Source: a phage. Taken from it: a stretch of DNA of 64,000 nucleotides. Under the pieces are notes generated by a model. The model did no database searches, was not told where the DNA came from, and saw only the letters and a list, made by a program, of their open reading frames with translations. How positions within the stretch are numbered: position 1 is the stretch's first letter; every line of letters starts with the position of its first letter. This document shows, in pieces, positions 1 to 64,000 of the stretch. The position numbers and the translations under genes were made by a program. The DNA lies in the sequence record OZ346187.1. One strand, written 5' to 3'.

Positions 1-13
1 GGCAGTTGTCCAG

Positions 14-232
14 TTGCCAGACCCAGAGTGCCGTGATTCTGATGTTGACTATTACGGATTTAGACAAATTACCGATGTGCATGTTTACCACAACGGTGAA
101 GAGGTGGACTTCCACCAACTGCCAAACGATTTGCGACACTCAATTTACAAACGTGCAGCCCGTGAACTAGAGTCCTATCTGGATGCAGCGACGACAGCAG
201 CTGCATTTGCTGAAGAAGTGGGAGGTTTCTGA
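14..232 (+). CDS. hypothetical protein (may be the 3' part of a gene starting upstream of the window)
   Basis: ORF-track ORF at window edge, same strand as downstream early genes; no recognisable motif. Confidence 0.3.
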   Translation: MPDPECRDSDVDYYGFRQITDVHVYHNGEEVDFHQLPNDLRHSIYKRAARELESYLDAATTAAAFAEEVGGF

Positions 233-627
233 TGATTACAGGTGTGAAGGTTATCCAATACCACTTAACCAAATTGGAAGATGCTGAAAAAGAGCTTGCA
301 GAAGTTCTGAATAGTGGATATACTTTGCTATCATGCGCCTGCTCAGACACCTACGCTGTGTGGACACTTATCCGGAAGGAGGAGCCTGCAGGGATCTTGG
401 TGCCAAACCCTAAGATTATCAGTGAAGTGGATGACTGCTCTCAGGACGGCCTGTCAGAAGGCTGGGAAGTATGGGAAGGTGGTGAAAACCCTGCACCAGG
501 TAAGTGGGTAAAATACAAACTACGTAGCGGTGCACAGCACGCTGGATACTCTGATAACCTGGACTGGAGTCATTCTTCACCGGAATCATTGGTAAGTGCA
601 TATGATATCGTTGCTTTTCAGGAATAA
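232..627 (+). CDS. hypothetical protein
   Basis: ORF-track ORF, tightly packed with neighbours; no recognisable motif. Confidence 0.45.
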   Translation: MITGVKVIQYHLTKLEDAEKELAEVLNSGYTLLSCACSDTYAVWTLIRKEEPAGILVPNPKIISEVDDCSQDGLSEGWEVWEGGENPAPGKWVKYKLRSGAQHAGYSDNLDWSHSSPESLVSAYDIVAFQE

Positions 628-639
628 GGAGAGAGTGTT

Positions 640-1122
640 ATGTCAGATTTTATGTGGAAAGTAGGTTATGCCTCTCCTGAAATGTGCGAGGCTTGCTTTG
701 TAAAAATAGGCCGCGAGGATATTGACAAAGTGATCTTTAAGTTTCGTGATGTATCTGTGATCGGCAACCGAGTGCTTAAGCACTTAAAGAATCTGAAGCT
801 CACCAAAAAGAAGTTCTTCGGACTTTTCGAAGAGAAAGTTGATGCTTGGACCCATTGCATTCAGGAAGCTAAATCTCACTACAGTGCTATCGTTACCCCA
901 GAACGGGTAGCCAAGATGGAAGGATTCATCAACAGCACAGAGTTTGAGTGCCTAAAGGCTGCCCTTAATAGTTATCCAAAGTGCCTCAAACACCTTGACA
1001 AGTATGTAGAAAAGGATGGGGAAATGTACCTAACCCTGGACGCATATTATGAGATGCAAGAAATTTTAAATTTAGATTTGACATTGGTATCCACCGAGTA
1101 TACAATAGGTATCCGGGTTTAA
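640..1122 (+). CDS. hypothetical protein
   Basis: ORF with ATG and upstream GGAGAGAG RBS-like sequence; followed by hairpin terminator. Confidence 0.5.
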   Translation: MSDFMWKVGYASPEMCEACFVKIGREDIDKVIFKFRDVSVIGNRVLKHLKNLKLTKKKFFGLFEEKVDAWTHCIQEAKSHYSAIVTPERVAKMEGFINSTEFECLKAALNSYPKCLKHLDKYVEKDGEMYLTLDAYYEMQEILNLDLTLVSTEYTIGIRV

Positions 1123-1128
1123 CACTAG

Positions 1129-1155
1129 GCCCTGCCCGAAAGGGTGGGGCTTTTT
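1129..1155 (+). terminator. rho-independent terminator hairpin GCCCTGCCC-GAAA-GGGTGGGGC followed by TTTTT (copy 1 of 2)
   Basis: GC stem, GAAA tetraloop, T-run; near-identical copy at 12508-12535. Confidence 0.6.
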
Positions 1156-1173
1156 GCATTAGGAGACAGCAAA

Positions 1174-1938
1174 TTGAAATTCATCTACAAAGAACACTAC
1201 CACAAAGGTGTTGTGTGGAGTCTATTTGACGGGTCTGGTGGTGCAGTTATTGACTGGGCAAAAGCTGGGTACCTGTGCCTGTGCTTTAATGCAGAAGGTG
1301 CTGACCACGGCAGTTATGCAGAGGTGATAACCGATCATCCTAACATTCACTATGTGGATTATTGGATTGACCCATGGTTCCCTCAGGAAACTTTTTGCAT
1401 GTATCCAGCTCCAGACTTTATTCTTGCATTTCCTCCGTGCACGCATTTAGCGGTATCAGGTGCTGCACATTTTAAGAAAAAGCTGGCTAAGGATCCTTTG
1501 ATCCAAATTAATGCTGTAAAGGATGCTCGGGTTGCGGAAGAGTTGGGAGAGATTTACGATTGCCCGTGGCATGTAGAGAATCCTGTAGGGGTTATGTCCA
1601 CACTGTGGCGAAAACCTGATTACCGTTTTCATCCTTCGGATTATGGTGGGTATTTACCGGAGGATGATGTAAACCCCTGGTTTCCTGAATTTATAGCTCC
1701 ACGTGATGCCTACCCAAAAATAACTTGCGGCTGGATAGGCAATGGATTTATAATCCCGGCCACAAAACCTGTCCCGCAAATAGTTGACGCGGTTAGCGGG
1801 TATTCCATGCAACACGCCAAGCTGGGTGGAAAGAGTGCAAGAACGAAGATGATCCGAAGCCTCACGCCACGTGGCTGGGCAAAAGCCGTATTCTTAGCAA
1901 ACGAGCCTGTAGTAAGGAGCAGAATTAATGGGAAGTAA
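1174..1938 (+). CDS. divergent C5-cytosine methyltransferase-like protein
   Basis: Motifs in canonical order: FDGSGG (motif I FxGxGG), FPPCTHLAVSG (motif IV PC-), WHVENPVG (motif VI ENV); probable TTG start after AGGAGA RBS (ORF-track start 1144 lies inside the terminator hairpin). Confidence 0.45.
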   Translation: MKFIYKEHYHKGVVWSLFDGSGGAVIDWAKAGYLCLCFNAEGADHGSYAEVITDHPNIHYVDYWIDPWFPQETFCMYPAPDFILAFPPCTHLAVSGAAHFKKKLAKDPLIQINAVKDARVAEELGEIYDCPWHVENPVGVMSTLWRKPDYRFHPSDYGGYLPEDDVNPWFPEFIAPRDAYPKITCGWIGNGFIIPATKPVPQIVDAVSGYSMQHAKLGGKSARTKMIRSLTPRGWAKAVFLANEPVVRSRINGK

Positions 1939-4006
1939 ATTTATGGCATCTGCATACAACCGTTTCGGTGAGCCAAACCCGAAAGCAATTAAGTATAAAA
2001 GTGGGGGAAGTGTGAAACGAGACTATCGTGATGAAAAAGAGGTTGAAACTGTAGAGACTGTTTTAGAAAATACTAAAATCGTCCCTGTCCCACAACAAAA
2101 TATCGGTCTGATGGCTGCACAATATTTTGGTGTGCGATCAGCATTGTCCCAAGAAGACGGTGTGACAGTCACTGCAACATATTTCCCATATTACGACCGA
2201 TACGGAAATCTGTCCGGTTTCAAAAAGCGTGACTGGACTATTCCTAAAGAACAAAGGGGCCACTTCTCCGTTGTTGGCATAGTAAAGGCCAACTCCCAGA
2301 TGTTTGGTCAAAAGCTGTGTGCATCTTCCAACAACCGTAAGCAGATTAACGTTTGTGAGGGAGAAGGTGATGTTATTGCAGCATGGCAGGCTGCATATCA
2401 GATACAAGTAAAAGGGATTCTCACCAACGCTAAAGCCCCGGCAAAGGTGAAGCAGTGGGCTAAAGAGGTCCAGGACGGGATCGACGCAGTTATCAACGGT
2501 GGTGATCTGGCAGGAAAACCCTGCCTGCCTTTTGTTGGAATTAACTGTGGATGTGCAAACGCAGTAGATACTTTTGCAAACAATGAGAAGTTTATCCGTA
2601 GCTATGGAACAGTTGTGCTGGCAATGGATAACGATGCAGCTAACGAGGTAGAGAAGCAAAAACACGTCATTAAAGGTGTTGAGGCCACGCACAATATCGC
2701 AGCATTTTTGATGGCTGATAACGTTTACCACGTAGAATACCCTGGTGAAGTAAATGACCCTGACGGGGTAAAAGATATCCGTGACATGCTGAAGGCTAAA
2801 AAGCTGGAAGATATTGTCAACATGTTCCGGCACCCTGTTAAATATGTGCCTGATGCTGTGTCGGATTTAGAAGACTTCTCTATCGAGTCTTTGCGGAAAA
2901 AGACTTCCAACGGGGTAGATATCAGCGCAGAGTTCCCAAAACTGCAAAAAATGCTAAAAGGCTTGCACAAAGGGACACTCGTAATGCTTACAGGGCCATC
3001 AGGGGGCGGTAAAACAACTGTAGCTAAAAAACTGGAACATTGTATTGCAAGATACCTAATGGACCCGACATGCCCGAAGGCTGATGACTATGAAGAGGAT
3101 GATCGTCTATGTATGATCCATCTTGAGGAGGACCCAGAGGAAGCAATTAACTCCTTGTATGCAAACCAGTTAGGGTTTGATGTTAAAGAGTTTGTTGAAG
3201 ATCCTAGCCAGTTTTTAACTGATCAAGAACACGCAGAGATTCACCAATCATGGGCAAAAGCTGGAAAAATCAAAGTGTTCAAACATTTCGGATCTATTCC
3301 GGTGGACGAGTTGATTACCAAGCTTAAGCAAATGGTTTGCCTGTACCATTGCCGTTATATTGTGCTGGATCACCTATCCATGGTAATTTCAGGGCTTAAT
3401 GTTAAGGATGAGCGAAAAGAACTGGACATGGCTATGACTCAGCTGGCTGCGTTTTGTAAGCAGTTTAACGTGTTTATCTTGGTGATCGCTCACCTCAAAC
3501 GTACAGAGATTGTGCCTCCTAAGGACAAGGATGGTAACCCGTTACCTTTCTGGTATCCTGTGCGAAAAGAGAATTTGCGAGGATCGGCGGGGCTTGAACA
3601 GTTGAGTTGGGTAGTCATAGGTGTCGAGGCCGAAGAAATGGTGGATCGTTCTCGTGGACGTGTCCGTCTGGTAGGTCTTAAAAACCGTCCAGCAAAAACT
3701 CTAGGTATTGCTGACACTTTGGTTATGGACCCGCACACAGGTAAGTTCCATGATGCCAGTAATTGGTACTGGGACAAAGAAATGCAAATGTTTACAGACG
3801 GAGAAGGTGGGGAGGTTGTTTGGAGACCTCAGGCTATGTTTGAGGATCAGGAGCATGCAGTTGTAGAAACACCTATGGGCAAGGTTGTGGCTGATAAGGT
3901 TGTAACTCCTACTGTTAAGCCTGTTGACACGCAGGAAGACCTCCAGTACGATGATCCATCCTCTGACCCGGTCCCTGGTTTTGAGGATGATGAAACGCCT
4001 TTTTAA
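1928..4006 (+). CDS. DNA primase-helicase (TOPRIM + DnaB-like helicase)
   Basis: TOPRIM-like NVCEGEGD; Walker A LTGPSGGGKTT; DnaB-like CRYIVLDHLSM; acidic C-terminal tail ending DDETPF. Confidence 0.8.
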   Translation: MGSKFMASAYNRFGEPNPKAIKYKSGGSVKRDYRDEKEVETVETVLENTKIVPVPQQNIGLMAAQYFGVRSALSQEDGVTVTATYFPYYDRYGNLSGFKKRDWTIPKEQRGHFSVVGIVKANSQMFGQKLCASSNNRKQINVCEGEGDVIAAWQAAYQIQVKGILTNAKAPAKVKQWAKEVQDGIDAVINGGDLAGKPCLPFVGINCGCANAVDTFANNEKFIRSYGTVVLAMDNDAANEVEKQKHVIKGVEATHNIAAFLMADNVYHVEYPGEVNDPDGVKDIRDMLKAKKLEDIVNMFRHPVKYVPDAVSDLEDFSIESLRKKTSNGVDISAEFPKLQKMLKGLHKGTLVMLTGPSGGGKTTVAKKLEHCIARYLMDPTCPKADDYEEDDRLCMIHLEEDPEEAINSLYANQLGFDVKEFVEDPSQFLTDQEHAEIHQSWAKAGKIKVFKHFGSIPVDELITKLKQMVCLYHCRYIVLDHLSMVISGLNVKDERKELDMAMTQLAAFCKQFNVFILVIAHLKRTEIVPPKDKDGNPLPFWYPVRKENLRGSAGLEQLSWVVIGVEAEEMVDRSRGRVRLVGLKNRPAKTLGIADTLVMDPHTGKFHDASNWYWDKEMQMFTDGEGGEVVWRPQAMFEDQEHAVVETPMGKVVADKVVTPTVKPVDTQEDLQYDDPSSDPVPGFEDDETPF

Positions 4007-4068
4007 TGTTTAACAAAGAGTGGGAGGGGTAGTACAACCGCCTCCCCTTTAAGGAGAACGTTTATACT

Positions 4069-7000
4069 ATGAGTATGTGGAATTTTGACTTTGAGGCCTC
4101 AGGTCTTCTGGACGAGGAAGATCTTTACTACCATTGTGGCCTGTTTAAAGAGTTGAATAAAAATAATTTTATGTTGTTTTTGCCTATCAATGATAGATCT
4201 CATTACAGTGAAGAGGAGGTTGAAAAAGCAAAACAATTTATGCTGGCAAAGCAAGATATCTATCCTAGCTGCTCTGTCCGTATTGCGGATTTCAGCCAGC
4301 TTGAATGGTGGTTAACCGGGAACTCCGATTGGTCACCCACATCATTAAGTTGTCACAACTGTTTTAGTTATGACTTTATCTTGATGGAGAAGCTGTCTGG
4401 TATTCATTTTGATATGTTCCGTGATCCCAAGTGTATGGGGACAATCAATAATCATCAGGTGAACCTGTTCGACACTCTGCCAATGAGTCGTATACTATGG
4501 CCCGACAGACCGTTACCTAAAGGATGCCCTGATTCTGTATACAATCCTGTTACAAAACGTATGCAGCAGGTAGGTCCTCATGGCCTAATGGCGTGGGGGT
4601 ACGCTTTAGGAAACCAGAAGGTTAAAATTGATGACTGGAGAAATTTACCTCTGTGGAAGTATGTTGATCGTGTATTCGAGGACGTTATCATCCAGGAGCT
4701 GCTCTGGAAAGAGCTGGTAGCGGAATCAAAAGGTGTATTCTACGGCAAATCTGACATGCAGAACTTTATGTACGATCCAGCCAAAGAGAAGCCGAAAGGG
4801 TTCAAGAAGATTACCTGGAAGAATGCATTACGCCGAGGCATGCTGCAGCACTTCCTGATGGAGCTGCAGGCCCGTCAGGGTGTATACTTCGACATAGATG
4901 GAGCTATTGCTTTACGTGACCGTTGCGATGCGTGGATGAAAGAAATCGCTGATCGTGTTGAACCACAACTACCTTTAAAAGAGCTGTCAATGTCTCAGCG
5001 GCCCAAGTTCCCTGAAAAGCCGTTTAACCAAGACGGGACAATCTCTAATAATGGTTGGAAATGGTTAAAAGATAAGCTTGGCTATCCTGTAGACATGAGT
5101 GCTTTAGAGTTCAAAGCCCCGCCTAAGCGAGCATTTACCTCTACAGGAGATGTCAGCAAGATGGGGATAAAATGGTGTGAAGAGATGGGCTGCAAAGACC
5201 CCGATAAGATGGCTGATTTCTTGAGAGGCTATATTAAGGGCACCTCCACACCACAACCCTTACCTAAAGAGCTGATGGATCAGGCAATAAGTGATCTGCA
5301 GCAGAAGCGAATGCCTGACTGCAAGATACCTATGAAAATCAGCAATCAGGACGACATCAAGCGATACCTAATCAGTGCTGGTTGGCTCCCAACAATGTGG
5401 AGAACTAAAGATGTAACTAAAGACAGCAAGAAGAAAGCTTTACCTGATGCAGATGTTGATGCACGAGTATATGCATATATGGACGAGCTTTTGGAGTCAG
5501 AGTATTGTGACCTAATTATCAACTTCTGGAACAAAACTGATGCTAAGTTCCAGACAACCGTGCACAAGTTCCGAAGCTTTCCTAACTCCGAAAGGATTAA
5601 AAAGGAAGTATTCGGGAAAATACGTAGAAAAGCCAGGGCACTTATTACTTCTCCGCAACTGAAAGATACGTTTGGACACCTATGCCCAAATCTTGAAAAA
5701 TTGAACGGAGAGATGGCTAAAGATATCGTCTTGTGGTTATCATTGCGAAACCGCAGATCGGTCCTTGATCCAATCAAGGAGGATAAGGTTGATACTGGTC
5801 TTCTTAATCACCCACGTTTGAAGATTGACCATAAGCTTCCTGCTAAAAGCTCTGGATTAACAAACACTTCCAGACAGAAACACAGTATTTGTGCAAACAT
5901 GCCTAAACCATCTCCTAAAGTGGTTATGGGTAAAGAGATGCGTAGTCTGTGGGGTGTTCCTCCGGGATACTTTGAGATCGGTATTGACGGGTCCAACTTA
6001 GAGCAGCTTATCGGGGCTTGGGGTGCCTTTGAGTTCGACAACGGCCTGTATTATGATGTTGTAAGTAATGGCGATGCACACTGTTATTCAGGAGATACAC
6101 AAATTCTCACGGAGAAAGGGTGGGTGAGGTTTGAAGATCTTGATCCGGGAACACAAGTGTTCCAGTACGATCACAACACCTCGTCAATGAACCTTGTTAC
6201 TCCATTAAATTACGTTAAGCGTAGTTATTGTGGGGATATGTATCATTTCCACAACAGTAGTGTGGATTTTATGGTTACAGATCAACACAGGATGCTGACT
6301 GTGGATCACAGAAGCAATAAATTGTTTGAAGATTTGGCAAAAGACCTGAAAGCAGGTAAAGGGTCTAATTCAGGAAGAAGGTTTATCCATGCGGCAGAGT
6401 TTTATGGGAATACAACCTTATCTCCTGCCCAGGTTAATTTGCTTATTGCTATTCACGATGATGGGCACTTGCATACAAATAAGGACGGCAGCATCGTGTG
6501 CAGGATTCAGGTCGGAAAGGGAAGAAAAGTTGCAACGCTTTTAGATACTTTTTCTGCTCTAAGCCTTAGTTATGTAGAGCAGAGCGGGAAAACCACAAAA
6601 GGGGGCTTACTGGCGAGAAGGTTCCAATTCCACGTTCCGTCCTGGGTATTTGAGTTTTTGGACAACAATAAGGATTTCACCTATAACCTGATGAACCTTG
6701 ATAAAGAATCTAAAAACCTGTTTATAGCTTCTTTATCTAACTGGGACGGGTGGGTATCTTCCGAAGGTGGAAAGGTTGCTTACTACTCCCAGGCCGAGTG
6801 CAGGAAGAAATCTGTAGAGGTGGTGTCTGCGCTGGCTACTCAGTGTGGTTTACGGAATAATACGGTGGCGATTCACAAAAAAGGTCGTGCCGTGCAGCAC
6901 AGAATCACAATTGGTAGCAAACAGAGAGCAGGGTTGCTGACACTATCTAAAGAGTCTGTCGAGGTGAGCGGTTCTTTGGTTTATTGCGTTACCGTCCCTT

Positions 7001-7401
7001 CTGGAGCAATCATTGTGAGAAGGAATGGTAAAGTGGCAGTGTGCGGTAACTGTAATAACGCCAAAGCTTACTCTTCTGTAGCAGGCAAGGAGATTTCCCG
7101 TAACGATGGTAAACCTATCACGTATGGGGTTATGTATGGGGCACAAAAAGATAAAGTTGCAGATATGCTGGACATCTCCCCAGAGTTGGGACAAAGGGTA
7201 ATCGATGCACTCTGGGATGCCAACCCAGGTCTTAAGGGGCGCAAAGAGGATCTGGAGAAATTCTGGGAAGCAACAGGTAAGAAGTTTATCTACTCTTTTG
7301 ATGGTCATGCTATCTGGACCCGATCTAAACACTCTTTACTTAATGCATACCAACAAAATGGCGGTGCATCGTTGTGTGACTTAGTTGGAATACTCATGCA
7401 C
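4069..7401 (+). CDS. DNA polymerase, family A, exon 1 (contains an in-frame intein; ORF reads through to a stop at 7467 inside the intron)
   Basis: 3'-5' exo motifs FDFEASGL (Exo I) and CHNCFSYDF (Exo II); motif B-like RNDGKPITYGVMYGAQ; ORF ends ...GILMH just before the expected HDE of motif C. Confidence 0.85.
6082..7050 (+). mobile_element. intein with LAGLIDADG homing-endonuclease domain inside DNA polymerase
   Basis: Starts CYSGDTQILTEKG (intein block A), TDQHRML (block B TxxH), LAGLIDADG-like LLIAIHDDGH and LFIASLSNWDGW, ends ...VAVCGN followed by Cys (+1). Confidence 0.65.
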
Positions 7402-7737
7402 CACCAGATGGTGAAGCGTGGGTGGTACGATGAAGGTGTTCGTCGTATTATTTATTACCATAAATAACATTGTGGCTTCATAGAGTAATCTATGTCGAAT
7501 AACCTCTTTAACTGCGGGAAGCCTAAACCTTATGGCAAGGTAATCCGCAACGAAGCGCTCAAAAGAGCGAACGCTCAGAGGCCATTCCGAAAGGAAGTAG
7601 ACCAGCAAGTGCGGTCGAAATGGGAGGATTCCTGTGGTTGCTTATCATAGGAATATGAGATGGTCCGATCCTACGTGAAAACGTATGGCTATGCACGTAA
7701 TGGTGCGGGGTAGCTTAACGACCTACCTGAACTATTG
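7402..7737 (+). mobile_element. group I intron without ORF, interrupting DNA polymerase at motif C (boundaries approximate)
   Basis: P-like AACTGCGGGAAG, Q-like AATCCGCAAC, R-like CTCAGAGGCCA, S-like AGATGGTCCGATCC; joining exons gives ...ILMH-DEYQLQV. Confidence 0.6.
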
Positions 7738-8091
7738 GATGAGTACCAACTTCAAGTGCCTGACACACCGAAGTATAAGACTGTGTACACCTTCGACACA
7801 ATTGAAGAACTGGAAGCATTTAAGGCAGAGCAGGAAGCCAAACTTCATGTGTTCGACGGTCATAAGTACAAAAAGGCACGCAAGGATGAGGACGGAAACG
7901 AAGTGGTTGACAGAGACGGAAACACGGTGTACGATCCTATCCTGAACGATGACGGAAAGCTTGAACTTATCTGGAGCCCTGTGGGTGAAATGGTGGTACA
8001 TTGCTTCTGGCAAGCTTCTAAAATGATGGGAGTCCCGTTCCAGATCACAGGTGAATACTTGTGTGGTCGTAATTGGGGTGATTGTCACTAA
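7738..8091 (+). CDS. DNA polymerase, family A, exon 2 (C-terminal part)
   Basis: Begins DEYQLQV (completes motif C HDE) and ends GRNWGDCH, the conserved C-terminal His of family-A polymerases. Confidence 0.7.
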   Translation, partial: DEYQLQVPDTPKYKTVYTFDTIEELEAFKAEQEAKLHVFDGHKYKKARKDEDGNEVVDRDGNTVYDPILNDDGKLELIWSPVGEMVVHCFWQASKMMGVPFQITGEYLCGRNWGDCH

Positions 8092-8140
8092 TGTAAACTA
8101 TCAACACATGGAAGTGTTGTTGAGCAAAGAGGAGACTTTT

Positions 8141-8425
8141 ATGGTAGTAGAACCAACAAAAACATTTACATCCATGACTATCCCTGTTATTATGCAGGTG
8201 GAGTGTGTTCAGGTATCTCAAGTGTGGCCTGGCACCAAAATCCCAACAGGGCCTGATTTCTTTCAGGTTGGGAAAGTGTACAATGTCTGGAAGGCACCAG
8301 ATTGTTACCCTTTCATTAAAGATGACCGTGGGATGCTGTGGTATCTTGGAAATGACTTGACACTGCACCTTGGGAATGCTATTATTGCAGTATTCAGACT
8401 TAACAAGAAGGAGACCGATCAATGA
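8141..8425 (+). CDS. hypothetical protein
   Basis: ORF-track 8051-8425; ATG at 8141 preceded by AGAGGAGA RBS. Confidence 0.45.
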   Translation: MVVEPTKTFTSMTIPVIMQVECVQVSQVWPGTKIPTGPDFFQVGKVYNVWKAPDCYPFIKDDRGMLWYLGNDLTLHLGNAIIAVFRLNKKETDQ

Positions 8426-8649
8426 CGACTTTGGTTAAAGCCACCTTTGTAGAAGAAAAGATGACAGACATGTCATTCTTTAAAGAAGGAAAGACCTACG
8501 AGGTTTATTCCGATAAAGCTCGTGCAAACAAAATGATTAAAGACGAGGAAGGGGTTGACTGGTATATCTCTCACCTGGCAAACGGTGAGTATCATATCTA
8601 CGGAACCACTTTGCTTGCCAAGTTTGTAGTTGTTGAAGAGGACCTATGA
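8422..8649 (+). CDS. hypothetical protein
   Basis: ORF overlapping neighbours by 4 nt (ATGA coupling). Confidence 0.45.
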   Translation: MTTLVKATFVEEKMTDMSFFKEGKTYEVYSDKARANKMIKDEEGVDWYISHLANGEYHIYGTTLLAKFVVVEEDL

Positions 8650-8840
8650 AAGTAAAGTATCTTGCTGAAGGTATGAATAGGTATTTTACCCTTGGTGAAG
8701 AATATTGGCCCTTTACAAACAACGGCGATGTCTACGTGAAAGATAATTTCGGCACGCCGTGGTTTCTGCACTCTAATGGGCTGGGATACTCCATTTACTG
8801 CGGTGCAGTGAACAACACAACTCTTGCAGAGTTCGTTTAG
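8646..8840 (+). CDS. hypothetical protein
   Basis: ORF, ATGA-type overlap with upstream gene. Confidence 0.45.
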   Translation: MKVKYLAEGMNRYFTLGEEYWPFTNNGDVYVKDNFGTPWFLHSNGLGYSIYCGAVNNTTLAEFV

Positions 8841-8850
8841 AGGAGGTAGG

Positions 8851-9222
8851 ATGTTAGTAAAAGGTACCCACACAGTCAAACAACGTATTGAAGTTGAGAT
8901 TGATGATTGTGAGCTGAAGCATATTTTACGGTCATGCTCCAACGTTTTGCTCCTTAGTATTCTTCAGGAGCGAGCGGAGAACGAGTTCTTAAATGCATTG
9001 GCAGGCCGTCCCGGTGACTTCTGTGTGCGTAAGCGTGGTGACAACAAGTCGTGGTTGTGGGAGATCGATGCCGACTGGGATTACCACAAAAATGAGGGTA
9101 TAGATGAGCCTATTCGTGAACTGACGGACAAAGAGATTCAGATGTACAATGAAGTTTGTCATTGGGCAACACGCCAACAAATTTACCTAGACCCTGTGTG
9201 GCTGATTGAAAATAGTCGTTGA
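8851..9222 (+). CDS. hypothetical protein
   Basis: ATG at 8851 preceded by AGGAGG RBS. Confidence 0.45.
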   Translation: MLVKGTHTVKQRIEVEIDDCELKHILRSCSNVLLLSILQERAENEFLNALAGRPGDFCVRKRGDNKSWLWEIDADWDYHKNEGIDEPIRELTDKEIQMYNEVCHWATRQQIYLDPVWLIENSR

Positions 9223-9247
9223 CAAGAAGTAAGGTTAGATGTAAGAT
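9219..9247 (+). promoter_or_regulatory. sigma70-like promoter TTGACA-17-TAAGAT
   Basis: -35 TTGACA and -10 TAAGAT with 17-nt spacer, upstream of ORF 9299. Confidence 0.55.
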
Positions 9248-9298
9248 ACTCCTCACAAACAGAGTATTGATTGTTAAATAATTAAGGAGACCTCTAAG

Positions 9299-9526
9299 AT
9301 GAAAATCATGTTGAAACCAGAATGCGTTGCAAACGACCGAGCTTTTAAAGATTGCACACTTGGCGCTACTTATGAAGCAGAGTTTTGTGAGAACCCTTTG
9401 GTAAAAGCCCTTTTGGAAGAAGTACTTTATCACAAGAAGAGCTTGATGAGCTGGAAAACTCAGCACAGTGCCTTACCTTTAAAGATGATGAAGGAGACTC
9501 TGTCTGGTGCACTGTTAACGAAGTAG
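9299..9526 (+). CDS. hypothetical protein
   Basis: ORF with AGGAGA RBS. Confidence 0.5.
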   Translation: MKIMLKPECVANDRAFKDCTLGATYEAEFCENPLVKALLEEVLYHKKSLMSWKTQHSALPLKMMKETLSGALLTK

Positions 9527-9552
9527 TTTTTGTAAAAACTGAACATTAATAC

Positions 9553-9590
9553 TTGACAACAGCGATAGGACCTAATACAATGGTCCTATC
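9553..9590 (+). promoter_or_regulatory. sigma70-like promoter TTGACA-17-TACAAT with overlapping inverted repeat GATAGGACC/GGTCCTATC (candidate operator)
   Basis: Consensus -35 and near-consensus -10; perfect 9-bp inverted repeat brackets the -10. Confidence 0.6.
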
Positions 9591-9612
9591 AAAACGAAAG
9601 GGGACCACAGCA

Positions 9613-9873
9613 ATGACCAAACAATATCAACGAATTAAAGCCAAGGTTAAGCCAGACTATCTAGAGAAGGACTCTGCTTTTCGGGACTGCACAGCTGACA
9701 AAGTTTACACAGGGGCCGTCCTGTTGAACGATAAACTTGAAGTAGATGTGCTGGGTAAAGAGGCCGTTATCGAGGATGACAACGGTGACTGTGTTTTCTG
9801 CACCACACGAGAGCTAGAAGTCTTAGAATATTTCGGTGAAATCTTCAACTCCTTAGACGACGAGGAAGCGTGA
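9613..9873 (+). CDS. hypothetical protein
   Basis: ORF-track 9553-9873; start moved to ATG 9613 downstream of promoter, with AAGGGGA RBS. Confidence 0.5.
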   Translation: MTKQYQRIKAKVKPDYLEKDSAFRDCTADKVYTGAVLLNDKLEVDVLGKEAVIEDDNGDCVFCTTRELEVLEYFGEIFNSLDDEEA

Positions 9874-10262
9874 TGAAAAATATTTGGGATATCGATATCT
9901 TTGAAGCCTCTAAGCTTGACGGTGCTGATGGAGTGATTATGGTGTCTGATGGCAAGGCAACACTAACTTCCGGAGATATCATCTATGCCTTGGACGAGCT
10001 GGCGCTTCTGAAATCTACCGGTAACACTTTGGAGGAGCGTCTTCAAGGATTCGCTTTCAAAGAAGGTACAAATACAGCCATGATGTGCACCACACGGACA
10101 GTTCAGGTTGGTAACGGTGTCTATATGATTATTGCTGTGTGTCCTAAATTCAGCAACGTCAACAAAGATGATGCTGACGCGGTCAACGATGTGGTTGTTC
10201 TCTTCGTGGGTGACGCTATGGCAGATCTGATGAATGCAGGAGAAGCAGCAAATGAAGACTGA
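9870..10262 (+). CDS. hypothetical protein
   Basis: ORF, ATGA overlap with upstream gene. Confidence 0.5.
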   Translation: MMKNIWDIDIFEASKLDGADGVIMVSDGKATLTSGDIIYALDELALLKSTGNTLEERLQGFAFKEGTNTAMMCTTRTVQVGNGVYMIIAVCPKFSNVNKDDADAVNDVVVLFVGDAMADLMNAGEAANED

Positions 10263-10554
10263 AAACATCACCCCAGCAGGGTTCTTAAAAGTATACCGTG
10301 AACTGCTATATACTACAGAGGACAGTGTTCTAGAGTATCCAGAATATCTTTTGCTGTATAAGTATCTGCAGGAGGCTGGTGAAAATCTGCCAGTTAGTGC
10401 AGAAGGTGGTCCAAACTGGATATACAGCGCATGGAGAAAGGTTGACATTCTCCCAGACCCAGGTAAAGATATGGTAGTTTGGCAGCTTATCAACAACATC
10501 GGGATTCCAATCTTTGATGAAGCTGTTAAAATCTATTTTGAACTTGACGATTAA
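10252..10554 (+). CDS. hypothetical protein
   Basis: ORF-track 10234-10554; ATG at 10252 after GCAGGAGAAG RBS. Confidence 0.45.
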   Translation: MKTENITPAGFLKVYRELLYTTEDSVLEYPEYLLLYKYLQEAGENLPVSAEGGPNWIYSAWRKVDILPDPGKDMVVWQLINNIGIPIFDEAVKIYFELDD

Positions 10555-10571
10555 TATCAGGAGACCTTAAG

Positions 10572-10817
10572 ATGACTGAAGCAGTTGCTCGCGCAGGACA
10601 GAAAGTACGTTGTGTTGAAGTAGGTTTTGGTGGCAAAGGGTGTCAAAACTTGACTCAAGGCAAGGAATATGCTGTTATCTCTGGTGGTGGCGACGAAAGT
10701 ATTGTGTTCGAGGGCCACATCCTGGATGCTGAAAACTTTGAAATCTTTGACGACGATGGGGATCCGATCACCTGCCTGCTGGACGGGAATTGGGGAACTT
10801 TCGAAGTGATTGGCTAA
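10572..10817 (+). CDS. hypothetical protein
   Basis: ORF with AGGAGA RBS. Confidence 0.5.
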   Translation: MTEAVARAGQKVRCVEVGFGGKGCQNLTQGKEYAVISGGGDESIVFEGHILDAENFEIFDDDGDPITCLLDGNWGTFEVIG

Positions 10818-10827
10818 CAAATACCTA

Positions 10828-10856
10828 TTGTAATTTACAGAAGGGGATGCTAAAAT
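10828..10856 (+). promoter_or_regulatory. sigma70-like promoter TTGTAA-17-TAAAAT
   Basis: -35/-10 hexamers with 17-nt spacer upstream of ORF 10901. Confidence 0.5.
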
Positions 10857-10900
10857 AGTGTCTCCTTCTATGTTGTTCAAATAAAATCGGAGATTCCATA

Positions 10901-11269
10901 ATGGAACAAATGAACGATCAAGAGTCGGTTGCGATGAACGAGCAAGAACAACCTCAAGAATTTTTCTTAGGGTTAAGTAAAGATCAAGTGTCTCTTTTGC
11001 TAGTGCTTTCTTCTTTCATGGGAAGACTTCAGGAGCTCACACAACAACCGGAGGCTGAACAATTATTTCAGGCTCTGCGTGAAGAAGAAAAATATCGTCG
11101 TTTGGACTATGCCTTAGGTTGGGTAGCTCAACAACGAGATATGCTGATGGCCCTCTCTGGGACCACAAGTTTTGCAATGGGCCTGTTGGCTCAAGTTCAG
11201 GACAAATTAATTCAAGCAGGGTTTGCACACACGGCAAACACTAACGAAGAACAAGGAGACAAAGAATGA
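10901..11269 (+). CDS. hypothetical protein
   Basis: ORF with GGAG RBS; no recognisable motif. Confidence 0.5.
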   Translation: MEQMNDQESVAMNEQEQPQEFFLGLSKDQVSLLLVLSSFMGRLQELTQQPEAEQLFQALREEEKYRRLDYALGWVAQQRDMLMALSGTTSFAMGLLAQVQDKLIQAGFAHTANTNEEQGDKE

Positions 11270-12492
11270 GCGTTATTCAACAATTCGCTAACCCGATGAA
11301 TCCGCGTGAAACTGTTTTACTGGCTCACGGCATGATTAAACGCGTCAGCATCAAGCCTATCAAAGGTGCTGATCCTACAACAGGTATTAAAACCACTGTG
11401 TGGCAAGGTAAGAAAATTGAATCCAGCCACACCATCTCTTTACTGATTTCTGAACTGGATTCCTCTGATAACCTACTTCAAGGTGGTGAAGAAGTTTGGA
11501 TCAGTATGGGCGATAAGCTGCTTAAACCGGGTCATCAAGACTCTGTCTCTGTTAAAATTGATGACAAGTGGGAAACCGTAACGCCAGGATGGATCGTAAA
11601 TATCCCTTTGAAGGCAAACGAGCATAACGGTAAGACCTACTACAAAGGCTCACTGGCTAAGATGGTTAAGCTGGGTGCAGGAGAGGCTCCAGCAGCGACT
11701 CAGCAGCAAAAACAGCAACAAGGTGCACAATCACAAGGCCAGAAGCAGAAACCTCAGCAGAATGCCAATCAGGACGTTTTACGCATCTATGGTGATGTGA
11801 CTCAGATTGTTGGCAACGTGGTTACTGTAAATGACCACAAGATTGGCGAAGGTGCTATGGTTGTAACTGATGAGCAGCTTAAAGACCTGGTGGTAGGTGG
11901 TCGTGTTGCAGCCATTGTTGACAAAGACACTGGAAACATTATCAGTGGTTTCAAGGCCTATCCTCCTAAGGCAGAGAACGGCACTCAAGGCTCCGGTGGC
12001 AAGCGTAAATCCTCTTACGACCCTATCGGTGTGGAAACGGGGCATAGCATCAATGCGTTGCAGATCATCCTGGATCGCGGGTTTAAGGTAGACGACCCAC
12101 TGGGCGTGGCTAAAACACTGCACGTAGTCACCATTGAGCTTAAGAAAGAGTATGCTCAAGCCACCAACCGAACTGAAGATGAAGTAGGTGCCAGTGTCGG
12201 TAATGCGGTGTTGAACGCTTGTCGCCGTATTGACAAGAAAACGAAAGTTGATGATTTTGCAGCGGCAATTACTGCAGAAGCAAAAGATGTCTTGACTAAT
12301 CTGGCTGAGCCGTTGTACGATTGGATCAAGAACGGTGCTGGGTCAACTGACCATCAAGAACCTCAGGCTGCCAAACAGGAAGCAGCTCCACAGCAAAACA
12401 CTGTAGACGCTCCTCCTGTAAATGATGGGGAAGATGACCCGATGGATCAGAATCCAGCACAGTACGCCTTTGATGATGACATCCCTTTTTAA
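11266..12492 (+). CDS. putative ssDNA-binding protein with SSB-type acidic C-terminal tip
   Basis: C-terminus ...AQYAFDDDIPF matches the E. coli SSB tail (DFDDDIPF); Gln-rich low-complexity linker QQQKQQQGAQSQGQKQKPQQ. Confidence 0.5.
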   Translation: MSVIQQFANPMNPRETVLLAHGMIKRVSIKPIKGADPTTGIKTTVWQGKKIESSHTISLLISELDSSDNLLQGGEEVWISMGDKLLKPGHQDSVSVKIDDKWETVTPGWIVNIPLKANEHNGKTYYKGSLAKMVKLGAGEAPAATQQQKQQQGAQSQGQKQKPQQNANQDVLRIYGDVTQIVGNVVTVNDHKIGEGAMVVTDEQLKDLVVGGRVAAIVDKDTGNIISGFKAYPPKAENGTQGSGGKRKSSYDPIGVETGHSINALQIILDRGFKVDDPLGVAKTLHVVTIELKKEYAQATNRTEDEVGASVGNAVLNACRRIDKKTKVDDFAAAITAEAKDVLTNLAEPLYDWIKNGAGSTDHQEPQAAKQEAAPQQNTVDAPPVNDGEDDPMDQNPAQYAFDDDIPF

Positions 12493-12507
12493 CAATTAGT
12501 TAACATA

Positions 12508-12535
12508 GCCCTGCCCGAAAGGGTGGGGCATTTTT
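12508..12535 (+). terminator. rho-independent terminator hairpin GCCCTGCCC-GAAA-GGGTGGGGC + T-run (copy 2 of 2)
   Basis: Same hairpin as at 1129-1155, directly downstream of the SSB-like gene. Confidence 0.6.
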
Positions 12536-12554
12536 GTATAAGGAGATCTGAAAA

Positions 12555-12971
12555 ATGACATTAGAAGATATCATTGTTAAACCTGAGAACTATGACCAAT
12601 ACAACCTGTCAACTCAATCTGTAGACCTTGGATGCGCCACAGTTAGTGCGTGGCTGGTTAATGGAAAAGAGCTGGACAAGTGCTTAGAAGCTCACATGTC
12701 TGTTAACAAGTTTCTGGATGAAAATACTCACTGGCTTGAGGGTGCTGGAGTATATGCTTCATGGTTGGAGAGCATGGGCTTTGACTATCAATCTGATGAA
12801 GGGTGGTGGAGCTATCTGGCTATCTGTCCAGAAACACTGCAATGCTTCATGAAATACTCTGAAGATCTTGAGTACCGAGCGGTGGTTGATAGTGCTATTG
12901 CCCGTTATAGCCGTAAACCTTTTTCCCATGACATTAAAACTGTGGAAGAATTTGTTGAAGTTTTCTGTTGA
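12555..12971 (+). CDS. hypothetical protein
   Basis: ORF with AGGAGA RBS. Confidence 0.5.
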   Translation: MTLEDIIVKPENYDQYNLSTQSVDLGCATVSAWLVNGKELDKCLEAHMSVNKFLDENTHWLEGAGVYASWLESMGFDYQSDEGWWSYLAICPETLQCFMKYSEDLEYRAVVDSAIARYSRKPFSHDIKTVEEFVEVFC

Positions 12972-12999
12972 CACAGGTTGAAAGGTGTGCAATTATAAC
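12968..12999 (+). promoter_or_regulatory. sigma70-like promoter (TTGACA -35; -10 around AATTATAAC)
   Basis: Consensus -35; A/T-rich -10 candidates at 17-20 nt. Confidence 0.45.
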
Positions 13000-13067
13000 T
13001 TCATAAAACGGGAGGACGCGATGAACGAAGAAAACTGGGATGTATAACTAACAGGAGACCACTGCCC

Positions 13068-13265
13068 ATGATTTATCGAATCCGTGTAAGAGAAGATGCA
13101 CCAGGCTGTTACTTTGACTGGCGTGGGTGGTGGTTTCTCCACCCAATGGATGGACTCACAGATAGAATGCTGGATGCTGCCCTTTATACAGATACCGACA
13201 TAGAATATAATCTCTATCTGAAGGACGGTATAGATAACGGTCTATTTGAAGCAATTCCTGTGTAA
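13068..13265 (+). CDS. hypothetical protein
   Basis: ORF with AGGAGA RBS. Confidence 0.45.
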   Translation: MIYRIRVREDAPGCYFDWRGWWFLHPMDGLTDRMLDAALYTDTDIEYNLYLKDGIDNGLFEAIPV

Positions 13266-13333
13266 GAGACTGTGATAGCCATGTTTTATGATCTTCCTGT
13301 AGCACCACCACCTGTTGAACCTGGAGAACTAAG

Positions 13334-13753
13334 ATGATCTATGAAATGCCAAAACTGATTCGTGACGATGCCCAAAACCACACCATTATTATGGGTAAAC
13401 GCATGAATATCCTTTGCCGTAACGATTTCTGTGGTGTAGAATACGTTGCAGACTACTTCGGTGAGAATGGTAAACACCCTGTTCAGTTCTTCCTTGACCA
13501 TGAGGATAACATTATCTGGGAGTTTGAAACTGAAGATATCCGCAACCTCTTCATCTTCCTCGGTGTCAAGGTTAAGGCCAATTTCGCGGAAGGTGAGTGC
13601 GACGATTGTGGATTTTATGAGGTGACAGACTTCTATCTCCCGAGTGGCAAGAACATTTACTATGAGAGTCACTTCGGAAACACCAACATGCCTCAAAGCT
13701 GGGAAGAATTTTTCAGTATCGTAGAAGAGGAGCTGGCATACCGTGATTATTGA
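13334..13753 (+). CDS. hypothetical protein (Cys-rich)
   Basis: ORF with GGAGAA RBS. Confidence 0.5.
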   Translation: MIYEMPKLIRDDAQNHTIIMGKRMNILCRNDFCGVEYVADYFGENGKHPVQFFLDHEDNIIWEFETEDIRNLFIFLGVKVKANFAEGECDDCGFYEVTDFYLPSGKNIYYESHFGNTNMPQSWEEFFSIVEEELAYRDY

Positions 13754-14201
13754 TACTGTAAAGGGAGATTTAATCTCCCTTTTTAAGAGCGGTGCTGGTC
13801 ACCTAATCCACGGTTGTAACTGCTTCCACACAATGGGTAAGGGCATAGCAAAACAGATTGCCCGTGAGTTTCCTCAAGCATTGTCAGCCGACAAAGAGAC
13901 CAGACACGGTTGCCTAAGTAAACTGGGTGCGTTCTCCCGATGGGAGCACTTATCTCCGAGAGGTATTGTCTACGGAATCAATCTGTATACTCAGTTCTAC
14001 CCAGGGCCTAATGCTGAATATTTCTCAATCCTGAAAGGCTTTGAGCTAGTCAATGAGGTATTCGAGGGATCGACTTTACCATTCTACATCCCTAAGATCG
14101 GATGCGGCATAGGCGGTTTGAAGTGGGAGCACGTAGAGGACGTTATTAACCTCGCCACTTTTGATATAGATATTATCGTGGTGGAGTACAAAGAGTGTTG
14201 A
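13743..14201 (+). CDS. macro-domain protein (ADP-ribose binding/hydrolase-like)
   Basis: LIHGCNCFHTMGKGIAKQIA and IPKIGCGIGGL resemble the two glycine-rich macro-domain signature loops. Confidence 0.55.
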   Translation: MIIDTVKGDLISLFKSGAGHLIHGCNCFHTMGKGIAKQIAREFPQALSADKETRHGCLSKLGAFSRWEHLSPRGIVYGINLYTQFYPGPNAEYFSILKGFELVNEVFEGSTLPFYIPKIGCGIGGLKWEHVEDVINLATFDIDIIVVEYKEC

Positions 14202-14226
14202 CAGCTGACTTTTGAGATGGTATAGT
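14198..14226 (+). promoter_or_regulatory. sigma70-like promoter TTGACA-17-TATAGT
   Basis: Consensus -35 and good -10 upstream of ORF 14258. Confidence 0.55.
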
Positions 14227-14257
14227 CACCACAACGATTGAGAGAGGGAGCACCACT

Positions 14258-14458
14258 ATGGAGACTAAAATCTTAATTCTGGCTGTGATAGATACGACCG
14301 AAGGGGCCGTGTTCGAATCTGCAGGAGGGTATTTCTACCTGCCCTACGGAAAAATAACTTCCGAACCGAGTAAAGATTCAATCCTTAAAGTGTTCCCTTG
14401 TGCTTTCTGGCTGGAGATTCTGGTAGAAGATTGCAGAGGATTGGGGAGAGAATTATGA
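14258..14458 (+). CDS. hypothetical protein
   Basis: ORF with GAGAGGGAG RBS. Confidence 0.4.
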   Translation: METKILILAVIDTTEGAVFESAGGYFYLPYGKITSEPSKDSILKVFPCAFWLEILVEDCRGLGREL

Positions 14459-14649
14459 GAAACAAGAAAGAGCTTTACTCTGGCGAGTGGATCAACGATC
14501 AACAGGTCGGAGAGGTAACCTGCTTCCGGTGTTTTACTCGGTACAATCTTAAAACTGCACCAAAAAGTGTTCCAAAGACTGACGGTTATTACATAAAAGA
14601 ACCTCATTGCCCAAAATGTAAATGCCGATTGTACTGGAGCAATCTATAA
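14455..14649 (+). CDS. small zinc-ribbon protein
   Basis: CFRC...CPKCKC pattern; ATG at 14455 after GGGGAGAG RBS. Confidence 0.45.
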   Translation: MRNKKELYSGEWINDQQVGEVTCFRCFTRYNLKTAPKSVPKTDGYYIKEPHCPKCKCRLYWSNL

Positions 14650-14653
14650 GAGG

Positions 14654-14681
14654 TTGACATCTGAAAACTGCAGTGTATAGT
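14654..14681 (+). promoter_or_regulatory. sigma70-like promoter TTGACA-16-TATAGT
   Basis: Consensus -35 and good -10 upstream of ORF 14713. Confidence 0.5.
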
Positions 14682-14712
14682 ATACACATAAACTAACAGA
14701 GAGCGATGTATT

Positions 14713-14904
14713 ATGGTAATTTTTAACCGGGATGGTATCATAGTTAGACAGCACCCGTTCCTTGAATACTATCAAATTGAGCAATGGTGCTACGGGGATT
14801 GCAGTCACTCCTATGGGCAAAGTTGGGGATATCGTACAGTTTTTGAATCAACAGACCTTGACAAAGTAAGACAGAAAGTTTTAGAACTTATTAACAACAA
14901 GTGA
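14713..14904 (+). CDS. hypothetical protein
   Basis: ORF-track ORF. Confidence 0.45.
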   Translation: MVIFNRDGIIVRQHPFLEYYQIEQWCYGDCSHSYGQSWGYRTVFESTDLDKVRQKVLELINNK

Positions 14905-14913
14905 GTATGATAT

Positions 14914-15246
14914 ATGGTAACATTAGAAAGACGTAAAGCTATCGCCGCCACACTGGCAGACATCTTTTGGGATTGCAACTTAAAAGATACCAGAAATTGT
15001 GGCGCATCTGTAGATGTATTATTCCCACGGCCCACCATTGTTGCAATGGGAAACCTGTTAAACGTAGTGTACGGAGCATGGGACAAAGAAGGTGGATTCT
15101 ATATCTGGCAACCTGACTACAGAGCCTGGAAAGAGGTAAGGGGTGCGGTTGACTTTGGGCCTGCAAGTGCTAAGATGGATGGCTGGGAAATTTATGTTGG
15201 AAACGACATGAAGCTGAAAGGCGAGATTGTTTACTGGTTACCTTAA
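14914..15246 (+). CDS. hypothetical protein
   Basis: ORF-track ORF. Confidence 0.5.
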   Translation: MVTLERRKAIAATLADIFWDCNLKDTRNCGASVDVLFPRPTIVAMGNLLNVVYGAWDKEGGFYIWQPDYRAWKEVRGAVDFGPASAKMDGWEIYVGNDMKLKGEIVYWLP

Positions 15247-15266
15247 GAGAATGCAGGAGATAAAGT

Positions 15267-15512
15267 ATGAACAAAGGGTGGACATTTGTAGACGGCGTTG
15301 AAAACATGCCTCTAGGAAAGTATATTGTAGCCATGGCAGATGAGAATGGCAAGGTTGATTTCGGAGCTTGCGAGGTTGTTCTTGCAGGATCTGGTGACTA
15401 TGCTCACAAAACTGGGATAATTAACGGTCATTTCTACTTTGATTACAACCCTGTTGTGGCGTATATGGCTATGCCAGAGTTCGAGCTCCCAAAGGAGGGT
15501 GCGGATGTTTAA
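15267..15512 (+). CDS. hypothetical protein
   Basis: ORF with AGGAGA RBS. Confidence 0.5.
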   Translation: MNKGWTFVDGVENMPLGKYIVAMADENGKVDFGACEVVLAGSGDYAHKTGIINGHFYFDYNPVVAYMAMPEFELPKEGADV

Positions 15513-15702
15513 GCTTAAATCTGCATGGAACATCGCTGTGGGGGACGAGATCCGCATCCCAGGTGGAAAGACCATTATGAAGATATCTCGTATCGAGTAC
15601 GAAGGTGATCGTGTATTTCATATCTTTGCAGAAGATGGTCGAGAAATTTATATACAGGCAGGCTCTCACATCTATATTCGTAAGAAAGGGGACGACAAAT
15701 GA
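15505..15702 (+). CDS. hypothetical protein
   Basis: ORF-track 15439-15702; ATG 15505 after AGGAGGG RBS. Confidence 0.45.
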   Translation: MFKLKSAWNIAVGDEIRIPGGKTIMKISRIEYEGDRVFHIFAEDGREIYIQAGSHIYIRKKGDDK

Positions 15703-16028
15703 CAGAGATCATCATTTCAACTGCAGGGTATGTGTTCCTGACAATCATTGCACTGACCATTTTGGTGGTGGTATATGGAATTGTTATTCTCCCTATTCTT
15801 GAGACAATTAGTTTGTGTCGGTGTTGGAGAAAGGCTTACGGTCCACAGCCGTGGAAGGACTGGCCCCACCTGGTGCACATAGCGTTCTCTTATGCTTATG
15901 ATCACGCCAGCAGTGCATGCATAACCGGGTATCACGCCCACAACTGGAGCTGGGAAGGGTTGAGGAAATGGAATGTTACAAAGACCATACCTCTGCGCAT
16001 GTACAAACCTAAAAACAAAGACAGCTGA
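15699..16028 (+). CDS. putative membrane protein
   Basis: Hydrophobic N-terminal segment YVFLTIIALTILVVVYGIVILPIL. Confidence 0.45.
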   Translation: MTEIIISTAGYVFLTIIALTILVVVYGIVILPILETISLCRCWRKAYGPQPWKDWPHLVHIAFSYAYDHASSACITGYHAHNWSWEGLRKWNVTKTIPLRMYKPKNKDS

Positions 16029-16057
16029 TACTTGAAAATCCCTGGCATATCAAGTGT

Positions 16058-16092
16058 AAGGAGGATTTCTAAAATGGATTTCCTCCTTTTGA
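16058..16092 (+). terminator. putative rho-independent terminator (AAGGAGGA ... TCCTCCTT + TTTT)
   Basis: 8-bp GC-rich stem followed by T-run at the end of the rightward gene block. Confidence 0.45.
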
Positions 16093-16344
16093 TATTTCAC
16101 CGGGCCAGATATTTTAAAATTCTTAGAAAATCAGGTCTTTGAAATGAAAAACAGATCGAGTACCGAAAGAGGATGTACAAATTTTCTGATAATAATGGAC
16201 TTATTGTTATAAAAGGTCAGAGGTAAGCTGGGAAAGTTCTGGTAGAAGGGTGAGAGTATGTGCGGAAAAATCTGGAATAGTGACTTAAAGTACGGTGCGA
16301 ACGATAAGGAATTGAGCAGCACATCTTATCGTGCCTGTATTTTG

Positions 16345-16730
16345 TGTGGATGAATGAGAATACCTATCATTGTGAGAACCATTATCATTACGGGCAATTT
16401 AACAGTACCGATTATGCGCACCACTGGCGATACATACAGGGATTGATAACATGGGTTACTGTTTACGCACATAACAATTGTATTTCTTACTATTTGTGTG
16501 GGCGTTTAGACGTTGACGGTCAGAAGTCTGCAGGTTAATATCTAATCTATTGGCTGCTAACTATATCCCACACAAATAGTAAGAAATACAATTGTTATGT
16601 GCGTAAACAGTAACCCATGTTATCAATCCCTGTATGCATGCCAGTGGTGCGCATAATGGGTATTATGTTAAATTGCCCGTAATGATAATGGTTCTCACAA
16701 TGATAGGTATTCTCATTCATCCACACAAAA
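16345..16730. repeat. long near-perfect inverted repeat (~160-bp arms 16345-16504 and 16569-16730, ~65-bp spacer)
   Basis: Arms are reverse complements; ORF-track ORFs 16344-16538(+) and 16595-16786(-) translate the same peptide (NENTYHCENHYHYGQFN) from both arms. Confidence 0.85.
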
Positions 16731-16959
16731 TAGATTGCAAATGTTGTGCCACTGTGTGAACGGCCTGGCCTATTAATTTGCCTCACTGCCTTGATATTTG
16801 AGAATTATTATAAGAATGAGAAGTATTCCCATTTCGTCCGCCTGGCAGCACTCCTGTAGGTCCTGCAAGGACTCTAGCTGAAAGCTAGACCCTTCGGGCC
16901 TCCCTGCAGGTCAGGTCAAAATCGTGGTAGAATTGGGCCTGTTCAGATATTTCTGGCTG

Positions 16960-17520
16960 ACTCTTCAGGTCTGTGTGGGAAAAGCCAACCTCTCCGGCGG
17001 GGCATGGGGTCATGACGGGAAAATTGCAGGTCAATTAAAAAATTTACGTGGTGTATGAAGCGCTCTTCAGGTAAGGCAGGTATTATGGGATGAAACCCTC
17101 TTCAGGCAATGATATTTGTGGGTGTGATATTTGCTGGAAAGCCAGATATGACGGGACTCCCGGCGGGGCAGGGGTAGTACAGACAGGGAAAATATGGAGG
17201 ATGTGGTTGGGTAAATTGATCAGGCAGGTAGAGTATGGAATATGTTACAGGTATGTTAAATAGGGAGGCTGAATATCTGTAGGATTTGTGTGTAAAATCA
17301 AAGACTTAAGTGGTGTTGTGGTATTTTCTATAAATAATTCAAGTTTAATAGGTAATATTTGTCTCTATTCGCTTTGTGTGGTAAACAGATTCAGATGAGA
17401 TTGGTTTACAAGTGTATACATAATATACAAATTAAAGATACAAGAAACCCCCCTCCCCCTTCGGCTACCATTCACCTTTTCCTCTGACTGGTACTTAAAC
17501 ACTTATTCAGACTCTTCAGG
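16960..17520. repeat. dispersed direct repeats: 4x CTCTTCAGG and 2x CTCC(C)GGCGGGGCA-GGGT...GGGAAAAT
   Basis: CTCTTCAGG near 16962, 17062, 17098, 17512; longer repeat at ~16992-17024 and ~17157-17193. Confidence 0.6.
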
Positions 17521-17870
17521 TTATCACCCATATATCATATGGCAGTGACTGGTGTCCTCCGGCCCCTCTTTCGTCACCCGTCCGCTTCGCCATGCTAATG
17601 CCATAGCCAATGGTTCGGTTGTTCACCCTGTTCACTCAGGTGTATCTCCATACCCCTTCAAACCGAAGAGAACAGAAAACCCGAATTACTCGGTAAAAGA
17701 AAAGAGAAGAACTTAATTTTATCAGGATAGGCAAGAATGTCAAGGCATGACTGCTCACTAAACAAGCAAACAGTCATGTGTGGAAGGTAAGTGATTGTGG
17801 TGGTAGGAAATTTAGTTGAAAGATGTGTTATAGGTGCTTCCAGCACTTTAGCCGGGCAGCTAATTGTGTG

Positions 17871-18086
17871 TCAGTCCAGCGGTTCATCCTCTACTTCACT
17901 GAAATCAATGTTCATGGTCTCTTCCCAACCATCGATCTCAGCACAAGAGTGGAGTTCTTTAGGGTTTACTCCCAAAGCCTCAGCAACAGAGTCTATATTT
18001 AACACCTCTGGCAGGTATGATTCATCGAATTCAAGGTAAATCAGGCCACGAGTGTTGTCAGCTCCACCAAATATCTCTATCTTCAT
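17871..18086 (-). CDS. hypothetical protein (acidic)
   Basis: ORF-track ORF, last gene of the leftward block. Confidence 0.4.
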   Translation of the reverse strand: MKIEIFGGADNTRGLIYLEFDESYLPEVLNIDSVAEALGVNPKELHSCAEIDGWEETMNIDFSEVEDEPLD

Positions 18087-18207
18087 GAAATCTCCTCTGG
18101 AAATGAGAGTGTGAACAGGGTTTTATACGTTCTAATGCACAGGAATTATACACGTTTGCCTCTTCAGGCCATGCTTTAGCATGAGGAACCTGTGTGGGCT
18201 CGGTGCT

Positions 18208-18420
18208 TCATAGTCTACCACCTCTGAACTCTTCGTGCTCAGGCATAATAGAGAACCAGATATCTACGATGTCCTCCCACGTCAGGTCATCAGCCTCAGG
18301 ATCTGTCTGGGACGAAGATGAAGAGTCCTCAGAATCTAAGTTTTCCTCTTTAACTGGCTCATCCAAGGGACATATGGTCACTCCTTCGGATGTCTCTTCA
18401 GATGCATGTGTGTTGATCAT
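18208..18420 (-). CDS. hypothetical protein (acidic)
   Basis: ORF-track ORF. Confidence 0.4.
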   Translation of the reverse strand: MINTHASEETSEGVTICPLDEPVKEENLDSEDSSSSSQTDPEADDLTWEDIVDIWFSIMPEHEEFRGGRL

Positions 18421-18727
18421 GTTCCCCCCGTGAGTATTCCGGCAACAGCCGCTATGGAAGTAATGATCATCAGGATCACCACTAAAACTTCAGACAATGT
18501 TCTCATTGTGTATTCCATATTCTCCAAACTGTGTGTGGATACTATCACGGGAGCGGTAATGTGTCAACAGCAACGCCGCGAGGGTTTGGTTAAAATCCGA
18601 GCGTATGGTGATTTGGGTCAAAACGGACGTGCGTTCTCGCTACGCTCGAAATATGGAGTTGTTTGTAGGGAGCTCTTAAACGCTCTGTAATGAGATTAAC
18701 TGCCCAAGGTATGCAATCGTGCACCAG

Positions 18728-18756
18728 ATAAAGAAAAGGACGCCACAGAGCGTCCT
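18728..18756 (-). terminator. putative terminator hairpin AGGACGC-N6-GCGTCCT + T-rich tail
   Basis: Perfect 7-bp stem downstream of ORF 18781-19092. Confidence 0.5.
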
Positions 18757-18780
18757 AGGTGTCTTAAATTTGATATTTTG

Positions 18781-19092
18781 CTATACCCACGAGGGCTTAT
18801 CAAGGTTGGAGTAGCTGAAAGGTGTCAAAAGGTGACTGTCAAAATCTCTCAAACTATCCAAATCTTTTTCCTCGTCCTGACACCATCTGTGCCTACATTT
18901 GTTGTTGTAGTGCATGGAATGCATAGCGTTCTGCAACTTAACAGGCACAAGTGATTCAGGAGTAGATAGTATTGTTGGGTATGCCAGAACCACCTCAAAC
19001 AGTGGAAACACATCGAAACTAAAGTCTACCTCTGCAGAGGTTGATGGCATGTAGGAGTATTTAGCCGCCTTTGTAGACATAATCCACCTCAC
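18781..19092 (-). CDS. hypothetical protein
   Basis: ORF-track ORF. Confidence 0.45.
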   Translation of the reverse strand: MRWIMSTKAAKYSYMPSTSAEVDFSFDVFPLFEVVLAYPTILSTPESLVPVKLQNAMHSMHYNNKCRHRWCQDEEKDLDSLRDFDSHLLTPFSYSNLDKPSWV

Positions 19093-19415
19093 ACAGGTTT
19101 GATAATACCTTCACCGAATAGCTCTTCGTATCTAATCTTGTCCGGATCCCACTCTTGGATAATTTCGAAGACAATATCCAACCCAGGGATAATCACTTCT
19201 CCAGTGTCAAGTTTGGCAAGAACAAAACCAGAAGGCTGAATGGTTTCCCAGTTGCGCCGATTGGAATAGAAGACCTCGAAAATATCGCCGACCTTTATCT
19301 GTTGATCAAGATGTTCAAGATTCTCTTTCATATAGACGCAGCGGATTTTTCGTGCAGGCCATAGACCACCTGCATCACGTTCATTTAGCTCTTTTACAGT
19401 AATCGGTATACCCAT
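19089..19415 (-). CDS. hypothetical protein
   Basis: ORF, 4-nt overlap with downstream gene. Confidence 0.5.
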   Translation of the reverse strand: MGIPITVKELNERDAGGLWPARKIRCVYMKENLEHLDQQIKVGDIFEVFYSNRRNWETIQPSGFVLAKLDTGEVIIPGLDIVFEIIQEWDPDKIRYEELFGEGIIKPV

Positions 19416-19435
19416 CTCAAATCTCCTTCATAGAT

Positions 19436-19466
19436 AGTAAAAAGAGGGGCCCAAGCCCCCCTCTTT
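19436..19466 (-). terminator. rho-independent terminator (GGGGC-CCAA-GCCCC core stem, T-run on minus strand)
   Basis: GC stem-loop flanked by A-run/T-run between ORFs 19471 and 19415. Confidence 0.55.
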
Positions 19467-19470
19467 GTCA

Positions 19471-19776
19471 TTATTCTACAGAGCGTTTGAACAGAATGTC
19501 TGCCTCAGACATGTGCTCAACCTCTTCTTCGATTTTAGCGCGACGTTTTTCAGCCTCATAGCGAATATCGAACTCGGTAGCCACCAGAGATTTGATGAAT
19601 TTAGGAGAATACAGGTGATCCTGCTTCTCAACGAGAATGATATCCTTAATGGCATCTTTCAGATCTTTAATCTGAAGTTGGAGTTCTACCAGTTCTTCGA
19701 TTGTTTTGCGAAGGCGATCACGCTCTGCAGTGTCAGAAGGAAGAGAGGTGAACAGTTCAACTTTAGATTTAGCCAT
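19471..19776 (-). CDS. hypothetical protein (predicted coiled-coil)
   Basis: ORF with AGGAGA RBS; heptad-like charged pattern. Confidence 0.5.
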   Translation of the reverse strand: MAKSKVELFTSLPSDTAERDRLRKTIEELVELQLQIKDLKDAIKDIILVEKQDHLYSPKFIKSLVATEFDIRYEAEKRRAKIEEEVEHMSEADILFKRSVE

Positions 19777-19804
19777 AGTAAGAGTCTCCTTATGTTGTTT
19801 TAAA

Positions 19805-20056
19805 TTAACGTTCTACAAAAATACCGTTCAGTTCAATAACCAGGAATTTCTGGTCTTCACTATCGTCTCGTGCCAGCACCTCACAGACGTATCGGTCATC
19901 CCCATCATCATCGCAGTAAAATACAAGACTGAGGACTTTATCATGGTAAACCTTCGCAACTACCGCCTCGTAAGTATTGCCGATTGTGAATCCAAGATAA
20001 TCTCCGATGCATTTGACAACAACATGGTCTCCAGCATTTAAGTCAATCTTCGTCAT
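19805..20056 (-). CDS. hypothetical protein
   Basis: ORF-track 19805-20122; internal ATG at 20056 with RBS is the more likely start. Confidence 0.5.
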   Translation of the reverse strand: MTKIDLNAGDHVVVKCIGDYLGFTIGNTYEAVVAKVYHDKVLSLVFYCDDDGDDRYVCEVLARDDSEDQKFLVIELNGIFVER

Positions 20057-20211
20057 TACTGCGCTCCTTGGGTAATAATACTGTATGTAAAACTTTAACC
20101 AGAGATGTGAATAACGCCCCAAAACACACCGATAGCGCTAAAACAGACAAGGCCATCATTAAAGCTTCAGTAAAATCAGTCATTCCTCACCTCTTGTTAG
20201 TCACTATACTA

Positions 20212-20475
20212 TCATTTATCCTTGTCGTCAAGAACTTTTTTAAATCTTTCAGGGATATCTCCCGTTCTTAGATAGTTCATGACCTCGCAAGGTTCCCACT
20301 TGAATTTCTTACAGAGCAGGGCGGCTGAGATTGTTTCATTGCGAAAAGAAAGGATATTAATATCCCACTCTGAGAACCCCAACTTCCGAAGGGTAGCTAC
20401 AGAAATCCTCACCGCAACCCAGCAGCAAAAACATGCAACAAACGCCACTGCTACAACCCACATCAGGATGTTCAT
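20212..20475 (-). CDS. putative membrane protein
   Basis: N-terminal hydrophobic helix MNILMWVVAVAFVACFCCWVAV. Confidence 0.45.
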   Translation of the reverse strand: MNILMWVVAVAFVACFCCWVAVRISVATLRKLGFSEWDINILSFRNETISAALLCKKFKWEPCEVMNYLRTGDIPERFKKVLDDKDK

Positions 20476-20564
20476 ATAAGCACCTTACTGAAATACAAGA
20501 CACAGTGTTAAGGTTACTGACCAGCAAATAATTAACAGTGCCGTTGCAACCTTGGCAAGATTTA

Positions 20565-20852
20565 TCATAGTGCCTCTAAGATTTCATATCCTTCGGGTCG
20601 GAATACAAGCCACTCCGTGGCTCCGTTTGGTCGATACGCTTTATACAGAACAACCTGGTCTCGGCACATGCACATGGCTACATAGTTTTCATCCACACCT
20701 GCAGCCTGCATTGCATCTTCTTCTCCGGCAACTGCTTTGCTTACAACTTCCTTGGTAGGCAGGTGTGCGATCAGCTCGTCACCATCATTAATTCCAAAAT
20801 GGCTGAGTTCGCCGTTGGTATCTTTAATCTTAATCTTAACCAGATCTTTCAT
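20565..20852 (-). CDS. hypothetical small acidic protein
   Basis: ORF-track ORF; MK-start, acidic composition. Confidence 0.5.
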   Translation of the reverse strand: MKDLVKIKIKDTNGELSHFGINDGDELIAHLPTKEVVSKAVAGEEDAMQAAGVDENYVAMCMCRDQVVLYKAYRPNGATEWLVFRPEGYEILEAL

Positions 20853-21181
20853 TAGTCTTCCCCCAGGTTCAAAGGTCCTAAGATTTCATATGCCAGATTA
20901 GAAGTTACAAGAGGGTCTTCTGCGTCTTTAGTATTATACCACCCGTGAATAACCAGAGTCCCACTTTGTTTCATGTCCAACTGGAACTCTTCTGCCGTTT
21001 CCTCATCCAGCTCCAAGATTTCCATAAGGTATTTGATGTTAGGGAGGTATGCAGCTGTTACAGTCCCCTCTACCAGACCTTCAGGCCAACCTACATCTGG
21101 ATGACAAGTAGGAACCAGATTGGTCAGCTTAATGGTGTACGCTTTTTCTGCACGAGCCTTCAGTAACGGGTCAATCTTCAT
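20852..21181 (-). CDS. hypothetical protein
   Basis: ORF-track ORF. Confidence 0.5.
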   Translation of the reverse strand: MKIDPLLKARAEKAYTIKLTNLVPTCHPDVGWPEGLVEGTVTAAYLPNIKYLMEILELDEETAEEFQLDMKQSGTLVIHGWYNTKDAEDPLVTSNLAYEILGPLNLGED

Positions 21182-21531
21182 TATTCGTCCTCCTCTTCGG
21201 TACCTGCTTCCAGTAATAAGTTAAGAATATCTTCTGCACAAGGCTCATAGAACTCTTGGCCTTCATTATCGATGATTTTGTAGTCATCTCCGCGAATAAT
21301 CAGAGGATCACTCTCAAAATTATCGAGACCTTTAACAACGACAACACGATCGATTGCCATCATTGTAAGAACTTTATCGACATCTTCCTCTGCTACACCA
21401 TACTGCAGCAGAATGTCTTTGGTAGGAGGAACAGCATCCACCACAACACCGTTACCAAAACCTTCCGGTAAGTTAGCTAAAATATCTTCCGGAACCACAC
21501 TAACATCAAAACCAGTAATTTCTACTTTCAT
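21181..21531 (-). CDS. hypothetical acidic protein
   Basis: ORF; starts MKVEITG, acidic C-terminus. Confidence 0.5.
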   Translation of the reverse strand: MKVEITGFDVSVVPEDILANLPEGFGNGVVVDAVPPTKDILLQYGVAEEDVDKVLTMMAIDRVVVVKGLDNFESDPLIIRGDDYKIIDNEGQEFYEPCAEDILNLLLEAGTEEEDE

Positions 21532-21792
21532 TTACAGCACCTCTTCGTCAACTACTTCATAAAAATGGCCTGGGATTGCAATAGCGTTCTCACCTTCACC
21601 TACAAACACAGTTCCGTCAAGAATCAACATCATAAGAGTTTCTGGAATATCCTCTTCCTGAACGTTGCCAAAACCTTTAATCAGCTCGTAGGTTGGAAGA
21701 TTTACCTCTAAGATGTCACCATCTTTAGAGCGGAAATCAACACCATCCTGAATCTCTGCCATTTCAAGGTTTTTCAGTTTAATCTTCATCAA
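21532..21792 (-). CDS. hypothetical small acidic protein
   Basis: ORF; starts MMKIKLK, ends VVDEEVL. Confidence 0.5.
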   Translation of the reverse strand: MMKIKLKNLEMAEIQDGVDFRSKDGDILEVNLPTYELIKGFGNVQEEDIPETLMMLILDGTVFVGEGENAIAIPGHFYEVVDEEVL

Positions 21793-21868
21793 TCAGTCTC
21801 CCGTCTTGTTAAGATGAAGGTATTATTTCACACAGGGTTGGCGTTGTCAACACCTGTGTGCAAGAAAA

Positions 21869-22264
21869 TTACTGAAACAGTGCGGATAAATTACCTTCTG
21901 GTGGGAACTTATCTGCCAAAAACGGTGTTAGCACAGTAGCCTTCTGAAGATCTGGGGTCCACTCGTTGTTCAGAACATCCCAGTAGTACGCAATGTTGCT
22001 GTGTGGGTGCCGCATTACGAACTTTTTCCCTTCGTAGTCATCTGAAACCTCTACAGAAGAAATAACAACAGAATCTTCAAGGGTTTCTTCATAGAAAGAT
22101 CCACCTTCAAATTTCCAACGAGATGCAAGAGCTCCTGCCTTGAACGCTGCAGATAACGGACTGTCTGCAAGAACATACATTTCTTGCACTCTGTCGCTGC
22201 GATCTTTGCTTCTTACGTTGTATACAGTATCTGAGCTATACTCAACACGGTATAGGCTTACCAT
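21869..22264 (-). CDS. hypothetical protein (paralog of 24071-24469)
   Basis: Shares HP.S...YW...W.P pattern with ORF 24071-24469. Confidence 0.5.
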   Translation of the reverse strand: MVSLYRVEYSSDTVYNVRSKDRSDRVQEMYVLADSPLSAAFKAGALASRWKFEGGSFYEETLEDSVVISSVEVSDDYEGKKFVMRHPHSNIAYYWDVLNNEWTPDLQKATVLTPFLADKFPPEGNLSALFQ

Positions 22265-22623
22265 TACCGCACCTCCTCAATAACTTCCACATCTGAGCCC
22301 ACCACAAATGCAAAAGGACAGGTTTCATGAAAGACATCCGGATCGCCGCCAAGCTTGCTAACAATCTCTCCACCACTAATAAACACAAGCTCACCGATAT
22401 TCATCAGATTGCTGAAATAGTACCCATAATGATTAAAGAATGCAGCAGGGTCAGGTAGACTAGTAGCCTCAAGCACTACATCAGTTGAGGTTACTTTCTT
22501 ATCATAACCTCTCGCCTTTTGAGATGCAAGATCTGCAGAATCCTCAGGCGACCGGAGATGCACAGGAATTGTTTCACCAATAAAGCGTACTTTCATATTA
22601 TCACCCAACAACCATAGCTTCAA
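22264..22623 (-). CDS. hypothetical protein
   Basis: ORF-track ORF. Confidence 0.5.
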   Translation of the reverse strand: MKLWLLGDNMKVRFIGETIPVHLRSPEDSADLASQKARGYDKKVTSTDVVLEATSLPDPAAFFNHYGYYFSNLMNIGELVFISGGEIVSKLGGDPDVFHETCPFAFVVGSDVEVIEEVR

Positions 22624-22864
22624 AAGGGGTCATGAACGAATAAACGGCATCATCATCTGCTTCAGGGAATGCTCCCAAAGACTTCATGTCTGAGCCCTTG
22701 ACAAATACAAGGTTTTGATCAAAAGCTTCTTGAGGATCAATCCGATACATATTTCGTAGAATATCGCCTACCTCCTCATCAAGAGGTGAGTATGCTGTGC
22801 ACGTTTTTCCGATCAAGCTTTGAGAATCAGGGTATCCACCTGAAGTTTTAAAATAAACAATCAT
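22601..22864 (-). CDS. hypothetical protein
   Basis: ORF-track ORF. Confidence 0.45.
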   Translation of the reverse strand: MIVYFKTSGGYPDSQSLIGKTCTAYSPLDEEVGDILRNMYRIDPQEAFDQNLVFVKGSDMKSLGAFPEADDDAVYSFMTPFEAMVVG

Positions 22865-22955
22865 ATAGTATCACCTCTGGTAAGAGATTGGGATTCCTTT
22901 CCCACAAATAATTACAAACCTTCCTTATCGAGGAAGTATGCTAATCCAAGCAGGA

Positions 22956-23225
22956 TTATTCCTCTACAATCTCATACACATCCGGAGTTACAATCAACTC
23001 TTCTCCGTTACCCGGTGCAACAAACACCACCATGCCTTCAGGTGTGTGCTTTTTAGCCATCTCGATAACATCTTCTCGCAGAGCTGGCTCCATCAGATCA
23101 AAACCTTCACCCAGGGCATCACGAACCACCTTCATATAGTCAACTGGTTGTGCTTCGACAATCATACCTTCAACCAGTCCACAGTTTTTGTCTGCCAGCT
23201 CAGTTTTGAATAATTTAATTTTCAT
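22956..23225 (-). CDS. hypothetical small acidic protein
   Basis: Starts MKIKLFK, ends EIVEE. Confidence 0.5.
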   Translation of the reverse strand: MKIKLFKTELADKNCGLVEGMIVEAQPVDYMKVVRDALGEGFDLMEPALREDVIEMAKKHTPEGMVVFVAPGNGEELIVTPDVYEIVEE

Positions 23226-23362
23226 TTAGAGGTCTCCTCAATTATTTGATATTAATAGCCGTAACCTAACACATTAACTACAACTGCGATTGCAAACATA
23301 ATTTCAAAGCATGCAATCTCTACATTTGGAACTAATTTCTTGATCACACCCATTGTAGCACC

Positions 23363-23680
23363 TCATTCTCTAAAGTCAATCTTTACTTTGCCTTTCCCCT
23401 TACCTTTCTTTCCACCGCATTTAGCCAGTTGACGTGCTGCAACATCTACCATACGGTCAGTTGCCTCGTAAGCATCACTGCCTTTAGCTTTGGCAATAAC
23501 TTCTTTTCCAGAATTGTCAAAAATGAACGCCATAACTTCCTGGTGATCATTTTCAACTTTTACACTCACACGTGCATAGTTGGCAGAGGGATGCAAACGC
23601 TCCAGCTTAGACATTTTGTGGGAAATGAAAGACACCATACCTTCAGTGATTTCTACGTTGCCAGTGATTTCAATTTGCAT
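23363..23680 (-). CDS. hpf: ribosome hibernation promoting factor / RaiA-family protein
   Basis: MQIEITGNVEITEGM...VSVKVEND...AKAKGSDAYEATDRMVDVAARQLAK aligns by eye with E. coli HPF (MQLNITGNNVEITEAL...ASAEGQDMYAAIDGLIDKLARQL). Confidence 0.7.
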   Translation of the reverse strand: MQIEITGNVEITEGMVSFISHKMSKLERLHPSANYARVSVKVENDHQEVMAFIFDNSGKEVIAKAKGSDAYEATDRMVDVAARQLAKCGGKKGKGKGKVKIDFRE

Positions 23681-23762
23681 AACGTGTTCCTTTTAAAGAA
23701 GAGGGAACCAAACCCTCTTTGAAAACAATGATACTAAATCTGAAGCGTTGTGTCAACAGTTT

Positions 23763-24053
23763 TTACAGATTGTTGTCGATAGTTTTTAAAATATCCACAG
23801 CAAGATCTGCCATTTTTCGAACATACTCTGCAAACTCAACAGGATCCTTGATCAAAGAATTCACAGGGTCGTACCCTAGAGCGTTCAAAATGGCTGCAGC
23901 ATCTACAACCTTCTCATCATTTGCGAAGATCTCTCCATCAAACTTGTAGGTCCATTTTGAGTCAATCTTGGCAGGGAATGATTGGTCAACGCTTGTTACA
24001 CCATCCTTTTTAAACGCTCCGGTGTTATCAGTGTCTAGAACTAAATCCATCAT
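23763..24053 (-). CDS. hypothetical protein
   Basis: ORF-track ORF. Confidence 0.5.
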   Translation of the reverse strand: MMDLVLDTDNTGAFKKDGVTSVDQSFPAKIDSKWTYKFDGEIFANDEKVVDAAAILNALGYDPVNSLIKDPVEFAEYVRKMADLAVDILKTIDNNL

Positions 24054-24070
24054 GTTAGTACCTCACCGTT

Positions 24071-24469
24071 TCAGTTTAGCTTTTCTTCAACAACCCCATA
24101 GCTCGGGACAGAGTCAAGAGCTTTCTGGTTTAAAAGTGGTGTAGCAGAATCTGCAAACGGTGTCCAAGTTTTTGTTCTGGCATTCCAGTAATGCTTCACT
24201 CTGGAATCTGGATGCACTATAACAAAAACTTTTTCACTTGTCAACACATTAATTTCTTCTACACCCTTGCTGATAATTTCTCCGTCATAGCCACCAGTCT
24301 GGTATCCTTCGTACCAGGTTCTTGCATATGCATAGCCAGCCTGCCAGCATGCAGCCTCCTCCGAGGTGGAGACTACGTAGAAGTCTTTCTCAAATTCTGG
24401 GATACGCCCTTGCTTTACGCTCCAAGCTCCGCGAATTTTCATTGTAACTTTGAACAGTTTATTTTTCAC
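24071..24469 (-). CDS. hypothetical protein (paralog of 21869-22264)
   Basis: Shared motif pattern with ORF 21869-22264. Confidence 0.5.
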   Translation of the reverse strand: MKNKLFKVTMKIRGAWSVKQGRIPEFEKDFYVVSTSEEAACWQAGYAYARTWYEGYQTGGYDGEIISKGVEEINVLTSEKVFVIVHPDSRVKHYWNARTKTWTPFADSATPLLNQKALDSVPSYGVVEEKLN

Positions 24470-24481
24470 AACGGTTACCCA

Positions 24482-24736
24482 TCACAGCTCTACAATCTCT
24501 GCATCTGACCCTGCCCCAAAGGCATAATAGGATTCTTCCCCGAAATAATATTCCGGTGCACCAGCAGCGATCAGGTCTGATCCCAAGATAAACACCACGT
24601 TGTGGCCTACATAACTGTGATGTTGCCGCACAGGATCATCCCACGGCAACCCTTCAAAGTATACCGCAGGAACGACCTTTCCCTTCAGGAAGGATTGTCC
24701 CAAGTAGACGTTAGAATCAAGAATTTTAACCTTCAT
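24482..24736 (-). CDS. small acidic protein, MKVK-family paralog
   Basis: MKVKILD start, GSDLIAAGA motif, acidic C-terminus EIVEL. Confidence 0.5.
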   Translation of the reverse strand: MKVKILDSNVYLGQSFLKGKVVPAVYFEGLPWDDPVRQHHSYVGHNVVFILGSDLIAAGAPEYYFGEESYYAFGAGSDAEIVEL

Positions 24737-24953
24737 TCTCGTCCTCCACTATCTCTACATCCTCACCAAGGGCAAAGTTGTAGGTCCACTGGCTGTCAAA
24801 GCAGTCCTGAGATGCACCAGCGGAAATAAGATCTGCACCTTTTATTTTTAAAAGGTCAGGATAATCTTCGTTAGGGATAGCGGTAAACACTTTCCCCACT
24901 AAGGGCTCCTGACCAATATAGAAGCTTGAATCTAAAACTTTAACTTTCATCAA
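24726..24953 (-). CDS. small acidic protein, MKVK-family paralog
   Basis: MMKVKVLD start, KGADLISAGA motif, EIVEDENEG tail. Confidence 0.5.
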   Translation of the reverse strand: MMKVKVLDSSFYIGQEPLVGKVFTAIPNEDYPDLLKIKGADLISAGASQDCFDSQWTYNFALGEDVEIVEDENEG

Positions 24954-25237
24954 CGGTCTCCCTCAGGCGGTTGTGGGACGTAAACACTGTTACGAATATC
25001 GTCAGCAGTGTAGTAATAAGTGGTTCCAACCCTATCTCGGGCTGCAATGTACTCTGCTATACCAATAAGTGCCATTGATTTGGTGGCGTATCTTCCCCAC
25101 TCGTTAGCTCCCCAGTAGAATTTAGACCAGTAGGGAATAATACCGAACAAATATACCTTTTGACGAACTTCCCAGTAAGTGCCTTTTCCGACAAGTTTAA
25201 ACTCTACTTCACTACTGTTAATCTTTTTCATTATCAA
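24950..25237 (-). CDS. hypothetical protein
   Basis: ORF-track ORF. Confidence 0.5.
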   Translation of the reverse strand: MIMKKINSSEVEFKLVGKGTYWEVRQKVYLFGIIPYWSKFYWGANEWGRYATKSMALIGIAEYIAARDRVGTTYYYTADDIRNSVYVPQPPEGDR

Positions 25238-25530
25238 TCTCCCTCTACCGTGGTCGGATTGTCAGTAAGAAATTGAGCATTGGCTGGAGGCACGCCTGAC
25301 ATTTTCCACACAACCATAAGTTTGTAACCAGGAACTCTATTAAGTGCAGATCGAGTAGAGTTTGTGCACGTATACTTTCGCTTTCCAAACCCGTTCTCCA
25401 TCATAATCCAGTACCCAGTATCTTTGTCACCAGGTATCGGTAGACCACCTTCATCAACCCACTGAATGGACCACGGCACGATGGCTACAGCTTTATATTT
25501 AAACTTTTTAAACCACTCAAAAAGTTTCAT
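25234..25530 (-). CDS. hypothetical protein
   Basis: ORF-track ORF. Confidence 0.5.
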   Translation of the reverse strand: MKLFEWFKKFKYKAVAIVPWSIQWVDEGGLPIPGDKDTGYWIMMENGFGKRKYTCTNSTRSALNRVPGYKLMVVWKMSGVPPANAQFLTDNPTTVEGD

Positions 25531-25625
25531 AATTCAGCCTCGCATAGACATAATCACTATAAACAGGCAAACAATGAATCCGAATGCCACGCCACCCATA
25601 AACGTTAATATTGATGCAATCATAG

Positions 25626-25811
25626 TCAATCAGCCTCGCTTGGCAACTCTTCTACCTTAACATGCCGAAAAGTGTTACCGTAATGGTTGATCCATGACAT
25701 CAGCTCGCTTTCTTGCTCTTCCTCTGGGATGAACTCTCGAATGCTGACAAGTTTTAAGAAAACCCAATCACAATCTGCACCCATTCTACCAGACAGGCAA
25801 TAGTGCTTCAT
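25626..25811 (-). CDS. hypothetical protein
   Basis: ORF-track ORF. Confidence 0.4.
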   Translation of the reverse strand: MKHYCLSGRMGADCDWVFLKLVSIREFIPEEEQESELMSWINHYGNTFRHVKVEELPSEAD

Positions 25812-25829
25812 AAAACCCCCCCACCTGGT

Positions 25830-26024
25830 TTAGAATATTGCTTCTTCCATTGCACCTGAGAGCAACAAAGAGGTGATCTGGCTAACATTCATCTCAGACT
25901 CTACTTCCTCCCCTTTGAAAGGTTCGCGGCAGAATAGGACTGTTTCAGGACTTTTACTTCGAACAATATAATACAAATCATTCAATGTGTTGTAGTAATA
26001 AGTGTTAAAACGTAAGTTTTTCAT
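25830..26024 (-). CDS. hypothetical protein
   Basis: ORF-track ORF. Confidence 0.4.
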   Translation of the reverse strand: MKNLRFNTYYYNTLNDLYYIVRSKSPETVLFCREPFKGEEVESEMNVSQITSLLLSGAMEEAIF

Positions 26025-26308
26025 TTTCTAGTCCCCTTCTTAGATTTTTGTGTAGAAACGCTTTCTGCAATACGAGACAAACGTTCTTCTGAAGCCTTGC
26101 CTATTCCAGGTTTTTTGAGTGGGTTATCTTTATGACCACAATCCAATTGGATATTGGATACCTCTCCAACCTTGTAAGTCAATTCTAGCAAAAGGTTGTC
26201 GTCCTTGTCAAATGTTCTTACGATAAATTTTTTATCGTTCTCCTGAACTTCGTATCGGGTACCCGCAGTATACAACATGGTGCCATCCGCATAGGATATC
26301 CAGATCAT
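26021..26308 (-). CDS. hypothetical protein
   Basis: ORF-track ORF. Confidence 0.45.
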   Translation of the reverse strand: MIWISYADGTMLYTAGTRYEVQENDKKFIVRTFDKDDNLLLELTYKVGEVSNIQLDCGHKDNPLKKPGIGKASEERLSRIAESVSTQKSKKGTRK

Positions 26309-26652
26309 TGAACCTCCTTCTGCTGCAACAGCATTAACTCTTTGTTGGAGATTTTTACTGCTGTTTTTATTGTTCCATCTTCACGAAACCACGACCAGAA
26401 CTCTACAGTGTCCCCACTGTCAAGCAAAGCATACCCGTGGTAGAAGTCTTTGTCCTTAGACAGTTTCTCATCTATGTCTGCATCGACACATTCGTGATCC
26501 ATAGCATTTTGCCTGAATGCATCGGTTATACCAATGCACGCCTTGCTCTCAAGACTGGTATATCCGATATCTTTTAATTCAGTTTCCCAAGTCCAGTACC
26601 CTATAAAAGCTAAAACAGCTACCCACATTAATAACGTTTTAATCTTTGGCAT
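26305..26652 (-). CDS. putative secreted or membrane-anchored protein
   Basis: N-terminal hydrophobic segment LLMWVAVLAFIGYWTW. Confidence 0.45.
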   Translation of the reverse strand: MPKIKTLLMWVAVLAFIGYWTWETELKDIGYTSLESKACIGITDAFRQNAMDHECVDADIDEKLSKDKDFYHGYALLDSGDTVEFWSWFREDGTIKTAVKISNKELMLLQQKEVQ

Positions 26653-26714
26653 TCTCTCTACCTCTTTCTTAGTTTATTTCACTATGGCACATCCTTTGTG
26701 CCATATCTCAACCA

Positions 26715-27176
26715 CTACTTAAATAGTAGTCCAAAATAGTGCAAAATTAACAGAAGTTGAACTACACCTAGTGCAACGGCGAGTATGTTAATCTTAGAAT
26801 CGAAAAACTTCTTAACTTTTACTCTAAAAGGTTCCTTAATGTCCTTTACGATCCTATTTATAGATGATTTCATATCCCTGATTACCATCCTAAACATTAG
26901 AGACGGATCTTCCTTCTCTGTAATAGAATCGAAAACATACTCTCTTCGGTCATAAGGACCTCCAGATCTGCGTATTAACCTCTCCACAGAGACCTCGTAC
27001 GACACACCTGTAACGTAATCATCTATGATAAGTAGTGACGGGTCTTTATCGTCCAAGGGTATTAAAGTTATCTTTCCAGATTTTGTTAAAATTTCTCCTT
27101 TTTCAAGCAAGGTGTACCAATGCTCTCTACCAAGATTGTTGAGGCACGTTTTTACATATTTAACAAACATCGTCAC
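26715..27176 (-). CDS. putative C-terminally membrane-anchored protein
   Basis: C-terminal hydrophobic helix ILAVALGVVQLLLILHYFGLLF. Confidence 0.45.
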   Translation of the reverse strand: MTMFVKYVKTCLNNLGREHWYTLLEKGEILTKSGKITLIPLDDKDPSLLIIDDYVTGVSYEVSVERLIRRSGGPYDRREYVFDSITEKEDPSLMFRMVIRDMKSSINRIVKDIKEPFRVKVKKFFDSKINILAVALGVVQLLLILHYFGLLFK

Positions 27177-27376
27177 CCCTCATAGCACGTCTGATATAAC
27201 CACTCTATGAAATCTTGATACCATTCGCCCTCTGAGCGCTCCGTAGGCCAATAATCTTCACCCTCTCGTGCATTAAAATCTGAGTATTCAACTTTCCACT
27301 CCTTTACCAGCTCGTGGAGAAGGTTTTCAGCCTGCTCTAAAGATTTATTTTTTGCCATTGCTGTCTCCTTTTTCAA
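27173..27376 (-). CDS. hypothetical protein
   Basis: ORF-track ORF. Confidence 0.4.
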   Translation of the reverse strand: MKKETAMAKNKSLEQAENLLHELVKEWKVEYSDFNAREGEDYWPTERSEGEWYQDFIEWLYQTCYEG

Positions 27377-27577
27377 GATAGTTATACATCAGAACTGCAC
27401 CACCTAAGATGGCTACCAGTAACAATATCCCAGATAGCATCTCAATAAACATGGCTTGAAACACTGGAAGGTCTCCCTAAATTAACGCACCATTTTAAAT
27501 ACATGCTCTTTTCCCATAAAGGTGCCTGGCTAAGATCTGCGTAGAACGCAATCTCTTTAAGAACAGTATAGATAGTT

Positions 27578-27805
27578 TTAGGTGCGGTCTCCATCCCTAC
27601 TCTCCTTCCTGATATTCTTGTAGTAATCAACTAGGCACATTATTACGATGAAGATAACAACAGGCCAAAAAGGTGCAGCAGTGATGATGGTGATAAAATC
27701 ATCAAACTTCACCCTTCGTCTGGACACGATGCATACACCTGTCAAGAATACCGCTGTTATAACGGACATTACCAGGTAACCTATTAGCACAACATTTATA
27801 CTCAT
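27578..27805 (-). CDS. putative small membrane protein
   Basis: ORF-track 27578-27895; internal ATG at 27805 gives a protein with two hydrophobic helices. Confidence 0.4.
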   Translation of the reverse strand: MSINVVLIGYLVMSVITAVFLTGVCIVSRRRVKFDDFITIITAAPFWPVVIFIVIMCLVDYYKNIRKESRDGDRT

Positions 27806-27836
27806 TGGTCCTCCCCTTTGTAGGTTAAATTGTATA

Positions 27837-28370
27837 CTACAAATGGTCGCTGAGGGTGTCAAGAAAATTATCCCGTTCTTTCTCAGAGTTTTCATGTGTG
27901 TAGCTGAAAAACATATCGAGAATAACCTTATTGATATATTCCAGCTCCTCTGTGTTCAGATGCTTAGCAGGATCTACAATGACATCCCAAATATCATACA
28001 GACCACACTCATGATACCCATAACGCCACTCAATTGTCAAGCTGAGCGGCAAATCTTTACCGTCACAAACAACCTTCCATCTACATATGTTGGTATCTGG
28101 TCGTACCTGTGCACGGTACACCTGTACAAAATCCAATTTGAATTTGAGGTACTCGTCATACAATTTAAGCACAAAGCTCTCGATTTGTGGAGACACTTTT
28201 GCAGCAAACTGTGCGTATTTGTACTTGCACTGGATGATCTTTCTGCGTTTTGCAGTTAAATTTTTTGCCGCCAGTTGTTCTTCAGTGTATCTCCACCTAC
28301 GATCAACAAACGCAACAGGGTCTTTGTCCCCATAGAGGTCTTCCCAGTTAATCAGAAGCATACCTGTCAC
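27837..28370 (-). CDS. hypothetical protein
   Basis: ORF-track ORF. Confidence 0.5.
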   Translation of the reverse strand: MTGMLLINWEDLYGDKDPVAFVDRRWRYTEEQLAAKNLTAKRRKIIQCKYKYAQFAAKVSPQIESFVLKLYDEYLKFKLDFVQVYRAQVRPDTNICRWKVVCDGKDLPLSLTIEWRYGYHECGLYDIWDVIVDPAKHLNTEELEYINKVILDMFFSYTHENSEKERDNFLDTLSDHL

Positions 28371-28600
28371 TCCTCCACAACTTCAAGGCCTTTACCGCCT
28401 CGCTCTGGCAGATTACTTAAAGATAGGTAATACATATAATCAGGAGAGATCCTGCCAGACTCTGCACCTGCAGCTAGTAAATCCTTCCCTTTAACCAGGA
28501 CAACATTCTCGTTTGCAGATAGCCGTTTTGCTTCCACAATTTTACCAACACAGTCAACCAAGGAAGGGTACCCTAAATCTGTAAGAAATTTAACTTTCAT
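28367..28600 (-). CDS. small acidic protein, MKVK-family paralog
   Basis: MKVKFLTD start, KGKDLLAAGA motif, ends LEVVEE. Confidence 0.5.
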   Translation of the reverse strand: MKVKFLTDLGYPSLVDCVGKIVEAKRLSANENVVLVKGKDLLAAGAESGRISPDYMYYLSLSNLPERGGKGLEVVEE

Positions 28601-28637
28601 GCTACCTCCTACCTACCATCCCTGGTAAGATAAATTA

Positions 28638-29036
28638 TTACTGAACAGAGCGCGGTGCTGGGAAGGATAACTCTTCTAAAGAGAAGATTTCATTTCCTAC
28701 CACCCAAGTTGCTGGGTCATCTGGATCAACAGGTTGGATAATCATTACCTCATCAGCCTCGCACACACGTTTCCCACCCATAGTAGCGTCAGCCACTAAC
28801 ATACGCGGCTCTTCAGAAATGCACAGGTAGCCACCTCGGCCCACTGTTCCTTCCACGGGATCCTGCCCTTTGACCACAATGAATACCTTCTCTCCTGTGG
28901 CGATATTACTTTTCACACTAACAGTTTGACCAACTTTAGATGTACCGATCTTGGTGGCTTCAAACATTAAATCCCGAATTACTGTTGCATAGTTGCCGGA
29001 CACTTTCTTACCTTCTTTAGTAATCTCAATCTTCAT
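28638..29036 (-). CDS. hypothetical protein
   Basis: ORF-track ORF. Confidence 0.5.
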   Translation of the reverse strand: MKIEITKEGKKVSGNYATVIRDLMFEATKIGTSKVGQTVSVKSNIATGEKVFIVVKGQDPVEGTVGRGGYLCISEEPRMLVADATMGGKRVCEADEVMIIQPVDPDDPATWVVGNEIFSLEELSFPAPRSVQ

Positions 29037-29272
29037 AATCTAGGCTCCTTAAATGAATCTATGTAATCAATTAAATCCCAAGCATCGCGATGGGCTGTCA
29101 GAGGGTATACTTCTCCGAGAGGGATCATAGCAATAAGTCTATCAAAAACCCAGTCTGGACGCAACATTTTATGGTGATATTCCCACTCACCTTCCACAGA
29201 TTTTTTCTGAGTTATCAGGATCTCTGTGTAGTGTTTCTCCTGTCTTGAGTAGATTGAAAATGACTTGTACAT
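29033..29272 (-). CDS. hypothetical protein
   Basis: ORF-track 29033-29308; internal ATG more likely. Confidence 0.4.
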   Translation of the reverse strand: MYKSFSIYSRQEKHYTEILITQKKSVEGEWEYHHKMLRPDWVFDRLIAMIPLGEVYPLTAHRDAWDLIDYIDSFKEPRL

Positions 29273-29308
29273 AAATGACCCCCTCTTGTTGAAAACAACA
29301 ATACACAA

Positions 29309-29593
29309 CTACCAGGTTACTGTCAAGTAGGCAACCGTATTATTTTTCTCTGGGGAGATGCCAACAACATCTACCTGCAGACCTCCTGCCCTTAAATCTC
29401 CAACAATGTGAGGGAAGTAATCTGAGAGATGCGAGGGTAGATTTATCGAAAATCCGCACCCCAGAAAGCCTGCTAACGCTTTATTTTGTATCTCCCCCAC
29501 AATCGCATCATAAATGGAGTTAAGCTCGTCAGGGAGCGTTACAGGACGTTTTAGCGCTAACTGGTGTAATTTGTCCTTAGCACTCATTTTCAT
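29309..29593 (-). CDS. hypothetical protein
   Basis: ORF-track 29309-29623; ATG at 29593 overlaps the stop of the upstream methyltransferase gene. Confidence 0.45.
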   Translation of the reverse strand: MKMSAKDKLHQLALKRPVTLPDELNSIYDAIVGEIQNKALAGFLGCGFSINLPSHLSDYFPHIVGDLRAGGLQVDVVGISPEKNNTVAYLTVTW

Positions 29594-30123
29594 TTCAGGT
29601 CTACCTCTGGAGGTGCCAACCACATAAACGGCGGCAAGTCTAAACGGTTTTTCTTATCCCACACAAAATATGCATATGCTTGCCCGTCAGTTCTGCCGTT
29701 TGATTGAAATGATGGACGCTTAGATATTGTGATCACAGTAGTAGGTGCATTATCAAGCCACCATTCAAATCTGGCTTTGCTTTCCAGAAAATTAAGACGC
29801 AAAAGCATAATAACTACGTCAGCATCTTTCAACGCCTTGTCTACAAACTCACGAGCCAGGCTGTATGGTGGGTTGGTGATAATACAGTCAACATGGTTGT
29901 ATTCTGTATTCAGATAGTCAACACCTTCTTGTATTTCTCCCCATGCAGATCCTAACGGCATACGGGAGTAGAACACACCTGAGGCACTATTCCTGCAAGG
30001 CTCTAAGTAGGTCCAGTCTTCTGGGAACGGAATAAGGTCATACAGCCCTTCTGCACACCACTCCGGTGTCACATACTCATCGTAGGCGTTACGTTGTTCA
30101 TCAGGTTTTCGAGCACAAGTCAT
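29590..30123 (-). CDS. DNA N6-adenine (or N4-cytosine) methyltransferase, small phage Dam-like
   Basis: Catalytic motif IITNPPYS (NPPY) with conserved acidic residue upstream. Confidence 0.65.
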   Translation of the reverse strand: MTCARKPDEQRNAYDEYVTPEWCAEGLYDLIPFPEDWTYLEPCRNSASGVFYSRMPLGSAWGEIQEGVDYLNTEYNHVDCIITNPPYSLAREFVDKALKDADVVIMLLRLNFLESKARFEWWLDNAPTTVITISKRPSFQSNGRTDGQAYAYFVWDKKNRLDLPPFMWLAPPEVDLK

Positions 30124-30140
30124 GCAAATCTCCAGATCAT

Positions 30141-30164
30141 AAAAGCCCTCCGAAGAGGGCTTTA
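30141..30164 (-). terminator. rho-independent terminator GCCCTC-CGAA-GAGGGC flanked by A/T runs
   Basis: Perfect 6-bp GC stem + tetraloop between ClpP-like gene and methyltransferase. Confidence 0.6.
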
Positions 30165-30174
30165 GAATTAATGT

Positions 30175-31224
30175 TTAAGCTTCTTCGACAATTCCTGCAC
30201 CCAGGATTTTTTCATTGAGCTCTTTTGCTGTTTTAATAATATTGTCCACCAGACGCTTGCGAGTCTTATCTTTTACCTTAACCTCTTCACCGCCGTTTAG
30301 GGTTGTCTTCAATTGGGACAAAATGTCTTGAAGTTCAACGACAGAGAATCGCTGCAGATCTTCTGAGGTAATCTCACCTAAGGCAATCTTAACGGTCTCA
30401 CCACTTTCCATCTGCAGGTTCAGGAACACAGTGTGAACATCACCTTTCGAACCACCAGCTTTTGCAGATTCAACAGCATGAACTAACTCATCTAAAGAGG
30501 TACACTGGTGAATCTCCGGGAGACCTGCTTCACCTAACACACCTTCTTCATCACCTTTTGCCAGAAGCTTTTTCGGTTTTTGTCCGTTCTGGATGCGTTG
30601 TATGTTACCTTCATCCAGAATGATAGCTCCAGTTCGAGCTGCCAGCTCCTCTCCGTCCAACCACACTTCACCACCAGCTGTGATGGATGCGATCTCATCT
30701 TCTGTCAGCACCCAACCGTAGTATTTTTCGATCAGGCGTTCGAAACGCTTTTTCCAGTAGCTGACCTGAGTATTCATGTTCACACCGTTACCATAAGTGC
30801 CACCTTGATAGTAGTGGAACATAAATTCTGTGTCCGGAGCCACAGTACGTTCTTTGCAACCCAGCCATAAGATTGTTCCCGCAGAGCAGCACATCCCTTC
30901 CGCATGTGCAACAACGCTTGCCTGAGACTCGCGGAATGCCTGCAGATAAGCCATCGCAATGTGCACGCAACCACCAGGGCTGTTAATGATCACTCGAATG
31001 CTTTCTTCAGGCTGAGCCATACGGATCGTCTGCAGGCGAGACATATGATCCTGCAGGTCTTCCAAATCGTCGATATAAAGAACGTGGTCAACAACAGGTG
31101 TTGGGTAGCTGTATGTCTCCATAATACCACCCGGCATACCGAACATTTTATTACTCATAGGTTCGAAACCGTTCTGTTTTTCTTTCATGCCGTGTACCAT
31201 GGTGCTGCGAGGTGTTAAATTCAT
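30175..31224 (-). CDS. ClpP-family serine peptidase-like protein with C-terminal extension
   Basis: INSPGG and GMCCSAG (active-site Ser context) resemble the ClpP/S14 fold. Confidence 0.6.
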   Translation of the reverse strand: MNLTPRSTMVHGMKEKQNGFEPMSNKMFGMPGGIMETYSYPTPVVDHVLYIDDLEDLQDHMSRLQTIRMAQPEESIRVIINSPGGCVHIAMAYLQAFRESQASVVAHAEGMCCSAGTILWLGCKERTVAPDTEFMFHYYQGGTYGNGVNMNTQVSYWKKRFERLIEKYYGWVLTEDEIASITAGGEVWLDGEELAARTGAIILDEGNIQRIQNGQKPKKLLAKGDEEGVLGEAGLPEIHQCTSLDELVHAVESAKAGGSKGDVHTVFLNLQMESGETVKIALGEITSEDLQRFSVVELQDILSQLKTTLNGGEEVKVKDKTRKRLVDNIIKTAKELNEKILGAGIVEEA

Positions 31225-31284
31225 GAGAAATCCTTAATATTGGAAGTTGAAAGCTATTTATTTAAACCTGATTCACATTTACCT

Positions 31285-31596
31285 TTATTTAGCAATCACT
31301 AGTGAATACTTACGATTGTCAGAAGCATCACAGCTCAATGATTGCCAGTCTACCACATACCACGTATCATTGTCAACAATTACTTTATCGCCTGTTCTGT
31401 AGCAGGTACTGCTTTCAATAATCCGAGACTCGATAAAGAATCTGTGTCGGCGCTCACGTAGCAACGCTAAGTTGATTATATTACCACCGCTGTCCTTGAT
31501 CCACACATTCTTGGATCCTTTATTTGCCAAAATTGTCTCGCCGTTGTAGACAAACAGGCAGTATATTTTATTCAGTTTCTCTTGTATTGTAGCCAT
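31285..31596 (-). CDS. hypothetical protein
   Basis: ORF-track ORF. Confidence 0.45.
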   Translation of the reverse strand: MATIQEKLNKIYCLFVYNGETILANKGSKNVWIKDSGGNIINLALLRERRHRFFIESRIIESSTCYRTGDKVIVDNDTWYVVDWQSLSCDASDNRKYSLVIAK

Positions 31597-31624
31597 ACTG
31601 TCCTTCTCTCTGTTTTGTCCGATA

Positions 31625-31653
31625 ATAATATCTAAAGCTTACCTATTTGTCAA
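31625..31653 (-). promoter_or_regulatory. sigma70-like promoter on minus strand (TTGACA-17-TATTAT)
   Basis: Reverse complement of 31625-31653 gives TTGACA ... TATTAT upstream of ORF 31596. Confidence 0.5.
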
Positions 31654-31697
31654 CAACTGTTTTAGATATTTAAGGGTGGAATAACCACCCTTCTGTA

Positions 31698-32486
31698 TTA
31701 CTCGGAAACAGGGGTCCAAATATGGTTTGCACGATCCTCAATAAGATTGAGTGCGATCTGACGACCCAACCCGGAACGAACGACATCGTCTGGACTATCA
31801 AAGCTGATCATTCCAACCTCAGGATCTGGATGACGAGTAAAGAAATCCGTCACCCATGCAAGGCCAGATTTACCAGGGATGTCACGTTGGCTATTATCAC
31901 CCATAATTACAAGGGTGGCCTGATCAGAGATCCTTGTGATAATTGACAACATTTCTTCAGGGTTAGTTTGCTGTGCCTCGTCAATCAGGACAAAGCATCG
32001 CTCATCGAAACTACGACCACGAATGCTTTCAACTTCACAAATCTCGATACGACTGTTCTGACCGTCTCCCAGCATTGCGGCAAAAGCACCTTTGCCAACA
32101 CGACGACAAATCGTGTCCATCATGCTTCGAAGATAGGGCCACAGTTTCTGCATTGCATTTCCGGGTTTAAATCCTGAAGTCTTTCCTGTCTGGACGTAAG
32201 GACGTGCAACAATGATCTTATCAATCTCGTTCTTACGCAGAAGATCACCTGCATATGCAGATGCCATAAATGTCTTACCGGATCCAAACACACCGTTTAC
32301 AATAATAATCTTACGTGACCCCAGATAATCAAGATACTTTTGCTGCTTCTTATTCATTGGTCGGAGAGCTGGAGCGGTGTGCTCTCTTTCGTCAGCAAAT
32401 TTCTCAGCAGCCTTACGCAGGCGATCAGATTTGCGAGCCTCTCTAGCTTCATCACGCATGCGTTTTGTTTCTTTAGCTCGACCCAT
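31698..32486 (-). CDS. phoH: PhoH-like ATPase
   Basis: Walker A GVFGSGKTF and PhoH-like downstream motifs. Confidence 0.8.
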   Translation of the reverse strand: MGRAKETKRMRDEAREARKSDRLRKAAEKFADEREHTAPALRPMNKKQQKYLDYLGSRKIIIVNGVFGSGKTFMASAYAGDLLRKNEIDKIIVARPYVQTGKTSGFKPGNAMQKLWPYLRSMMDTICRRVGKGAFAAMLGDGQNSRIEICEVESIRGRSFDERCFVLIDEAQQTNPEEMLSIITRISDQATLVIMGDNSQRDIPGKSGLAWVTDFFTRHPDPEVGMISFDSPDDVVRSGLGRQIALNLIEDRANHIWTPVSE

Positions 32487-32524
32487 GTTGGGACTCCTTT
32501 CAGATTGAGATGTGCCAAGTACTT

Positions 32525-32875
32525 TTACTGCAACAGTTTTTCAATAGCCGCTTCCATGCTGCTTGCAACAGCCTGAACTCGGATATTCATCTCTTCTTGG
32601 TGGATCAGCTCCTTAAGCTCTTTAATGGTAAATTCTTTAGAGAAACCTTCCACCATAATCTTGTGCAAGGCTTCTTGCGTGTCTACTTGCAAGAACTTTT
32701 CCAGTTTGTTGGCAGAGGCTTCTAAATCAGCCCGAATACGAGGGTCATCTGTGCGATTCAGCATTAGGCGTAAGCCATCAAGATTAGTAGAAATAGCATC
32801 TGCATGTTGAGTAACTAACCGTGGCAAAATGAGGTCTACAAACTTATTAGCCAAATCGATACGTTCTTGTGTCAC
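32525..32875 (-). CDS. hypothetical protein
   Basis: ORF-track ORF. Confidence 0.45.
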   Translation of the reverse strand: MTQERIDLANKFVDLILPRLVTQHADAISTNLDGLRLMLNRTDDPRIRADLEASANKLEKFLQVDTQEALHKIMVEGFSKEFTIKELKELIHQEEMNIRVQAVASSMEAAIEKLLQ

Positions 32876-33015
32876 TGTTGCACCCCCTCTTCATCTTCAT
32901 GATGTTTCTTTTCACGCTTGTGTTTTTTCTTAAGCTCAAGCGCAATCTCTTTTCTTGTACGCCTTCTTCAAGGCTTTTTTAGCCATTTGGCACCTCCTCT
33001 GCTTTCATTACGCTA

Positions 33016-33045
33016 ATTATAACCAACTTAACAAAACTTTGTCAA
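33016..33045 (-). promoter_or_regulatory. sigma70-like promoter on minus strand (TTGACA-18-TATAAT)
   Basis: Reverse complement gives consensus -35 and -10 upstream of ORF 32875. Confidence 0.55.
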
Positions 33046-33048
33046 CAA

Positions 33049-33522
33049 TTAGTCAACCTGAACCCAACCACCTGCTGCCTTTTTAAACATTCTTTGGTTA
33101 TCACTACCTCTGAAGGGTTTTTTGGTTGGGTTATCTTTTTCGTACTTACCATCCATAATGTAATCGACACTATCTTTAATGTAATCGGGAACCTCTTCAA
33201 ACAAATACCCTGTGTACACCCAGATAGTTTTTGTGTTGCCGAAGTGTTCACGGATAGCGCTAATGATCGAGTACATACCCTCAATATTGTAAGGCGCTAA
33301 AGGTTCGCCACCGCATAATGTAACGCCAGTAATGTGTTTCGGCTCTATAGAGTGAAGTATACTCTCAATAGTGTCATTTGTTAACGGTTCCCCTTTAGCT
33401 GGTGACCAAACACTTTTGTTTTGGCAACCGACGCAGTGATGTGGGCAACCAGAACAGAACACCGTTGTCCTAATGCCTGGGCCGTCAACCATGCTACACT
33501 CTATAATATTAACAACATTCAT
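33049..33522 (-). CDS. nrdG: anaerobic ribonucleotide reductase activating protein (radical SAM)
   Basis: CSGCPHHCVGC radical-SAM cysteine cluster; adjacent to nrdD. Confidence 0.8.
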   Translation of the reverse strand: MNVVNIIECSMVDGPGIRTTVFCSGCPHHCVGCQNKSVWSPAKGEPLTNDTIESILHSIEPKHITGVTLCGGEPLAPYNIEGMYSIISAIREHFGNTKTIWVYTGYLFEEVPDYIKDSVDYIMDGKYEKDNPTKKPFRGSDNQRMFKKAAGGWVQVD

Positions 33523-33755
33523 TCCTTATCCTCTTTTAGGTAAGGATATTCAGGCCCACAATAAGCTCTATCCAAGAAAACAGCTTCTTCCCCTCTGGAA
33601 TCAGTAGATCTATAATACCCATCACCATGGTAACTAACGAACCAGTGGCACCCATCATCGCTTTCTACTGTTGTGGCTCTGTCCGAATGAAAGATAATTT
33701 CGTAATCCTTACCGAATGTAAACCATCTGTTAGCTTTTACACAGACACCTATCAT
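33519..33755 (-). CDS. hypothetical protein
   Basis: ORF-track ORF. Confidence 0.45.
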   Translation of the reverse strand: MIGVCVKANRWFTFGKDYEIIFHSDRATTVESDDGCHWFVSYHGDGYYRSTDSRGEEAVFLDRAYCGPEYPYLKEDKE

Positions 33756-34086
33756 AAGGAACCTCTCTTCTGTGGTGTGCTTCTATTCAAGATAAACCTA
33801 TAAAAGTCCATTTGATGAAGCCGTATAACTTTTTATACTTACGCTTCAGTGCTAACAATTTTATCTTGATTTTCTTGATAGATTCCCGCATTTCGACCCC
33901 TTATGCTTATAAGTACTCCGCATCGCATTCAGGGCAATGCCAAATAAAATCGTCCAGTGCCTTGCACCAACGAAGATTGCAACGACAACCACACTTGCAA
34001 ATTTTATAAATACCTTTAGACATACTGTACCCCCCAGCTCACTGTGTGTCAATAATATGCCACATCCTTGTGGCTTTTGTCAAGTA

Positions 34087-35349
34087 TCAGCAACTACAAC
34101 TTCCATAGTGCTTAACTCGCTCGATAACTTCCGCTTGCTTACCTTTATTGTAAGGACGGGAGTTAGGACTGGAAAGGTATCCAGACACACGTCGAATTAC
34201 ACTGATCGTTCCCTCTTCATGGTTTCCACACTCTGGGCATACAAAGCCTTTAGCTGTTGCACTGAACTCACCAGAGAAACCACACTTGAGACATTTATCC
34301 ACAGGTTGGTTAATACCAAAATACATAATATGTTTATACCCGAAGTCAACAAGAGCCTCTAAAGCATCCAGGTTGTTTTTCAGGTTAGGTGTCTCTACGT
34401 ATCCAATGTTGCCACCAGAGGAGATCATAGCAAAACCTTCCTCATACTCCCACTTATCAAAAGGAGAGCTATTTATCCACACTGGCTGATGGAAACTGTT
34501 GGTGAGATATTCATGCTCGTGCTTTAACACTTCTGGATATTCACGATCCAGACAGGTTGCAGCTTTATAGCATAGACTCTCAGAAGGAGTGCCGTACAAG
34601 CTAAATGCTAGTCTACTTTCCTTCTTGTATCGCTCACAAGCATCTCTCATGTGCTGAAGGATTCCAAGAGCTAAAGCCTTGTCACCTTCTCTGCCCAAAA
34701 TCTGACAGGTTTCATACACACCAATATACCCAATACTGATGGAAGCGTACCCGTCATAGAAGAGTTTATCAATACTTTCTTCGGGATCCAGGCGAGCAAG
34801 AGCGCCTTCACACCACATGATGGGGTTCTGCCCTGCCTTTGTTCCTTTTAGACGGTTAACCCTTACAAGGTGAGCCTCGTATGCAAGATCCAAGTATTCG
34901 TCAAGAACTGCAAAGAAATCAACACATTCCGTCTTAGCTTTTGCCGCAATCATTGGCAGGTTAAGGCTAACAACACCCAAGTTGAATCTGCCGAGGTATT
35001 TCTCCTCACCTGTTTCCAAGTCATTGTATTTGCTAAGAAAACTCCGGCAACCCATACTCGTTACTTTGCCATCTGTCGAGCCTGTCACTTTACGATTTAG
35101 TGGAACAGAAACAAAGTCAGGATAAATCCGCTCTGCAGAGCATTCCAGAGCTAATCGTTTCAAATCATAGTTAGGATCTCCGGGGTTCATGTTGACACCC
35201 TCTTCTAGGAAGAACAGCACTTTAGGGAACACAGGTGTGATACGTTCTTCACCAAGACCCATTTTGTGGACTTTCAAGTAATTTTTGGTAATCATTCTAC
35301 CAAAGACCGAGGTATCCAGTCCTAAACTTAATGTGATGAATGGAGTCTG
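34087..35349 (-). CDS. nrdD: anaerobic ribonucleotide reductase NrdD, exon 2
   Basis: Glycyl-radical motif RRVSGYL; strong similarity to the T4 NrdD C-terminal half; exon begins QTPFITLSLG upstream of ORF-track start 35295. Confidence 0.85.
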   Translation of the reverse strand, partial: QTPFITLSLGLDTSVFGRMITKNYLKVHKMGLGEERITPVFPKVLFFLEEGVNMNPGDPNYDLKRLALECSAERIYPDFVSVPLNRKVTGSTDGKVTSMGCRSFLSKYNDLETGEEKYLGRFNLGVVSLNLPMIAAKAKTECVDFFAVLDEYLDLAYEAHLVRVNRLKGTKAGQNPIMWCEGALARLDPEESIDKLFYDGYASISIGYIGVYETCQILGREGDKALALGILQHMRDACERYKKESRLAFSLYGTPSESLCYKAATCLDREYPEVLKHEHEYLTNSFHQPVWINSSPFDKWEYEEGFAMISSGGNIGYVETPNLKNNLDALEALVDFGYKHIMYFGINQPVDKCLKCGFSGEFSATAKGFVCPECGNHEEGTISVIRRVSGYLSSPNSRPYNKGKQAEVIERVKHYGSCSC

Positions 35350-36146
35350 CTGTCTCCTCCCTGTGTTTCCACAGGGCCAGACTATCTATTACTCTACTTC
35401 AATAAGATAATAACCCTTTATTGTGAGATGCTTACCTTCGGCATTTCCTTCGATAGCCCTGTGAACGTTACCTACGTTCAAATTTAAGGCTTTTGCACAG
35501 GCGTAGAGTGAAGGATATTCACCCACCAAGATTTTCCCTTTGTATGCCTGCACTTTCCTATAGCACTTACCTGGACAAAGTCCTGTTCGGAAAGCATGTC
35601 TCTTATTATCTTCCGGCAAAACCCACTCTAGGTTAGACGGATGATCATTCAATGTATTGCCATCTTTATGATTCACTTCCCAGTTTTCAGGGTCTTCTGG
35701 GACATCTGGCAAACAATACAAGGCAACAACCCTTGAGGTTTGGATTCGAATCTTTTTACCTTTGTGGTTGAAAGAGTACATATAACGGCGTTTAACATGC
35801 TTATTACCTTTTCCATAACCTCCCCACAATATTGGGTGCAGCATTCCACGTTTTCCGTATACGTTTCCAACTTCATCAATCACATAGTTTGATTCTTCAC
35901 CATTAAGAATGATCTTTTTCATAGAGCCTCTCCATTTCGAAGTTAGTATTTCAACTAACCCCTACACTACTTGGTTCAGAAATGTTTGTCAAGCATCTCT
36001 GCCTTTCGTTAGTCGTTACAACCGTTCCAACTCCTGTAAGAACTAGTCACGGGATTGGCATAGCTTTCGCCTTAGCGTTCCCCGTTAGCCGGATTTACCG
36101 ACCCCTCTTATGAGGTTAGGAGAGTTTTACAACGGCCAGTTTGTTA
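35350..36146 (-). mobile_element. group I intron in nrdD carrying an HNH homing-endonuclease ORF
   Basis: 5' exon ends GGU, intron starts UAA; ACGGGGAAC and CAAUCCCGUG elements as in the T4 td/nrdD introns; S-like UAGAUAGUCUGG at the ORF stop; intron ends in G before CAG. Confidence 0.8.
35389..35922 (-). CDS. HNH homing endonuclease (intron-encoded)
   Basis: EVNHKDGNTLNDHPSNLEWV...NKRHA HNH motif; lies entirely inside the nrdD intron. Confidence 0.75.
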   Translation of the reverse strand: MKKIILNGEESNYVIDEVGNVYGKRGMLHPILWGGYGKGNKHVKRRYMYSFNHKGKKIRIQTSRVVALYCLPDVPEDPENWEVNHKDGNTLNDHPSNLEWVLPEDNKRHAFRTGLCPGKCYRKVQAYKGKILVGEYPSLYACAKALNLNVGNVHRAIEGNAEGKHLTIKGYYLIEVE

Positions 36147-37007
36147 ACCGTTGACAGAAGTTAACGTATTGATTTGATAGAGCAAAGTCTGCATGCTGTC
36201 AAATACGTCTTTATCTGTCATTTGCATTGCAACAGTCTCAGCATCTGGCAACCAATGTTCCTGGCAAAATTTAAGGTTCTTCTCATAAGTCGCCTCAGCA
36301 TACTGTGCCAAATAATGGTCAATATGGCTCATAGTCTGACCCCCATATTGAGCACTAGCTACTGCACTAGAGATTTGGCTAAGGATTGTTGTTGCAACCC
36401 CTATTGACTTCGGCTTACTGACATGGGCGTTACCAATGTTGAATCCGTTTTCCAACATATCTGGATAATTTACCAAACAACAGTTTGTTAACGGACTGAT
36501 CAAGTAGTCAAGATCATGCACATGGATGAAGCCTTTATTGTGCTCTTCTGAGACACGGTCTGGCAGGATCTGTGTTGATGCAAGGTGTTTGCTAAGGATG
36601 CCTGCAAGCAGGTCACGATGAGTGTGTACATGATTGGTAGGCTTATTTGCGTTTTCTTTTGTAAATTCATCACAAGTTCGATCCAAGAAGCCACTAATAT
36701 CTGCAAGCAGTTTTCCACCTGCCTCTCTGTTATTATCTCTTGTCTGTCTATACTGGATGTATTCTCTGGCTGCACATTTTAAACCCATATCCATAAGAGC
36801 ATCTTCAACAAGGATATGGATATTTTTTACAGAGATCGTGCACTGGTCGGTTGGTAGATTGTTAGCAACAACTTCATTAACCGCACAAGCGATCCGGTAA
36901 GCTTCTTCTTCAGTATGTCCAGACTCAAGTAAGGCGGACTCTGCCGCCTTGATCACCTTAATTCCGTTATAGACCTCTTCTCTACCGTCCCGTTTTACAA
37001 CTTTCAC
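36147..37007 (-). CDS. nrdD: anaerobic ribonucleotide reductase NrdD, exon 1
   Basis: GFIHVHDLDY, TNCCLVNYPDMLENGF, KSIGVATTILSQ match T4 NrdD; ends ...TLTSVNG at the splice site. Confidence 0.85.
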
Positions 37008-37282
37008 TTTTTCTCTCCAAAACCATTCTTAACAAAAGAGATGAAATCGTCGGCACCGCCTATATGGACACTTTCAAGATTGCTTTCTAAGAAGATCTGC
37101 GGCAACGTTCTGGGGACAATTGGACTACACTTCTCAATAAGCTCTTCTTTTGTGTAGCCCTCGCCAAGTGTCTTATATACAAAAGGCAGACCTTTGCTGA
37201 TTGCAAATTCTTTTGCTCTGACACAGTGTGGGCAGTTATCCTTACCGTAAATGATGATGAAAAAAGATTTTTCGCAGCTCAT
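37004..37282 (-). CDS. glutaredoxin/thioredoxin-like redoxin for RNR
   Basis: CPHC active site near N-terminus; adjacent to nrdB. Confidence 0.7.
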   Translation of the reverse strand: MSCEKSFFIIIYGKDNCPHCVRAKEFAISKGLPFVYKTLGEGYTKEELIEKCSPIVPRTLPQIFLESNLESVHIGGADDFISFVKNGFGEKK

Positions 37283-37285
37283 ATA

Positions 37286-38374
37286 TTAAAACTCCCAAAT
37301 TTCTTCTTCAGCGTCGTTAACAGTTGTGTTGACGCGGTAGTCAGTGTTCGACATTTCTTGGTTCGCCGTCTGTTGCAATGAAGGTTTCATCCACACCTGC
37401 ATAAACGGTAGCGGGTCCTTTGTTGGCGGCACAAAGTCTTTGTCGATGTCGTAGTAATCATAAATCGGTGAGCAGTTATAGTCAACCCATTCTTTAAGCA
37501 ACGGTGAGTTAAGACCTATAATCGCTCTTCCTTCGCTGAAAATATAGTCACTCCAACCGTACTCTTTGGTTCGCACTTCATCAAGAATCTCTTTTAACTC
37601 CCCTTTTATCTCAAGGAAGCTTTTCTCCCATGCGGGATCATTAAGCAGGATATCAATGATGGCAAAATCACCTTTCGAATGTAGCATTTCGTCAAGCATG
37701 ATTTTTTGAACAAGCTGCGCCACCTGAACAAAGATACCCTGTTCAGCTACTGCGAAAGTGCATGCAAAACTTGCAATAAACTCAATACTTTCCAGAGCTA
37801 AAAGTGCAAAAAGCGCTCTAAGAATGCATTTCCGCACAACATCTTCTTCAACACTAGAAGGATCCAGTCGGTATTTTGCACCAATAACCTCAAGCTCTTG
37901 CATGTATTTGACAATAACGCCGGATCTGCTCAGAACGTTTTGGTTTTCCTGAATCTCTTCTATAATCTCACGGGCATTGGGGAGGCATTGTCTAACAATC
38001 TCTGAGTAAGTTAGTGCGTGAAGAACTTCAATCTCCGACTGTTTCATCAATAGAGTGAAAAGCTCACTATTAGTGATGAATGGTGAAAAGAGGCAGATGA
38101 TCGATCTTGCCGCAACGCTATCAGCCTCCCATTGCCACATCAAGGTCTGAACCATCACATCATAAGTTGACTTTGAGCATGTTACAAAATCTGAAATAGA
38201 TTGCGACAAATCCACTTCATCCTCTGCCCAGTCTTGTTCTTTTTGTTTTTTGTACAGTTCGAACAGTTGTGGATATTTTTTGTTGATAGAGTCGTACATA
38301 CCCATTTGCTGTCCCAGAAACAGCGGATAGTCACCAGTTTTATGAGCGGTGTTCTCAGCATTAAATACAGCCAT
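37286..38374 (-). CDS. nrdB: ribonucleotide reductase class Ia small subunit
   Basis: Ferritin-like di-iron pattern, C-terminal ...EEEIWEF; ORF-track start 38434 trimmed to ATG 38374 after nrdA stop and hairpin. Confidence 0.9.
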   Translation of the reverse strand: MAVFNAENTAHKTGDYPLFLGQQMGMYDSINKKYPQLFELYKKQKEQDWAEDEVDLSQSISDFVTCSKSTYDVMVQTLMWQWEADSVAARSIICLFSPFITNSELFTLLMKQSEIEVLHALTYSEIVRQCLPNAREIIEEIQENQNVLSRSGVIVKYMQELEVIGAKYRLDPSSVEEDVVRKCILRALFALLALESIEFIASFACTFAVAEQGIFVQVAQLVQKIMLDEMLHSKGDFAIIDILLNDPAWEKSFLEIKGELKEILDEVRTKEYGWSDYIFSEGRAIIGLNSPLLKEWVDYNCSPIYDYYDIDKDFVPPTKDPLPFMQVWMKPSLQQTANQEMSNTDYRVNTTVNDAEEEIWEF

Positions 38375-38391
38375 TATTCTACCTCTAAAAT

Positions 38392-38405
38392 GGGGCCGAA
38401 GCCCC
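38392..38405 (-). promoter_or_regulatory. intergenic hairpin GGGGC-CGAA-GCCCC between nrdA and nrdB
   Basis: Perfect 5-bp GC stem with tetraloop in the 38-nt nrdA-nrdB spacer. Confidence 0.45.
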
Positions 38406-38412
38406 TTTAAAA

Positions 38413-40728
38413 TTATAGTGCACAGCTTTCGCAATACGGATCTTCAACTGAACTATCTGCAATCAAAGGATAGTTCTTTCTGGTTTCATCTTCAGCCTGT
38501 TTCTTGGCATGAAGTTCCTCTGCCAAGGAGTCACCCGCACCAACCCTAGAGTTTAAATAATACCATGTCTTCATTCCGAATTTAGTGGCACGGATAAGGT
38601 ACCCTAGCTGCTCCTTCATTGAAATTTTACCATCTTTCAACTTGGTGTAGTCTATGTATAAATCCGCGCTGATTGCCTGACCTGTGAATTTTTGAATCAC
38701 AGCATACATATCGATCATGTCGTTAGTATCAACGTCCCAAGCCGAAGTGTAATACTCTTTCAACTCATCATAGTCAGGAACGATAAACAGCACCTGCCCT
38801 TGTGGCGACTTTTTAAAGATAATGTGCTCACGGACAGGATAAACCCCGTTAGTGGTGTTTGTTGCCAGCGAAGAGCTTTCATTAGGCATATATGCTTCAA
38901 GAACGCTATTACGTAGCCCACCATTTTCAACGATTTCTTTACGTAACCCTTCCCAATCCTGTTTAAGAGAAGGATCTTTCACCACGCTATCGACCTCTTT
39001 GTTATAGGTGTCGATTGGTAACCAACCTTCTGGATATTTTGTTTTATGCATCCACTCGCAGACACCACGCTCTTTTGCCAACCGTAAACTTGCCTTATGC
39101 AAGCTGTAGCTGTGAAGTTCTGCAAGATCGTGAACGAGCTGTTTACTTTCAGGAGACCCGTAAGTAACCTTGTGGCTGGCAATAAAATGTGCAACATTGG
39201 TAAGGCCAACCCCGATGGATCTGCGTTTTTTAACTGTGCTTTCCATATTTTCATACGGATATGTCATGATTTCCATAACATTGTCAATCATAAGCACCGT
39301 ATAGTATGCAACATCCTCATACTCCTCTGGAGTAACCCTCCCAGCTACAAGAGATGACAGGAAGCACAATGCAACCTCTCCATCATCAGCATCGTACTTG
39401 AAGATATTACGCATATCTGAATAGCCTTTTGTCGGGAGGGCTATTTCTGCACACAGGTTGCTTGAATAGATCACATCTTTAAAAGGTGTATGTCTATTCA
39501 TCTCATCTGTCCAGTATACGTACAGCCTTCCCACCTCAGTGCGCTGCGTGATCAGTTCAACAGCAAGATCTCTAGCTCGGATCCATGTTTTAGGAATACT
39601 GTCATCTTTAGCAATACGATCAACCTCTGCATCAAACTCCTCTATAGACATGGTGAAGATACCCTCATGCAGTTGAGGCGCGTGCTTATAAGAAACAAGC
39701 ATCCAATCTAAATTCTTAGCCACACGGTTGATAAACGACCTATTAATACCGATGGAGTAGTCCATGGTGTTGATTCTTTTTGAAGCAACAGTCATAGGGT
39801 TTCTCAAACGGATTAGCTCATCAATCTGCGGGTCCAGTGCAAGGAATGATACTGTTGCAGAACCACCACGTGATTGTTGTCTGTTCTCCTTAACCCCAGC
39901 ATCAATACCTCGATAATATGGAATCTTACCCATATGTTTAATAGTGTTACCACGAACACCATCGCCTGCAGATCTTGAGGATAAGTAGTAGCCGATACCT
40001 GCTTGGTTAACCGTCATTGTGTACGCAACTTCACGTGCCACACCAATAGATTTTGCTGTATCGTCAGCTTTTATTACACAACAAGATGCATACCCTGTCT
40101 TACCTGTGCGCAGCCCGTTTAAGTACGGTGTCGGGGCATTGATCTTTAAGTCGGACAGGTAAGTGTATAATTTTACAACATCGTTGATACGACGTTCTTT
40201 CGGCATATTCTTCATGACAGCCATTGCTATCCCCATAAACATCATCTGGGGAGATTCAAACAAGGTGTCTTTAAGAGTATCCTTGATCCCGTATTTGTCG
40301 CGAAACTGTTTAAGGACTGCATAGCCATAACCGAGATCTTTACTGTGATCAATAACAGTGCCTAAAGTGTTTAACTCGGTAAAGCTATAACCCATATCCT
40401 CCCAATACCCTTTCTCAACCATGTCGTTGTAAAATGATGGTAAGGAAGGGATCTTTGTAAACCCTCCAAAAGCCTCTTTATAAATCTGACCAATAAGAAC
40501 ACGACCAGCCATACGGGAATGTGCTTCGTCTTTACGGCTAACACAGGAGTCTATGATAGCTTGGTTAACTTCTTTGGTTGTACATCCATCATACAGTCGT
40601 TTGTATGCATCCAGTGCAATGTGTGACCAATTGCCGTTACCGTCGTCACCGAAAATAGCTGCCTTATTTAAACGTTCTGGATCGAATGCCACTTCACATC
40701 CGTTGCTTTTAATTACCTTGGTGATCAA
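38413..40728 (-). CDS. nrdA: ribonucleotide reductase class Ia large subunit
   Basis: ATP-cone N-terminus, active-site NLCAEIALPT, C-terminal Cys pair CESC. Confidence 0.92.
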   Translation of the reverse strand: MITKVIKSNGCEVAFDPERLNKAAIFGDDGNGNWSHIALDAYKRLYDGCTTKEVNQAIIDSCVSRKDEAHSRMAGRVLIGQIYKEAFGGFTKIPSLPSFYNDMVEKGYWEDMGYSFTELNTLGTVIDHSKDLGYGYAVLKQFRDKYGIKDTLKDTLFESPQMMFMGIAMAVMKNMPKERRINDVVKLYTYLSDLKINAPTPYLNGLRTGKTGYASCCVIKADDTAKSIGVAREVAYTMTVNQAGIGYYLSSRSAGDGVRGNTIKHMGKIPYYRGIDAGVKENRQQSRGGSATVSFLALDPQIDELIRLRNPMTVASKRINTMDYSIGINRSFINRVAKNLDWMLVSYKHAPQLHEGIFTMSIEEFDAEVDRIAKDDSIPKTWIRARDLAVELITQRTEVGRLYVYWTDEMNRHTPFKDVIYSSNLCAEIALPTKGYSDMRNIFKYDADDGEVALCFLSSLVAGRVTPEEYEDVAYYTVLMIDNVMEIMTYPYENMESTVKKRRSIGVGLTNVAHFIASHKVTYGSPESKQLVHDLAELHSYSLHKASLRLAKERGVCEWMHKTKYPEGWLPIDTYNKEVDSVVKDPSLKQDWEGLRKEIVENGGLRNSVLEAYMPNESSSLATNTTNGVYPVREHIIFKKSPQGQVLFIVPDYDELKEYYTSAWDVDTNDMIDMYAVIQKFTGQAISADLYIDYTKLKDGKISMKEQLGYLIRATKFGMKTWYYLNSRVGAGDSLAEELHAKKQAEDETRKNYPLIADSSVEDPYCESCAL

Positions 40729-40955
40729 TTTGCTTCCTCCACTTCATTAACGTATTTATCAAGGCAGGTATCAGTATCTTGCTGGATAAAGGTATCCTCT
40801 TCTACAGAGATATTTATAATTTTACCTGTATACTCGTCATAATAAACATCATCATACATTTTAATATCGTTTGTCAGGCCGTTGAACCAAAGCCAACCAA
40901 CATACTCTGCCCGACTTGCAAAACCAAGATCCTTCCACTTGGAGTTATGACTCAT
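40725..40955 (-). CDS. hypothetical protein
   Basis: ORF-track 40725-41033; internal ATG preferred. Confidence 0.4.
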   Translation of the reverse strand: MSHNSKWKDLGFASRAEYVGWLWFNGLTNDIKMYDDVYYDEYTGKIINISVEEDTFIQQDTDTCLDKYVNEVEEAN

Positions 40956-40965
40956 CTTCACCACC

Positions 40966-41466
40966 TTAGCTTTCAATACCGAATAATTTTTCCAGGCGAT
41001 GCAGATCTTCAAAATTAAAAGGTTCATCAACAATATGAATATCTTCAGCCTTTTCAGATTGTTTTGTATACTTTCTTACATTAACACGATCCTCTACAGG
41101 GATATCATACGGAAGATCTTGAACAAGCATTGCCTCACCGGGTGCTTTATCTACATCTAAAATATCTACACCGTTATACATTTGCGGGTATCTAAAGTCT
41201 GCACGCATGACACCAGCAAATACATCTGCCTTTCGATAATGTGTTGGCTTATTTTTGCATCGAACGTTTTTTCCACGAAGAACATCAATACTTTTTAAAT
41301 CAAACCCTACGGCAAAGAGTGCAGCTCGGAGACCGTTTCGTGTGCGAACGTTAAACCCGGGAACGGTAGATAGGAAATCCAAAGTAACTGAAATAAATGT
41401 CTTTTTAGGAATCATAACATTACTCATATCTGTCTCCATTTCTGGCCCACTAACAAAGTGAGCCAT
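40966..41466 (-). CDS. hypothetical protein
   Basis: ORF downstream of a minus-strand promoter; no recognisable motif. Confidence 0.45.
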   Translation of the reverse strand: MAHFVSGPEMETDMSNVMIPKKTFISVTLDFLSTVPGFNVRTRNGLRAALFAVGFDLKSIDVLRGKNVRCKNKPTHYRKADVFAGVMRADFRYPQMYNGVDILDVDKAPGEAMLVQDLPYDIPVEDRVNVRKYTKQSEKAEDIHIVDEPFNFEDLHRLEKLFGIES

Positions 41467-41496
41467 TATTATAGATTATCTAATACTATTAGTCAA
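41467..41496 (-). promoter_or_regulatory. sigma70-like promoter on minus strand (TTGACT-18-TATAAT)
   Basis: Reverse complement gives TTGACT ... TATAAT upstream of ORF 41466. Confidence 0.5.
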
Positions 41497-41499
41497 CAC

Positions 41500-41524
41500 A
41501 AAAATTACCTATCGCTGTGATAGG
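41500..41524 (-). terminator. putative terminator hairpin CCTATC-N5-GATAGG + T-rich tail
   Basis: 6-bp inverted repeat immediately downstream of the thyX stop. Confidence 0.45.
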
Positions 41525-41525
41525 A

Positions 41526-42509
41526 TTAACCTTTCACGAAGTGGTTATTAAGCAGTTGTCTGTGCTGAACCCACCCACAAAAGTTGGCAGACCAGAATTT
41601 ACCATCACGATCTTGATGGGTTACACCTTCCTGCCAAGTACTGATGTCTTGTGTGATTTCACATGAAGACAGGTAGTAGTTTAAACGTTCCATTGCGTTA
41701 TCGTGATCCATAGGTGTCGCCTGGTGCTCGTAAGGGCTTGCATGAATACGATCCCCACCAATCAATTTTTTAGCCACACTGTCTGCCTTTTCAAACGTGC
41801 TGTCAATATTTCGATAAGATACTTGTGCACAGCAACTAGCACTGATAGACAGAGCTTCTTTAGTATCGAGAATGCAAAGCTTTCCTTCTGTGTCACGTAC
41901 AGCGTAGTTAAACTCTCCGTCCAAATAAACGTGCTCTACATATGGGGTGTGCCATTGACCCGGTTTAAGGATTTCAGGAGTGCTATTCCCAAGAGCCTCC
42001 CACATACAATTAGCCAACATCTGAATCGTAGGATCCGCATCGTGCCAGCAACGGAGGTGGAAAAAATTATTCCACTCGGTGCTTGTTACAACTGTTTTCA
42101 TGCGCTGGAATGGCTCCACTAAGCGGTTACATACTTGCTTATGGTAACCAGCAAGGGCGAACTTCTCTGCATGCCAAGCGGCGTTTTTTGCAGCTTCTTT
42201 CCAAAACTCTTCAGGAGTTAGCTCCATGTCAGTGTACTCTACACGGATCTTTTGATCGTGTTCCCCACCATCTTCCATTCCTCGCTTATTTACACCGAAG
42301 CGAACTGGCATTGCCGGATTCTCCACAATCTGTTGCAGCATCTTGCCGACAGGTACTGCACGGGAAGACATGGCGTTTCGGCTGAACACTCGGTGCGTCA
42401 TAAGCTCTGAGTGAATAATTCGAGGATACTCTAGTTCAAAAGTGGTGATACGCTTACCTTTCTCGGAAATGCTGTCAGCAATAATCTTTGCAGTGCACAG
42501 TTTTAGCAT
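41526..42509 (-). CDS. thyX: flavin-dependent thymidylate synthase
   Basis: ThyX-like signature THRVFSRNAMSSRA (RHR-x7-S-type motif). Confidence 0.6.
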   Translation of the reverse strand: MLKLCTAKIIADSISEKGKRITTFELEYPRIIHSELMTHRVFSRNAMSSRAVPVGKMLQQIVENPAMPVRFGVNKRGMEDGGEHDQKIRVEYTDMELTPEEFWKEAAKNAAWHAEKFALAGYHKQVCNRLVEPFQRMKTVVTSTEWNNFFHLRCWHDADPTIQMLANCMWEALGNSTPEILKPGQWHTPYVEHVYLDGEFNYAVRDTEGKLCILDTKEALSISASCCAQVSYRNIDSTFEKADSVAKKLIGGDRIHASPYEHQATPMDHDNAMERLNYYLSSCEITQDISTWQEGVTHQDRDGKFWSANFCGWVQHRQLLNNHFVKG

Positions 42510-42709
42510 TATTTAGCTCTCCTTGTTTTAATTTTGGAAATTTCGTCTGGGTTTATGTTGGCCTTAAATGCAAGGTATCTGTTGAACATGTCAGAGCACA
42601 TATCTTGGGTGATCCTAGAGGCATACACTAGCTTACCTCCTAGATCATACACCTCTAGCCAGTCACCGTATCTGACTACAGGATCGCCACCTTTAGAACA
42701 TCTGCCCAT
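42509..42709 (-). CDS. hypothetical protein
   Basis: ORF-track ORF. Confidence 0.4.
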   Translation of the reverse strand: MGRCSKGGDPVVRYGDWLEVYDLGGKLVYASRITQDMCSDMFNRYLAFKANINPDEISKIKTRRAK

Positions 42710-42710
42710 T

Positions 42711-43304
42711 TCAAATACCTTCTAAAAATTTTCCTATTTTATACCAGCTATTAGCGGTATAGTCAACACTGACCTTTAACTCCTCGAATTGCTCATAAGG
42801 CGTATCTTTTAGGATTTTAATAACTTCAGGTCGTGAAGCGAATTGGTTCAGGTATTCATGCCTGTCGTCAATTATAACATCTACAGCCACATTCCCTTTG
42901 AAATGTGTGGCGTAGAAGCCGTGGCCCTGGGTGTGATCGTCCAGATCCATAAAATCACTGGTCCAACGCTTTAAGAACCTTGATTTAGATGCAAGGTGAC
43001 CTTTCTTGCATACCGAGATAAATGCAAGCTTGTGACCACGAGCCACCAAATCTTTCATAACCTCAATAGCCCCCTCTTCAGGCTTAAGGAAGTCGTAGAG
43101 GAACGGATCACTCCAGAAATCAAAAGGTCCTATGATGTTTTCTTTGGGACGATCAGGCCAATACTTTGACAGATCGTAGTACATTAGCCCATTAGAAGGT
43201 TTAGCTACTGTCTTACTGGCTGGACCATACAAACGCTCCAACCACTCCCACCATGCTGTTCCTGAATCTACCAGTGTCAGATCTACATCAATTCCGATTA
43301 ACAT
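42711..43304 (-). CDS. HAD-family phosphatase, likely 5'-deoxynucleotidase
   Basis: HAD motif I IGIDVDLTL (DxDxT). Confidence 0.5.
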   Translation of the reverse strand: MLIGIDVDLTLVDSGTAWWEWLERLYGPASKTVAKPSNGLMYYDLSKYWPDRPKENIIGPFDFWSDPFLYDFLKPEEGAIEVMKDLVARGHKLAFISVCKKGHLASKSRFLKRWTSDFMDLDDHTQGHGFYATHFKGNVAVDVIIDDRHEYLNQFASRPEVIKILKDTPYEQFEELKVSVDYTANSWYKIGKFLEGI

Positions 43305-43912
43305 TCTTCTTGGGCCTCTTTAGCATCAATATACTTGCACACAATCTCCGATGCACACTCCCAAGGTGCACCTTCAGGGTTTACAACATCAAACTCAACC
43401 CCTTTTATTCCGTTCTTTTCCAGACTTAGATAGGTTCTGGAATCATTTCCCCAGTCATATCCTACACGGTGAATACGGAACAACAACAGATCTCCACCTG
43501 TGCTGTATGCGTACTCGCTAAGGCATGCCAGCTCCTCTTTGAATCCCCCATCGGAGTAAACAATAACCCCTTTACCTTCAGGGAAATCTTTCTTCAAAGA
43601 TGCGACTGAGGCTTTACCGAAAGCATCTTCACCAAAGATAGGTTTAATCAGATTTTCACTACAATGGATCATCCATTCTCGCGGAGAAACATGCTTGCCG
43701 TCTATCATTAAGAAAGGGCAAGGCTCTTCTTTGTAGTGGCGGTCATAAAGTGCATTCCAGAGTTGAGGAGTTACACCAGCTGCCTTAATTGCCACACTGA
43801 AGAGCATTTCCTTAACCTCACGGTGGTGTGAGTTAGGAATAGCTTCCAACAAGAGATCTGCAATGTGATCCTTACCACTGCTGGGTGGGGCGTTAAGAAC
43901 AATAATATCCAT
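43298..43912 (-). CDS. deoxynucleoside monophosphate kinase
   Basis: P-loop LNAPPSSGKD near N-terminus, resembling T4 gp1 dNMP kinase. Confidence 0.6.
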   Translation of the reverse strand: MDIIVLNAPPSSGKDHIADLLLEAIPNSHHREVKEMLFSVAIKAAGVTPQLWNALYDRHYKEEPCPFLMIDGKHVSPREWMIHCSENLIKPIFGEDAFGKASVASLKKDFPEGKGVIVYSDGGFKEELACLSEYAYSTGGDLLLFRIHRVGYDWGNDSRTYLSLEKNGIKGVEFDVVNPEGAPWECASEIVCKYIDAKEAQEEC

Positions 43913-44115
43913 TAAAAACCTCCGTGGTATTCTTCAACTGCATCAATAATACTTTTACACTTATCTACCAGCTCGTTAGCCACTACAGCATCGTCTTCCC
44001 AAACAGCCTCCTCAATCTGATCAAGCAATGATCGCATCTTACTCATCATTTCTGGGATAAAGTTTTCTGAAAAGCTGTCTGGAATTGTTAACTCTAGTGT
44101 CATTTCGGTCTCCAA
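43912..44115 (-). CDS. hypothetical acidic protein
   Basis: ORF-track ORF. Confidence 0.4.
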   Translation of the reverse strand: METEMTLELTIPDSFSENFIPEMMSKMRSLLDQIEEAVWEDDAVVANELVDKCKSIIDAVEEYHGGF

Positions 44116-44130
44116 TCATACTATGCGTTA

Positions 44131-44589
44131 TTAGAAGTTTGTTTTTACACGTCCCTTCTCATCAACCTCGTTGTTAGCTAAAAGCGTTACAAAGTCTGTG
44201 AAACGAACATGAAGAACCCTTTTCTTATCAAGGTATCCTAAAGCCACCCCTGAGAAATTTAGCATCAAAGGGGCTAAAGAAGCTCTGGCACTGAAATGCT
44301 GTTGTTCTACCCTTCCAACACCCTTAGTGTAGGATGGGTTAAGATTGTAAGTTCTGAATCCCAGTTTTGTTGGAGCTTTAGAATTAAAAACGACTTTATA
44401 GCGTTTCTTACTCAACTTATGCTCCAGGATAAGCATTCCCTTATCACCTTTGATAAGTTGAAAATCTGTAAAGTGCTCTTTTAAGACGAAAGGTAGTGCC
44501 AGTCCCATCGCCTGTCCTCTTTGTACCGCTGTCTCACCAAAAGCTTTTGCATCAGTAAGTTCTTTGGTCAAGTCTATGCTTTTGATCAT
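44131..44589 (-). CDS. hypothetical protein
   Basis: ORF-track ORF. Confidence 0.45.
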   Translation of the reverse strand: MIKSIDLTKELTDAKAFGETAVQRGQAMGLALPFVLKEHFTDFQLIKGDKGMLILEHKLSKKRYKVVFNSKAPTKLGFRTYNLNPSYTKGVGRVEQQHFSARASLAPLMLNFSGVALGYLDKKRVLHVRFTDFVTLLANNEVDEKGRVKTNF

Positions 44590-45400
44590 ACCTGGTCTCC
44601 AAAATGTATTGTAGTTCTTTCTTACCTATACTCTTCATTCCAGCAGTCTTACCTGCTTCTTCTTGAAAAGAAGAATAGCATTCAGCAAACACTCTGTCAA
44701 CACCGTTAACTAAAGATTTTATGAAATATGTTGATTCTTCAGATTTTGGGTCATCATCCCCCAATACTTTTCCAGCATTATACCCAACACGTCTTACACA
44801 GAAGTCGTAGTCATCTGGTGTGCTAAAAGAAAATAACTTATTCTCTCCAATCTCTACAGGATCCCTATTGCACGCCTTTTTCTCCCAAATTTGGAAAACA
44901 CATGGCACGTCATAAGGTTTGCCATTAAGTAAAAACGAATTCTTAGGGCACCTTTCGCTGTAGACAAGGTGCATCGACATGTCCAGTTTGTTTGCAAAAA
45001 ATATTTTTTCAAATGTCCGTGGCAAGATGAAGGCTATAGCCCCTCCAAGCTCTAGCAATGATGCACAATGGTTAAAGAATTTGCAAGCTAAGGATGAATT
45101 CTTGCCAAATGGTGGGTTACCTATGAAGACATCTGCCTTGGGATGCACCTCCAAGAAGTTTGCCTGAATGCACGGTGTTGGTCCTTCAAATTCAGGATCT
45201 GGTACTAAATCGTACGACAGTATCTCTGAAAATAGTTTTGAAAAAGAACCCCTTCCAGCAGAAGGCTCAACGTATGCACAATTCCCATACTTATCTTTTA
45301 CTTTACCAACAAGATATTCTGCATACTCAGGGTTTGTGTAGTATTTGTCGTTGGACTCTTTCTTGCTCAAAGTGCCTCCAAAAGGAAAAGGGAGGCGCAA
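44552..45400 (-). CDS. DNA N6-adenine methyltransferase (start codon uncertain)
   Basis: AdoMet motif VEPSAGRGSF and catalytic motif IGNPPFG (NPPF). Confidence 0.65.
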   Translation of the reverse strand: MRLPFPFGGTLSKKESNDKYYTNPEYAEYLVGKVKDKYGNCAYVEPSAGRGSFSKLFSEILSYDLVPDPEFEGPTPCIQANFLEVHPKADVFIGNPPFGKNSSLACKFFNHCASLLELGGAIAFILPRTFEKIFFANKLDMSMHLVYSERCPKNSFLLNGKPYDVPCVFQIWEKKACNRDPVEIGENKLFSFSTPDDYDFCVRRVGYNAGKVLGDDDPKSEESTYFIKSLVNGVDRVFAECYSSFQEEAGKTAGMKSIGKKELQYILETRYDQKHRLDQRTY

Positions 45401-45407
45401 GCCTCCC
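45381..45407 (-). terminator. rho-independent terminator GGGAGGC-GCAA-GCCTCCC + T-run (minus strand)
   Basis: Perfect 7-bp stem and T-rich tail downstream of the exonuclease gene. Confidence 0.55.
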
Positions 45408-45415
45408 TATAATTG

Positions 45416-46399
45416 TTAGATTATCTGAATCAGGGTATTTTTCATTTCTTCTCTGGTGCGGATGTTGTTACGGTCACGAACAACAGATCCACAACCTTCG
45501 CAGCGGTATGTTTTAAATGCACTCAGTTGAGTATACGCCAAAGCTTCTTCCTCGTGAAGGTGTTCTCCACCACAGCGTGGGCAACGAACTTTTGGCTCCT
45601 CATCCTGGTAGTACAATGACATGTTGGGGTGCTGCTTAGCAAACGGGCGAGCCAGCAAATACAGGCCTTCCAGAGATAGGATATCGCCAACATTGTACTC
45701 CCGCATCTGTTTAAACGCCTCAAGATCACCGTGAACACACTTGATCCACATTTCAAATGTGTGGTCAATCAGTTTCTGTCGGGCAAGTTGGAAGTATTTG
45801 CATGCATACTCCAAAGTGTTTGCATTCAAACGGAATGCCTTCTTGATCATTTTAAGGGTGTCAACCTCTTTGTAGGGGCTTGTTGGAGGCAATCCGTGAA
45901 ATGCAAATCGTTGGTTGGCCCACCCACAGTCAAAACCTGAATTGTGGGCTACTGCGACATCACATTTATCCAGATAATACCACAAATCCTGAATCAATTC
46001 GAGATCATTGTGAATATCCTCATCCCACATTTTGTAATCAGGAAGAGCGCAGTCAACCACACTAGGACTGTCTAACCACTTACCTGCGAAAGTTAGCATG
46101 TAGGGCATAATTTCAATACCGCAGGTTTGAATGTTGGTCTTATAGTGCCCAAAGAACCAGCCGTTTGTTGGAGATGTCTCTGTATCATACACCCAAACTT
46201 TAGCACCTTTGTGCTCTTCAAGGAAGCGCTCCGTTGCTTCTCCTACAATCTCTGACATATTCTCTTGTGCACGTTTAAGCTGTAGTCGGATCCAGCTCTC
46301 ACGTGACTCACGGCCTAAAAATTCACGAGCAATTTGTCTATTAGTGTATCCCTGTTGCTTTAGTGTTAAAATTTGCTCAAGAGTTAACTTTGTCATCAT
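45416..46399 (-). CDS. DEDD-family 3'-5' exonuclease (DnaQ-like) with N-terminal HTH-like region
   Basis: Exo I VWVYDTETS, Exo II VAHNSGFD, Exo III YNVGDI. Confidence 0.6.
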   Translation of the reverse strand: MMTKLTLEQILTLKQQGYTNRQIAREFLGRESRESWIRLQLKRAQENMSEIVGEATERFLEEHKGAKVWVYDTETSPTNGWFFGHYKTNIQTCGIEIMPYMLTFAGKWLDSPSVVDCALPDYKMWDEDIHNDLELIQDLWYYLDKCDVAVAHNSGFDCGWANQRFAFHGLPPTSPYKEVDTLKMIKKAFRLNANTLEYACKYFQLARQKLIDHTFEMWIKCVHGDLEAFKQMREYNVGDILSLEGLYLLARPFAKQHPNMSLYYQDEEPKVRCPRCGGEHLHEEEALAYTQLSAFKTYRCEGCGSVVRDRNNIRTREEMKNTLIQII

Positions 46400-46411
46400 C
46401 GTTAAGATTCC

Positions 46412-46633
46412 TTAGTAAAACTGAAGAATGTCTTTTAAAGCGAAGTCACGATATTCGCCCTTGTCTACATCGAAGGCACGCATCAACCACTGCTCTTCTT
46501 TATGATACTCTGTAGAGCCAAACCATAAATTAGGCTCAGTAACGCAGCGATCTGCAACAACACCTTTCCAGTTACGGTATTTCATCCTGATCAGGACTGA
46601 GTCGCAAGGATTGAATACCTTTTTCATCCCCAT
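46412..46633 (-). CDS. hypothetical protein
   Basis: ORF-track ORF. Confidence 0.4.
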   Translation of the reverse strand: MGMKKVFNPCDSVLIRMKYRNWKGVVADRCVTEPNLWFGSTEYHKEEQWLMRAFDVDKGEYRDFALKDILQFY

Positions 46634-47177
46634 AGAAATCTCTCTCCTCAGTTTTCTTTATAAACTCCTGCATGTAGGACTCAATAGCCTCATGCTTGGT
46701 GCACTCTGGATTAATGACAAGATTGAGATCTGATTCTGCTCGTGCAATGATCGTAGCTTTAGAGCATCTCCTCAAGAACTTTGTCATATCATCTCTGTAG
46801 TTTTTGTGGAGCGGGAAGTCGCTGTAGTCTTTCTCCAAATAGTCAGCCATCCGGCGCAACGCCTCTGATAAACTGCAATCTGTATACTCGTTACAGTATT
46901 TCATCCAGTATTTAAGCACATACCCCTCAAAGGTATTAGTGCATTGTGACAAAACACCCCTGCAACGACCAGTCAGATGGTCATGATCCAAACAAGGCTT
47001 ACGAAGTGGCTCGCACAAGATCGGATCAAGACCATCCTGCTCCTCTGACAATTCTTTTCGAAAGTTGGCTATGTCCTTAGAATCTTTTAGCCACCCGCTA
47101 TGAACGGGGGCTTTGACAGCTTTCTTTCTTATTTTACGCTTTGCGATAACCCCTCCAGATGCGCCCTGCCTATCCAA
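46572..47177 (-). CDS. endonuclease VII-family (HNH-like) nuclease
   Basis: CLDHDHLTGRCRGVL matches the T4 endonuclease VII core (DHDH-TG-RG). Confidence 0.6.
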   Translation of the reverse strand: MDRQGASGGVIAKRKIRKKAVKAPVHSGWLKDSKDIANFRKELSEEQDGLDPILCEPLRKPCLDHDHLTGRCRGVLSQCTNTFEGYVLKYWMKYCNEYTDCSLSEALRRMADYLEKDYSDFPLHKNYRDDMTKFLRRCSKATIIARAESDLNLVINPECTKHEAIESYMQEFIKKTEERDFYGDEKGIQSLRLSPDQDEIP

Positions 47178-47758
47178 TAAGCATCGGCGAGATCGGCCTT
47201 ACCTTGTACCAAATTGATCCCATCTAGGAACCCAGGTTCAGATACTTCGCAGGCCTTAACCATCAACTTTTTATCCATCGTAACAGGTTTCTTCACAGTA
47301 TGCTCTTTACCTGTCTTTTTGTCAAGCTTTTTCTTCTCCTCAAAAGCAAGTTCCTCAGGAAGATGACTACGAGCAAACTTTTTGGCAGTTGTTGGTGTCA
47401 CGGTGTGGACCTTAAACAGGCCGTCATTTTCACAATCAGCTAAAGCATCCCAAAGCATAACTTCAAGACCGTAAAACAACCCAGCCAGTTCGCGTGTGGC
47501 ATCCCCGCGTGATCCAAAGGAAAGCCCTTCCATAACCACGGTGTCAACGCCGTGCGTGTGGATGTAATATCTGACCTGTTTGCAGATCCAGTCAATACGC
47601 TCAGCAGCTGTTGCAAAAGAAACCGTCCCTGGTTTCTTCTCTTTTGCAGATGAGCTTTGAGTTCGTAACACAACCTTATGAACAGGCTTTCCATCGTCCC
47701 ATACAACGCAAGCTGTGTGTGTCAACGACTGGTCTATGGATAATAGACGCTCTCTCAT
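47129..47758 (-). CDS. RuvC-like Holliday junction resolvase
   Basis: LLSIDQSLTHTACVVWDD and TVVMEGLSFG resemble RuvC catalytic motifs. Confidence 0.55.
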   Translation of the reverse strand: MRERLLSIDQSLTHTACVVWDDGKPVHKVVLRTQSSSAKEKKPGTVSFATAAERIDWICKQVRYYIHTHGVDTVVMEGLSFGSRGDATRELAGLFYGLEVMLWDALADCENDGLFKVHTVTPTTAKKFARSHLPEELAFEEKKKLDKKTGKEHTVKKPVTMDKKLMVKACEVSEPGFLDGINLVQGKADLADAYWIGRAHLEGLSQSVK

Positions 47759-48087
47759 GCTTCCTCGTCCTCCTCTCCTTCATCAGGAGCATAAGCCTTA
47801 TCTTTGAACAAGACGAGAGAGCAAAGCTTAACATCTGTTTCCACACTGGTGAACATGCATAACCGCTCGCCCTCAATCAGCTCACAATCCTCTTTTAAAA
47901 CAGCAGACCATACACGGTCATCTGCGTAATCATCCGTGTACAGGATGTATGAAATGGTGTCATCTTCATACAACCGCCACATACCTGTGGCAACAACGAA
48001 TGTATTTTTTGTTTTAAGTGTCCCTGTTGTGTGATCATCCTCAAAAACAGCTTCCATAATTGCGTTATCTACAGCATTTTTAGTCAT
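47755..48087 (-). CDS. hypothetical acidic protein
   Basis: ORF-track ORF. Confidence 0.45.
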   Translation of the reverse strand: MTKNAVDNAIMEAVFEDDHTTGTLKTKNTFVVATGMWRLYEDDTISYILYTDDYADDRVWSAVLKEDCELIEGERLCMFTSVETDVKLCSLVLFKDKAYAPDEGEEDEEA

Positions 48088-49226
48088 CAGATTGCTCCAA
48101 CATTTCTAAGAACGTTAACAAGTTTTGTCTGGTCATTAAATGTCCGCTTCATATACAAACAGTCAAAAATTATACTCATCCATTGACCTACGGAAATTCT
48201 ACGATCAATACCATTGAAGTCAGTATACTTAACAACACCTTTCGGGAACCACTTCTTGTACTGATCAATAATAGCCACCCACATCTCCTTTGGAGTGCTG
48301 CACTGAGACAGTAGGTAGAATGCTGAGGCATCCCCGAACTTACCCTTACCGATAAGTCCTTGATACGGCTTGATGTTGTCAGCAGAGTCACCACACAGCA
48401 TTTGGTATCCGAAGAACAGCATCCCGTAACCGCCAACCTCTCCATTAGGCTTCATGAAGATGTTCCCCATACCGTTATCGATCAGCATAGGGGTTTCCCT
48501 TACAAAATCTCCCTTATCGTTTCGCATGGGATCGAACACAAGCCCCGGTAGTGTTCTTTGGTCCTTATCAATAGAGATAATAAACTTGTTGAACTTACCT
48601 GTTTTTTGGTAGTGGTTCCAACCTTCAAATTGCTGGATAGCTAACCAGTCGTCAGCCTCGATACCGTTGATCACTTGAGCATTATACTGCTTTTGGAGAT
48701 ACTGTCTTGCATCTCCAAGCAGCAGTGGTCTAAGAGTATTGTTACGGTTGGCTTTATATCTTTCCGGCATGGGAAGATCTAGTCTGAAATTACCTGTGCC
48801 TCCAAGTACCCCCACGCACCGATCTTCCGGAATACCGAGATAATTAAGGACTGCATTAGCTTTACACTTAATTGTGTGCAAGCAGTTCTCTACAGGATCA
48901 GGGGTTTGGATATCCAAGACATCGAAATCTTCTCGTGTCCACGGAATAAACTCCTTGCCAGCCTTTTTACATGCAGCTTCACGGTTGGTATTCTCAGCTT
49001 TTAACCAACCACCAACGGTGTTCTTCTGCCGCCCCCAGAACTCTGTTCGTGTTTTAAACATCTTCTTACGTCCGGAGGCTTTGTGTGTTACCTCAATTGT
49101 CCTTTTTTCACAACTTGCTGCAGCTTGATATGCAACCTGATCGAAGTCATAATAAACTATAGCGTCAGGTTCAAGAAGATCAGCTAGACAATCTATGGAC
49201 TCAATAAGTGGATATTCTCTACTCAA
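48087..49226 (-). CDS. 5'-3' exonuclease / flap endonuclease
   Basis: NGIEADDWLA matches the FEN/5'-nuclease GxEADD motif. Confidence 0.65.
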   Translation of the reverse strand: MSREYPLIESIDCLADLLEPDAIVYYDFDQVAYQAAASCEKRTIEVTHKASGRKKMFKTRTEFWGRQKNTVGGWLKAENTNREAACKKAGKEFIPWTREDFDVLDIQTPDPVENCLHTIKCKANAVLNYLGIPEDRCVGVLGGTGNFRLDLPMPERYKANRNNTLRPLLLGDARQYLQKQYNAQVINGIEADDWLAIQQFEGWNHYQKTGKFNKFIISIDKDQRTLPGLVFDPMRNDKGDFVRETPMLIDNGMGNIFMKPNGEVGGYGMLFFGYQMLCGDSADNIKPYQGLIGKGKFGDASAFYLLSQCSTPKEMWVAIIDQYKKWFPKGVVKYTDFNGIDRRISVGQWMSIIFDCLYMKRTFNDQTKLVNVLRNVGAI

Positions 49227-49527
49227 AGACCCTCCTGTTAGTTATTCTGCAAGATGGTTGGATGCTGTAATGAAATGCATCATCACTCTCTGCAATAAGT
49301 GACTCAACATCCCAATACTTTTCAAAAAGGAACGGATTAGACCCCCAGTGGTGGGTTATTTTCATCAATGAGTCTGGTAGCAGATAGCCACAGATCTTAA
49401 TTACATCACCAGGTTGAATTGTGTTTTCATAGAGGTTGCTTTCCTTCTTCAGAATAATACCTTTATGATTCTCGTTTGCATACAACTGGACAATATCTTT
49501 ATCTTCAACAATAAAAATTTTAAGCAT
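49219..49527 (-). CDS. hypothetical protein
   Basis: ORF-track ORF. Confidence 0.45.
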   Translation of the reverse strand: MLKIFIVEDKDIVQLYANENHKGIILKKESNLYENTIQPGDVIKICGYLLPDSLMKITHHWGSNPFLFEKYWDVESLIAESDDAFHYSIQPSCRITNRRVFE

Positions 49528-49560
49528 GTCTAGTTCTCCTAGTTTATAAATATCTGACTG

Positions 49561-49590
49561 ATAATATCAGATTAATAACACTTTTGTCAA
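49561..49590 (-). promoter_or_regulatory. sigma70-like promoter on minus strand (TTGACA-18-TATTAT) with palindrome CTGATATTATCAG over the -10
   Basis: Reverse complement gives consensus -35; -10 sits inside a 13-bp palindrome. Confidence 0.5.
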
Positions 49591-49883
49591 GACTTTTTAG
49601 TCTTTCTTGGAGAGCTTTTTGTTGATCTTTTCCTTTTGTGGTAGATTCCAAGTGCAGCGTTTTCTTGGGCGCACGTTTTAACAGTTCTCAGAGAAGAACT
49701 TTCAGCTTTAGGCAGGTTTAACTCCCACCAACCGAGCCAGTAAAGTTCTGATTCCGACAGCTGCTCAGATTCAGCCTTCCGATACAATGATTGCATACCT
49801 CTAATGATGTCGTCCAGAGGTGTATCGAATACAAAAGCTGTCTTATCAAATTTCTCTTTTACAGGTTTCTTAGCCATGCTCAC
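49587..49883 (-). CDS. hypothetical basic protein
   Basis: ORF-track ORF; Lys/Arg-rich C-terminus. Confidence 0.45.
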   Translation of the reverse strand: MSMAKKPVKEKFDKTAFVFDTPLDDIIRGMQSLYRKAESEQLSESELYWLGWWELNLPKAESSSLRTVKTCAQENAALGIYHKRKRSTKSSPRKTKKS

Positions 49884-50754
49884 CTCTCACACAATCATCC
49901 ACTGACTTCATAAACTCTTGCACCCAAAGTGCCCCTATTTGAGGAACTATGGCGTTACCGAAGCCTTTGTGGCGAGACAATCCCATTGGGGTGGATAGCC
50001 CATCAACCAACAAGGGAATGCCGGGTTCAGGAAGTTTACGCCATTTTCCGTCTCGGCATAGATACTGTCTTGTATGCTCCCACACCCGTAATACATCCTC
50101 ACCTGCTCCCACAGATTCCCAGGACTTAATGACTTCCTGCCAGTTGCTAAGCGTTGTTGCTTGCGCCTTTCCATCGCTTCCTGAGATCTGCACCCTACCT
50201 GAGTTACCGTAGGGGTTAACCACGTTGCTAACTGCCCCGAAGTAAAGTCGTTCGCGGCGGTGCGGGGCGTTGAGGATTGCAGCATTAAGTATGGAAGCCC
50301 CGAAGCTGTAACCAGCGTTTTCCATTTCATTCTGCATATCGTCGAGCCATCCGGATTCAATCGCTTTTGCAACCTGCTCTCCAAACATGAACTCAGGTTT
50401 AAGCTGTTTAACGAGCCGGAGGTATGTTGGTGCAAGATGTCTTGGGTCAAATTTTCCACGTTGCTTACCTGCTTGAGAGAAAGGTTGGCAGCACGGAGAT
50501 CCTGTGCATACCGACCAAGTTTCTGGAATGCCAGCAAGTTTCAAGGCCAAAGGCCATCCACCTATACCAGCGAAGAAGTGCCACTGTGTGAAACCTCTAA
50601 GATCTTCTACAGTAACCTCTGTAATAGAACGATCATCCACCTCGCCTTGAGGAAGTAGTCCTAAAGATATTAGATTCTTCAACCAAGCAACTGCATCTTT
50701 ATCATTGTCATTGTAGTATACCACACTTAATTCTCCAAATACTGATGTATCCAA
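49870..50754 (-). CDS. dcm: DNA C5-cytosine methyltransferase
   Basis: Motif I HFFAGIGG, motif IV GSPCCQPFSQAG, ENV-like FGEQV, RRER, motif X GNAIVPQ. Confidence 0.8.
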   Translation of the reverse strand: MDTSVFGELSVVYYNDNDKDAVAWLKNLISLGLLPQGEVDDRSITEVTVEDLRGFTQWHFFAGIGGWPLALKLAGIPETWSVCTGSPCCQPFSQAGKQRGKFDPRHLAPTYLRLVKQLKPEFMFGEQVAKAIESGWLDDMQNEMENAGYSFGASILNAAILNAPHRRERLYFGAVSNVVNPYGNSGRVQISGSDGKAQATTLSNWQEVIKSWESVGAGEDVLRVWEHTRQYLCRDGKWRKLPEPGIPLLVDGLSTPMGLSRHKGFGNAIVPQIGALWVQEFMKSVDDCVRGEHG

Positions 50755-51242
50755 GAAAAGTCAGTCTTCCATTCCGGAACCTTGCTAAGCTCCCGCCACT
50801 CTGCAAAGCAGTCTCGATAATAAGCCTCTGCCATGCCCTTGGTGATCTTATTCACCTTAGCCAACTGATTAACTGCCTGAGCATACTTTCCACGGATATT
50901 TGCTAACCCAGGGTGCACCGATGTGTGACAATCCGGGCACAACGCTATCAGTCCGACAAGACGGATCACTCCATCTTCGAAAGTGTAAAGTTCATGACAC
51001 TCCACTGGGTGTTTGCTGCCCTTACCGCCGCACACCTCACAAGTGTAGTTGGCTTCTCTGTAGCACTTCTTACGGATCTTATCCCACTCACTCTTCTTCA
51101 CAGCGTTTCGGAGGTTATTATACCAAGCTGTTTCTGGGATCAGTTGCACAATAAGCCTGCGTTCAGACTTCATTAAACGTCCGTCTTCCACGTGTTCTCC
51201 CTCATTCAAAGAAATGGGTGCGAGGGCAGGAACCTGCCTCAC
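50727..51242 (-). CDS. putative HNH endonuclease (free-standing)
   Basis: CEVCGG...HPVECHEL...CPDCH zinc-finger/HNH-like pattern. Confidence 0.5.
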   Translation of the reverse strand: MRQVPALAPISLNEGEHVEDGRLMKSERRLIVQLIPETAWYNNLRNAVKKSEWDKIRKKCYREANYTCEVCGGKGSKHPVECHELYTFEDGVIRLVGLIALCPDCHTSVHPGLANIRGKYAQAVNQLAKVNKITKGMAEAYYRDCFAEWRELSKVPEWKTDFSWIHQYLEN

Positions 51243-51408
51243 CTTGTTTCACAAGCTCGTAGAGCTCACCTTGGCCTGTCTCATAAAGGCAAATACGTTT
51301 ACCATTGTCCCGATATACATCGACAAGATACGCTGTTTCACCTGCAAACACGACACCACAGGCCAGACATGCTGTCATGAACAAAATTGCCAACAGAAAA
51401 TCTTTCAT
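51202..51408 (-). CDS. putative small lipoprotein
   Basis: Signal peptide with lipobox-like LAILFMTACLACG. Confidence 0.4.
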   Translation of the reverse strand: MKDFLLAILFMTACLACGVVFAGETAYLVDVYRDNGKRICLYETGQGELYELVKQGEAGSCPRTHFFE

Positions 51409-51471
51409 GGTTAAACCCTCCTAAACATTTTATGAGGTAACAATACCACGTCCGTGTGGTTATGTCAATGA

Positions 51472-51942
51472 TCAATCCAGGACAACGCCACCTGCTTTTT
51501 TAAACACATCGATCAACTTCTCGATCTTCTGTTCATGCTGACCATATCCAGCACCAGGTAGCGAAGCCCAGCGGGAACGGCATTTGTGGATAGCTTCGTG
51601 GATACGCCCTTCGTCAATGTCAGCGAGAGCCTTGCACTCACGGATCAGTTGCAACGCAATCTTGTCCTGACTGGCAGGGCCAAAATCTGGTAATCCTAGC
51701 TGCTTCATATAGTGTTTAGCGAACTTCTCCAAAACCTGGTAACGCCCAGCAGCGGAGGAGGTAAGTTTAGCATTTAGCTTAACGTAAACACCGGGATGCT
51801 TGCTGTAATCGCTGAACAGCTTGCCACCGACTATGACATCGTATCCACGATCCTTGGTAGGTTGTCTACCATTATCTGTGCCTTCCGAATATGCGATCAT
51901 ATCCAAGAAAGCTTTTCGTTGAACATTTTTATCAAGTTTCAT
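51472..51942 (-). CDS. endolysin, lambda R-like lytic transglycosylase
   Basis: QRKAFLDMIAYSEGTDNGRQPTKDRGYDVIVGG...WASLPGAGYGQ is near-collinear with lambda R. Confidence 0.85.
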   Translation of the reverse strand: MKLDKNVQRKAFLDMIAYSEGTDNGRQPTKDRGYDVIVGGKLFSDYSKHPGVYVKLNAKLTSSAAGRYQVLEKFAKHYMKQLGLPDFGPASQDKIALQLIRECKALADIDEGRIHEAIHKCRSRWASLPGAGYGQHEQKIEKLIDVFKKAGGVVLD

Positions 51943-52066
51943 TTTTCATACTCTCCAGTTTACTCATAACTAACCCGATCAACAACACTGCATAGTGTGG
52001 TTATGTAGGTGCCAATTGAAAAACCATCATTCAATTGACTACCGTTGCCTACTAAACCTTCCTACA

Positions 52067-53350
52067 TCATTCCAGCACCTCCCAAGTGTCTGGGTTAACA
52101 TTCCGGACGCAGATACCGACAGGGAATTGGTAGTTGTTGTCTTCTGTCCTTGCTTGATATTTGAAGGTGACAAACTTGCCGATCATTTCCTGCATTCTGT
52201 CATAGCTACGCTCCTCGTGCGTACCTTTCATCTTCATTTTAACAACAACACCTTCCTTGTCAACACAGATAAGAACACCTTCATCATTCTTATCTTTCTC
52301 AACGTCAATAACTTTCACCTCTGCGTCGTTGAACTTTTTCCATTTCAATGCTTCAGATGTTCGCTGACCATACTCATATTTACCGCAGAAATTACGCATG
52401 ATAGTACCTTCATATCCTTCGGACATGAATATACCAACAGATTCTTCGCAATGATCAACTGTGTACGCAAGCTCTGCGTCAACAACCTTGATATGATCAA
52501 GCATCAGAGTGGTAACGGTATCCTCTGCATCCATAAGATCCTTGCAGCGTCCAGACTCTGTTTCTGGATCCCACCACACCTTGTCGCTAGGAATATCAAA
52601 AATGTGATACTCCAGATCGTAGCTACAGTATCCACCGTAACGCAAATCATCACGAACAGGCTCAACATCGACAGGAATATCTACCTTGTTGAAGTTTTTG
52701 TATGTTGATAAGCCTGCCTTAATTGCTGCATGACGGCGTTTTTTATCTGCCTCATAGTCTTTATCGATCTCGGCCTGAATCTCTTCCTGTGTGCGCCACC
52801 GTTTAGCAAGAGACACTATTTTCTGCAAAGGAAGACCATGAATGTATAGTTCCCCATCAAGTTGTTTAATCCCAGTGGTAGAATGGAAAGAACGAAGTTG
52901 CTCTAAAAGCTTTCCTTGAATAGGGTAGGACTTATTACCACGGGAAATAAATTTAGGCTCACCATTTTGGAAAACAACAAGCAGACGAAGGCCATCTAAC
53001 TTACGCAAGATCCAGCAAGGTAATTTAAGTGCCTTGCCACGCTTCAGGTAGTCATGCACCAGCATAGGTAAAAGATCAACACCCTGCTCGCAATCTTCCA
53101 TGTTTTCAACATACCCCAGACGGACTTGTTTTTCCCACTTGCTGATAGCCTCAAGCTCGGCCTGTTGCTCAGCTGTAGTCTCGTTGGCACGACCTACGTT
53201 TTTAGGTGTGCATACCGTCTCTTTGTACTGCAATTTACCGTCAAGCTTGCCAAACTCTACGATAACCTTTTCGCCATCAGTGAATACTTTCCACTGTTGG
53301 TAGCTGCCATCTTTGTTCAGTGCGTACAGTGTTGTTTTGATTTGATGCAT
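52067..53350 (-). CDS. ATP-dependent DNA ligase
   Basis: Adenylation motif I RKLDGLR (KxDGxR). Confidence 0.7.
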   Translation of the reverse strand: MHQIKTTLYALNKDGSYQQWKVFTDGEKVIVEFGKLDGKLQYKETVCTPKNVGRANETTAEQQAELEAISKWEKQVRLGYVENMEDCEQGVDLLPMLVHDYLKRGKALKLPCWILRKLDGLRLLVVFQNGEPKFISRGNKSYPIQGKLLEQLRSFHSTTGIKQLDGELYIHGLPLQKIVSLAKRWRTQEEIQAEIDKDYEADKKRRHAAIKAGLSTYKNFNKVDIPVDVEPVRDDLRYGGYCSYDLEYHIFDIPSDKVWWDPETESGRCKDLMDAEDTVTTLMLDHIKVVDAELAYTVDHCEESVGIFMSEGYEGTIMRNFCGKYEYGQRTSEALKWKKFNDAEVKVIDVEKDKNDEGVLICVDKEGVVVKMKMKGTHEERSYDRMQEMIGKFVTFKYQARTEDNNYQFPVGICVRNVNPDTWEVLE

Positions 53351-53619
53351 TACTCGGCCTCTTCCTTAAAAATTTTAAACATCTCTTCTTTACTCATTAC
53401 CAACCAGTCTCCCATAAAGTCAACTAACCAATCTCCCTGGTACAAAACCAAGTTGCCAAACGGCTCAACAAGCTCACACATGCGACGAATATCTCTGGTC
53501 CGAACAGGTGACGATGTAAACACACCTGTATCAATCCACCGTTGCAGATCAGATACTGATGAAGAGCTTCCATCAAACTGGTGTGCTTCTACAGGTTTAG
53601 CAAGATTAAATAACGGCAT
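53350..53619 (-). CDS. hypothetical protein
   Basis: ORF-track ORF. Confidence 0.4.
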   Translation of the reverse strand: MPLFNLAKPVEAHQFDGSSSSVSDLQRWIDTGVFTSSPVRTRDIRRMCELVEPFGNLVLYQGDWLVDFMGDWLVMSKEEMFKIFKEEAE

Positions 53620-53914
53620 TGCAGTCCTCCTTCTGTAGTAGGTCTTTTATAGGATAAACAAGTAAGTGTGGATCGGAATAACGTATAGTCCTATTCTGCC
53701 ATACTATGAACTTTATTACAACCAAATTTACAATATCTTTATCACCATGTAGCCCAACACACACATTTGTCCATATTTTGTGGTTGAAGATCTTGCTATC
53801 GATGTAGATTTTAGTGTCAAACTTATCTTCCATTCTACCTATAAGTTTGATCAGCTCCTTCATCTGGTCGCCAAACACAGCATCTTTTTCAAGATCTCTG
53901 GAATGCTTGTACAT
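53606..53914 (-). CDS. hypothetical protein
   Basis: ORF-track ORF. Confidence 0.4.
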   Translation of the reverse strand: MYKHSRDLEKDAVFGDQMKELIKLIGRMEDKFDTKIYIDSKIFNHKIWTNVCVGLHGDKDIVNLVVIKFIVWQNRTIRYSDPHLLVYPIKDLLQKEDCNAVI

Positions 53915-53976
53915 AACTAACTACCTCACTGCATACTTTCCATAATAAGTAAAGCCGGGTAATCCCGGCTATGTTG

Positions 53977-54690
53977 TTAAATATACTCTGTTACATCCTT
54001 GAAGCTCGAAGGCTTCATAATCTTACCTTTACTGTCAAGGAATATAATAGCTTTATTACCGTTGTAGAACTCCTCTTTAGCAACGAAACCTTCGTAGCGA
54101 CCACCAAAACGACGCTCAAGATCTTCAATCTCTAACTCTATGAGCAATTCAGTAGACATATCTGCACTGGCACCGTGAGAATATCGTAGATGGTTGATCC
54201 GTGCAAACTTGCTGTCATTAGATTTGAGAACCTTCCGCATCATCCCACACACATCGCCGCGAAGCTGGAACAGCAAAGCTGTTGACAACTCCGCTAAGCG
54301 GTAAGCTGACGCTCTTTGCTTGGATGTGTTTTTCGCAGCGATCAGTGTATCATAGAACTCACCGATCTTGAACTTAAGACCTCGTGGATTATCAAACAGG
54401 TTTGACCACTTTTCGTGATTATCATTAACAAGATAAGCGGCATAACTTGTGACAACGTGAAGATCGCAGGCCTCTTTTAGCAGGTGATCTCCACCATCAC
54501 CTTTCTCCAGCTCTTCCAAAACCTCATTGAACTCTTCCTCAATGAAGCTAAGCTGTAATTCGAATGGTGTGTATGATTTTTTCACTTTAGCTGCCACACG
54601 GTTCCAGTTTTCCACCCAGTTGGCAGACCAAAGGTAGTTTTCAGGCTGAGACAGTTTTTCCAGGTTGTCGATCAGTTTAGTATTCAGCAT
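53977..54690 (-). CDS. hypothetical protein, possibly MazG-like NTP pyrophosphohydrolase
   Basis: Acidic helix FIEEEFNEVLEELEKGD...KEACDL resembles the MazG EExxE...D motif; weak. Confidence 0.35.
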   Translation of the reverse strand: MLNTKLIDNLEKLSQPENYLWSANWVENWNRVAAKVKKSYTPFELQLSFIEEEFNEVLEELEKGDGGDHLLKEACDLHVVTSYAAYLVNDNHEKWSNLFDNPRGLKFKIGEFYDTLIAAKNTSKQRASAYRLAELSTALLFQLRGDVCGMMRKVLKSNDSKFARINHLRYSHGASADMSTELLIELEIEDLERRFGGRYEGFVAKEEFYNGNKAIIFLDSKGKIMKPSSFKDVTEYI

Positions 54691-54703
54691 TGAAGGTCTC
54701 CTT

Positions 54704-55465
54704 TTAAAGTTCCATAAAGTTTTCTACAGTTTCAATAAATGCTTTATCAGAGAAAGCGTCAACAGCACCGTTAAACCATACAGGGATCCCGCGATCCTCA
54801 TATTGATAAAGGTCGCTACGTGAAATGCCACTTCCATCTGCACTCTGCGAGTCATACTTGTTTACAATCAGCAGTTTTGTGCCTTTACAAGTAGCAGGAA
54901 ACAATTCCCAGTTAAAATTAATAACTGTGTTAGAACAACCTACTAGGATCACCATATCATTGCTTGTGAGAGATGTCAACAGGTCATACATGTCTGTATA
55001 CTTAGGAGCAACCTCACCGAAGAACACTACATTGGGCTTAACCCAGGTATACTTGCCTGTATCTACCTCCGTGTATCCGATATTTTTAATTACATCATTA
55101 CCTTCAGCATCTTCGTAGGTGATTTCAGGCAAATACCCGTGGACATGTAAAATATCTTCATGTTTTACACCAGCACGCTCCAGCAAATCATCTACATTGG
55201 TGGTAAGGTTGATCACACGACCAGACCAGCGGGAATACCACTCAGCGATCCGAAGATGTGCAAGGTTAGGATCAACACTGCCCAGAGCTACACGACGTGC
55301 ATTGTAAAAGTCATGCACCTTATAGTAATTCTTGGCAAAGGTGTGAATGTTGCACACCTCATCGATGCTGAAATTCTCCCACATTGCAGTGCTACCAGAT
55401 CGGAAAGTGGGAATACCAGATTCAGCGCTCAAACCAGCACCGGAGATAATAATCAGTCGTCGCAT
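54704..55465 (-). CDS. Sir2-family NAD-dependent protein (sirtuin-like)
   Basis: GAGLSAESGIPTFR matches the sirtuin NAD-binding motif; HG and VVFFGE downstream; no CxxC zinc module seen. Confidence 0.7.
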   Translation of the reverse strand: MRRLIIISGAGLSAESGIPTFRSGSTAMWENFSIDEVCNIHTFAKNYYKVHDFYNARRVALGSVDPNLAHLRIAEWYSRWSGRVINLTTNVDDLLERAGVKHEDILHVHGYLPEITYEDAEGNDVIKNIGYTEVDTGKYTWVKPNVVFFGEVAPKYTDMYDLLTSLTSNDMVILVGCSNTVINFNWELFPATCKGTKLLIVNKYDSQSADGSGISRSDLYQYEDRGIPVWFNGAVDAFSDKAFIETVENFMEL

Positions 55466-55473
55466 AAGTGTCC

Positions 55474-55824
55474 TCAGTAGATGTTTTGTTTAATCTCTAT
55501 TCCAAACTTCTTGAATGAGTCAGCAGCAAGCATAAATTTACGAGCTGCCGATGGATTAGAAGTATGCACGAAAATAATCACGTTGTCAATAAGTGGTGGC
55601 TTTCCGAATACAAGTTTCTCCTCTAGCGCAGAGAAGCAGTCGTACCCTTCAAGCACTTCACCTAGATCATTGTCAAAATACCACTCAGATACGCGTCTGT
55701 AGAGCTTTCTCTTATCATTAAGAAAATCCATAAACTCAGAAGAATTCTTTAGCCACAGAGCGTCTGGGAGTCCATAATCTGACGGATCTCTAAAATCATC
55801 AAGCCACACAATCCACTTCTTCAT
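55474..55824 (-). CDS. hypothetical protein
   Basis: ORF-track ORF. Confidence 0.45.
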   Translation of the reverse strand: MKKWIVWLDDFRDPSDYGLPDALWLKNSSEFMDFLNDKRKLYRRVSEWYFDNDLGEVLEGYDCFSALEEKLVFGKPPLIDNVIIFVHTSNPSAARKFMLAADSFKKFGIEIKQNIY

Positions 55825-56756
55825 TGCATATAGTCCTCGTTGTGGAAATAGTAGTCCAGTATCTCACGACGCTCCTGCTCTAATAAGCAATTCCACACAT
55901 CTTCTGTATAGTTGCTACGAATAAATTTTACCATACCGTAAAACTCTTCGTCAACACGTTTAAAGATATCATCATCCCAAATCTTCCAAGCTTTACCCCT
56001 CATTACTGCCTTCTGTGCCAGATAGTATGGAGACTTGATCTTCAGCTGCAGATCATAAGGGTAGTAAGGCTTACGAATCATATACCCTTCACCTCTTGTT
56101 TCTGCAGCTAATTCTTTTGCATAGCTGAACGGAATTTCACGCACAGTGTTAGGACGTTTTGCACCAAGGTATTTGGCAATCCCATCTAAAGCTGCTTCTG
56201 GTAGCATTATTCCAGAATCATTATATCTGCAACCTATCAAATATGCGCCATGGTCTTCTTGAACAATATGCGGATCTGAAGGGTGACAAATTTCAAACAT
56301 GAATGTCATGTTTTCATTGCCCATAACCTTCTTGATAAGATCTAAATTACCACATTGCTCTTGGATGGTTTCCTTTGCAAGGTTACAATATGGAGAATCA
56401 AGAGACCCGGTTGTTGAGAACAATAGGTCACCTTTATGAGATGATACCACACCAAGGAATCCGTTCTTTTTCTCTACCGCAGTCACAAGCTTATTGTCAG
56501 GCAGGTTGGTGGAGTTTTCTCCCAAGTTAAACACTTTTGTGAAGGGCCATGCCACAACATTTCCTTCATTACCTACAACAATGCCTCGGCACTCCAGTAA
56601 ACGAGGGGACAAATGCCATAAATTGTTGTAAAATACTTTTCTAGCATATTTATAGATCTTTAACCCGAGATCTGGGTAATACCTACTGGTTGCAAGACCT
56701 TTGTCAACTAGGTCGTCTGCATTAAAATACTTCATTATATGTTCCTCATTTGTCAT
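55821..56756 (-). CDS. putative RNA ligase (nucleotidyltransferase KxNG)
   Basis: VEKKNGFLG fits the ligase lysine motif K-x-(D/N)-G; a DNA ligase is encoded separately. Confidence 0.5.
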   Translation of the reverse strand: MTNEEHIMKYFNADDLVDKGLATSRYYPDLGLKIYKYARKVFYNNLWHLSPRLLECRGIVVGNEGNVVAWPFTKVFNLGENSTNLPDNKLVTAVEKKNGFLGVVSSHKGDLLFSTTGSLDSPYCNLAKETIQEQCGNLDLIKKVMGNENMTFMFEICHPSDPHIVQEDHGAYLIGCRYNDSGIMLPEAALDGIAKYLGAKRPNTVREIPFSYAKELAAETRGEGYMIRKPYYPYDLQLKIKSPYYLAQKAVMRGKAWKIWDDDIFKRVDEEFYGMVKFIRSNYTEDVWNCLLEQERREILDYYFHNEDYMQ

Positions 56757-56799
56757 TTTGTCAGTCTATCCTGCCACACAAATAACTTAGTGTCAACAC

Positions 56800-56828
56800 T
56801 TGAAATTAACAAAACAGTTAGGTATACT
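56800..56828 (+). promoter_or_regulatory. sigma70-like promoter TTGAAA-17-TATACT
   Basis: -35/-10 hexamers with 17-nt spacer ~29 nt upstream of the kinase ATG. Confidence 0.5.
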
Positions 56829-56856
56829 ACCGTTGAAATTAAAACGGAGGGTCGCT

Positions 56857-57267
56857 ATGTCTAAAATGCTATATATCGTGCGTGGTCTACCAGGGTCTGG
56901 CAAATCAACACTGGCAAATGCGCTATCTTTAGAGGGTCTGTATCCACATTTTGAGAACGACATGTTCTGGTATGACGATGACGGCAATTACAACTGGGAT
57001 GCAAGTAAAGTAACACTCGCAGCAAAATGGTGCAAAGATAACGTAGAAGATATGATGCGTATGGGATACGACCGTATCGTGGTAAGTAATACGTTTACAA
57101 AAGAAAAACATGTGCAGGAATATGTTGACATGGCAATCACTCATGGGTATAGTTATACCGTGATCGTGGTTGAAAACCGCCACGGCAATAAAAGCATTCA
57201 TGATGTTCCAGACAAGGTTGTGGATCGTATGGAACGCCAGCTTAAAAACTGCATTAAACTTAAATGA
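56857..57267 (+). CDS. P-loop polynucleotide kinase-like protein
   Basis: Walker A GLPGSGKST at residues 9-17; ORF-track start 56800 trimmed to ATG 56857 after GGAGGG RBS. Confidence 0.6.
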   Translation: MSKMLYIVRGLPGSGKSTLANALSLEGLYPHFENDMFWYDDDGNYNWDASKVTLAAKWCKDNVEDMMRMGYDRIVVSNTFTKEKHVQEYVDMAITHGYSYTVIVVENRHGNKSIHDVPDKVVDRMERQLKNCIKLK

Positions 57268-57274
57268 GGAATGT

Positions 57275-57829
57275 ATGAAATACTTTGTAACAAGCGACAC
57301 ACACTTTCTCCACCAGCGGGTCATGGAGTTTGATTCATGTCAAAAACACAGATCTCAGTATGATCACAATCTTGACAGTATGAATGCGGGAATCATCACC
57401 AAGTGGAACTCTGTTGTGTCACCTGCAGACACTGTGTTCCACTTGGGAGATATTGCATGCACTAATGATAAGAATATCAACAAATTGCTCCCAGATATTC
57501 TAAATATGTTGAACGGACATATTATTCTTGTTCGTGGCAACCATGACACAAGGACGACTGTCAAAATTATGAAAGAGTTCGGTCATGAGGTTGTAGATTA
57601 TTACGAGCTTCGCCACAACAAGAATTTGATCTGTATGAGCCATTACCAGTTTGCAAAGTGGAACAGAAAGCCTCACGGATCAGTCCAACTGTTCGGTCAT
57701 GCTCACGGAACCACACAACAGTTGTTTGGCAGGCAGCTTGATGTCGGTTGGGATGTGTGGGGGAGACTCTTACCATTAGAAGAGGCATACCGTATTGCAA
57801 TGAGTTTTGATATTGACAGCAGGGAGTAA
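57275..57829 (+). CDS. calcineurin-like metallophosphoesterase
   Basis: VTSDTHF, HLGDI, RGNHD, GHAHG motifs; ORF-track start 57170 trimmed to ATG 57275. Confidence 0.6.
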   Translation: MKYFVTSDTHFLHQRVMEFDSCQKHRSQYDHNLDSMNAGIITKWNSVVSPADTVFHLGDIACTNDKNINKLLPDILNMLNGHIILVRGNHDTRTTVKIMKEFGHEVVDYYELRHNKNLICMSHYQFAKWNRKPHGSVQLFGHAHGTTQQLFGRQLDVGWDVWGRLLPLEEAYRIAMSFDIDSRE

Positions 57830-57876
57830 TCCCTGCTATTTTAAAGAAAATTGCCACACAAGGAGAATCAGGAGAT

Positions 57877-58227
57877 ATGAAAGATGGGGATAAGCTGCTA
57901 TATCTTAAAGTCCCCCTTGAAATACTATCTATGTCAAAAGTTTTGAATGACACAACTGGGGAGGTTGTTGTTCTTGACTTGTATGACAAGATCGTATACT
58001 GCTACCTGCACAACTGGTATAAGCTTGGAGGAAATTCACGCTTCACACCAAGCACAAGGAAAATTGCAGCAGATGTTGGGATAAAGAAAACAAAAGCAGC
58101 AGCGTGCGTTAAAACTTTAGAATGTGCAGGAGTGGTTGAAACATCCACACAAGGGAGAGGTAAAAGATGCACATTTTCCAAAGTTTTGCCACCAGAAGAA
58201 GTTATTCGGATGTCAACAACTGGTTAG
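57877..58227 (+). CDS. putative DNA-binding protein (winged HTH)
   Basis: STRKIAADVGIKKTKAAACVKTLECAGVVE looks like an HTH recognition helix; lies just upstream of tandem palindromic repeats. Confidence 0.45.
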   Translation: MKDGDKLLYLKVPLEILSMSKVLNDTTGEVVVLDLYDKIVYCYLHNWYKLGGNSRFTPSTRKIAADVGIKKTKAAACVKTLECAGVVETSTQGRGKRCTFSKVLPPEEVIRMSTTG

Positions 58228-58303
58228 ACCAGTAAAAACTTAAATATCTGTACTATAAGGATTCGTATGTTTTATGTTCGCCATGGAACGGATACTATTA
58301 ACT

Positions 58304-58363
58304 GTCCGTGATACGGACACATCTGCCCGTAATACGGACACTAACTGTCCGTGATACGGACAC
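58304..58363. repeat. three tandem palindromic sites GTCCGTGATACGGACAC / GCCCGTAATACGGACAC / GTCCGTGATACGGACAC at 21-22 bp spacing
   Basis: Each unit is a 6-bp inverted repeat GTCCGT..ACGGAC with 3-bp spacer; followed by a very AT-rich stretch. Confidence 0.8.
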
Positions 58364-58866
58364 ATAAAGAATATAACTAAAATAACTAAATAATAAAAAA
58401 TAAAAGATCTAGTACTTATGGTACTAAGTACATATACTTAACTTATGTAGAATATACTAGATCCTAAGTACCATGTTTTAAATTTATTACTTACTATGGG
58501 CAGTGTCGGCCCTTCATTGGCACTCGCCTACGAGGGGCGAGATGCCGGGCCTCCTTGGTGCACACAATAACAGAAGTTCATACATGCAGGTCTGTTAACA
58601 TGTGTGGGAGCGAAGCGATAGCGCAGGCCAAAGGCCGAGCACTGATGTGGGCCACCGACGAAAGCTTGCCAGCGCCGTAAGGAGTCGGTTGAGAGTCTCC
58701 CGCACGAGCTTGGATGAAGTTTATGTGTGGAAACTGACAAGAAGGCCCCTAAATCGCTCCACAGCTATATAAACTATACCAGGTAATGCAATCGCACCAG
58801 TTTGATAGAAAAGCTCGTTACAAAGCGATACAGTGAGTTTTTCTATAACTTGAAGAGGAGGCAGCT

Positions 58867-59445
58867 ATGGGTTCACGCAAAGATGACCGTGAAAAGATTG
58901 CAAAACGTTATCAGAATGAAGAACAGATGGAGAAAACTTTCAAGTGGAAGCCAGGTTTCCAGCGTAATCATTCTAACGCTCGTGATCGTAAGCATCCGGA
59001 TAAGTGGTTAACACCGCCAAATGATGGCATGCAGGTTGGGGATGAGAAGGAGCTGTCACCTGGAAAAGATGGCAACTACATTCGCACTAAGGAAGCAGGT
59101 CCAAAGGATGACAGCTATCTTGTAGATAAGGTTCTTGACGGTGTTGATGTAGGTGTTGACACTGTACGAAACCTTTTTCTTGGTTGGTATCGCACAGGGT
59201 TTTTCGACATCAAGGCTATTCGTCGTGTTTGTGATATTAAAAAGTCTGCCTACGATGATGATTCCCTACATCGCACTCTGAGACAATACTCAGAGAGGTA
59301 CGGTCATCCAGTTATCACTCTTGACGATATTAACGAAGTTATGTATCATGTAGAGGTTGTTGCAGGTAGGTTCGGTGATGCATATCTCGGTATTCTTTCT
59401 GCAAAGGATGAGGTAATGTTAAATAAGATTTACTATGAACGCTGA
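58867..59445 (+). CDS. hypothetical protein
   Basis: ORF with GAGGAGG RBS. Confidence 0.5.
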   Translation: MGSRKDDREKIAKRYQNEEQMEKTFKWKPGFQRNHSNARDRKHPDKWLTPPNDGMQVGDEKELSPGKDGNYIRTKEAGPKDDSYLVDKVLDGVDVGVDTVRNLFLGWYRTGFFDIKAIRRVCDIKKSAYDDDSLHRTLRQYSERYGHPVITLDDINEVMYHVEVVAGRFGDAYLGILSAKDEVMLNKIYYER

Positions 59446-59640
59446 GGGGCGATTAATGAACAATCCGGTAGCAAAGAACTGTAATAAATTCAACAAGTCT
59501 GCGATTCACACTGACAGGAAAAAGAGTTGGTTTCCTGACATTGACGAGGAGCTTGAGAGTTACTTTGAAGATTTAGTCACCAATGCAGATGAGGTTGCGA
59601 TTAAAGAATACGCAGACAGGAGGGATAAGGCCGGAATCTG

Positions 59641-59669
59641 TTGACAAAAATAATGTTACCTGATAAGAT
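59641..59669 (+). promoter_or_regulatory. sigma70-like promoter TTGACA-17-TAAGAT
   Basis: Consensus -35, good -10, upstream of ORF 59721. Confidence 0.55.
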
Positions 59670-59720
59670 CTGCAATATGATGTGATACAATTTTAACTTA
59701 CGAGGTCTACAGGTAATGCT

Positions 59721-59963
59721 ATGTTTAAGGTTAAGCTCGTTTTTCGTTCCATGAATGAGGATTATTTAGAAGATGAAGGTGAATTTCGTGCACTGGATGA
59801 TGCAATAGATTTTGCCAACGACTTAGCTTGTATGAATACGGGTTATGGGCTATGCTGTTGGGATGGTGGTGTTCAGATCGGTGATAGCAAGATCTTCTAC
59901 TTCTACCCTGAGCCTGATAACAAACAAATTAAGTATGTTTTATTTATTTGTGCTTTACAATGA
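59721..59963 (+). CDS. hypothetical protein
   Basis: ORF-track ORF downstream of promoter. Confidence 0.45.
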   Translation: MFKVKLVFRSMNEDYLEDEGEFRALDDAIDFANDLACMNTGYGLCCWDGGVQIGDSKIFYFYPEPDNKQIKYVLFICALQ

Positions 59964-60250
59964 GGTTGTTTTCGTGTATCATGATGAATATCCAATTTAA
60001 AGATGAATTTGATGGCTTTATCTCCGGATGCTTTGAAACAGGGTTCGGAGAAGGCTGAGTTCCCCTTAGAGGGCTTGATAGTGCACCACACTTAAAATGG
60101 TAGGGGCAGCCAGCACATGACGATGTGACCCCAGCCAACCTGTAATAAGGTCGAGCCAAAGTGCGGTAATGGGCTCTGGTAACCCACTTGTTGGGTCTTG
60201 CTGGTCCAGGACGCTGGACAAGTCGCAGGGAATACCACCCTGCGGCGAAC

Positions 60251-60296
60251 TTGACAATCAGTATTTGCTATGATAAAATCCACCTATCACGTGATA
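60251..60296 (+). promoter_or_regulatory. sigma70-like promoter TTGACA-17-TAAAAT followed by palindrome TATCACGTGATA (candidate operator)
   Basis: Consensus -35, -10 TAAAAT; perfect 12-bp palindrome at 60285-60296 between -10 and start codon. Confidence 0.55.
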
Positions 60297-60307
60297 ATGG
60301 AGGAAAC

Positions 60308-60646
60308 ATGGCGGATACAACTAAAAAGCGTCGCCGTAGAGGCAGACCTCTGAAAGAGGAGTCCAACGCCATTCAGCTAGAGAAGAACATCCTTGATATG
60401 AAGGAATCTTTTATAGCGATGGTTCCAGAAGCTCACAAAGTTTTAAGAGAGCTGATGTTGGACCCGAAAACCAAACAAAATATTCGTCAAAGCATTGCAG
60501 AGTATGTTCTTGATAAGGCAGACCGAATGCAGGAAGAATATGATGAGATGTTTGGTGAAGAGGAAGAGGTGGTAGTGGAAGAGGCTGAAAAACCAGCACC
60601 TTTTATGCCATTTACTACAGAAATACAGCCTGTTAGCAATAGCTAA
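60308..60646 (+). CDS. hypothetical protein (basic N-terminus, acidic C-terminus)
   Basis: ORF-track 60188-60646 trimmed to ATG 60308 downstream of promoter; GGAGGAAAC RBS. Confidence 0.5.
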   Translation: MADTTKKRRRRGRPLKEESNAIQLEKNILDMKESFIAMVPEAHKVLRELMLDPKTKQNIRQSIAEYVLDKADRMQEEYDEMFGEEEEVVVEEAEKPAPFMPFTTEIQPVSNS

Positions 60647-60655
60647 AATATTTTC

Positions 60656-60684
60656 TTGACAAACTTTGCTTAACAGTGTAATAT
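60656..60684 (+). promoter_or_regulatory. sigma70-like promoter TTGACA-17-TAATAT upstream of the tRNA cluster
   Basis: Consensus -35 and A/T -10 about 60 nt upstream of the first tRNA. Confidence 0.55.
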
Positions 60685-60742
60685 TGTAAACATGGTCTCC
60701 CACCTTTTCTGGCGGCTAAGGTGTAAAAGAAAGCCACCCAGT

Positions 60743-60817
60743 GCCCTGTTAGCTTAGTGGATAAAGCAGCGGCCTTCTAAGCCGTTGACACTGGTTCGAG
60801 TCCAGTACGGGGTGCCA
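60743..60817 (+). tRNA. tRNA-Arg (anticodon TCT), CCA encoded
   Basis: Cloverleaf: acceptor GCCCTGT/ACGGGGT, D-arm GCTT..AAGC, anticodon loop CTTCTAA, T-arm ACTGG-TTCGAGT-CCAGT. Confidence 0.8.
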
Positions 60818-60821
60818 AATT

Positions 60822-60908
60822 GGGGAGTTATCCCGTAGAGGTAGCGGTGTAGACTGTAAATCTATTGTCATTGCGACTCGGGTGGTTCGACTCCACCACT
60901 CCCCACCA
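60822..60908 (+). tRNA. tRNA-Tyr (anticodon GTA), long variable arm, CCA encoded
   Basis: Acceptor GGGGAGT/ACTCCCC, anticodon arm GTAGA-CTGTAAA-TCTAT (GACUGUAAAUC as in E. coli tRNA-Tyr), T-arm GGTGG-TTCGACT-CCACC. Confidence 0.8.
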
Positions 60909-61022
60909 AATTTATATTTTTAGATGCATAAATAATACAGATAATGGCATTGATATTTATCGTCGTTTATACTAGTCACTAACTGCTCGAAAATCAGTGT
61001 CATTATCAGTATAATTTATAAA

Positions 61023-61113
61023 GGAGGGTAGGGAGCAATGGTGCTCAAGCGGTCTTGAAAACCGTCCCGTTGAGGATGACTCGATGATGGTTCGATTCCA
61101 TTACTCTCCGCCA
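61023..61113 (+). tRNA. tRNA-Ser (anticodon TGA), type II, CCA encoded
   Basis: Acceptor GGAGGGT/ACTCTCC, anticodon arm GCGGT-CTTGAAA-ACCGT, long variable arm, T-arm GATGG-TTCGATT-CCATT. Confidence 0.75.
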
Positions 61114-61211
61114 CATTGTTGACCTTGTAATTAAGCGAAAGCCGGAAGCAGAACCGGATTATCAAATGTTACAGTCGTCATCGCCGACTAGCAACATGGT
61201 CAACATACTGA

Positions 61212-61310
61212 GCTAGGTAAGCCCTTTGGCAAGGGCGAGGATTTTTAATCCTGAAAATAGACGAGGTAGTCGTTGAATACATAGGTGGTTCGATTCCATC
61301 ACCTAGCACC
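61212..61310 (+). tRNA. atypical tRNA-like gene (possible tRNA-Lys TTT with ~30-nt extra arm) or tRNA pseudogene
   Basis: Perfect acceptor GCTAGGT/ACCTAGC, D-arm GCCC-TTTGGCAA-GGGC, T-arm GGTGG-TTCGATT-CCATC, but 47 nt between D and T arms; loop TTTTTAA on a 4-bp stem. Confidence 0.4.
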
Positions 61311-61315
61311 TTTTT

Positions 61316-61391
61316 GCTGATGTAGCACAATCGGTAGTGCAATTGATTTGTAATCAATAGGTTGTAGGTTCAAGTCCTGCCATCAGCACCA
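61316..61391 (+). tRNA. tRNA-Thr (anticodon TGT), CCA encoded
   Basis: Acceptor GCTGATG/CATCAGC, D-arm GCAC..GTGC, anticodon arm ATTGA-TTTGTAA-TCAAT, T-arm GTAGG-TTCAAGT-CCTGC. Confidence 0.8.
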
Positions 61392-61392
61392 A

Positions 61393-61467
61393 GGCCCTGT
61401 AGCTGGAAGGTTCAAGCAAGCGACTCATAATCGCCAGACGGTGGTTCAATTCCACCCAGGGCCACCA
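61393..61467 (+). tRNA. tRNA-Met or Ile2 (anticodon CAT), elongator-type, CCA encoded
   Basis: Acceptor GGCCCTG/CAGGGCC with G1-C72 pair, anticodon loop CTCATAA, T-arm GGTGG-TTCAATT-CCACC. Confidence 0.75.
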
Positions 61468-61478
61468 AATAGTAAATA

Positions 61479-61555
61479 CTCCGCGTAGCTCAGCTTGGTA
61501 GAGCGCCTGATTTGGGATCAGGAGGTCGAGTGTTCGAATCACTCCGTGGAGACCA
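61479..61555 (+). tRNA. tRNA-Pro (anticodon TGG), CCA encoded
   Basis: Acceptor CTCCGCG/CGTGGAG, D-arm GCTC-AGCTTGGTA-GAGC, anticodon arm CCTGA-TTTGGGA-TCAGG, T-arm GAGTG-TTCGAAT-CACTC. Confidence 0.8.
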
Positions 61556-61601
61556 CTTTCAGTTATACTTTAAACATATATAAACAAAAGGAACCTTTAA
61601 A

Positions 61602-61871
61602 ATGTATACACTTAAAATTGTAGAGCGTGTAAATCCAACTCATACCGTAGATTTTCGTGACGATTTCAATCCTCTGGCTGTAAATCTTCGAGAGTCATAT
61701 CATGAACTCAGCTGCGATGCAGTGGTGGTCTTTTTTGAAGACAACTCTGAAGGGGCGGTAGCTTGTGTTGTTGATAGTGAGCAGAAGTTTTATATTTACA
61801 GAGATGTAGATGCATACTTGATGAATGAAAATGCAGTTACTGTTAGAATCATCCACCGAGTGCCTCGATAA
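61602..61871 (+). CDS. hypothetical protein
   Basis: ORF after tRNA cluster with AAAGGAAC RBS-like sequence; followed by terminator. Confidence 0.5.
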   Translation: MYTLKIVERVNPTHTVDFRDDFNPLAVNLRESYHELSCDAVVVFFEDNSEGAVACVVDSEQKFYIYRDVDAYLMNENAVTVRIIHRVPR

Positions 61872-61928
61872 GTATTAGTCTCCTTTTAGTTAGTTTCGAT
61901 CTATTTAGGTTACTCAATTTTAACCCGC

Positions 61929-61959
61929 CCCGTTAGCTGTATAGCTGCGGGGTTTTTTC
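61929..61959 (+). terminator. rho-independent terminator (CCCCG..AGCT-GTAT-AGCT..CGGGG + TTTTTT)
   Basis: GC-rich hairpin followed by six Ts. Confidence 0.6.
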
Positions 61960-61976
61960 GTTTCTGGAGCCTTAAA

Positions 61977-62375
61977 ATGATTTCAGTTTTAACATGGCTG
62001 AGCAGGTATAAAGGGATCATAAAAGGTTTAGTTTTTGCAGCTGCGATAGGTACAGCTTATCTTGGGGCCGTGTATTGGTTTAACTCTAAGCTTAATGATG
62101 CCTACCAAGAAGGTGTGTCAGCAACAGAGTTAAAGTGGGAACGGATCCTTGATCAGCAACAAAAGCAGGCCGACAAAATTAAAATGGGCCACGCAGAGGA
62201 GGTTAAAAACCTTGAAAAATCCCTTTCTGATCTGCAGGATAAATTAAATATAGCTGAGAAGGCAGGTAAAGAAAAGCAGATTATCTACCTCCAGTCACCT
62301 GAAGGCAAGAAGTCAACACTTCCTGATCAGCTTATAGATATTTATAATGAGAGTATCAATCAGGAGGATCAATGA
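61977..62375 (+). CDS. putative i-spanin (Rz-like)
   Basis: N-terminal TM helix LVFAAAIGTAYLGAVYWF then charged coiled-coil; overlaps downstream lipoprotein gene. Confidence 0.5.
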   Translation: MISVLTWLSRYKGIIKGLVFAAAIGTAYLGAVYWFNSKLNDAYQEGVSATELKWERILDQQQKQADKIKMGHAEEVKNLEKSLSDLQDKLNIAEKAGKEKQIIYLQSPEGKKSTLPDQLIDIYNESINQEDQ

Positions 62376-62659
62376 GAGTTGCTACACTGTTTATTGTGTG
62401 CTTGTTATTATGTGGGTGTGCAACCAGCGTTGAGAGAGAATACAAGATTGACCCTCCTGATGTAGGAAGGTTGATTGTTAAACCCCCGGAAGGTGCCATG
62501 AAACCACCTGCTAAAGCTATGCCTTTGAAGAAAGGTGCGCCAGATGCAGTGAATTCTGGCATTATGAGGGATAATAATCTGTCTTGTAGCAATGATAGAG
62601 CTAAATTGATCATTTTGCAAGACTATATTAGAACACTTTTTCCAAAGGAGAGAGGTTAA
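62372..62659 (+). CDS. putative o-spanin (Rz1-like lipoprotein)
   Basis: Lipobox-type signal MRVATLFIVCLLLCGCAT; Pro-rich; 4-nt overlap with the i-spanin candidate. Confidence 0.5.
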   Translation: MRVATLFIVCLLLCGCATSVEREYKIDPPDVGRLIVKPPEGAMKPPAKAMPLKKGAPDAVNSGIMRDNNLSCSNDRAKLIILQDYIRTLFPKERG

Positions 62660-63084
62660 TGTCTAAGATTTACGGACCGTGTTCTGAAAAGCAGAAGATG
62701 ATCCTAGAAAACGATGCAGATATTTTGGTAATCGGCGGTGCCGCAGGGTCTGGCAAGTCGTTCCTCTTGCAATTGATGCCACTTAAAATTATTGATGACC
62801 CCCACAGCTCTGTGGTTATGTTCCGAAGAACAACCCCACAGTTGGAAGGTGAGGGTGGATTATGGCCTAAAGCAGTAGCTATTTATAGTGATCTGCCTGA
62901 AAACATTAAGCCAAAGTTTAGAGAGAAGGATCATAAGTTCATTTTTCCACGGTTTGATCCGAACACTGGCAAGTGGGATAGAAGCAAAAAGGGAGCTGTT
63001 GTAAAATACTGCCACATGGAGTATGTACAAGATAAGCTTAACCATCAGGGGCTTGAGTACACCATGGTTTGCTTCGATGAGGGT
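62659..63084 (+). CDS. terL: terminase large subunit, exon 1 (N-terminal ATPase; interrupted by intron)
   Basis: Walker A VIGGAAGSGKS; Walker B MVCFDEG immediately before the stop at the intron start. Confidence 0.7.
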
Positions 63085-63134
63085 TAATTTGTAGCTCTCG
63101 TAAAACCTCCCTAATTGCGGGGAAATCTTTATTA

Positions 63135-63163
63135 TTGACACCACCAACCTGTCATGGTAACAT
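63135..63163 (+). promoter_or_regulatory. promoter-like TTGACA-17-TAACAT inside the terL intron, upstream of the endonuclease ORF
   Basis: Consensus -35 and plausible -10; overlaps palindrome TGTCATGGTAACATGACA. Confidence 0.35.
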
Positions 63164-63302
63164 GACAGAGGCTTCGAAGAGAGATCGAAGGTATGGTAAC
63201 AGTGTGTTAATTTAGATAATCCGCAGCGAAGCATCCGAGAGGATGAACGTTCAACGACTAGTCGAAAGACGTAGAATCAAGCGATTCGAAACGGGAGGGT
63301 GA

Positions 63303-63893
63303 ATGTGTAATACTAAGAAATGTATGGATTGCCAAAGAGTTCTACCTATTGATGATTTCTTTTTATCATCTAAGAGCAAGGATGGATACTCAGGTACATG
63401 CAAGGAATGCTATATGTACTACAGGAAGGGTGGATCTCGTAAAAACAAAAATATGGTTAAGAGAGATGATGCAGCATTGTTTATTCAAGACTTGCTGAAG
63501 AAAGGTGAACTTTTTGAATGCAAATCTTGTCATGAAAGTATGCTCGCTGATAGTTTTTACACAAAACGTGACTATGGTAAAGTATATCTGGTTACGAACA
63601 GGTGTAAGATGTGTGAAAAGTTTTATCAGATTGAGAAGAAATTTAACATAACAAAAGATGAATACTATCGTCTACTCTCAGATCAAGATCATAAGTGTGC
63701 CATTTGTAGAATATCCCTTGATGAGTATAGGACGCAAGGGTATAGAGATTTCTTTTGTGTTGATCATGACCATAAAACTGGTGCTGTAAGAGGGTTGCTT
63801 TGTGATAAATGCAACAGAGCTTTAGGTTTCTTCCAAGAGGATGAGGAAACTATTCTTAGAGCGGCAGAGTATTTACACATTCATAAGATATAG
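63303..63893 (+). CDS. endonuclease VII-family (HNH-like) homing endonuclease, intron-encoded
   Basis: FCVDHDHKTGAVRGLLCDKCNRALG matches the endonuclease VII core; several CxxC pairs; inside the terL intron. Confidence 0.7.
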   Translation: MCNTKKCMDCQRVLPIDDFFLSSKSKDGYSGTCKECYMYYRKGGSRKNKNMVKRDDAALFIQDLLKKGELFECKSCHESMLADSFYTKRDYGKVYLVTNRCKMCEKFYQIEKKFNITKDEYYRLLSDQDHKCAICRISLDEYRTQGYRDFFCVDHDHKTGAVRGLLCDKCNRALGFFQEDEETILRAAEYLHIHKI

Positions 63894-64000
63894 TCTGGTC
63901 TGCATGGAGACATGCAGCTGCCTGAAAATGGCGGGGCAAGACTAGCGACCTTGCCCGAACATAAACGACACAATTCGAATGGGAGCAGATAGACTACCTG

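Follow-up and report, generated by a model that had tools for sequence, protein, structure and literature searches.

A phage sirtuin without zinc-ligand cysteines, encoded beside RNA-repair genes, as a candidate RNA-end-processing enzyme

Within a 64,000-nucleotide stretch of phage DNA (sequence record OZ346187.1; hereafter the window), we find a gene whose product, judged by its conserved residues, is an intact sirtuin that uses NAD+ and descends from class III (CobB/SIRT5-like) enzymes. Gene spacing indicates translational coupling in a unit of four genes, which encode an RNA ligase, a cREC protein, the sirtuin and a MazG-like pyrophosphatase. The window shares ~99.9% identity with Escherichia phage nomine (Vequintavirus), an rV5-like phage of E. 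coli whose annotation lists the gene as a SIR2-family deacetylase; in this region its identity to phage V5 is ~97%. The gene, its neighbourhood and the prediction that it acts on RNA 2'-phosphates are already known, from this annotation and from a paper of 2022. In the BASEL-collection phage CarlMeissner the counterpart gene is bas48_0215. The features of the region are as follows.

52067..53350, minus strand: ATP-dependent DNA ligase (Pfam and PHROG; neighbour conservation)
53953..53970, no strand: G+C-rich hairpin directly 3' of the MazG-like gene, 7-bp stem with 6 GC pairs (sequence)
53977..54690, minus strand: MazG-like nucleotide pyrophosphohydrolase, 237 aa (PHROG 671, 5.7e-22; MazG superfamily in PMC9503650)
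54704..55465, minus strand: Sir2-family (class III-derived) sirtuin without zinc-ligand cysteines, 253 aa (Pfam, PHROG, homologue alignment, AlphaFold model, Foldseek)
55474..55824, minus strand: cREC (cyclic-phosphate-processing receiver-like) domain protein, 116 aa (Pfam PF20274, 9.1e-14; PHROG 1479)
55821..56756, minus strand: Rnl1-family (T4 RnlA-like) RNA ligase, first gene of the minus-strand unit (Pfam PF09511, 1e-14; PHROG 562, 4.1e-65)
56857..57267, plus strand: P-loop (AAA_33) polynucleotide-kinase-like protein, divergent from the ligase (Pfam PF13671, 1.6e-10; PHROG 2071/505)
57275..57829, plus strand: calcineurin-like metallophosphoesterase (Pfam PF12850/PF00149; PHROG 547, 1.9e-52; PDB 1xm7, 5.4e-11)

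The 253-residue product of the minus-strand open reading frame at 54704..55465 has the N-terminus MRRLIIISGAGLSAESGIPTFR and belongs to the Sir2 family far above chance, matching Pfam SIR2 (PF02146; E-value 6.9e-28, 98.2 bits, cut-off 24) over residues 9-181 (model positions 1-178 of 180) and PHROG 2162 'Sir2' (1.5e-108). Residues 9-22 correspond to the stretch that the initial annotation had recognised as a near-perfect sirtuin NAD-binding motif, and that reading was borne out: the residues for NAD binding and catalysis are all kept (G9-A10-G11-x-S13, F21-R22, Y54/R57, N90/D92, H109-G110, F149-G150-E151, G176/S178 and N202). Since this set shows little or no variation across 66-120 homologues, the enzyme is predicted to be active rather than decayed. 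The sole replacement in the set is that of glutamine by threonine (TQNID of CobB reads TTNVD). The Y-x-x-R motif of SIRT5 and CobB binds the acidic acyl group, and the phage segment FYNARR (residues 53-58) is identical in E. coli CobB, with Y54, R57 and R58 invariant. With a pI of 4.9 (clade median 5.1), the protein is acidic.

Zinc ligands are normally required for sirtuin activity. Just three cysteines are present in the phage protein (C38, C177 and C193), none of them within residues 110-144, a segment that contains four in E. coli CobB, and a CxxC was found in 0 of 120 close homologues. The earlier view that no zinc-binding CxxC is evident thus stands, and its suggested counter-case, a canonical CobB whose zinc site had escaped recognition, can be excluded: the 120 homologues lack small-domain cysteines, and the protein falls short of the CobB equivalog cut-offs (see below). 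In sister sequences of the same clade a 4-Cys ribbon still surrounds this 'IGY' motif, so the ligands were lost secondarily. In the AlphaFold model (pLDDT 89.8) the three-stranded small domain is retained, and the small beta-module is therefore predicted to persist even though its zinc ligands are gone. Because the module is kept, loss of the cysteines is by itself no argument for an NADase. Of the proposal that the protein is an NADase or ADP-ribosyltransferase, the second half survives in a specific form, as transfer to an RNA 2'-phosphate (PMC9503650). Skliros et al. 2016 (PMC5107563) noted salt bridges in viral Sir2 copies in place of the bacterial zinc ligands.

By sequence and predicted fold, the closest relatives are the class III deacylases E. 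coli CobB and SIRT5, not the defence-associated Sir2 NADases. E. coli CobB (3.2e-21; TM 0.76/0.84), Sir2Af1 and SIRT5 are the top matches by sequence and fold, and the likeness to CobB/SIRT5 takes in the Rossmann and small-domain fold (TM 0.73-0.84), GAGxS, FR, N/D, the catalytic histidine, FGE and Y-x-x-R. Identity is ~27% overall, being higher over residues 1-112. Unlike CobB and SIRT5, the phage protein lacks the zinc cysteines, carries TTNVD and VI(N/D)F in place of TQNID and VxP, has an extra C-terminal helical segment and an insertion at 203-215, and is encoded in a different gene context. Its acyl-lysine/peptide-binding loop, G-T-S-x-x-V-x-P in canonical enzymes, reads GCSNTVINF, and the proline of VxP is replaced in 119 of 119 close homologues (asparagine in 106, aspartate in 13). 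The NCBIfam CobB/deacylase equivalogs (NF040867, NF001753, NF001755 and others) scored 93-123 bits for the three best models, less than half of the cut-offs of 243-320, and lower still for the rest. Doubt about a plain deacetylase label was thus justified; the gene context, too, points to RNA-end and ADP-ribose processing, not to protein acylation.

Defence-associated Sir2 NADases are not known to carry a canonical zinc ribbon. With these proteins (ThsA, DSR1/2, Sir2-HerA and SPARSA) the phage sirtuin shares the Rossmann core of the Sir2 superfamily, but PADLOC defence-system models gave no match at E<=0.01. A structural comparison with CobB and defence Sir2 proteins had been proposed at the outset; the top 50 Foldseek matches in the PDB are all canonical sirtuins (CobB, Sir2Af1/Af2, Sir2Tm, SIRT5 and SIRT2), with no defence protein among them. 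Neither a SLOG, HerA, pAgo or Macro partner or fusion nor a large sensor accompanies this single-domain protein of a lytic phage. The suggested link to defence effectors consequently found no support, and membership of the defence-type NADases was rejected as a family assignment, being kept only as a low-probability functional alternative. Homology to Tpt1/KptA (Pfam PF01885) was likewise not detected, since the only Pfam match is SIR2 and the structural neighbours are all sirtuins; the protein could at most be a functional analogue of Tpt1/KptA.

The placement of the gene beside RNA-repair genes was correctly recognised in the initial annotation: the neighbours include the Rnl1-family ligase, the cREC protein, the P-loop kinase and the metallophosphoesterase. 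On the minus strand, the cREC start overlaps the ligase stop by 4 nt, while gaps of 8 nt and 13 nt separate cREC from Sir2 and Sir2 from the MazG-like gene, respectively. The ribosome binding site of the Sir2 gene (GAGGA, 7 nt 5' of the ATG) shares nucleotides with the stop codon of cREC, the preceding gene, and together these arrangements indicate one transcription and translation unit. The hairpin at 53953-53970 may mark its end, with a weak T-tail, and was the sole notable item in promoter and terminator consensus scans otherwise at background level. In the GenBank annotation the RNA ligase starts at window position 56735. The MazG-like protein has no Pfam match; in several GenBank records its gene is wrongly labelled 'putative Sir2-like protein', and comparison with Sir2 detected no similarity. 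The kinase and metallophosphoesterase genes run divergently from the four-gene unit, and the kinase counterpart in phage CarlMeissner is annotated as a polynucleotide kinase. Searches of PDB sequences with the ligase, kinase and MazG-like proteins found no matches, and with the metallophosphoesterase only an uncharacterised Aquifex protein. The ATP-dependent DNA ligase adjoins the cassette in rV5-like, Mydo-like and Pakpunavirus phages; it is not necessarily part of the pathway.

This arrangement does not differ materially from neighbourhood type 2 of the RNA-repair sirtuin clade described by Iyer, Burroughs, Anand, de Souza and Aravind (Viruses 14:1977; hereafter Iyer et al. 2022, PMC9503650), with Escherichia phage V5 and Proteus phage Mydo as prototypes. 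The gene and partners are the same (a T4-like RNA ligase, cREC, a nucleotide kinase, a MazG-type pyrophosphatase and sometimes a calcineurin-like phosphoesterase), and all five partners lie less than 3 kb from the sirtuin gene. To that account the present analysis adds the secondary loss of zinc ligands in a clade where four cysteines persist in the cellular and in some of the viral members, the restriction of repair-type neighbours to zinc-less viral members, and the frequent separation of Sir2 from the ligase cassette.

Homologues of the sirtuin occur in 988 phage records. Over a 4-kb region, 118 of 122 related phage records share the gene set, which also persists, with its genes reordered, in Mydo-like and other phages of ~145 kb. 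Among jumbo phages, two unrelated genera, Eneladusvirus and Asteriusvirus, have Sir2 next to Nudix and cREC domains (fused in the former, separate in the latter) and PIN-PhoH, with a 2H/Acb1-like phosphoesterase in Eneladusvirus only; together with the rV5-like clusters, these loci indicate that the combination of Sir2, cREC and a pyrophosphatase keeps recurring although the pyrophosphatases are not homologous. Phyletic coupling between Sir2 and RNA ligase is nevertheless loose, and the two often occur apart. The T5-like phages, the largest group, encode a HAD_SAK_2 'RNA-repair Swiss-army-knife' phosphatase two genes from Sir2 and have no detectable Rnl or cREC nearby. Sir2 is matched by 287 Salmonella phage records, Rnl or cREC by only 14-15, and in Phapecoctavirus a cREC-phosphoesterase-ligase-kinase cassette lies ~30 kb from Sir2. 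In phi92/Phapecoctavirus-like and FelixO1-like contigs the Sir2 neighbours matched nothing beyond DUFs, PHROGs without an assigned function and a single methyltransferase-like PHROG. Conversely, Pakpunavirus, Thalassavirus and Streptomyces phages have the ligase-kinase-phosphoesterase core, and Sir2 was neither annotated nor detected in its vicinity; in the first two genera the core is adjoined by Prs-like, Nampt-like and Macro genes, and no cREC or MazG-like gene was detected. The proteins scanned in Sir2-less ligase cassettes (PaoP5, Chloris and Yaboi) held no Tpt1/KptA in place of Sir2; Macro, Prs-like and Nampt-like proteins were found instead. Elsewhere, cREC accompanies RNA ligases (Rnl1 or RtcB) and tRNA clusters. 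The Sir2/CobB homologues of Vibrio 'schizoT4-like' phages (KVP40, phiSt2 and phiGrn1; PMC5107563) are 40-50% identical over residues 3-200 and differ in their neighbours, which belong to a topoisomerase and thymidylate synthase region.

Sirtuin neighbours were counted within 6-8 kb, deduplicated by contig, at 92 zinc-less viral, 36 zinc-type viral and 80 bacterial loci, the counts not being phylogenetically independent. Near the zinc-less viral sirtuins, cREC occurred 14 times, MazG-like genes 13, HAD_SAK 33, Nudix 5 and 2H 4 times, compared with zero for each at the zinc-type viral and bacterial loci; a Nampt-like gene (HMM) was present at 15 of the 92, and an RNA ligase at 2 of the 36 zinc-type viral loci. 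Neighbours of the RNA-end and ADP-ribose-processing type were thus confined to zinc-less viral sirtuins, which supports a linkage between the two.

Iyer et al. 2022 (PMC9503650, section 3.7.3) described the phage V5 neighbourhood and predicted an NAD-dependent removal of RNA 2'-phosphates like that of Tpt1/KptA, and following them we tentatively favour, at somewhat below an even chance, a sirtuin that serves as a non-homologous analogue of Tpt1/KptA in phage tRNA or RNA break repair. Cleavage by host anticodon-type nucleases leaves a 2',3'-cyclic phosphate on one side of the break and a 5'-OH on the other. In this scheme the 5' end would receive a phosphate from the kinase, the cyclic phosphate would be opened by cREC, the metallophosphoesterase or both, and the Rnl1-type ligase would join the ends. 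The sirtuin would then remove the RNA 2'-phosphate with NAD+, by the same two-step chemistry that sirtuins apply to acyl-lysine, and cREC with the MazG-like pyrophosphatase (Nudix in jumbo phages) would dispose of the cyclic-phosphate ADP-ribose by-product. The mechanism of Tpt1 has two steps (PMC11417386), and its place in a heal-and-seal RNA ligase pathway would be shared as well (PMC9503650; PMC11417386); Tpt1 itself belongs to the ART superfamily (PMC9503650), an unrelated fold, and the phage protein is acidic. For the zinc-free phage clade as a whole, we regard it as a little less probable still that the substrate is nucleic acid and not protein, the enzyme being an NAD+-dependent remover of RNA 2'-phosphates or one that ADP-ribosylates RNA ends, which arose from a CobB-like deacylase and converged on Tpt1, with cREC and the MazG/Nudix pyrophosphatase clearing ADP-ribose cyclic-phosphate.

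In favour of 2'-phosphate removal we count the replacement of the VxP proline in all 119 close homologues, the failure to reach the CobB equivalog cut-offs, the invariant catalytic residues, the tight gene packing, the recurring Sir2-cREC-pyrophosphatase sets and the neighbour census; the invariant Y54-x-x-R57 would suit an anionic phosphate substrate. Against it stand the loose phyletic coupling, with Sir2 found without the ligase and ligase cassettes without Sir2, the fact that the closest structural relatives are true protein deacylases, and a pI unusual for an RNA-binding enzyme. Moreover, T4-type Rnl1 repair is not known to leave a 2'-phosphate, and a metallophosphoesterase could directly yield 2'-OH/3'-OH ends. 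The function of cREC is itself only predicted, and a literature search found no experimental characterisation or biochemical evidence for any phage sirtuin.

Those structural relatives speak instead for an enzyme of the CobB/SIRT5 type that deacylates protein lysines, probably with a preference for acidic acyl groups (such as succinyl or malonyl), and would remodel host or phage proteins during infection; the operon would then reflect co-expression of early auxiliary genes and no shared pathway. We consider this possible but rather unlikely. The matches to CobB, Sir2Af1 and SIRT5, the invariant catalytic set including H109 and the acidic-acyl motif, the retained small domain (half of the peptide cleft) and the ~500 T5-like and other phages having Sir2 with no RNA ligase nearby are all in its favour, and a deacetylase has been proposed before: Skliros et al. 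2016 (PMC5107563) suggested, from modelling and transcript profiles only, that deacetylation activates host acetyl-CoA synthetase (ACS). A deacylase fits less well with scores far under the equivalog cut-offs, the altered VxP and TQNID, the missing zinc ligands, and neighbours that repeatedly process RNA ends or ADP-ribose in the zinc-less viral clade but not around zinc-type viral and bacterial homologues. Nor is there an adjacent Macro or other O-acyl-ADP-ribose-processing gene, no Macro domain being found among the scanned window genes at 52067-57829. The lack of an adjacent Macro, ARG or NADAR eraser also weakens the very unlikely case of a mono-ADP-ribosyltransferase that, like the macrodomain-linked SirTM, modifies a host protein (or nucleic-acid base) or regulates the adjoining repair enzymes. 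Some sirtuins are ADP-ribosyltransferases, and the divergent peptide-binding loop would agree with such a role; the class III acidic-acyl pocket residues are conserved, however, and the context points to no protein target. Sirtuins with that activity are reviewed in PMC9503650.

Alternatively, Sir2, cREC and the pyrophosphatase (MazG or Nudix) could handle NAD+ or ADP-ribose molecules and not RNA, by consuming NAD+, degrading or converting ADP-ribose immune signals, or rebuilding NAD+ through reversed nicotinamide exchange, and so counter NAD-centred host defences. This reading, the nearest to the idea in the initial annotation, seems improbable to us. It draws on the Nampt homologue and the 2H protein of the Eneladusvirus cluster, the latter matching the anti-CBASS Acb1 family, on the Nampt-like genes counted in the census, on the Prs-like, Nampt-like and Macro genes that adjoin the Pakpunavirus and Thalassavirus cassettes (the first two being gene types that resemble the published NARP1 pair), and on the many phages having Sir2 without any RNA ligase. 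Set against these are the lack of similarity to any defence-system NADase model in PADLOC, the harm that a free-running NADase would do to the phage's own NAD-dependent needs, and an operon that begins with an RNA ligase, cREC elsewhere tracking Rnl1/RtcB ligases and tRNA clusters. No sirtuin is known to degrade cyclic ADP-ribose signals. The phage nomine annotation, over window positions 1-48,000 and 48,000-62,600, contains no NAD-salvage genes.

Were the protein a deacylase after all, we would have a clear example of host protein acylation being rewritten by a virus. As an RNA-directed sirtuin was published as a prediction in 2022, only its demonstration would be new. If the predicted 2'-phosphate removal is real, sirtuin chemistry extends from acyl-lysine to RNA phosphate, the enzyme would be the first sirtuin directed at RNA, and 2'-phosphate removal would have two unrelated solutions. 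Phages would then hold a complete RNA repair pathway of the yeast/plant style, which leaves a 2'-phosphate, assembled from non-homologous parts and presumably reversing tRNA cleavage by host anticodon nucleases. This would explain why a sirtuin is encoded by roughly a thousand of the phages sequenced so far, among them T5-like, rV5-like and Klebsiella phages of relevance to therapy.

The sirtuin gene sits in a tightly packed minus-strand operon. The start codon of its 253-residue product (N-terminus MRRLIIISGAGLSAESGIPTFR) lies 7 nt downstream of the ribosome-binding site GAGGA, which overlaps the TGA stop codon of the preceding gene, and the gap to the gene for a cREC (cyclic-phosphate-processing receiver-like) domain is 8 nt. 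The neighbourhood comprises the following features:

52067-53350, ATP-dependent DNA ligase, ~1.3 kb beyond the sirtuin gene
53953-53970, G+C-rich hairpin after the MazG-like gene
53977-54690, minus strand, MazG-like pyrophosphohydrolase, 13-nt gap after the sirtuin gene
54704-55465, minus strand, Sir2 sirtuin
55474-55824, minus strand, cREC domain protein, 4-nt overlap with the ligase
55821-56756, minus strand, Rnl1-family RNA ligase
56857-57267, AAA_33 polynucleotide-kinase-like gene, divergent from the minus-strand unit
57275-57829, calcineurin-like phosphoesterase, divergent from the minus-strand unit
60743-61555, plus strand, tRNA cluster with seven members (Arg-TCT, Tyr, Ser, Thr, Met, Pro), separated from the RNA-repair genes by ~3 kb

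The initial annotation had proposed a sirtuin here, and profile searches confirmed it (Pfam SIR2 PF02146, 6.9e-28, 98 bits, cut-off 24; PHROG 2162 'Sir2 (NAD-dependent deacetylase)', 1.5e-108); judged by these sequence matches, the observation is genuine and lies well outside what chance would give. The surrounding 4 kb share 99.9% identity with Escherichia phage nomine (Vequintavirus) and 96.8% with phage V5, with at least 80% of the region covered in 118 of 122 related records. The gene is annotated as 'NAD-dependent protein SIR2 family deacetylase' in nomine (nomine_200) and as 'sirtuin domain NAD-dependent deacetylase' in BASEL phage CarlMeissner (bas48_0215), and tblastn detected homologues in 988 phage records (rV5-like, T5-like, Mydovirus, Phapecoctavirus/phi92-like, FelixO1-like, KVP40-like Vibrio and several jumbo phages). 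The family is therefore well known at annotation level. At the examined genes, about 20 'Campylobacter phage' records (MG065635-MG065689) match E. coli Vequintavirus or T5-like phages with 86-100% identity; the host assigned to them looks wrong.

Several other features of the window were recorded. The MazG-like gene is labelled 'putative Sir2-like protein' in the nomine (nomine_199), APCEc02, SophiaRose and LL12 records; BLASTP shows its product to be dissimilar to Sir2 (E 0.21), the PHROG match is to nucleotide pyrophosphohydrolase (PHROG 671), and the label seems to have spread from an off-by-one mistake in annotation. Within the tRNA cluster, an odd 99-nt tRNA-like element (61212-61310) was assigned a 4-base anticodon by ARAGORN, only 35.5 bits by Rfam and the label 'tRNA-OTHER' in GenBank. 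Directly downstream of a putative transcriptional-regulator gene (57877-58227), a 24-nt unit containing the palindrome TGTCCGTGATACGGACA occurs in three tandem copies ~21-22 nt apart (58299-58365, plus strand), in a ~640-nt stretch (58228-58866) without an annotated gene in nomine, where the only label is 'repeat_region'; the copies could be operator sites or stem-loops. A full-length match to the Rfam group I catalytic intron RF00028 (7452-7687, plus strand; 64.7 bits, gathering score 50) is surrounded by small hypothetical genes; coordinate mapping puts it between nomine_102 and nomine_103, and nomine carries no annotated intron at that position. On the minus strand, as annotated in nomine (nomine_167-172, mapping to ~33,700-37,900), the anaerobic ribonucleotide reductase gene nrdD seems to be broken into several parts separated by a gene for an HNH homing endonuclease. 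Also on the minus strand, a 294-aa ORF (49870-50754), whose FAGIGGW motif resembles, by eye, a cytosine-C5 DNA methyltransferase, overlaps by 28 nt a 171-aa Cys/His-motif ORF that is 'putative HNH endonuclease 1' in nomine (region 49870-51242).

The absence of a zinc-binding CxxC module, also claimed initially, was borne out. The sirtuin has three cysteines (38, 177 and 193) and none in residues 110-144, whereas the corresponding segment of E. coli CobB has four, and the motif is missing from 120/120 close homologues. The AlphaFold2 model (mean pLDDT 89.8, pTM 0.88; 66-sequence alignment) is confident and keeps the three-stranded sheet of the small domain (residues 110-118, 124-128 and 142-146); as modelled, the module itself is not gone despite the cysteine loss. 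Salt bridges have been described in viral Sir2/CobB where bacterial proteins carry zinc ligands (Skliros et al. 2016, PMC5107563). When relatives were sought in 1.84 billion cluster representatives and the best matches aligned, 83 carried at least four cysteines in this segment (zinc-type) and 46 at most one (zinc-less). Both types share the 'IGY' core and key residues, which on sequence grounds indicates that the ligands were lost secondarily within one clade.

The active site is otherwise intact. G9-A10-G11-x-S13, F21-R22, N90, D92, the catalytic H109-G110, F149-G150-E151, G176, S178 and N202 are invariant or nearly so across 66-120 homologues, and the class III Y-x-x-R motif (FYNARR, identical in CobB) is invariant. 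Derived features of the close phage group include TTNVD in place of TQNID (threonine at this Q/T position in 34/46 zinc-less representatives, glutamine in 70/83 zinc-type ones) and Asn/Asp in place of the conserved proline of the G-T-S-x-x-V-x-P peptide-binding loop (119/119 close homologues). The protein is acidic (pI 4.9; clade median 5.1).

Genes near close relatives of the sirtuin were typed with iterated HMMs and Pfam in 59 viral contigs. In ~14 (rV5-like, Mydo-like and related ~145-kb phages), ligase, cREC, kinase, phosphoesterase, MazG and DNA ligase genes lie near Sir2 in differing order. In ~32 T5-like contigs, Sir2 is preceded by PhoH and NrdD and followed, two genes on, by a HAD_SAK_2 'Swiss-army-knife RNA repair' phosphatase (PF18143, 4e-20), with no Rnl or cREC gene nearby; neighbours in phi92-like and FelixO1-like contigs were uninformative. 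Among jumbo phages, Eneladusvirus encodes Nampt, two genes on a 2H/Acb1-like protein, one small gene, Sir2, a Nudix-cREC fusion, a small protein without a Pfam match and PIN-PhoH, and Asteriusvirus encodes Sir2, Nudix, cREC, a small unannotated gene and PIN-PhoH. The trio of Sir2, cREC and a pyrophosphatase, either MazG or the unrelated Nudix, thus recurs in distant phages. As a control, a profile of zinc-type relatives was used to fetch another 79 viral loci and 80 bacterial ones, the latter holding chromosomal sirtuins from Helicobacter, Sulfurospirillum, Rhodoblastus and others.

Census of genes within 6-8 kb of sirtuin genes, duplicate contigs removed (zinc-less viral; zinc-type viral; bacterial). 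With ~30 entries coming from T5-like phages alone, the counts lack phylogenetic independence, and the zinc-less and zinc-type sets were retrieved with motif patterns differing at the Q/T position.
cREC: 14/92; 0/36; 0/80
Rnl1-type ligase: 11/92; 2/36; 0/80
Kinase: 12/92; 1/36; 0/80
Metallophosphoesterase: 14/92; 0/36; 0/80
MazG-like: 13/92; 0/36; 0/80
HAD_SAK: 33/92; 0/36; 0/80
PhoH-type: 39/92; 0/36; 0/80
Nudix: 5/92; 0/36; 0/80
2H: 4/92; 0/36; 0/80
Nampt: 15/92; 0/36; 1/80

Despite both caveats, zinc-ligand loss is linked to RNA-end- and ADP-ribose-processing neighbours in at least five lineages.

Sir2 is nonetheless not an obligate partner of the ligase, since the two overlap only partially, some cassettes lack Sir2 and others are unlinked to it. 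By tblastn, 988 phage records matched Sir2, 356 cREC and 818 the ligase; among Salmonella phages, 287 matched Sir2 versus only 14-15 matching Rnl or cREC. The cREC-phosphoesterase-ligase-kinase cassette of Phapecoctavirus Mt1B1_P17 lies by tRNA genes ~30 kb from Sir2, and Proteus phage Privateer has a cREC-like gene with RtcB ligase and tRNAs and no Sir2 nearby. No Sir2 was annotated or detected near the ligase-kinase(-phosphoesterase) core of Pakpunavirus (PaoP5), Thalassavirus (Chloris) or Streptomyces phages. In Pseudomonas phage PaoP5 and Vibrio phage Chloris this core adjoins Prs-like, Nampt-like and Macro-domain genes (annotated as ribose-phosphate pyrophosphokinase, nicotinamide phosphoribosyltransferase and Macro-domain protein), the first two of which presumably resemble the published NAD+ reconstitution pathway NARP1. 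This layout points to a common accessory region for genes of RNA repair and NAD restoration.

What the sirtuin acts on was weighed against these data. The initial suggestion that it is probably not a plain deacetylase holds; inferring a defence-like NADase from the loss of zinc ligands is not justified. Foldseek placed CobB first in the PDB (TM 0.73-0.76 by query, 0.78-0.84 by target), followed by Sir2Af1, SIRT5, SIRT2 and Sir2Tm, with no defence-associated Sir2 among the top 50 matches, and PADLOC defence-system models gave no match. A CobB/SIRT5-type protein deacylase would fit the closest homology by sequence, which is to class III sirtuins (CobB, 1s5p, 3.2e-21; SIRT5; Sir2Af1), and the occurrence of Sir2 without ligases; Skliros et al. 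2016 (PMC5107563) used modelling and transcript profiles to propose that host acetyl-CoA synthetase is deacetylated. The protein nevertheless diverges from CobB at the peptide-binding loop, and its three best NCBIfam CobB/deacylase scores (93-123 bits) fall below the cut-offs (243-320); we rank this role second, at a somewhat lower probability than the Tpt1-like one below. Nampt and Acb1-like neighbours would suit a small-molecule NAD+/ADP-ribose counter-defence module, which seems unlikely, and a protein ADP-ribosyltransferase is least probable of all.

We tentatively rank first a role like that of Tpt1/KptA, the RNA 2'-phosphotransferase. Removal of RNA 2'-phosphates was proposed for this distinct viral sirtuin clade (Iyer et al. 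2022, PMC9503650), and a full-text literature search turned up no phage sirtuin that had been tested biochemically or genetically. Earlier publications already cover the sirtuin gene, its absent zinc ligands and the RNA-repair neighbourhood of phage V5. Two points of chemistry speak against the Tpt1-like role: no 2'-phosphate remains after T4-type Rnl1 repair, and diol ends can be produced directly by a metallophosphoesterase. Under the Tpt1-like reading, the kinase would phosphorylate the 5'-OH end, cREC would open the 2',3'-cyclic phosphate and the ligase would seal the break; the sirtuin would then move ADP-ribose from NAD+ onto the 2'-phosphate, and cREC and the MazG-like enzyme would dismantle the ADP-ribose cyclic-phosphate by-product. 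By analogy, each step of such chemistry would have its counterpart in the sirtuin deacylation cycle, and an anionic substrate would be well matched to the invariant Tyr/Arg pair.

Follow-up and report, generated by a model that had tools for sequence, protein, structure and literature searches.

Phage T4 repairs tRNA with the polynucleotide kinase-phosphatase Pnkp (PseT) and RNA ligase 1 (Rnl1, gp63), countering the PrrC anticodon nuclease. In fungi and plants, Trl1 and Tpt1 act through a cyclic phosphodiesterase, a kinase, a ligase, and a final NAD+-dependent removal of the 2'-phosphate, and the Trl1 ligase domain falls within the broad Rnl1-like lineage as well. Clostridium thermocellum Pnkp (CthPnkp) carries a kinase, a binuclear metallophosphoesterase, and an adenylyltransferase/ligase on one polypeptide; its metallophosphoesterase domain, and lambda phosphatase, are reported to hydrolyze RNA 2',3'-cyclic phosphates (PMC2190708). 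In the Pnkp1-Rnl-Hen1 complex of Capnocytophaga gingivalis (PMC4411300; PDB 4XRP), healing and sealing are carried on separate proteins. Closest to the locus described here is the sirtuin-centered type 2 neighborhood of Iyer et al. 2022 (Viruses 14:1977, PMC9503650, section 3.7.3), a predicted RNA repair system with Escherichia phage V5 and Proteus phage Mydo as prototypes and with six families, namely, sirtuin, T4-like tRNA ligase, cREC, nucleotide kinase, MazG, and calcineurin-like phosphoesterase.

The DNA analyzed here is a window of 64,000 nucleotides from a V5-like E. coli phage, and it matches Escherichia phage nomine (Vequintavirus) with 99.9% identity. A first-pass annotation, made from the sequence letters, had singled out a ligase, a kinase, and a phosphoesterase gene near a tRNA cluster as an RNA repair cassette that could be undescribed. 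The suggestion of novelty did not survive: the nearly identical Vequintavirus genome is deposited, related records already annotate the cassette genes as such, and the neighborhood of phage V5 is described by Iyer et al. 2022. Both the locus and the RNA repair hypothesis are already in databases and literature. Our literature search found no biochemical or genetic tests of the ligase, kinase, or phosphoesterase of V5-like or similar phages.

RESULTS

Six gene families are contiguous at the locus

The ligase, kinase, and phosphoesterase genes are packed into 2009 bp, and they are separate, divergently oriented genes (Table 1), just as first annotated; all motifs quoted for the three proteins are present in the translated ORFs. 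The trio is thus real, but the linked cREC, Sir2, and MazG-like genes at 53977-55824 had been overlooked. By Pfam and PHROG profiles, the six families are contiguous at 53977-57829, with the cREC gene overlapping the ligase stop by 4 nt, and the functional unit reaches leftward to 53977. The cREC protein matched Pfam cREC_REC (PF20274; E=9e-14) and phrog_1479 (E=6e-33), and cREC is a predicted cyclic phosphodiesterase (PMC7824862, PMC9503650). The Sir2 protein matched Pfam SIR2 (E=7e-28) and phrog_2162 (E=1.5e-108), and it has been proposed to remove the RNA 2'-phosphate in a KptA/Tpt1-like manner (PMC9503650). The MazG-like protein had no match in Pfam or NCBIfam and matched phrog_671 (E=5.7e-22); MazG is counted as a member of the published neighborhood (PMC9503650).

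Table 1. Features of the locus, with positions in the 64-kb window
Feature	Position	Strand	Description
ATP-dependent DNA ligase gene	52067-53350		From ORF list and Pfam
MazG-like nucleotide pyrophosphohydrolase ORF	53977-54690	-	237 aa
Sir2-family ORF	54704-55465	-	253 aa
cREC ORF	55474-55824	-	116 aa; cyclic-phosphate-processing receiver-like
RNA ligase ORF	55821-56756	-	311 aa; KKNG at residues 96-99
Ligase-kinase divergent intergenic region	56757-56856	.	100 bp
Kinase ORF	56857-57267	+	136 aa; GLPGSGKST at 10-18
Phosphoesterase ORF	57275-57829	+	184 aa; SDTHF 7-11, GDI 58-60, GNHD 88-91, GHAH 141-144
Seven tRNA genes	60743-61555	+	ARAGORN; Rfam matches all seven

Between 49.9 and 59.6 kb, the trio is flanked by genes for a C5-cytosine methyltransferase, an HNH endonuclease, an endolysin, the DNA ligase, small hypothetical proteins, the MazG-like, Sir2, and cREC proteins, and an HTH protein; a Hen1 methyltransferase partner is absent among these flanking genes. 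On the plus strand, a promoter-like site at 56800-56828 (TTGAAA-17-TATACT, 10/12 matches) is a consensus match only, and the promoter scan as a whole was not clearly above chance (13 sites, compared with 8.5 +/- 2.8 in shuffles). A terminator scan of 55300-58400 returned zero sites. We infer the boundaries of the transcription units solely from gene orientation and GC skew.

The three core proteins belong to RNA ligase, kinase, and metallophosphoesterase families

The family assignments that had been read from motifs were upheld in HMM searches, in which each of the three proteins passed curated Pfam thresholds. The ligase matched RNA_lig_T4_1 (PF09511) over the complete model (1-227 of 227) with 55.4 bits (cut-off, 28.3; E=1e-14), and it matched phrog_562 (E=4e-65). 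Single-sequence PDB searches with the ligase or the kinase returned noise, and family profiles were needed; the ligase family profile matched T4 Rnl1 (2C5U; E=4.7e-13). Residues R57, K74, F76, K96, G99, E155, E223, G224, K239, and K241 are invariant among 39 homologues, and they align with T4 R54, K75, F77, K99, G102, E159, E227, G228, K240, and K242, respectively, residues reportedly found to be essential in mutagenesis by the Shuman laboratory. These positions cover the lysine nucleophile of motif I (KxxG), motifs III, IV, and V, and the upstream residues specific to Rnl1 (T4 R54, K75, and F77). In motif I (K96-G99), T4 D101 is replaced by Asn. On sequence grounds, the product of this ORF is a T4-Rnl1-type ATP-dependent RNA ligase with predicted sealing activity. 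Since a separate ATP-dependent DNA ligase is encoded in the window (Table 1), it is not "a second DNA ligase," the reading that would have undercut the initial proposal.

The ligase nevertheless differs from T4 Rnl1. It fell far short of the cut-off of the NCBIfam equivalog for T4 RnlA (TIGR02308; 38.5 compared with 242.25 bits), and its alignment with 2C5U ended at T4 residue 250, the T4 C-terminal tRNA-specificity domain being absent from the phage protein (304 to 311 aa, compared with 374 aa for T4 Rnl1). A GAGGAA Shine-Dalgarno sequence and the alignment of the family favor Met8 (ATG at 56735) as the most likely start of translation, which would give a protein of 304 aa and place the gene end at 56735.

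The kinase matched Pfam AAA_33 with 42.7 bits (cut-off, 27; E=9e-11), phrog_2071 (E=1e-57), and phrog_505, "polynucleotide kinase" (E=4.6e-10). Its top-ranked PDB match was the Rhizopus kinase 9D8A (E=4.9e-6; significant over the P-loop only), apparently the RNA 5'-OH kinase from Mucorales described in PMC11571804. Profile matches over most of the domain were obtained with Pnkp1 (4XRP; 5e-5), tRNA(Sec) kinase (5e-5), T4 Pnk (1.4e-4), and CthPnk (9e-4), and nucleotide kinase families were weakly matched too among the Pfam, PHROG, and PDB profiles. The Walker A residues (GxxGxGK[ST]; G10, G13, G15, K16, and T18) are invariant among 38 kinase homologues. An invariant D35 aligns with the general base of T4 Pnk, also D35, which activates the 5'-OH (hhalign probability, 96.4%; E=1.2e-9). 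In the same alignment, T4 Arg38, which contacts the acceptor phosphate, falls in a gap and has no counterpart in the kinase, and the invariant R108 aligns with T4 R122 within a low-confidence segment, the T4 lid arginine being Arg126. An AF2 model of the kinase (pLDDT, 83) gave query-normalized TM-scores of 0.76 to CthPnk, 0.75 to T4 Pnkp, 0.72 to 0.74 to tRNA(Sec) kinase, and 0.71 to Pnkp1, compared with 0.47 to 0.60 to UMP-CMP, adenylate, shikimate, and gluconate kinases. Both the sequence profiles and the modeled fold therefore place the protein closer to RNA/polynucleotide kinases than to nucleotide kinases, and we predict a stand-alone, polynucleotide-kinase-like 5'-OH RNA kinase. A longer, TTG-started ORF runs from 56800, but it is the ATG at 56857 that is preceded, at a distance of 5 nt, by a Shine-Dalgarno sequence (GGAGGG).

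The phosphoesterase passed the cut-offs of Pfam Metallophos_2 (28.3 bits; cut-off, 27) and Metallophos (27.8 bits; cut-off, 21.5) and matched phrog_547 (E=1.8e-51). The metal-ligand motifs DxH, GD, GNH[DE], H, and GHxH are all present, and D8, H10, D59, N89, H90, H123, H142, and H144 are invariant among 42 homologues. The nearest structure is Aquifex 1XM7, both by sequence (E=5e-11) and by the fold of an AF2 model with a pLDDT of 93.6 (E=2e-8; TM-score, 0.64). The next fold matches, Mre11, MJ0936, and LpxH, had TM-scores of 0.47 or below, and neither lambda phosphatase nor the CthPnkp phosphatase was among the top 50. A weak match to the ligase-associated phosphoesterase PdeM (NCBIfam; E=1.6e-4) was far under the cut-off. 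By sequence and fold, the protein is a calcineurin-like metallophosphoesterase of the uncharacterized Aquifex 1XM7 clade and not of the lambda-phosphatase clade. Gene context is the sole basis on which we predict that it heals RNA ends carrying 2',3'-cyclic phosphates and 3'-phosphates.

The trio is conserved and in part fused across phage loci

Gene context was compared across 80 ligase-anchored viral loci from a scan of viral contigs, which fell into 41 groups at 70% ligase identity. A kinase was present in 37 of the 41 groups and lay within 600 nt of the ligase in 30 (28 adjacent and 2 fused). The phosphoesterase was found in 35 groups, 24 of them with a distance of 600 nt or less. In 28/41 groups, neither partner was farther than 1.6 kb from the ligase, and this recurrence of the same families indicates that the clustering of the trio is not due to chance. 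Two same-strand orders recurred, phosphoesterase-ligase-kinase and kinase-ligase-phosphoesterase. Fused kinase-ligase proteins of 421 to 432 aa occurred in 13 loci, phrog_8238 is a 737-position profile with an N-terminal kinase and a C-terminal ligase, and gene calls from independent contigs contained overlapping ligase and kinase genes. Conserved adjacency and fusion argue that the trio acts jointly on broken RNA ends. On a jumbo-phage contig, a 414-aa protein encoded after a kinase-phosphoesterase pair was suspected to be a divergent ligase; it was rejected, with no Pfam match and an hhalign probability of 0.1% against the ligase profile.

A tRNA cluster lies near the cassette

The seven tRNA genes placed about 3 kb away in the first-pass annotation were recovered with ARAGORN and Rfam; the first of them starts 2914 bp past the phosphoesterase gene. 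The set consists of Arg-TCT, Tyr-GTA, Ser-TGA, a 97-nt Lys-UUU-like tRNA, Thr-TGT, a CAT tRNA (Met/Ile), and Pro-TGG. An intron whose removal would need the ligase was considered for the 97-nt tRNA; the extra 27 to 31 nt occupy the variable-arm position and have a hairpin of their own, so that a long variable arm is the more likely explanation. Across the phage loci, tRNA genes were found within 10 kb on either side of the ligase in 26/41 groups, a raw count without a control for chance. We regard the cluster as the context of the cassette and not as an established member.

The orthologous genes are dispensable in phage Bas54

Bas54 is a close relative whose ligase orthologue is identical at 298 of 305 positions. 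In a transposon study (bioRxiv 10.1101/2025.11.20.689424), Bas54 mutants in all six orthologues grew without a defect on E. coli K-12, and mutant abundance did not change significantly in the clinical-strain comparison (tested strains CFE303 and CFE311). The ligase orthologue tolerated insertions at 56/60 TA sites, whereas T4 rnlA was needed when assayed by the same method. Given these insertions, no essential morphogenetic role is apparent for the ligase. That the six genes are dispensable in Bas54 on these three E. coli hosts is as expected for an accessory counter-defense module.

DISCUSSION

Collectively, these findings suggest that the locus is a phage RNA heal-and-seal cassette that mends cut tRNAs, a reading to which we assign a probability of roughly 0.65. 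Homology and gene context both lend good support to the proposal of RNA repair: the proteins belong to the relevant families, their catalytic residues are intact, and the genes show conserved linkage, adjacency, and fusion. In such a cassette, the metallophosphoesterase, possibly with help from cREC, would turn the cyclic phosphate into a 3'-OH, the small P-loop kinase would phosphorylate the 5'-OH, and the Rnl1-type ligase would adenylate the 5'-phosphate and then close the break. In Vequintaviruses, the cREC, Sir2, and MazG-like genes would join the core trio and may supply NAD+-dependent removal of 2'-phosphates, as proposed by Iyer et al. 2022. The RNA substrate, the identity of the 3'-healing enzyme, and the role in counter-defense are what we infer from this evidence. 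Several observations speak against this reading: the phosphoesterase lies outside the lambda-phosphatase/CthPnkp clade, for which RNA 3'-healing is proven; T4 Pnk Arg38 has no counterpart in the kinase, whose lid arginine aligns at low confidence; the ligase lacks the T4 tRNA-specificity domain; and the Bas54 mutants were not impaired on the hosts examined.

The model of Iyer et al. 2022 overlaps the heal-and-seal reading and differs in which enzyme heals the 3' end, since it makes an NAD+-dependent, Trl1/Tpt1-like route the main pathway. There, cREC would open the cyclic phosphate to a 2'-phosphate and a 3'-OH, the kinase would phosphorylate the 5'-OH, and the ligated junction would keep a 2'-phosphate, which Sir2 would move to NAD+ in the fashion of KptA/Tpt1; MazG and the phosphoesterase would merely clear ADP-ribose by-products. 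The proposal is published (PMC9503650), and the position of the cREC, Sir2, and MazG-like genes next to the ligase, on its strand and with the cREC-ligase overlap, is consistent with it, as is the retention of this neighborhood in three to four groups of roughly 145-kb phages. However, only 3-4 of the 41 groups have cREC, Sir2, and MazG, compared with 35/41 for the phosphoesterase, which is usually immediately adjacent; because of this difference, the phosphoesterase looks like the core healing partner. In addition, action on RNA ends has been demonstrated for neither sirtuins nor cREC, and PMC9503650 calls cREC uncharacterized. We therefore consider it unlikely that this route is the main pathway.

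Repair of DNA ends is a considerably less probable function. The kinase and phosphoesterase would then clean DNA termini with 5'-OH and 3'-phosphate groups, such as those left when nucleases attack the phage genome, and the nearby ATP-dependent DNA ligase would seal them. Both T4 Pnkp and mammalian PNKP work on DNA ends, the latter being among the fold matches of the kinase; the DNA ligase gene is 2.5 kb away, a DNA ligase homologue lies within 10 kb in 16/41 groups, and the weak similarity to ligase-associated PdeM points the same way. In contrast, a DNA ligase lies within 600 nt in only 1/41 groups, the kinase is fused to or overlaps an RNA ligase rather than a DNA ligase, and this partner is an Rnl1-family enzyme. 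Least credible of all is a set of functionally unrelated genes, in which the ligase would be a tail-fiber attachment factor like T4 gp63 and the other two enzymes would use free or signaling nucleotides as substrates (e.g., as an anti-CBASS-type phosphodiesterase): many GenBank records do read "RNA ligase 1 and tail attachment protein," the kinase has its weak nucleotide kinase matches, and metallophosphoesterases include cyclic-nucleotide phosphodiesterases, yet the Bas54 ligase orthologue tolerates insertions where T4 rnlA does not, the conserved adjacency and fusion of the three families across the 41 groups speak against independence, and the fold of the kinase is closer to polynucleotide than to nucleotide kinases.

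If the predicted heal-and-seal function holds, the cassette would give large virulent coliphages, which are candidates for phage therapy, one route past tRNA-cutting defenses such as PrrC, RloC, PARIS, and retron- or OLD-type tRNases. The trio of phosphoesterase, Rnl1-type ligase, and mini polynucleotide kinase is widespread (28/41 phage groups), and RNA end-healing would then have been built several times from interchangeable parts. Two further ideas, that the 1XM7-clade phosphoesterase is the dedicated RNA 3'-end healer of the phage trio and that the Vequintavirus sirtuin removes RNA 2'-phosphates, are, taken jointly, rather doubtful and are offered tentatively. With the first, 3' healing would have been solved independently a third time, after the HAD and lambda-phosphatase types, and the second would be a new sirtuin activity; both are foreshadowed in papers from the Aravind laboratory, so that only the biochemistry, and not the locus itself, would be new.

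Comparison with known repair systems

The phage cassette shares with T4 the ligase family and its catalytic residues, a homologue of its Pnk kinase domain in which the general-base Asp is matched, and the overall logic of healing both ends before sealing, so that the predicted end result equals that of T4 Pnkp and Rnl1. It differs in that three separate proteins are involved, with a stand-alone kinase of 136 aa, and in that 3' healing is predicted to be carried out by a metallophosphoesterase and/or cREC instead of a HAD (DxDxT) phosphatase domain. Unlike T4 Rnl1, the ligase lacks the C-terminal domain, falls far under the RnlA equivalog cut-off, and has a dispensable orthologue in Bas54.

The analogy to bacterial Pnkp drawn in the first-pass annotation is apt as far as the three shared chemistries go, and no structure matches the fold of the phage kinase better than CthPnk. 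It is nevertheless a loose one: the phosphatase domain of CthPnkp is of the lambda-phosphatase clade whereas the phage enzyme is of the Aquifex 1XM7 clade, the single CthPnkp polypeptide corresponds to three phage genes on two strands, and the Hen1 partner of Pnkp/Hen1 has no counterpart among the flanking phage genes. The Capnocytophaga complex provides a precedent for the distribution of healing and sealing over separate proteins, and its Pnkp1 ranks high among the matches of the phage kinase both by sequence and by fold; however, that complex is bacterial, includes Hen1, and combines kinase and phosphatase in a single protein. Should the Sir2/cREC branch function as proposed, the order of steps would parallel that of Trl1 and Tpt1, although the phage has neither a 2H cyclic phosphodiesterase nor a KptA/Tpt1 homologue, and the nonhomologous cREC and Sir2 proteins would be their putative stand-ins.

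The cassette is the type 2 system of Iyer et al. 2022, found in the same phage group, with the same six families and with all six genes contiguous. Both descriptions are computational, and they differ in emphasis: in the published account the sirtuin is central and the phosphoesterase "occasional," whereas in the ligase-anchored view presented here the phosphoesterase and kinase are near-universal and the sirtuin, cREC, and MazG are the occasional members.

Organization of the locus

All three ORFs, the motifs quoted for them, their divergent orientation and the seven tRNA genes located 2.9 kb away were confirmed as the first-pass annotation had described them. The ligase gene is separated from the divergently transcribed kinase and phosphoesterase genes by a 100-bp spacer, which contains a promoter-like sequence (TTGAAA-17-TATACT) and a strong Shine-Dalgarno sequence ahead of the kinase ATG. 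Based on the family alignment, in which ligase homologues start at the position equivalent to Met8, together with a GAGGAA Shine-Dalgarno sequence, the true ligase start is probably Met8 (ATG at 56735) and not the first ATG at 56756. In phages Bas48 and Bas54, the annotated ligase gene is 918 nt long and starts at codon 7 of the window ORF, which is ATG in Bas54 and ATA in the window. In the Sir2 protein, GAGxS (NAD binding) and HG (catalytic histidine, within LHVHG) motifs are present. With just three cysteines, none of them in a CxxC pair, the protein seems to be without the zinc ribbon found in canonical sirtuins.

Features of the RNA ligase locus and its surroundings
Feature	Coordinates	Strand	Motifs, profile matches and position
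ATP-dependent DNA ligase	52067-53350	-	
MazG-like pyrophosphohydrolase		-	phrog_671, E=5.7e-22; third gene downstream of ligase
Sir2 protein	54704-55465	-	E=7e-28
cREC protein		-	PF20274, E=9e-14; directly downstream of ligase, 4-nt overlap with ligase stop
RNA ligase ORF	55821-56756	-	KKNG at residues 96-99
Kinase	56857-57267	+	GLPGSGKST at residues 10-18
Phosphoesterase	57275-57829	+	SDTHF, GDI, GNHD, GHAH at residues 7, 58, 88, 141
HTH protein (DUF6945/HTH_36)	57877-58227	+	directly after phosphoesterase gene; annotated transcriptional regulator
Seven tRNA genes	60743-61555		downstream of cassette
97-nt tRNA	61212-61308	+	

A sequence search with positions 55400-58300 returned Escherichia phage nomine at 99.9% identity and 94 phage records at ≥95% identity, nearly all from V5-like E. 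coli myophages (Vequintavirus) of 135-140 kb. The record of the BASEL phage Bas48 labels the homologues "RNA ligase," "polynucleotide kinase," and "putative phosphoresterase"; the genes on either side are labelled "sirtuin domain NAD-dependent deacetylase" and "ATP-dependent DNA ligase." Separately, 18 GenBank records titled "Campylobacter phage" share the region at ~97% identity with E. coli Vequintaviruses (MG065635, MG065653, MG065661, and MG065682, all four lacking annotation, and others), and the host is given as Campylobacter jejuni in 16 of 120 matching records; these entries may reflect mislabelling or contamination.

One of the tRNAs is odd. ARAGORN assigns a 4-base anticodon to the 97-nt gene, and Rfam scores it at only 35.5 bits, while the Bas48 homologue is annotated as tRNA-Lys(AAA). 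By inspection of the sequence, UUUUUAA forms the anticodon loop (anticodon UUU, Lys), and an extra arm of ~27 to 31 nt with its own 5-bp hairpin follows, giving an unusual, class-II-like tRNA-Lys(UUU) with a cloverleaf fold of -34.2 kcal/mol (z = -3.7). PrrC, RloC, and PARIS classically cleave tRNA-Lys(UUU) as their target.

The ligase belongs to the Rnl1 family

The ligase matched Pfam RNA_lig_T4_1 along its full length (E=1e-14) and phrog_562 (4e-65). A single-sequence PDB search gave no useful match; a profile built from 39 homologues, each of ~300 aa and 43-50% identical, most of which lie on contigs ranging from tens of kb to ~150 kb, matched T4 Rnl1 (2C5U) over the nucleotidyltransferase domain with E=4.7e-13. 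In the profile alignment, the invariant residues R57, K74, F76, K96, and G99 correspond to T4 R54, K75, F77, K99, and G102, and E155, E223-G224, and K239/K241 correspond to T4 E159, E227-G228, and K240/K242. The alignment ends at T4 residue 250, and the C-terminal domain of T4 Rnl1, which confers its tRNA specificity, has no counterpart in the ligase. Since the ligase also scored 38.5 bits against the NCBIfam T4 RnlA model, compared with an equivalog cut-off of 242 bits, its sequence places it in the Rnl1 family, but not as an orthologue of T4 RnlA.

Kinase and phosphoesterase

The kinase belongs to a very large family (>7,990 clusters) of ~130-aa stand-alone "predicted kinases"; among its invariant residues are the P-loop, D35, N78-T79, and E106-N107-R108-H109. 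The top PDB rank of its profile was the Rhizopus kinase 9D8A, which appears to be the Mucorales tRNA-splicing RNA 5'-OH kinase, with significance confined to the P-loop. The best matches spanning most of the domain were all kinases of RNA or polynucleotides: Pnkp1 (from Pnkp1-Rnl-Hen1), tRNA(Sec) kinase, T4 Pnk, and C. thermocellum Pnk. Alignment with the T4 Pnk kinase domain (hhalign probability, 96.4%; T4 sequence 100% identical to X03007) paired kinase residues D35 and K16 with T4 D35, the general base, and T4 K15, respectively; no kinase residue corresponds to T4 R38, and for the lid arginine the alignment is of low confidence. An AlphaFold model (pLDDT, 83) superposed best on CthPnk, T4 Pnkp, tRNA(Sec) kinase, and Pnkp1 with TM scores of 0.76, 0.75, 0.72-0.74, and 0.71, respectively, compared with 0.47-0.60 for nucleotide and sugar kinases.

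The phosphoesterase passed the Pfam thresholds for both Metallophos and Metallophos_2, and its canonical metal ligands are all invariant among 42 homologues. The closest solved structure is that of an Aquifex protein with no known function (1XM7), both by sequence (E=5e-11) and by fold (E=2e-8; TM, 0.64), using a very confident model (pLDDT, 93.6). The next fold matches were Mre11, MJ0936, and LpxH (TM ≤0.47), and neither lambda phosphatase nor the CthPnkp phosphatase was among the best 50. The likeness to the Pnkp phosphatase is therefore at the superfamily level only, and it is gene context that points to the predicted role of the protein in healing RNA 3' ends.

The cassette genes are dispensable in a related phage

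A transposon-sequencing (HIDEN-SEQ) preprint covers the Vequintavirus Bas54 (bioRxiv 10.1101/2025.11.20.689424), in which the window proteins have orthologues with 84-99% identity, those of the cassette being bas54_0206-0211. On E. coli K-12, the RNA ligase (56/60 TA sites hit), kinase (33/36), phosphoesterase (26/27), sirtuin, and MazG-like genes were all called non-essential, and cREC (16/21) was "intermediate." The library was also passaged on the clinical strains CFE303 and CFE311; the resampling table examined gives no significant change in insertion abundance for the cassette genes (log2 fold change, +0.1 to +0.4; adjusted P value, 0.75-1.0). Such dispensability would fit an accessory counter-defence function. 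By the same method, the N-terminal domain of T4 rnlA was intolerant of insertions, so the "tail attachment" label carried by the ligase in many records looks like an annotation transferred from T4.

The orthologue of the DNA ligase (bas54_0203; 69/73 TA sites hit) was non-essential, which suggests that the host ligase is enough on E. coli K-12. The HTH orthologue was "intermediate," with ~13 insertion reads per site versus 140-400 in its neighbours, and may be more important for phage fitness than the repair genes.

Gene context in other phages

Scanning viral contigs with the ligase profile yielded 80 loci (up to 10 kb on each side), which were clustered at 70% ligase identity into 41 groups; their ORFs were searched with the window proteins in two rounds (phmmer, then hmmsearch). 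The kinase accompanied the ligase in 37/41 groups, lying within 600 nt in 30 (28 adjacent, 2 fused), and the phosphoesterase in 35/41, within 600 nt in 24. Both were found ≤1.6 kb from the ligase in 28 groups. Phosphoesterase-ligase-kinase and kinase-ligase-phosphoesterase recur as same-strand orders, often with overlapping stop and start codons, and gene calls made independently on further contigs bear this out. A single kinase-ligase protein of 421-432 aa is encoded in two groups (13 loci), and the phrog_8238 profile likewise has an N-terminal kinase and a C-terminal ligase. Only the Vequintavirus group has the kinase and phosphoesterase inverted relative to the ligase. The phosphoesterase homologue was absent within 10 kb at loci L040, L041, L046-L048, L050, L052, L054, L056-L059, and L061. 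cREC, Sir2, and MazG-like genes occurred in 3-4 groups each (within 600 nt in 3, 1, and 0, respectively), restricted to phages of roughly 145 kb. The constant partners of the ligase are thus the phosphoesterase and kinase; sirtuin, cREC, and MazG have been added in particular lineages. In raw counts, tRNA genes lie ≤10 kb from the ligase in 26/41 groups, with at least three in 16.

A 283-kb jumbo-phage contig (L002:6001-8326) encodes a kinase-phosphoesterase pair with a 4-nt overlap and no adjacent Rnl1-type ligase; the next gene product (414 aa) matches no Pfam model and does not resemble the ligase profile. The predicted healing pair may therefore serve different partners too, or rely on a ligase gene located elsewhere. 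On contigs of 91 kb (L003/L004) and 100 kb (L006), NAD+ salvage genes (NAPRTase, ribose-phosphate pyrophosphokinase-like) are situated a few kb from a phosphoesterase-ligase-kinase operon. Close to the operon, L004 also carries genes for a Macro-domain protein and a second metallophosphoesterase. RNA repair genes are thereby connected once more with the metabolism of NAD+ and ADP-ribose.

Proposed pathway and relation to known systems

The most likely mechanism, to which we give a probability of roughly 65%, is a T4-like heal-and-seal pathway divided among three proteins. The phosphoesterase, possibly with cREC, would remove the 2',3'-cyclic or 3'-phosphate, the kinase would phosphorylate the 5'-OH, and the Rnl1-type ligase would seal the break. 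Its chief rival is the NAD+-dependent, Trl1/Tpt1-like route proposed by Iyer et al. (PMC9503650), in which cREC would act as a cyclic phosphodiesterase and Sir2 as a 2'-phosphotransferase; work from the same group predicted cREC to be a cyclic-phosphate-processing enzyme linked to RNA ligases (PMC7824862). The T4-like and Trl1/Tpt1-like routes may coexist in the window phage. DNA-end repair by the cassette, or three genes with unrelated functions, is less likely because the ligase-kinase linkage is tight.

The RNA-repair reading of the first-pass annotation is reasonable and has the support of homology and synteny. Its suggestion of an undescribed system is not supported: GenBank records carry annotations of the locus, and Iyer et al. 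(PMC9503650) have described the neighbourhood for this phage group. The system is already described, computationally only; we found no biochemical characterisation of the ligase, kinase, or phosphoesterase of V5-like or similar phages in the literature searched, and the remaining interest of the locus is experimental. Nor does the comparison with Pnkp extend to family membership, since three defining features are absent (a single polypeptide, a lambda-phosphatase-clade phosphatase, and a Hen1 partner among the flanking genes from 49.9 to 59.6 kb). RNA 3' healing by a metallophosphoesterase has precedent in CthPnkp and lambda phosphatase (PMC2190708), but the phosphoesterase here belongs to a different clade from both.

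Follow-up and report, generated by a model that had tools for sequence, protein, structure and literature searches.

A candidate iteron-type replication origin beside a gene for a RepA_N-like winged-helix protein in rV5-like phages

We analysed a 64,000-nucleotide stretch of phage DNA (sequence record OZ346187.1), hereafter called the window. There are 119 phage records with 89-99.8% identity to the region of interest. All belong to Vequintavirus (rV5-like E. coli myophages), and phage nomine (MN850649) is the closest. The genome of the phage is ~138 kb long with a GC content of ~43%. An array of short palindromic repeats lies 3' of the gene for a 116-residue protein, gp075, in a neighbourhood that also includes an AAA_33 kinase-like protein, a metallophosphatase, an RNA ligase and Sir2 (Table 1), and the gene order around the array is identical in all matched Vequintavirus records. 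The array is found 1.5 kb from a divergent-transcription switch and from the cumulative GC-skew minimum; its counterpart in rV5 is at ~65.0-65.2 kb. A second divergent switch is present in the genome, at ~53.6 kb in nomine, and GC skew tracks transcription direction in Vequintavirus phages. In addition, the phage encodes its own T7-gp4-like primase-helicase and a Pol A-type polymerase. The database records include one complete Vequintavirus genome that was entered as a circular 137.6-kb 'plasmid' from an isolate of E. coli, and one 'Campylobacter phage' record that begins inside the array; we ascribe the latter to a break of the assembly at a repeat rather than to a genome end.

The gp075 gene is preceded by a sigma-70-type promoter with 10 of 12 consensus matches in a consensus scan, the counterpart of 'P76' annotated in rV5 (NC_011041). 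Transcription from this promoter would cross the repeats and the AT-rich tract that adjoins them, and a terminator scan identified no terminator-like site in 56500-59500. Within the intergenic region 58228-58866, the consensus scan found no promoter-like site and none is annotated in rV5.

Table 1 Features at and around the repeat array. Positions are those of the window.
Feature	Position	Strand	Description
RNA ligase gene		-	Before the divergent switch
Divergent-transcription switch	~56.78 kb		
AAA_33 kinase-like protein gene, then metallophosphatase gene			After the switch; followed by the gp075 gene
Sigma-70-type promoter	57813-57842	+	TTGACA, 18-nt spacer, TATTTT, with TG; upstream of the gp075 gene
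gp075 gene (rV5 gp075)	57877-58227	+	116-aa winged-helix protein
Intergenic region	58228-58866		639 bp, unusually long; 3' of the gp075 gene
Iteron 1	58303-58319		TGTCCGTGATACGGACA; perfect 17-bp palindrome
Iteron 2 (iteron 3 of four-copy relatives)	58324-58340		TGCCCGTAATACGGACA; imperfect palindrome
Iteron 3 (iteron 4 of relatives)	58346-58362		TGTCCGTGATACGGACA; perfect palindrome, adjoins the AT-rich tract
AT-rich tract	58364-58498		135 bp; predicted DNA unwinding element
GATCTTTTATTTT	58397-58409	-	Exact match to the E. coli oriC 13-mer consensus GATCTnTTnTTTT
GC-rich (55-67%) non-coding segment	58499-58770		Conserved; borders the AT-rich tract
gp073 and other small ORFs, tRNA array, spanins, large terminase			Beyond the intergenic region

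The original prediction had placed here three palindromic units at 21-22 bp spacing, just downstream of a small HTH protein gene and followed by about 130 bp of very AT-rich DNA with further palindromes, and each of these elements was recovered. The units start at 58304, 58325 and 58347, the gene is that of the winged-helix protein gp075, the AT-rich stretch is the 135-bp tract of Table 1, and two pairs of palindrome arms were located within it. As read, the 17-mers are GTCCGTGATACGGACAC (58304-58320), GCCCGTAATACGGACAC (58325-58341) and GTCCGTGATACGGACAC (58347-58363), with start-to-start spacings of 21 and 22 bp. The symmetric unit is the 17-bp sequence TGTCCGT-GAT-ACGGACA, made of 7-bp arms around a 3-bp centre, with the core GTCCG-N5-CGGAC. 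One turn of the helix thus separates the two half-sites of a unit, and two turns separate neighbouring units. The first repeat begins 76 bp after the end of the gp075 gene.

This array is the sole tandem array that Tandem Repeats Finder reports in the 64-kb window (58299-58363, period 21, 3.0 copies). With up to three mismatches allowed, the 17-mer has three occurrences where chance predicts 0.05, a number not attained in any shuffle. The motif is absent from the rest of the window and, judging from the closest relative nomine, from the other 76 kb of the genome, and neither a copy nor a half-site is present at the promoter of the gp075 gene itself. The array is also unmatched in 5,426 complete E. 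coli genomes, which therefore provide no evidence of resident elements sharing these iterons. Several GenBank records mark it as a bare 'repeat_region'. As a single strand, the array segment gives a folding z-score of -5.4 with DNA energy parameters.

The GC content of the AT-rich tract is 18-27% in 60-bp windows, as compared to ~43% for the genome. The lowest-GC 120 bp of the window (20%, from 58371) sits in this tract and, via nomine, is also the lowest genome-wide. Over its first 45 bp, the + strand is strongly enriched in A, and the AT skew amounts to +0.49 at 58350-58409. The tract contains two GATC sites (58406 and 58460) and several inverted repeats, in which GATCTAGTA (58406-58414) pairs with TACTAGATC (58454-58462) and ATGGTACTAAG (58418-58428) pairs with CTAAGTACCAT (58464-58474); these palindromes are unexceptional in folding energy (z = -0.76). 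GATCTTTTATTTT fits exactly the 13-mer consensus of E. coli oriC and is its sole match in 64 kb on both strands, a match noticed post hoc and in AT-rich DNA. Its AGATCT core recurs in the AT-rich tracts of phages from three other genera (KpS8, SSE121 and an Erwinia phage, see below), and AAAAGATCT is found at 58401-58409 in the tract of the window. No DnaA box or IHF consensus was found in the intergenic region; such sites are present in many, not all, iteron origins and are not obligatory for phages with their own replisome.

Beyond the AT-rich tract, the GC-rich segment may or may not be part of the origin proposed below. Its ORFs, including the annotated rv5_gp074, have no coding signature: synonymous changes number 9 and non-synonymous changes 24, and one relative has an interrupted reading frame. 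RNA folding of this segment gives z = -2.9; the idea of a structured RNA was rejected for want of covariation support, and nothing credible was retrieved from Rfam in 58200-58900. At the AT/GC boundary, TTACTATGGG is not a recurrent element within the window.

Most relatives carry four units with spacings of 21, 21 and 22 bp. Unit 2 (GTCCGTCACGCGGACAC) is missing from the window as well as from the three relatives closest to it, and the number of units is two in phage navn and three in record A135. Such variation is what recombination between repeats is expected to give, and it indicates that two to four iteron copies are tolerated. The shares of variable columns were computed across 14 sequences. 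They amount to 32.4% in the 71-bp spacer upstream of the repeats, 7.5% in the repeats, 10.5% in the AT-rich tract and 17.6% in the GC-rich segment, as well as 31.6% at third codon positions and about 8% at first and second codon positions of gp075. Hence, the repeats and the AT-rich tract are subject to purifying selection of about the same strength as gp075, and the constraint is on their sequence, not on composition alone. The spacer just upstream of the repeats evolves roughly neutrally, like silent sites.

gp075 belongs to phrog_12838, annotated as 'replication initiation protein' (E = 5e-80), and weakly matches three other initiator PHROGs. The RefSeq label is also 'replication initiation protein', and many GenBank records name the protein 'putative transcriptional regulator'. 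In Pfam, gp075 scores below the cut-offs of DUF6945 (27.4 bits for a cut-off of 28) and HTH_36 (24.5 bits for a cut-off of 25), and RepA_N (PF06970) is unmatched. Weak matches to the MarR, CodY, LexA and GntR families were also obtained. Among solved structures, the sole significant match found with phmmer is PDB 4RO3 (E = 3e-6, residues 12-89), and a profile of gp075 and its distant homologues matches the same entry with E = 3.1e-15. 4RO3 is the N-terminal domain of RepA from the Vibrio cholerae satellite PLE, an initiator of the RepA_N family that binds semi-palindromic iterons needed for replication, as established by EMSA and deletion genetics (PMC7145576). The DNA-binding domain of PLE RepA co-varies with the origin among PLEs (PMC8263062). 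In 2019, the RepA_N-like initiator domain was called rare in Gram-negative systems (PMC7145576).

The predicted fold agrees with this homology. An AlphaFold model of gp075 built on a 15-sequence alignment reached a pLDDT of 73 and a pTM of 0.69; a single-sequence model with a pLDDT of 39 was set aside. The top Foldseek matches of the model are 4RO3 (TM 0.56-0.59), then 4PQL, 4PT7 and 5KBJ, the N-terminal domains of staphylococcal (S. aureus) RepA proteins. The gp075 domain spans residues ~12-100, and a C-terminal replisome-recruiting domain is absent; an acidic tail with ..EPF or ..APF at its end is found in some of the longer homologues. Overall, sequence and model indicate that gp075 is a stand-alone RepA_N-like / DUF6945 DNA-binding domain, homologous to the N-terminal domain of PLE RepA, and we predict that it acts as an iteron-binding initiator.

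The gp075 family is sparse. An exhaustive search of 1.8 billion representative proteins returned eight matches, of which three (P0008, P0009 and P0011) look like true relatives, and a word-indexed protein search with gp075 retrieved close relatives only. Homologues with 28-30% identity, all passing the DUF6945 cut-off, were identified in Erwinia phage pEp_SNUABM_01 (Henunavirus), Klebsiella phage KpS8 (Mydovirus) and Pseudomonas phage phiPMW. The genes of pEp_SNUABM_01 and KpS8 are flanked by two units of TGCTCA-N3-TGAGCA, and that of phiPMW by three units of GGACA-N3-TGTCC, the palindromes being spaced by 23-33 bp. In pEp_SNUABM_01 and KpS8, an AT-rich tract of ~60-100 bp with AGATCT comes after the repeats. 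No tandem palindromes other than those beside the homologue were found in the 5-kb loci of the Erwinia phage and phiPMW. In these other genera, the module is located exactly at a divergent-transcription switch, near nucleotide-metabolism genes, and the repeats are 10-85 bp upstream of the start codon of the homologue; in Vequintavirus, by contrast, they are downstream of the gene. Thus, protein and site co-vary across the genera of the gp075 family, and it is solely from this co-variation that we infer binding of gp075 to the repeats.

Other loci are less clear. The DNA of Salmonella phage SSE121 is laid out in the same way, with ATTCCC-N4-GGGAAT twice, then an AT-rich tract with four GATC sites. 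The neighbouring protein, however, is a winged helix of generic type that weakly matches T5orf172 and is no clear homologue of gp075, and this case was therefore given little weight. Beside the genes of L019 and L020, two homologues from metagenomes, no palindromic array is clearly discernible. One gp075 homologue shows a very weak match to SopB_HTH (E = 0.066).

Genome and viral collections were also scanned for two adjacent units of GTCCG-N5-CGGAC, and 240 loci were fetched among the matches listed. Those listed from the genome collection come mainly from high-GC bacteria, so that the scan says nothing on E. coli satellites. In twelve of the 240 fetched loci, from about five lineages, an ORF is matched by the profile of the gp075 family. 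The array lies inside this ORF in 12/12 cases, with 2-6 units that are mostly 22-23 bp apart or a multiple thereof. The array comes just after the N-terminal HTH_36/DnaD_N domain and is followed by a local GC dip, and one of the lineages also carries the phage replication-protein C-terminus Phg_2220_C. The GTCCG-N5-CGGAC geometry thus recurs in predicted phage initiator modules.

From these data, we consider it likely that the array and the AT-rich tract form an iteron-type replication origin of the phage. The hallmarks of iteron origins found at the locus are tandem phased repeats, an adjacent AT-rich tract and a candidate initiator gene beside the repeats. The reading draws on the homology of gp075 to the DNA-binding domain of a proven iteron-binding initiator, on the occurrence of homologues that adjoin different tandem palindromes in the same layout, on the tolerance of a copy number of 2-4, as in lambda, on the position near a divergent switch and the GC-skew minimum, and on the initiator label of gp075 in PHROGs and RefSeq. 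An origin was also the first proposal of the original prediction, which thereby gains support from initiator homology, protein-site co-variation, purifying selection, the uniqueness of the array beside the AT extreme and the in-gene arrays found elsewhere. The partition site that it offered as another option did not find support, no ParA/ParM-type gene being present.

Several observations count against an origin. RepA_N and lambda O initiators recruit the replisome through a C-terminal domain, and gp075 has none. Its scores are just below the Pfam cut-offs with RepA_N unmatched, and winged-helix domains of this type are also common in transcription factors. Repeats directly upstream of the gene in other genera fit an autoregulatory operator equally well. 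In addition, GC skew follows transcription and a second divergent switch exists, DnaA and IHF sites are absent, the 13-mer was noticed post hoc, and the SSE121 protein is not a clear homologue.

If the locus is an origin, we infer the following course of events. The early sigma-70 promoter would express gp075, dimers of which would bind the three palindromes TGTCCGT-N3-ACGGACA (four in most relatives). The two-turn spacing of the units would put all dimers on one face of the helix, and the resulting nucleoprotein complex would destabilise the adjacent AT-rich tract. Read-through transcription possibly assists melting, since no terminator was found between the promoter and the site. Opening would probably begin in the A-rich part near the GATCTTTTATTTT 13-mer, and replication would start once the phage primase-helicase and polymerase have loaded at the opening.

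A further-reaching version of this proposal, possible in our view but doubtful, makes gp075 a complete minimal initiator. gp075 would do no more than remodel and melt the origin, perhaps helped by transcription, and the primase-helicase would load by itself. The gp075 family, which is spread through lytic phages of Gram-negative hosts, could also be the pool for the DNA-binding domains of PLE RepA and of Odn, the origin-directed nuclease of ICP1. If so, rV5-like origins would be potential targets of satellites or origin-directed nucleases. The winged-helix neighbour in SSE121, with its weak T5orf172 match, hints at such a fusion.

On the other hand, the repeats could be an operator or roadblock array only, with gp075 a transcription regulator devoid of any replication role. 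In the present phage, such an array would control read-through from the gp075 promoter into the downstream genes; in other genera, it would serve autoregulation. The small winged helix of gp075 with its weak MarR, CodY, LexA and GntR matches, the regulator name in many GenBank records and the lack of a replisome-recruiting domain are consistent with this explanation, as is the location of the repeats upstream of the start codon in the Erwinia phage, KpS8 and phiPMW. However, the array is downstream of the gene here, no promoter-like site overlaps it, and the promoter of the gp075 gene has neither a copy nor a half-site. The best and only significant homology of gp075 is to the DNA-binding domain of a replication initiator. 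Moreover, a purely regulatory role leaves unexplained a conserved, genome-extreme AT-rich tract with AGATCT that is present in several genera. Since many iteron initiators autoregulate, upstream sites in other genera are no argument against an origin. We therefore regard the operator-only explanation as unlikely; an operator function could coexist with the origin function in the same site.

Three other explanations fare much worse. We give very little credence to a partition (centromere-like) site bound by gp075 and stabilising an episomal phage genome: tandem repeats with a small DNA-binding protein do resemble plasmid centromeres, one Vequintavirus genome was deposited as a circular 'plasmid' and one homologue has the very weak SopB_HTH match, but no gene for a ParA/ParM/TubZ-type NTPase lies nearby, the P-loop protein next to gp075 is of the AAA_33, polynucleotide-kinase-like type and is encoded in one region with an RNA ligase and a phosphoesterase, the phages are virulent, gp075 has initiator homology, and a centromere needs no AT-rich unwinding tract. 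It is equally improbable that the array is a packaging (pac) site recognised by gp075 as a small terminase-like protein. rV5 is reported to be circularly permuted, implying headful packaging, the annotation lacks a small terminase, a protein type with an HTH domain at the N-terminus, and the large terminase gene starts 4.3 kb downstream; yet the homology of gp075 is to dimeric RepA_N-type domains rather than to small terminase subunits, its gene and terL have six ORFs, seven tRNA genes and the spanin genes between them, and the gene is found among early genes, the module of other genera being located at an early divergent promoter region. Finally, three 3' RNA hairpins that terminate or stabilise the gp075 mRNA are hardly credible either: each unit, just 3' of the gene, can form a 6-7-bp stem with a 3-nt loop and the single-stranded segment has a folding z-score of -5.4, but no U-tract follows any hairpin, the terminator scan was empty, equivalent palindromes are upstream of the gene in other genera, and both the phasing at 21-22 bp and the way in which sites and protein family co-vary point to a protein on duplex DNA.

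In the literature searched, no origin or replication data are described for rV5-like phages (Vequintavirus). The skew analysis of the rV5 genome paper gave only changes in transcription direction, and the origin was not located. The label 'replication initiation protein' in RefSeq and PHROGs and the bare 'repeat_region' marks are already known. What is new is the proposal, for rV5-like phages, of an origin of an ordinary kind, iteron-type with a RepA_N-like initiator domain. These phages are widely isolated and are used in E. coli O157 biocontrol and therapy. The candidate is precise, consisting of about 200 bp of DNA and one 116-aa protein, and could be of use to engineer rV5-like phages, to construct replicons that depend on the phage and to interpret the dynamics of replication. 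It would extend the RepA_N-like initiator domain to a large group of virulent enterobacterial phages, and a single iteron geometry (15-17-bp palindromes, two helical turns apart) would recur both outside and inside initiator genes.

As compared to iteron plasmids (P1 oriR, RK2 oriV, pSC101 and F), the locus has in common an initiator gene, here predicted, that adjoins phased iterons. As in iteron plasmids and oriC, an AT-rich putative unwinding element carries GATC and sequences resembling the 13-mer. RK2 oriV, like the present locus, has GC-rich DNA on the far side of its AT-rich region, and iteron initiators often autoregulate through the same sites. In contrast, the rV5-like intergenic region has no DnaA boxes or IHF sites, its repeats are full palindromes and not asymmetric direct repeats, and gp075 is unrelated to the Rep_3/pi/RepE class.

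The resemblance to RepA_N initiators (PLE RepA and the RepA proteins of S. aureus pSK41 and pTZ2162) concerns the sequence and the predicted fold of the DNA-binding domain, the semi-palindromic direct-repeat targets (PMC7145576) and the co-variation of the DNA-binding domain with the iterons (PMC8263062 for PLE). Differences are the lack of a C-terminal domain in gp075, an iteron centre that is GAT/AAT and not a poly-A tract, and 17-bp units at 21-22-bp spacing where PLE has ~30-bp repeats. PF06970 is unmatched by gp075 and the DUF6945 match is marginally below the cut-off. Finally, RepA_N elements are plasmids or satellites, whereas the present case is a virulent 138-kb phage.

Phage lambda offers another parallel. 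Unlike lambda, the rV5-like array is outside and downstream of the gp075 gene, and gp075, with its 116 residues, has no C-terminal P/DnaB-recruiting domain and no Pfam Phage_rep_O match was seen. The rV5-like phage brings its own primase-helicase and polymerase, whereas lambda uses the host DnaB. On the other hand, both loci have tandem inverted-repeat iterons of 17-19 bp, four in lambda and 2-4 here, and two iterons suffice in lambda in vitro (PMC7466680). A dimeric N-terminal winged-helix domain sits on the iterons of lambda, as predicted for gp075. In both cases, the iterons are followed by an AT-rich tract, which in lambda is strand-asymmetric as it is here (PMC5043065), then by further palindromic DNA, and an early promoter transcribes through the origin, or candidate origin. 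Finally, the iterons of lambda are inside the O gene, in the same manner as the GTCCG-N5-CGGAC arrays that lie inside the initiator-like genes of other phages.

Within the AT tract of the candidate origin, positions 58411-58474 are rich in GTAC-containing motifs (AGTAC, GGTAC and TAAGTAC). Likewise, AGGTACA direct repeats, 21-25 bp apart, follow an AT-rich tract in two metagenomic phages (L019 3480-3520; L020 3485-3520) that encode longer homologues of gp075, the predicted iteron-binding initiator. These repeats and GTAC-containing motifs could be sites for a second protein. In the GC-rich segment beyond the AT tract, no coding signature was found in the ORFs, annotated rv5_gp074 included. The RNA fold of this segment has a z-score of -2.9; no covariation support for an RNA structure was found in it, and its search against Rfam returned no match.

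Additional features of the window, with their coordinates
Feature	Position	Size	Sequence or composition	Location
Inverted repeat	57818-57837	perfect 8-bp arms	AGCAGGGA-GTAA-TCCCTGCT	gp075 promoter
GC-rich conserved segment, apparently non-coding	58499-58770		55-67% GC, sharp rise	directly after AT tract
tRNA-like gene, unusually long	61212-61310	97-99 nt

On the other side of the array, the inverted repeat lies in the gp075 promoter, between its -35 and -10 hexamers, and covers the stop codon with which the upstream gene ends. A role as a terminator or attenuator is possible, as is one as the operator of a different factor. Another short repeat, the 17-mer GCCCGAAAGGGTGGGGC, occurs as two identical copies separated by 11.4 kb (1134-1150 and 12513-12529) and may be a hairpin or terminator element. 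For the tRNA-like gene, ARAGORN proposes a 4-base anticodon (atcc) and the Rfam tRNA score is only 35.5 bits; its equivalent in other records is annotated as tRNA-Lys or “tRNA-OTHER”.

Two genes of the window differ from their counterparts in nomine, the closest relative. A group I intron (7452-7687; 64.7 bits, Rfam) is placed where a 1132-aa ORF (4069-7467) ends, and the location of this ORF is equivalent to that of the DNA polymerase gene; the nomine polymerase gene is uninterrupted and shorter, at 2778 nt. In the region 62659-63893, the large terminase ORF (62659-63087) stops after 142 aa, with an HNH-endonuclease-like ORF (63303-63893) after it, whereas the nomine terminase gene is unbroken (21-1568). 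The terL gene of this phage has thus probably received an insertion, either of a homing endonuclease or of an intron.

Several Vequintavirus records carry unexpected host or replicon labels. A complete genome of 137,565 bp from an E. coli isolate of cattle faeces was deposited as the circular “plasmid” pRHB39-C03_2 (CP057073.1, locus L264); a carrier state or contamination may lie behind this label. In addition, 18 “Campylobacter phage” records (MG0656xx, e.g. MG065672 and MG065690, the latter locus L011), some of them flagged UNVERIFIED, are Vequintavirus genomes, and one of them starts inside the iteron array. Because these genomes are 90-98% identical to E. coli phages, their Campylobacter host label is doubtful.

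The longer gp075 homologues (P0009, P0011, P0014 and P0015; 194-217 aa) have acidic tails, absent from gp075, that end in ..DEAPF, ..DAPF, ..GEPF or ..DEPF. These tails are similar to the C-terminal tip of SSB and could recruit replisome proteins. Finally, the protein adjoining the palindromic repeats of Salmonella phage SSE121, gp228 (L017 1213-1773), has a generic winged helix together with a weak match to T5orf172 (GIY-YIG-like), an architecture reminiscent of the ICP1 origin-directed nuclease Odn.
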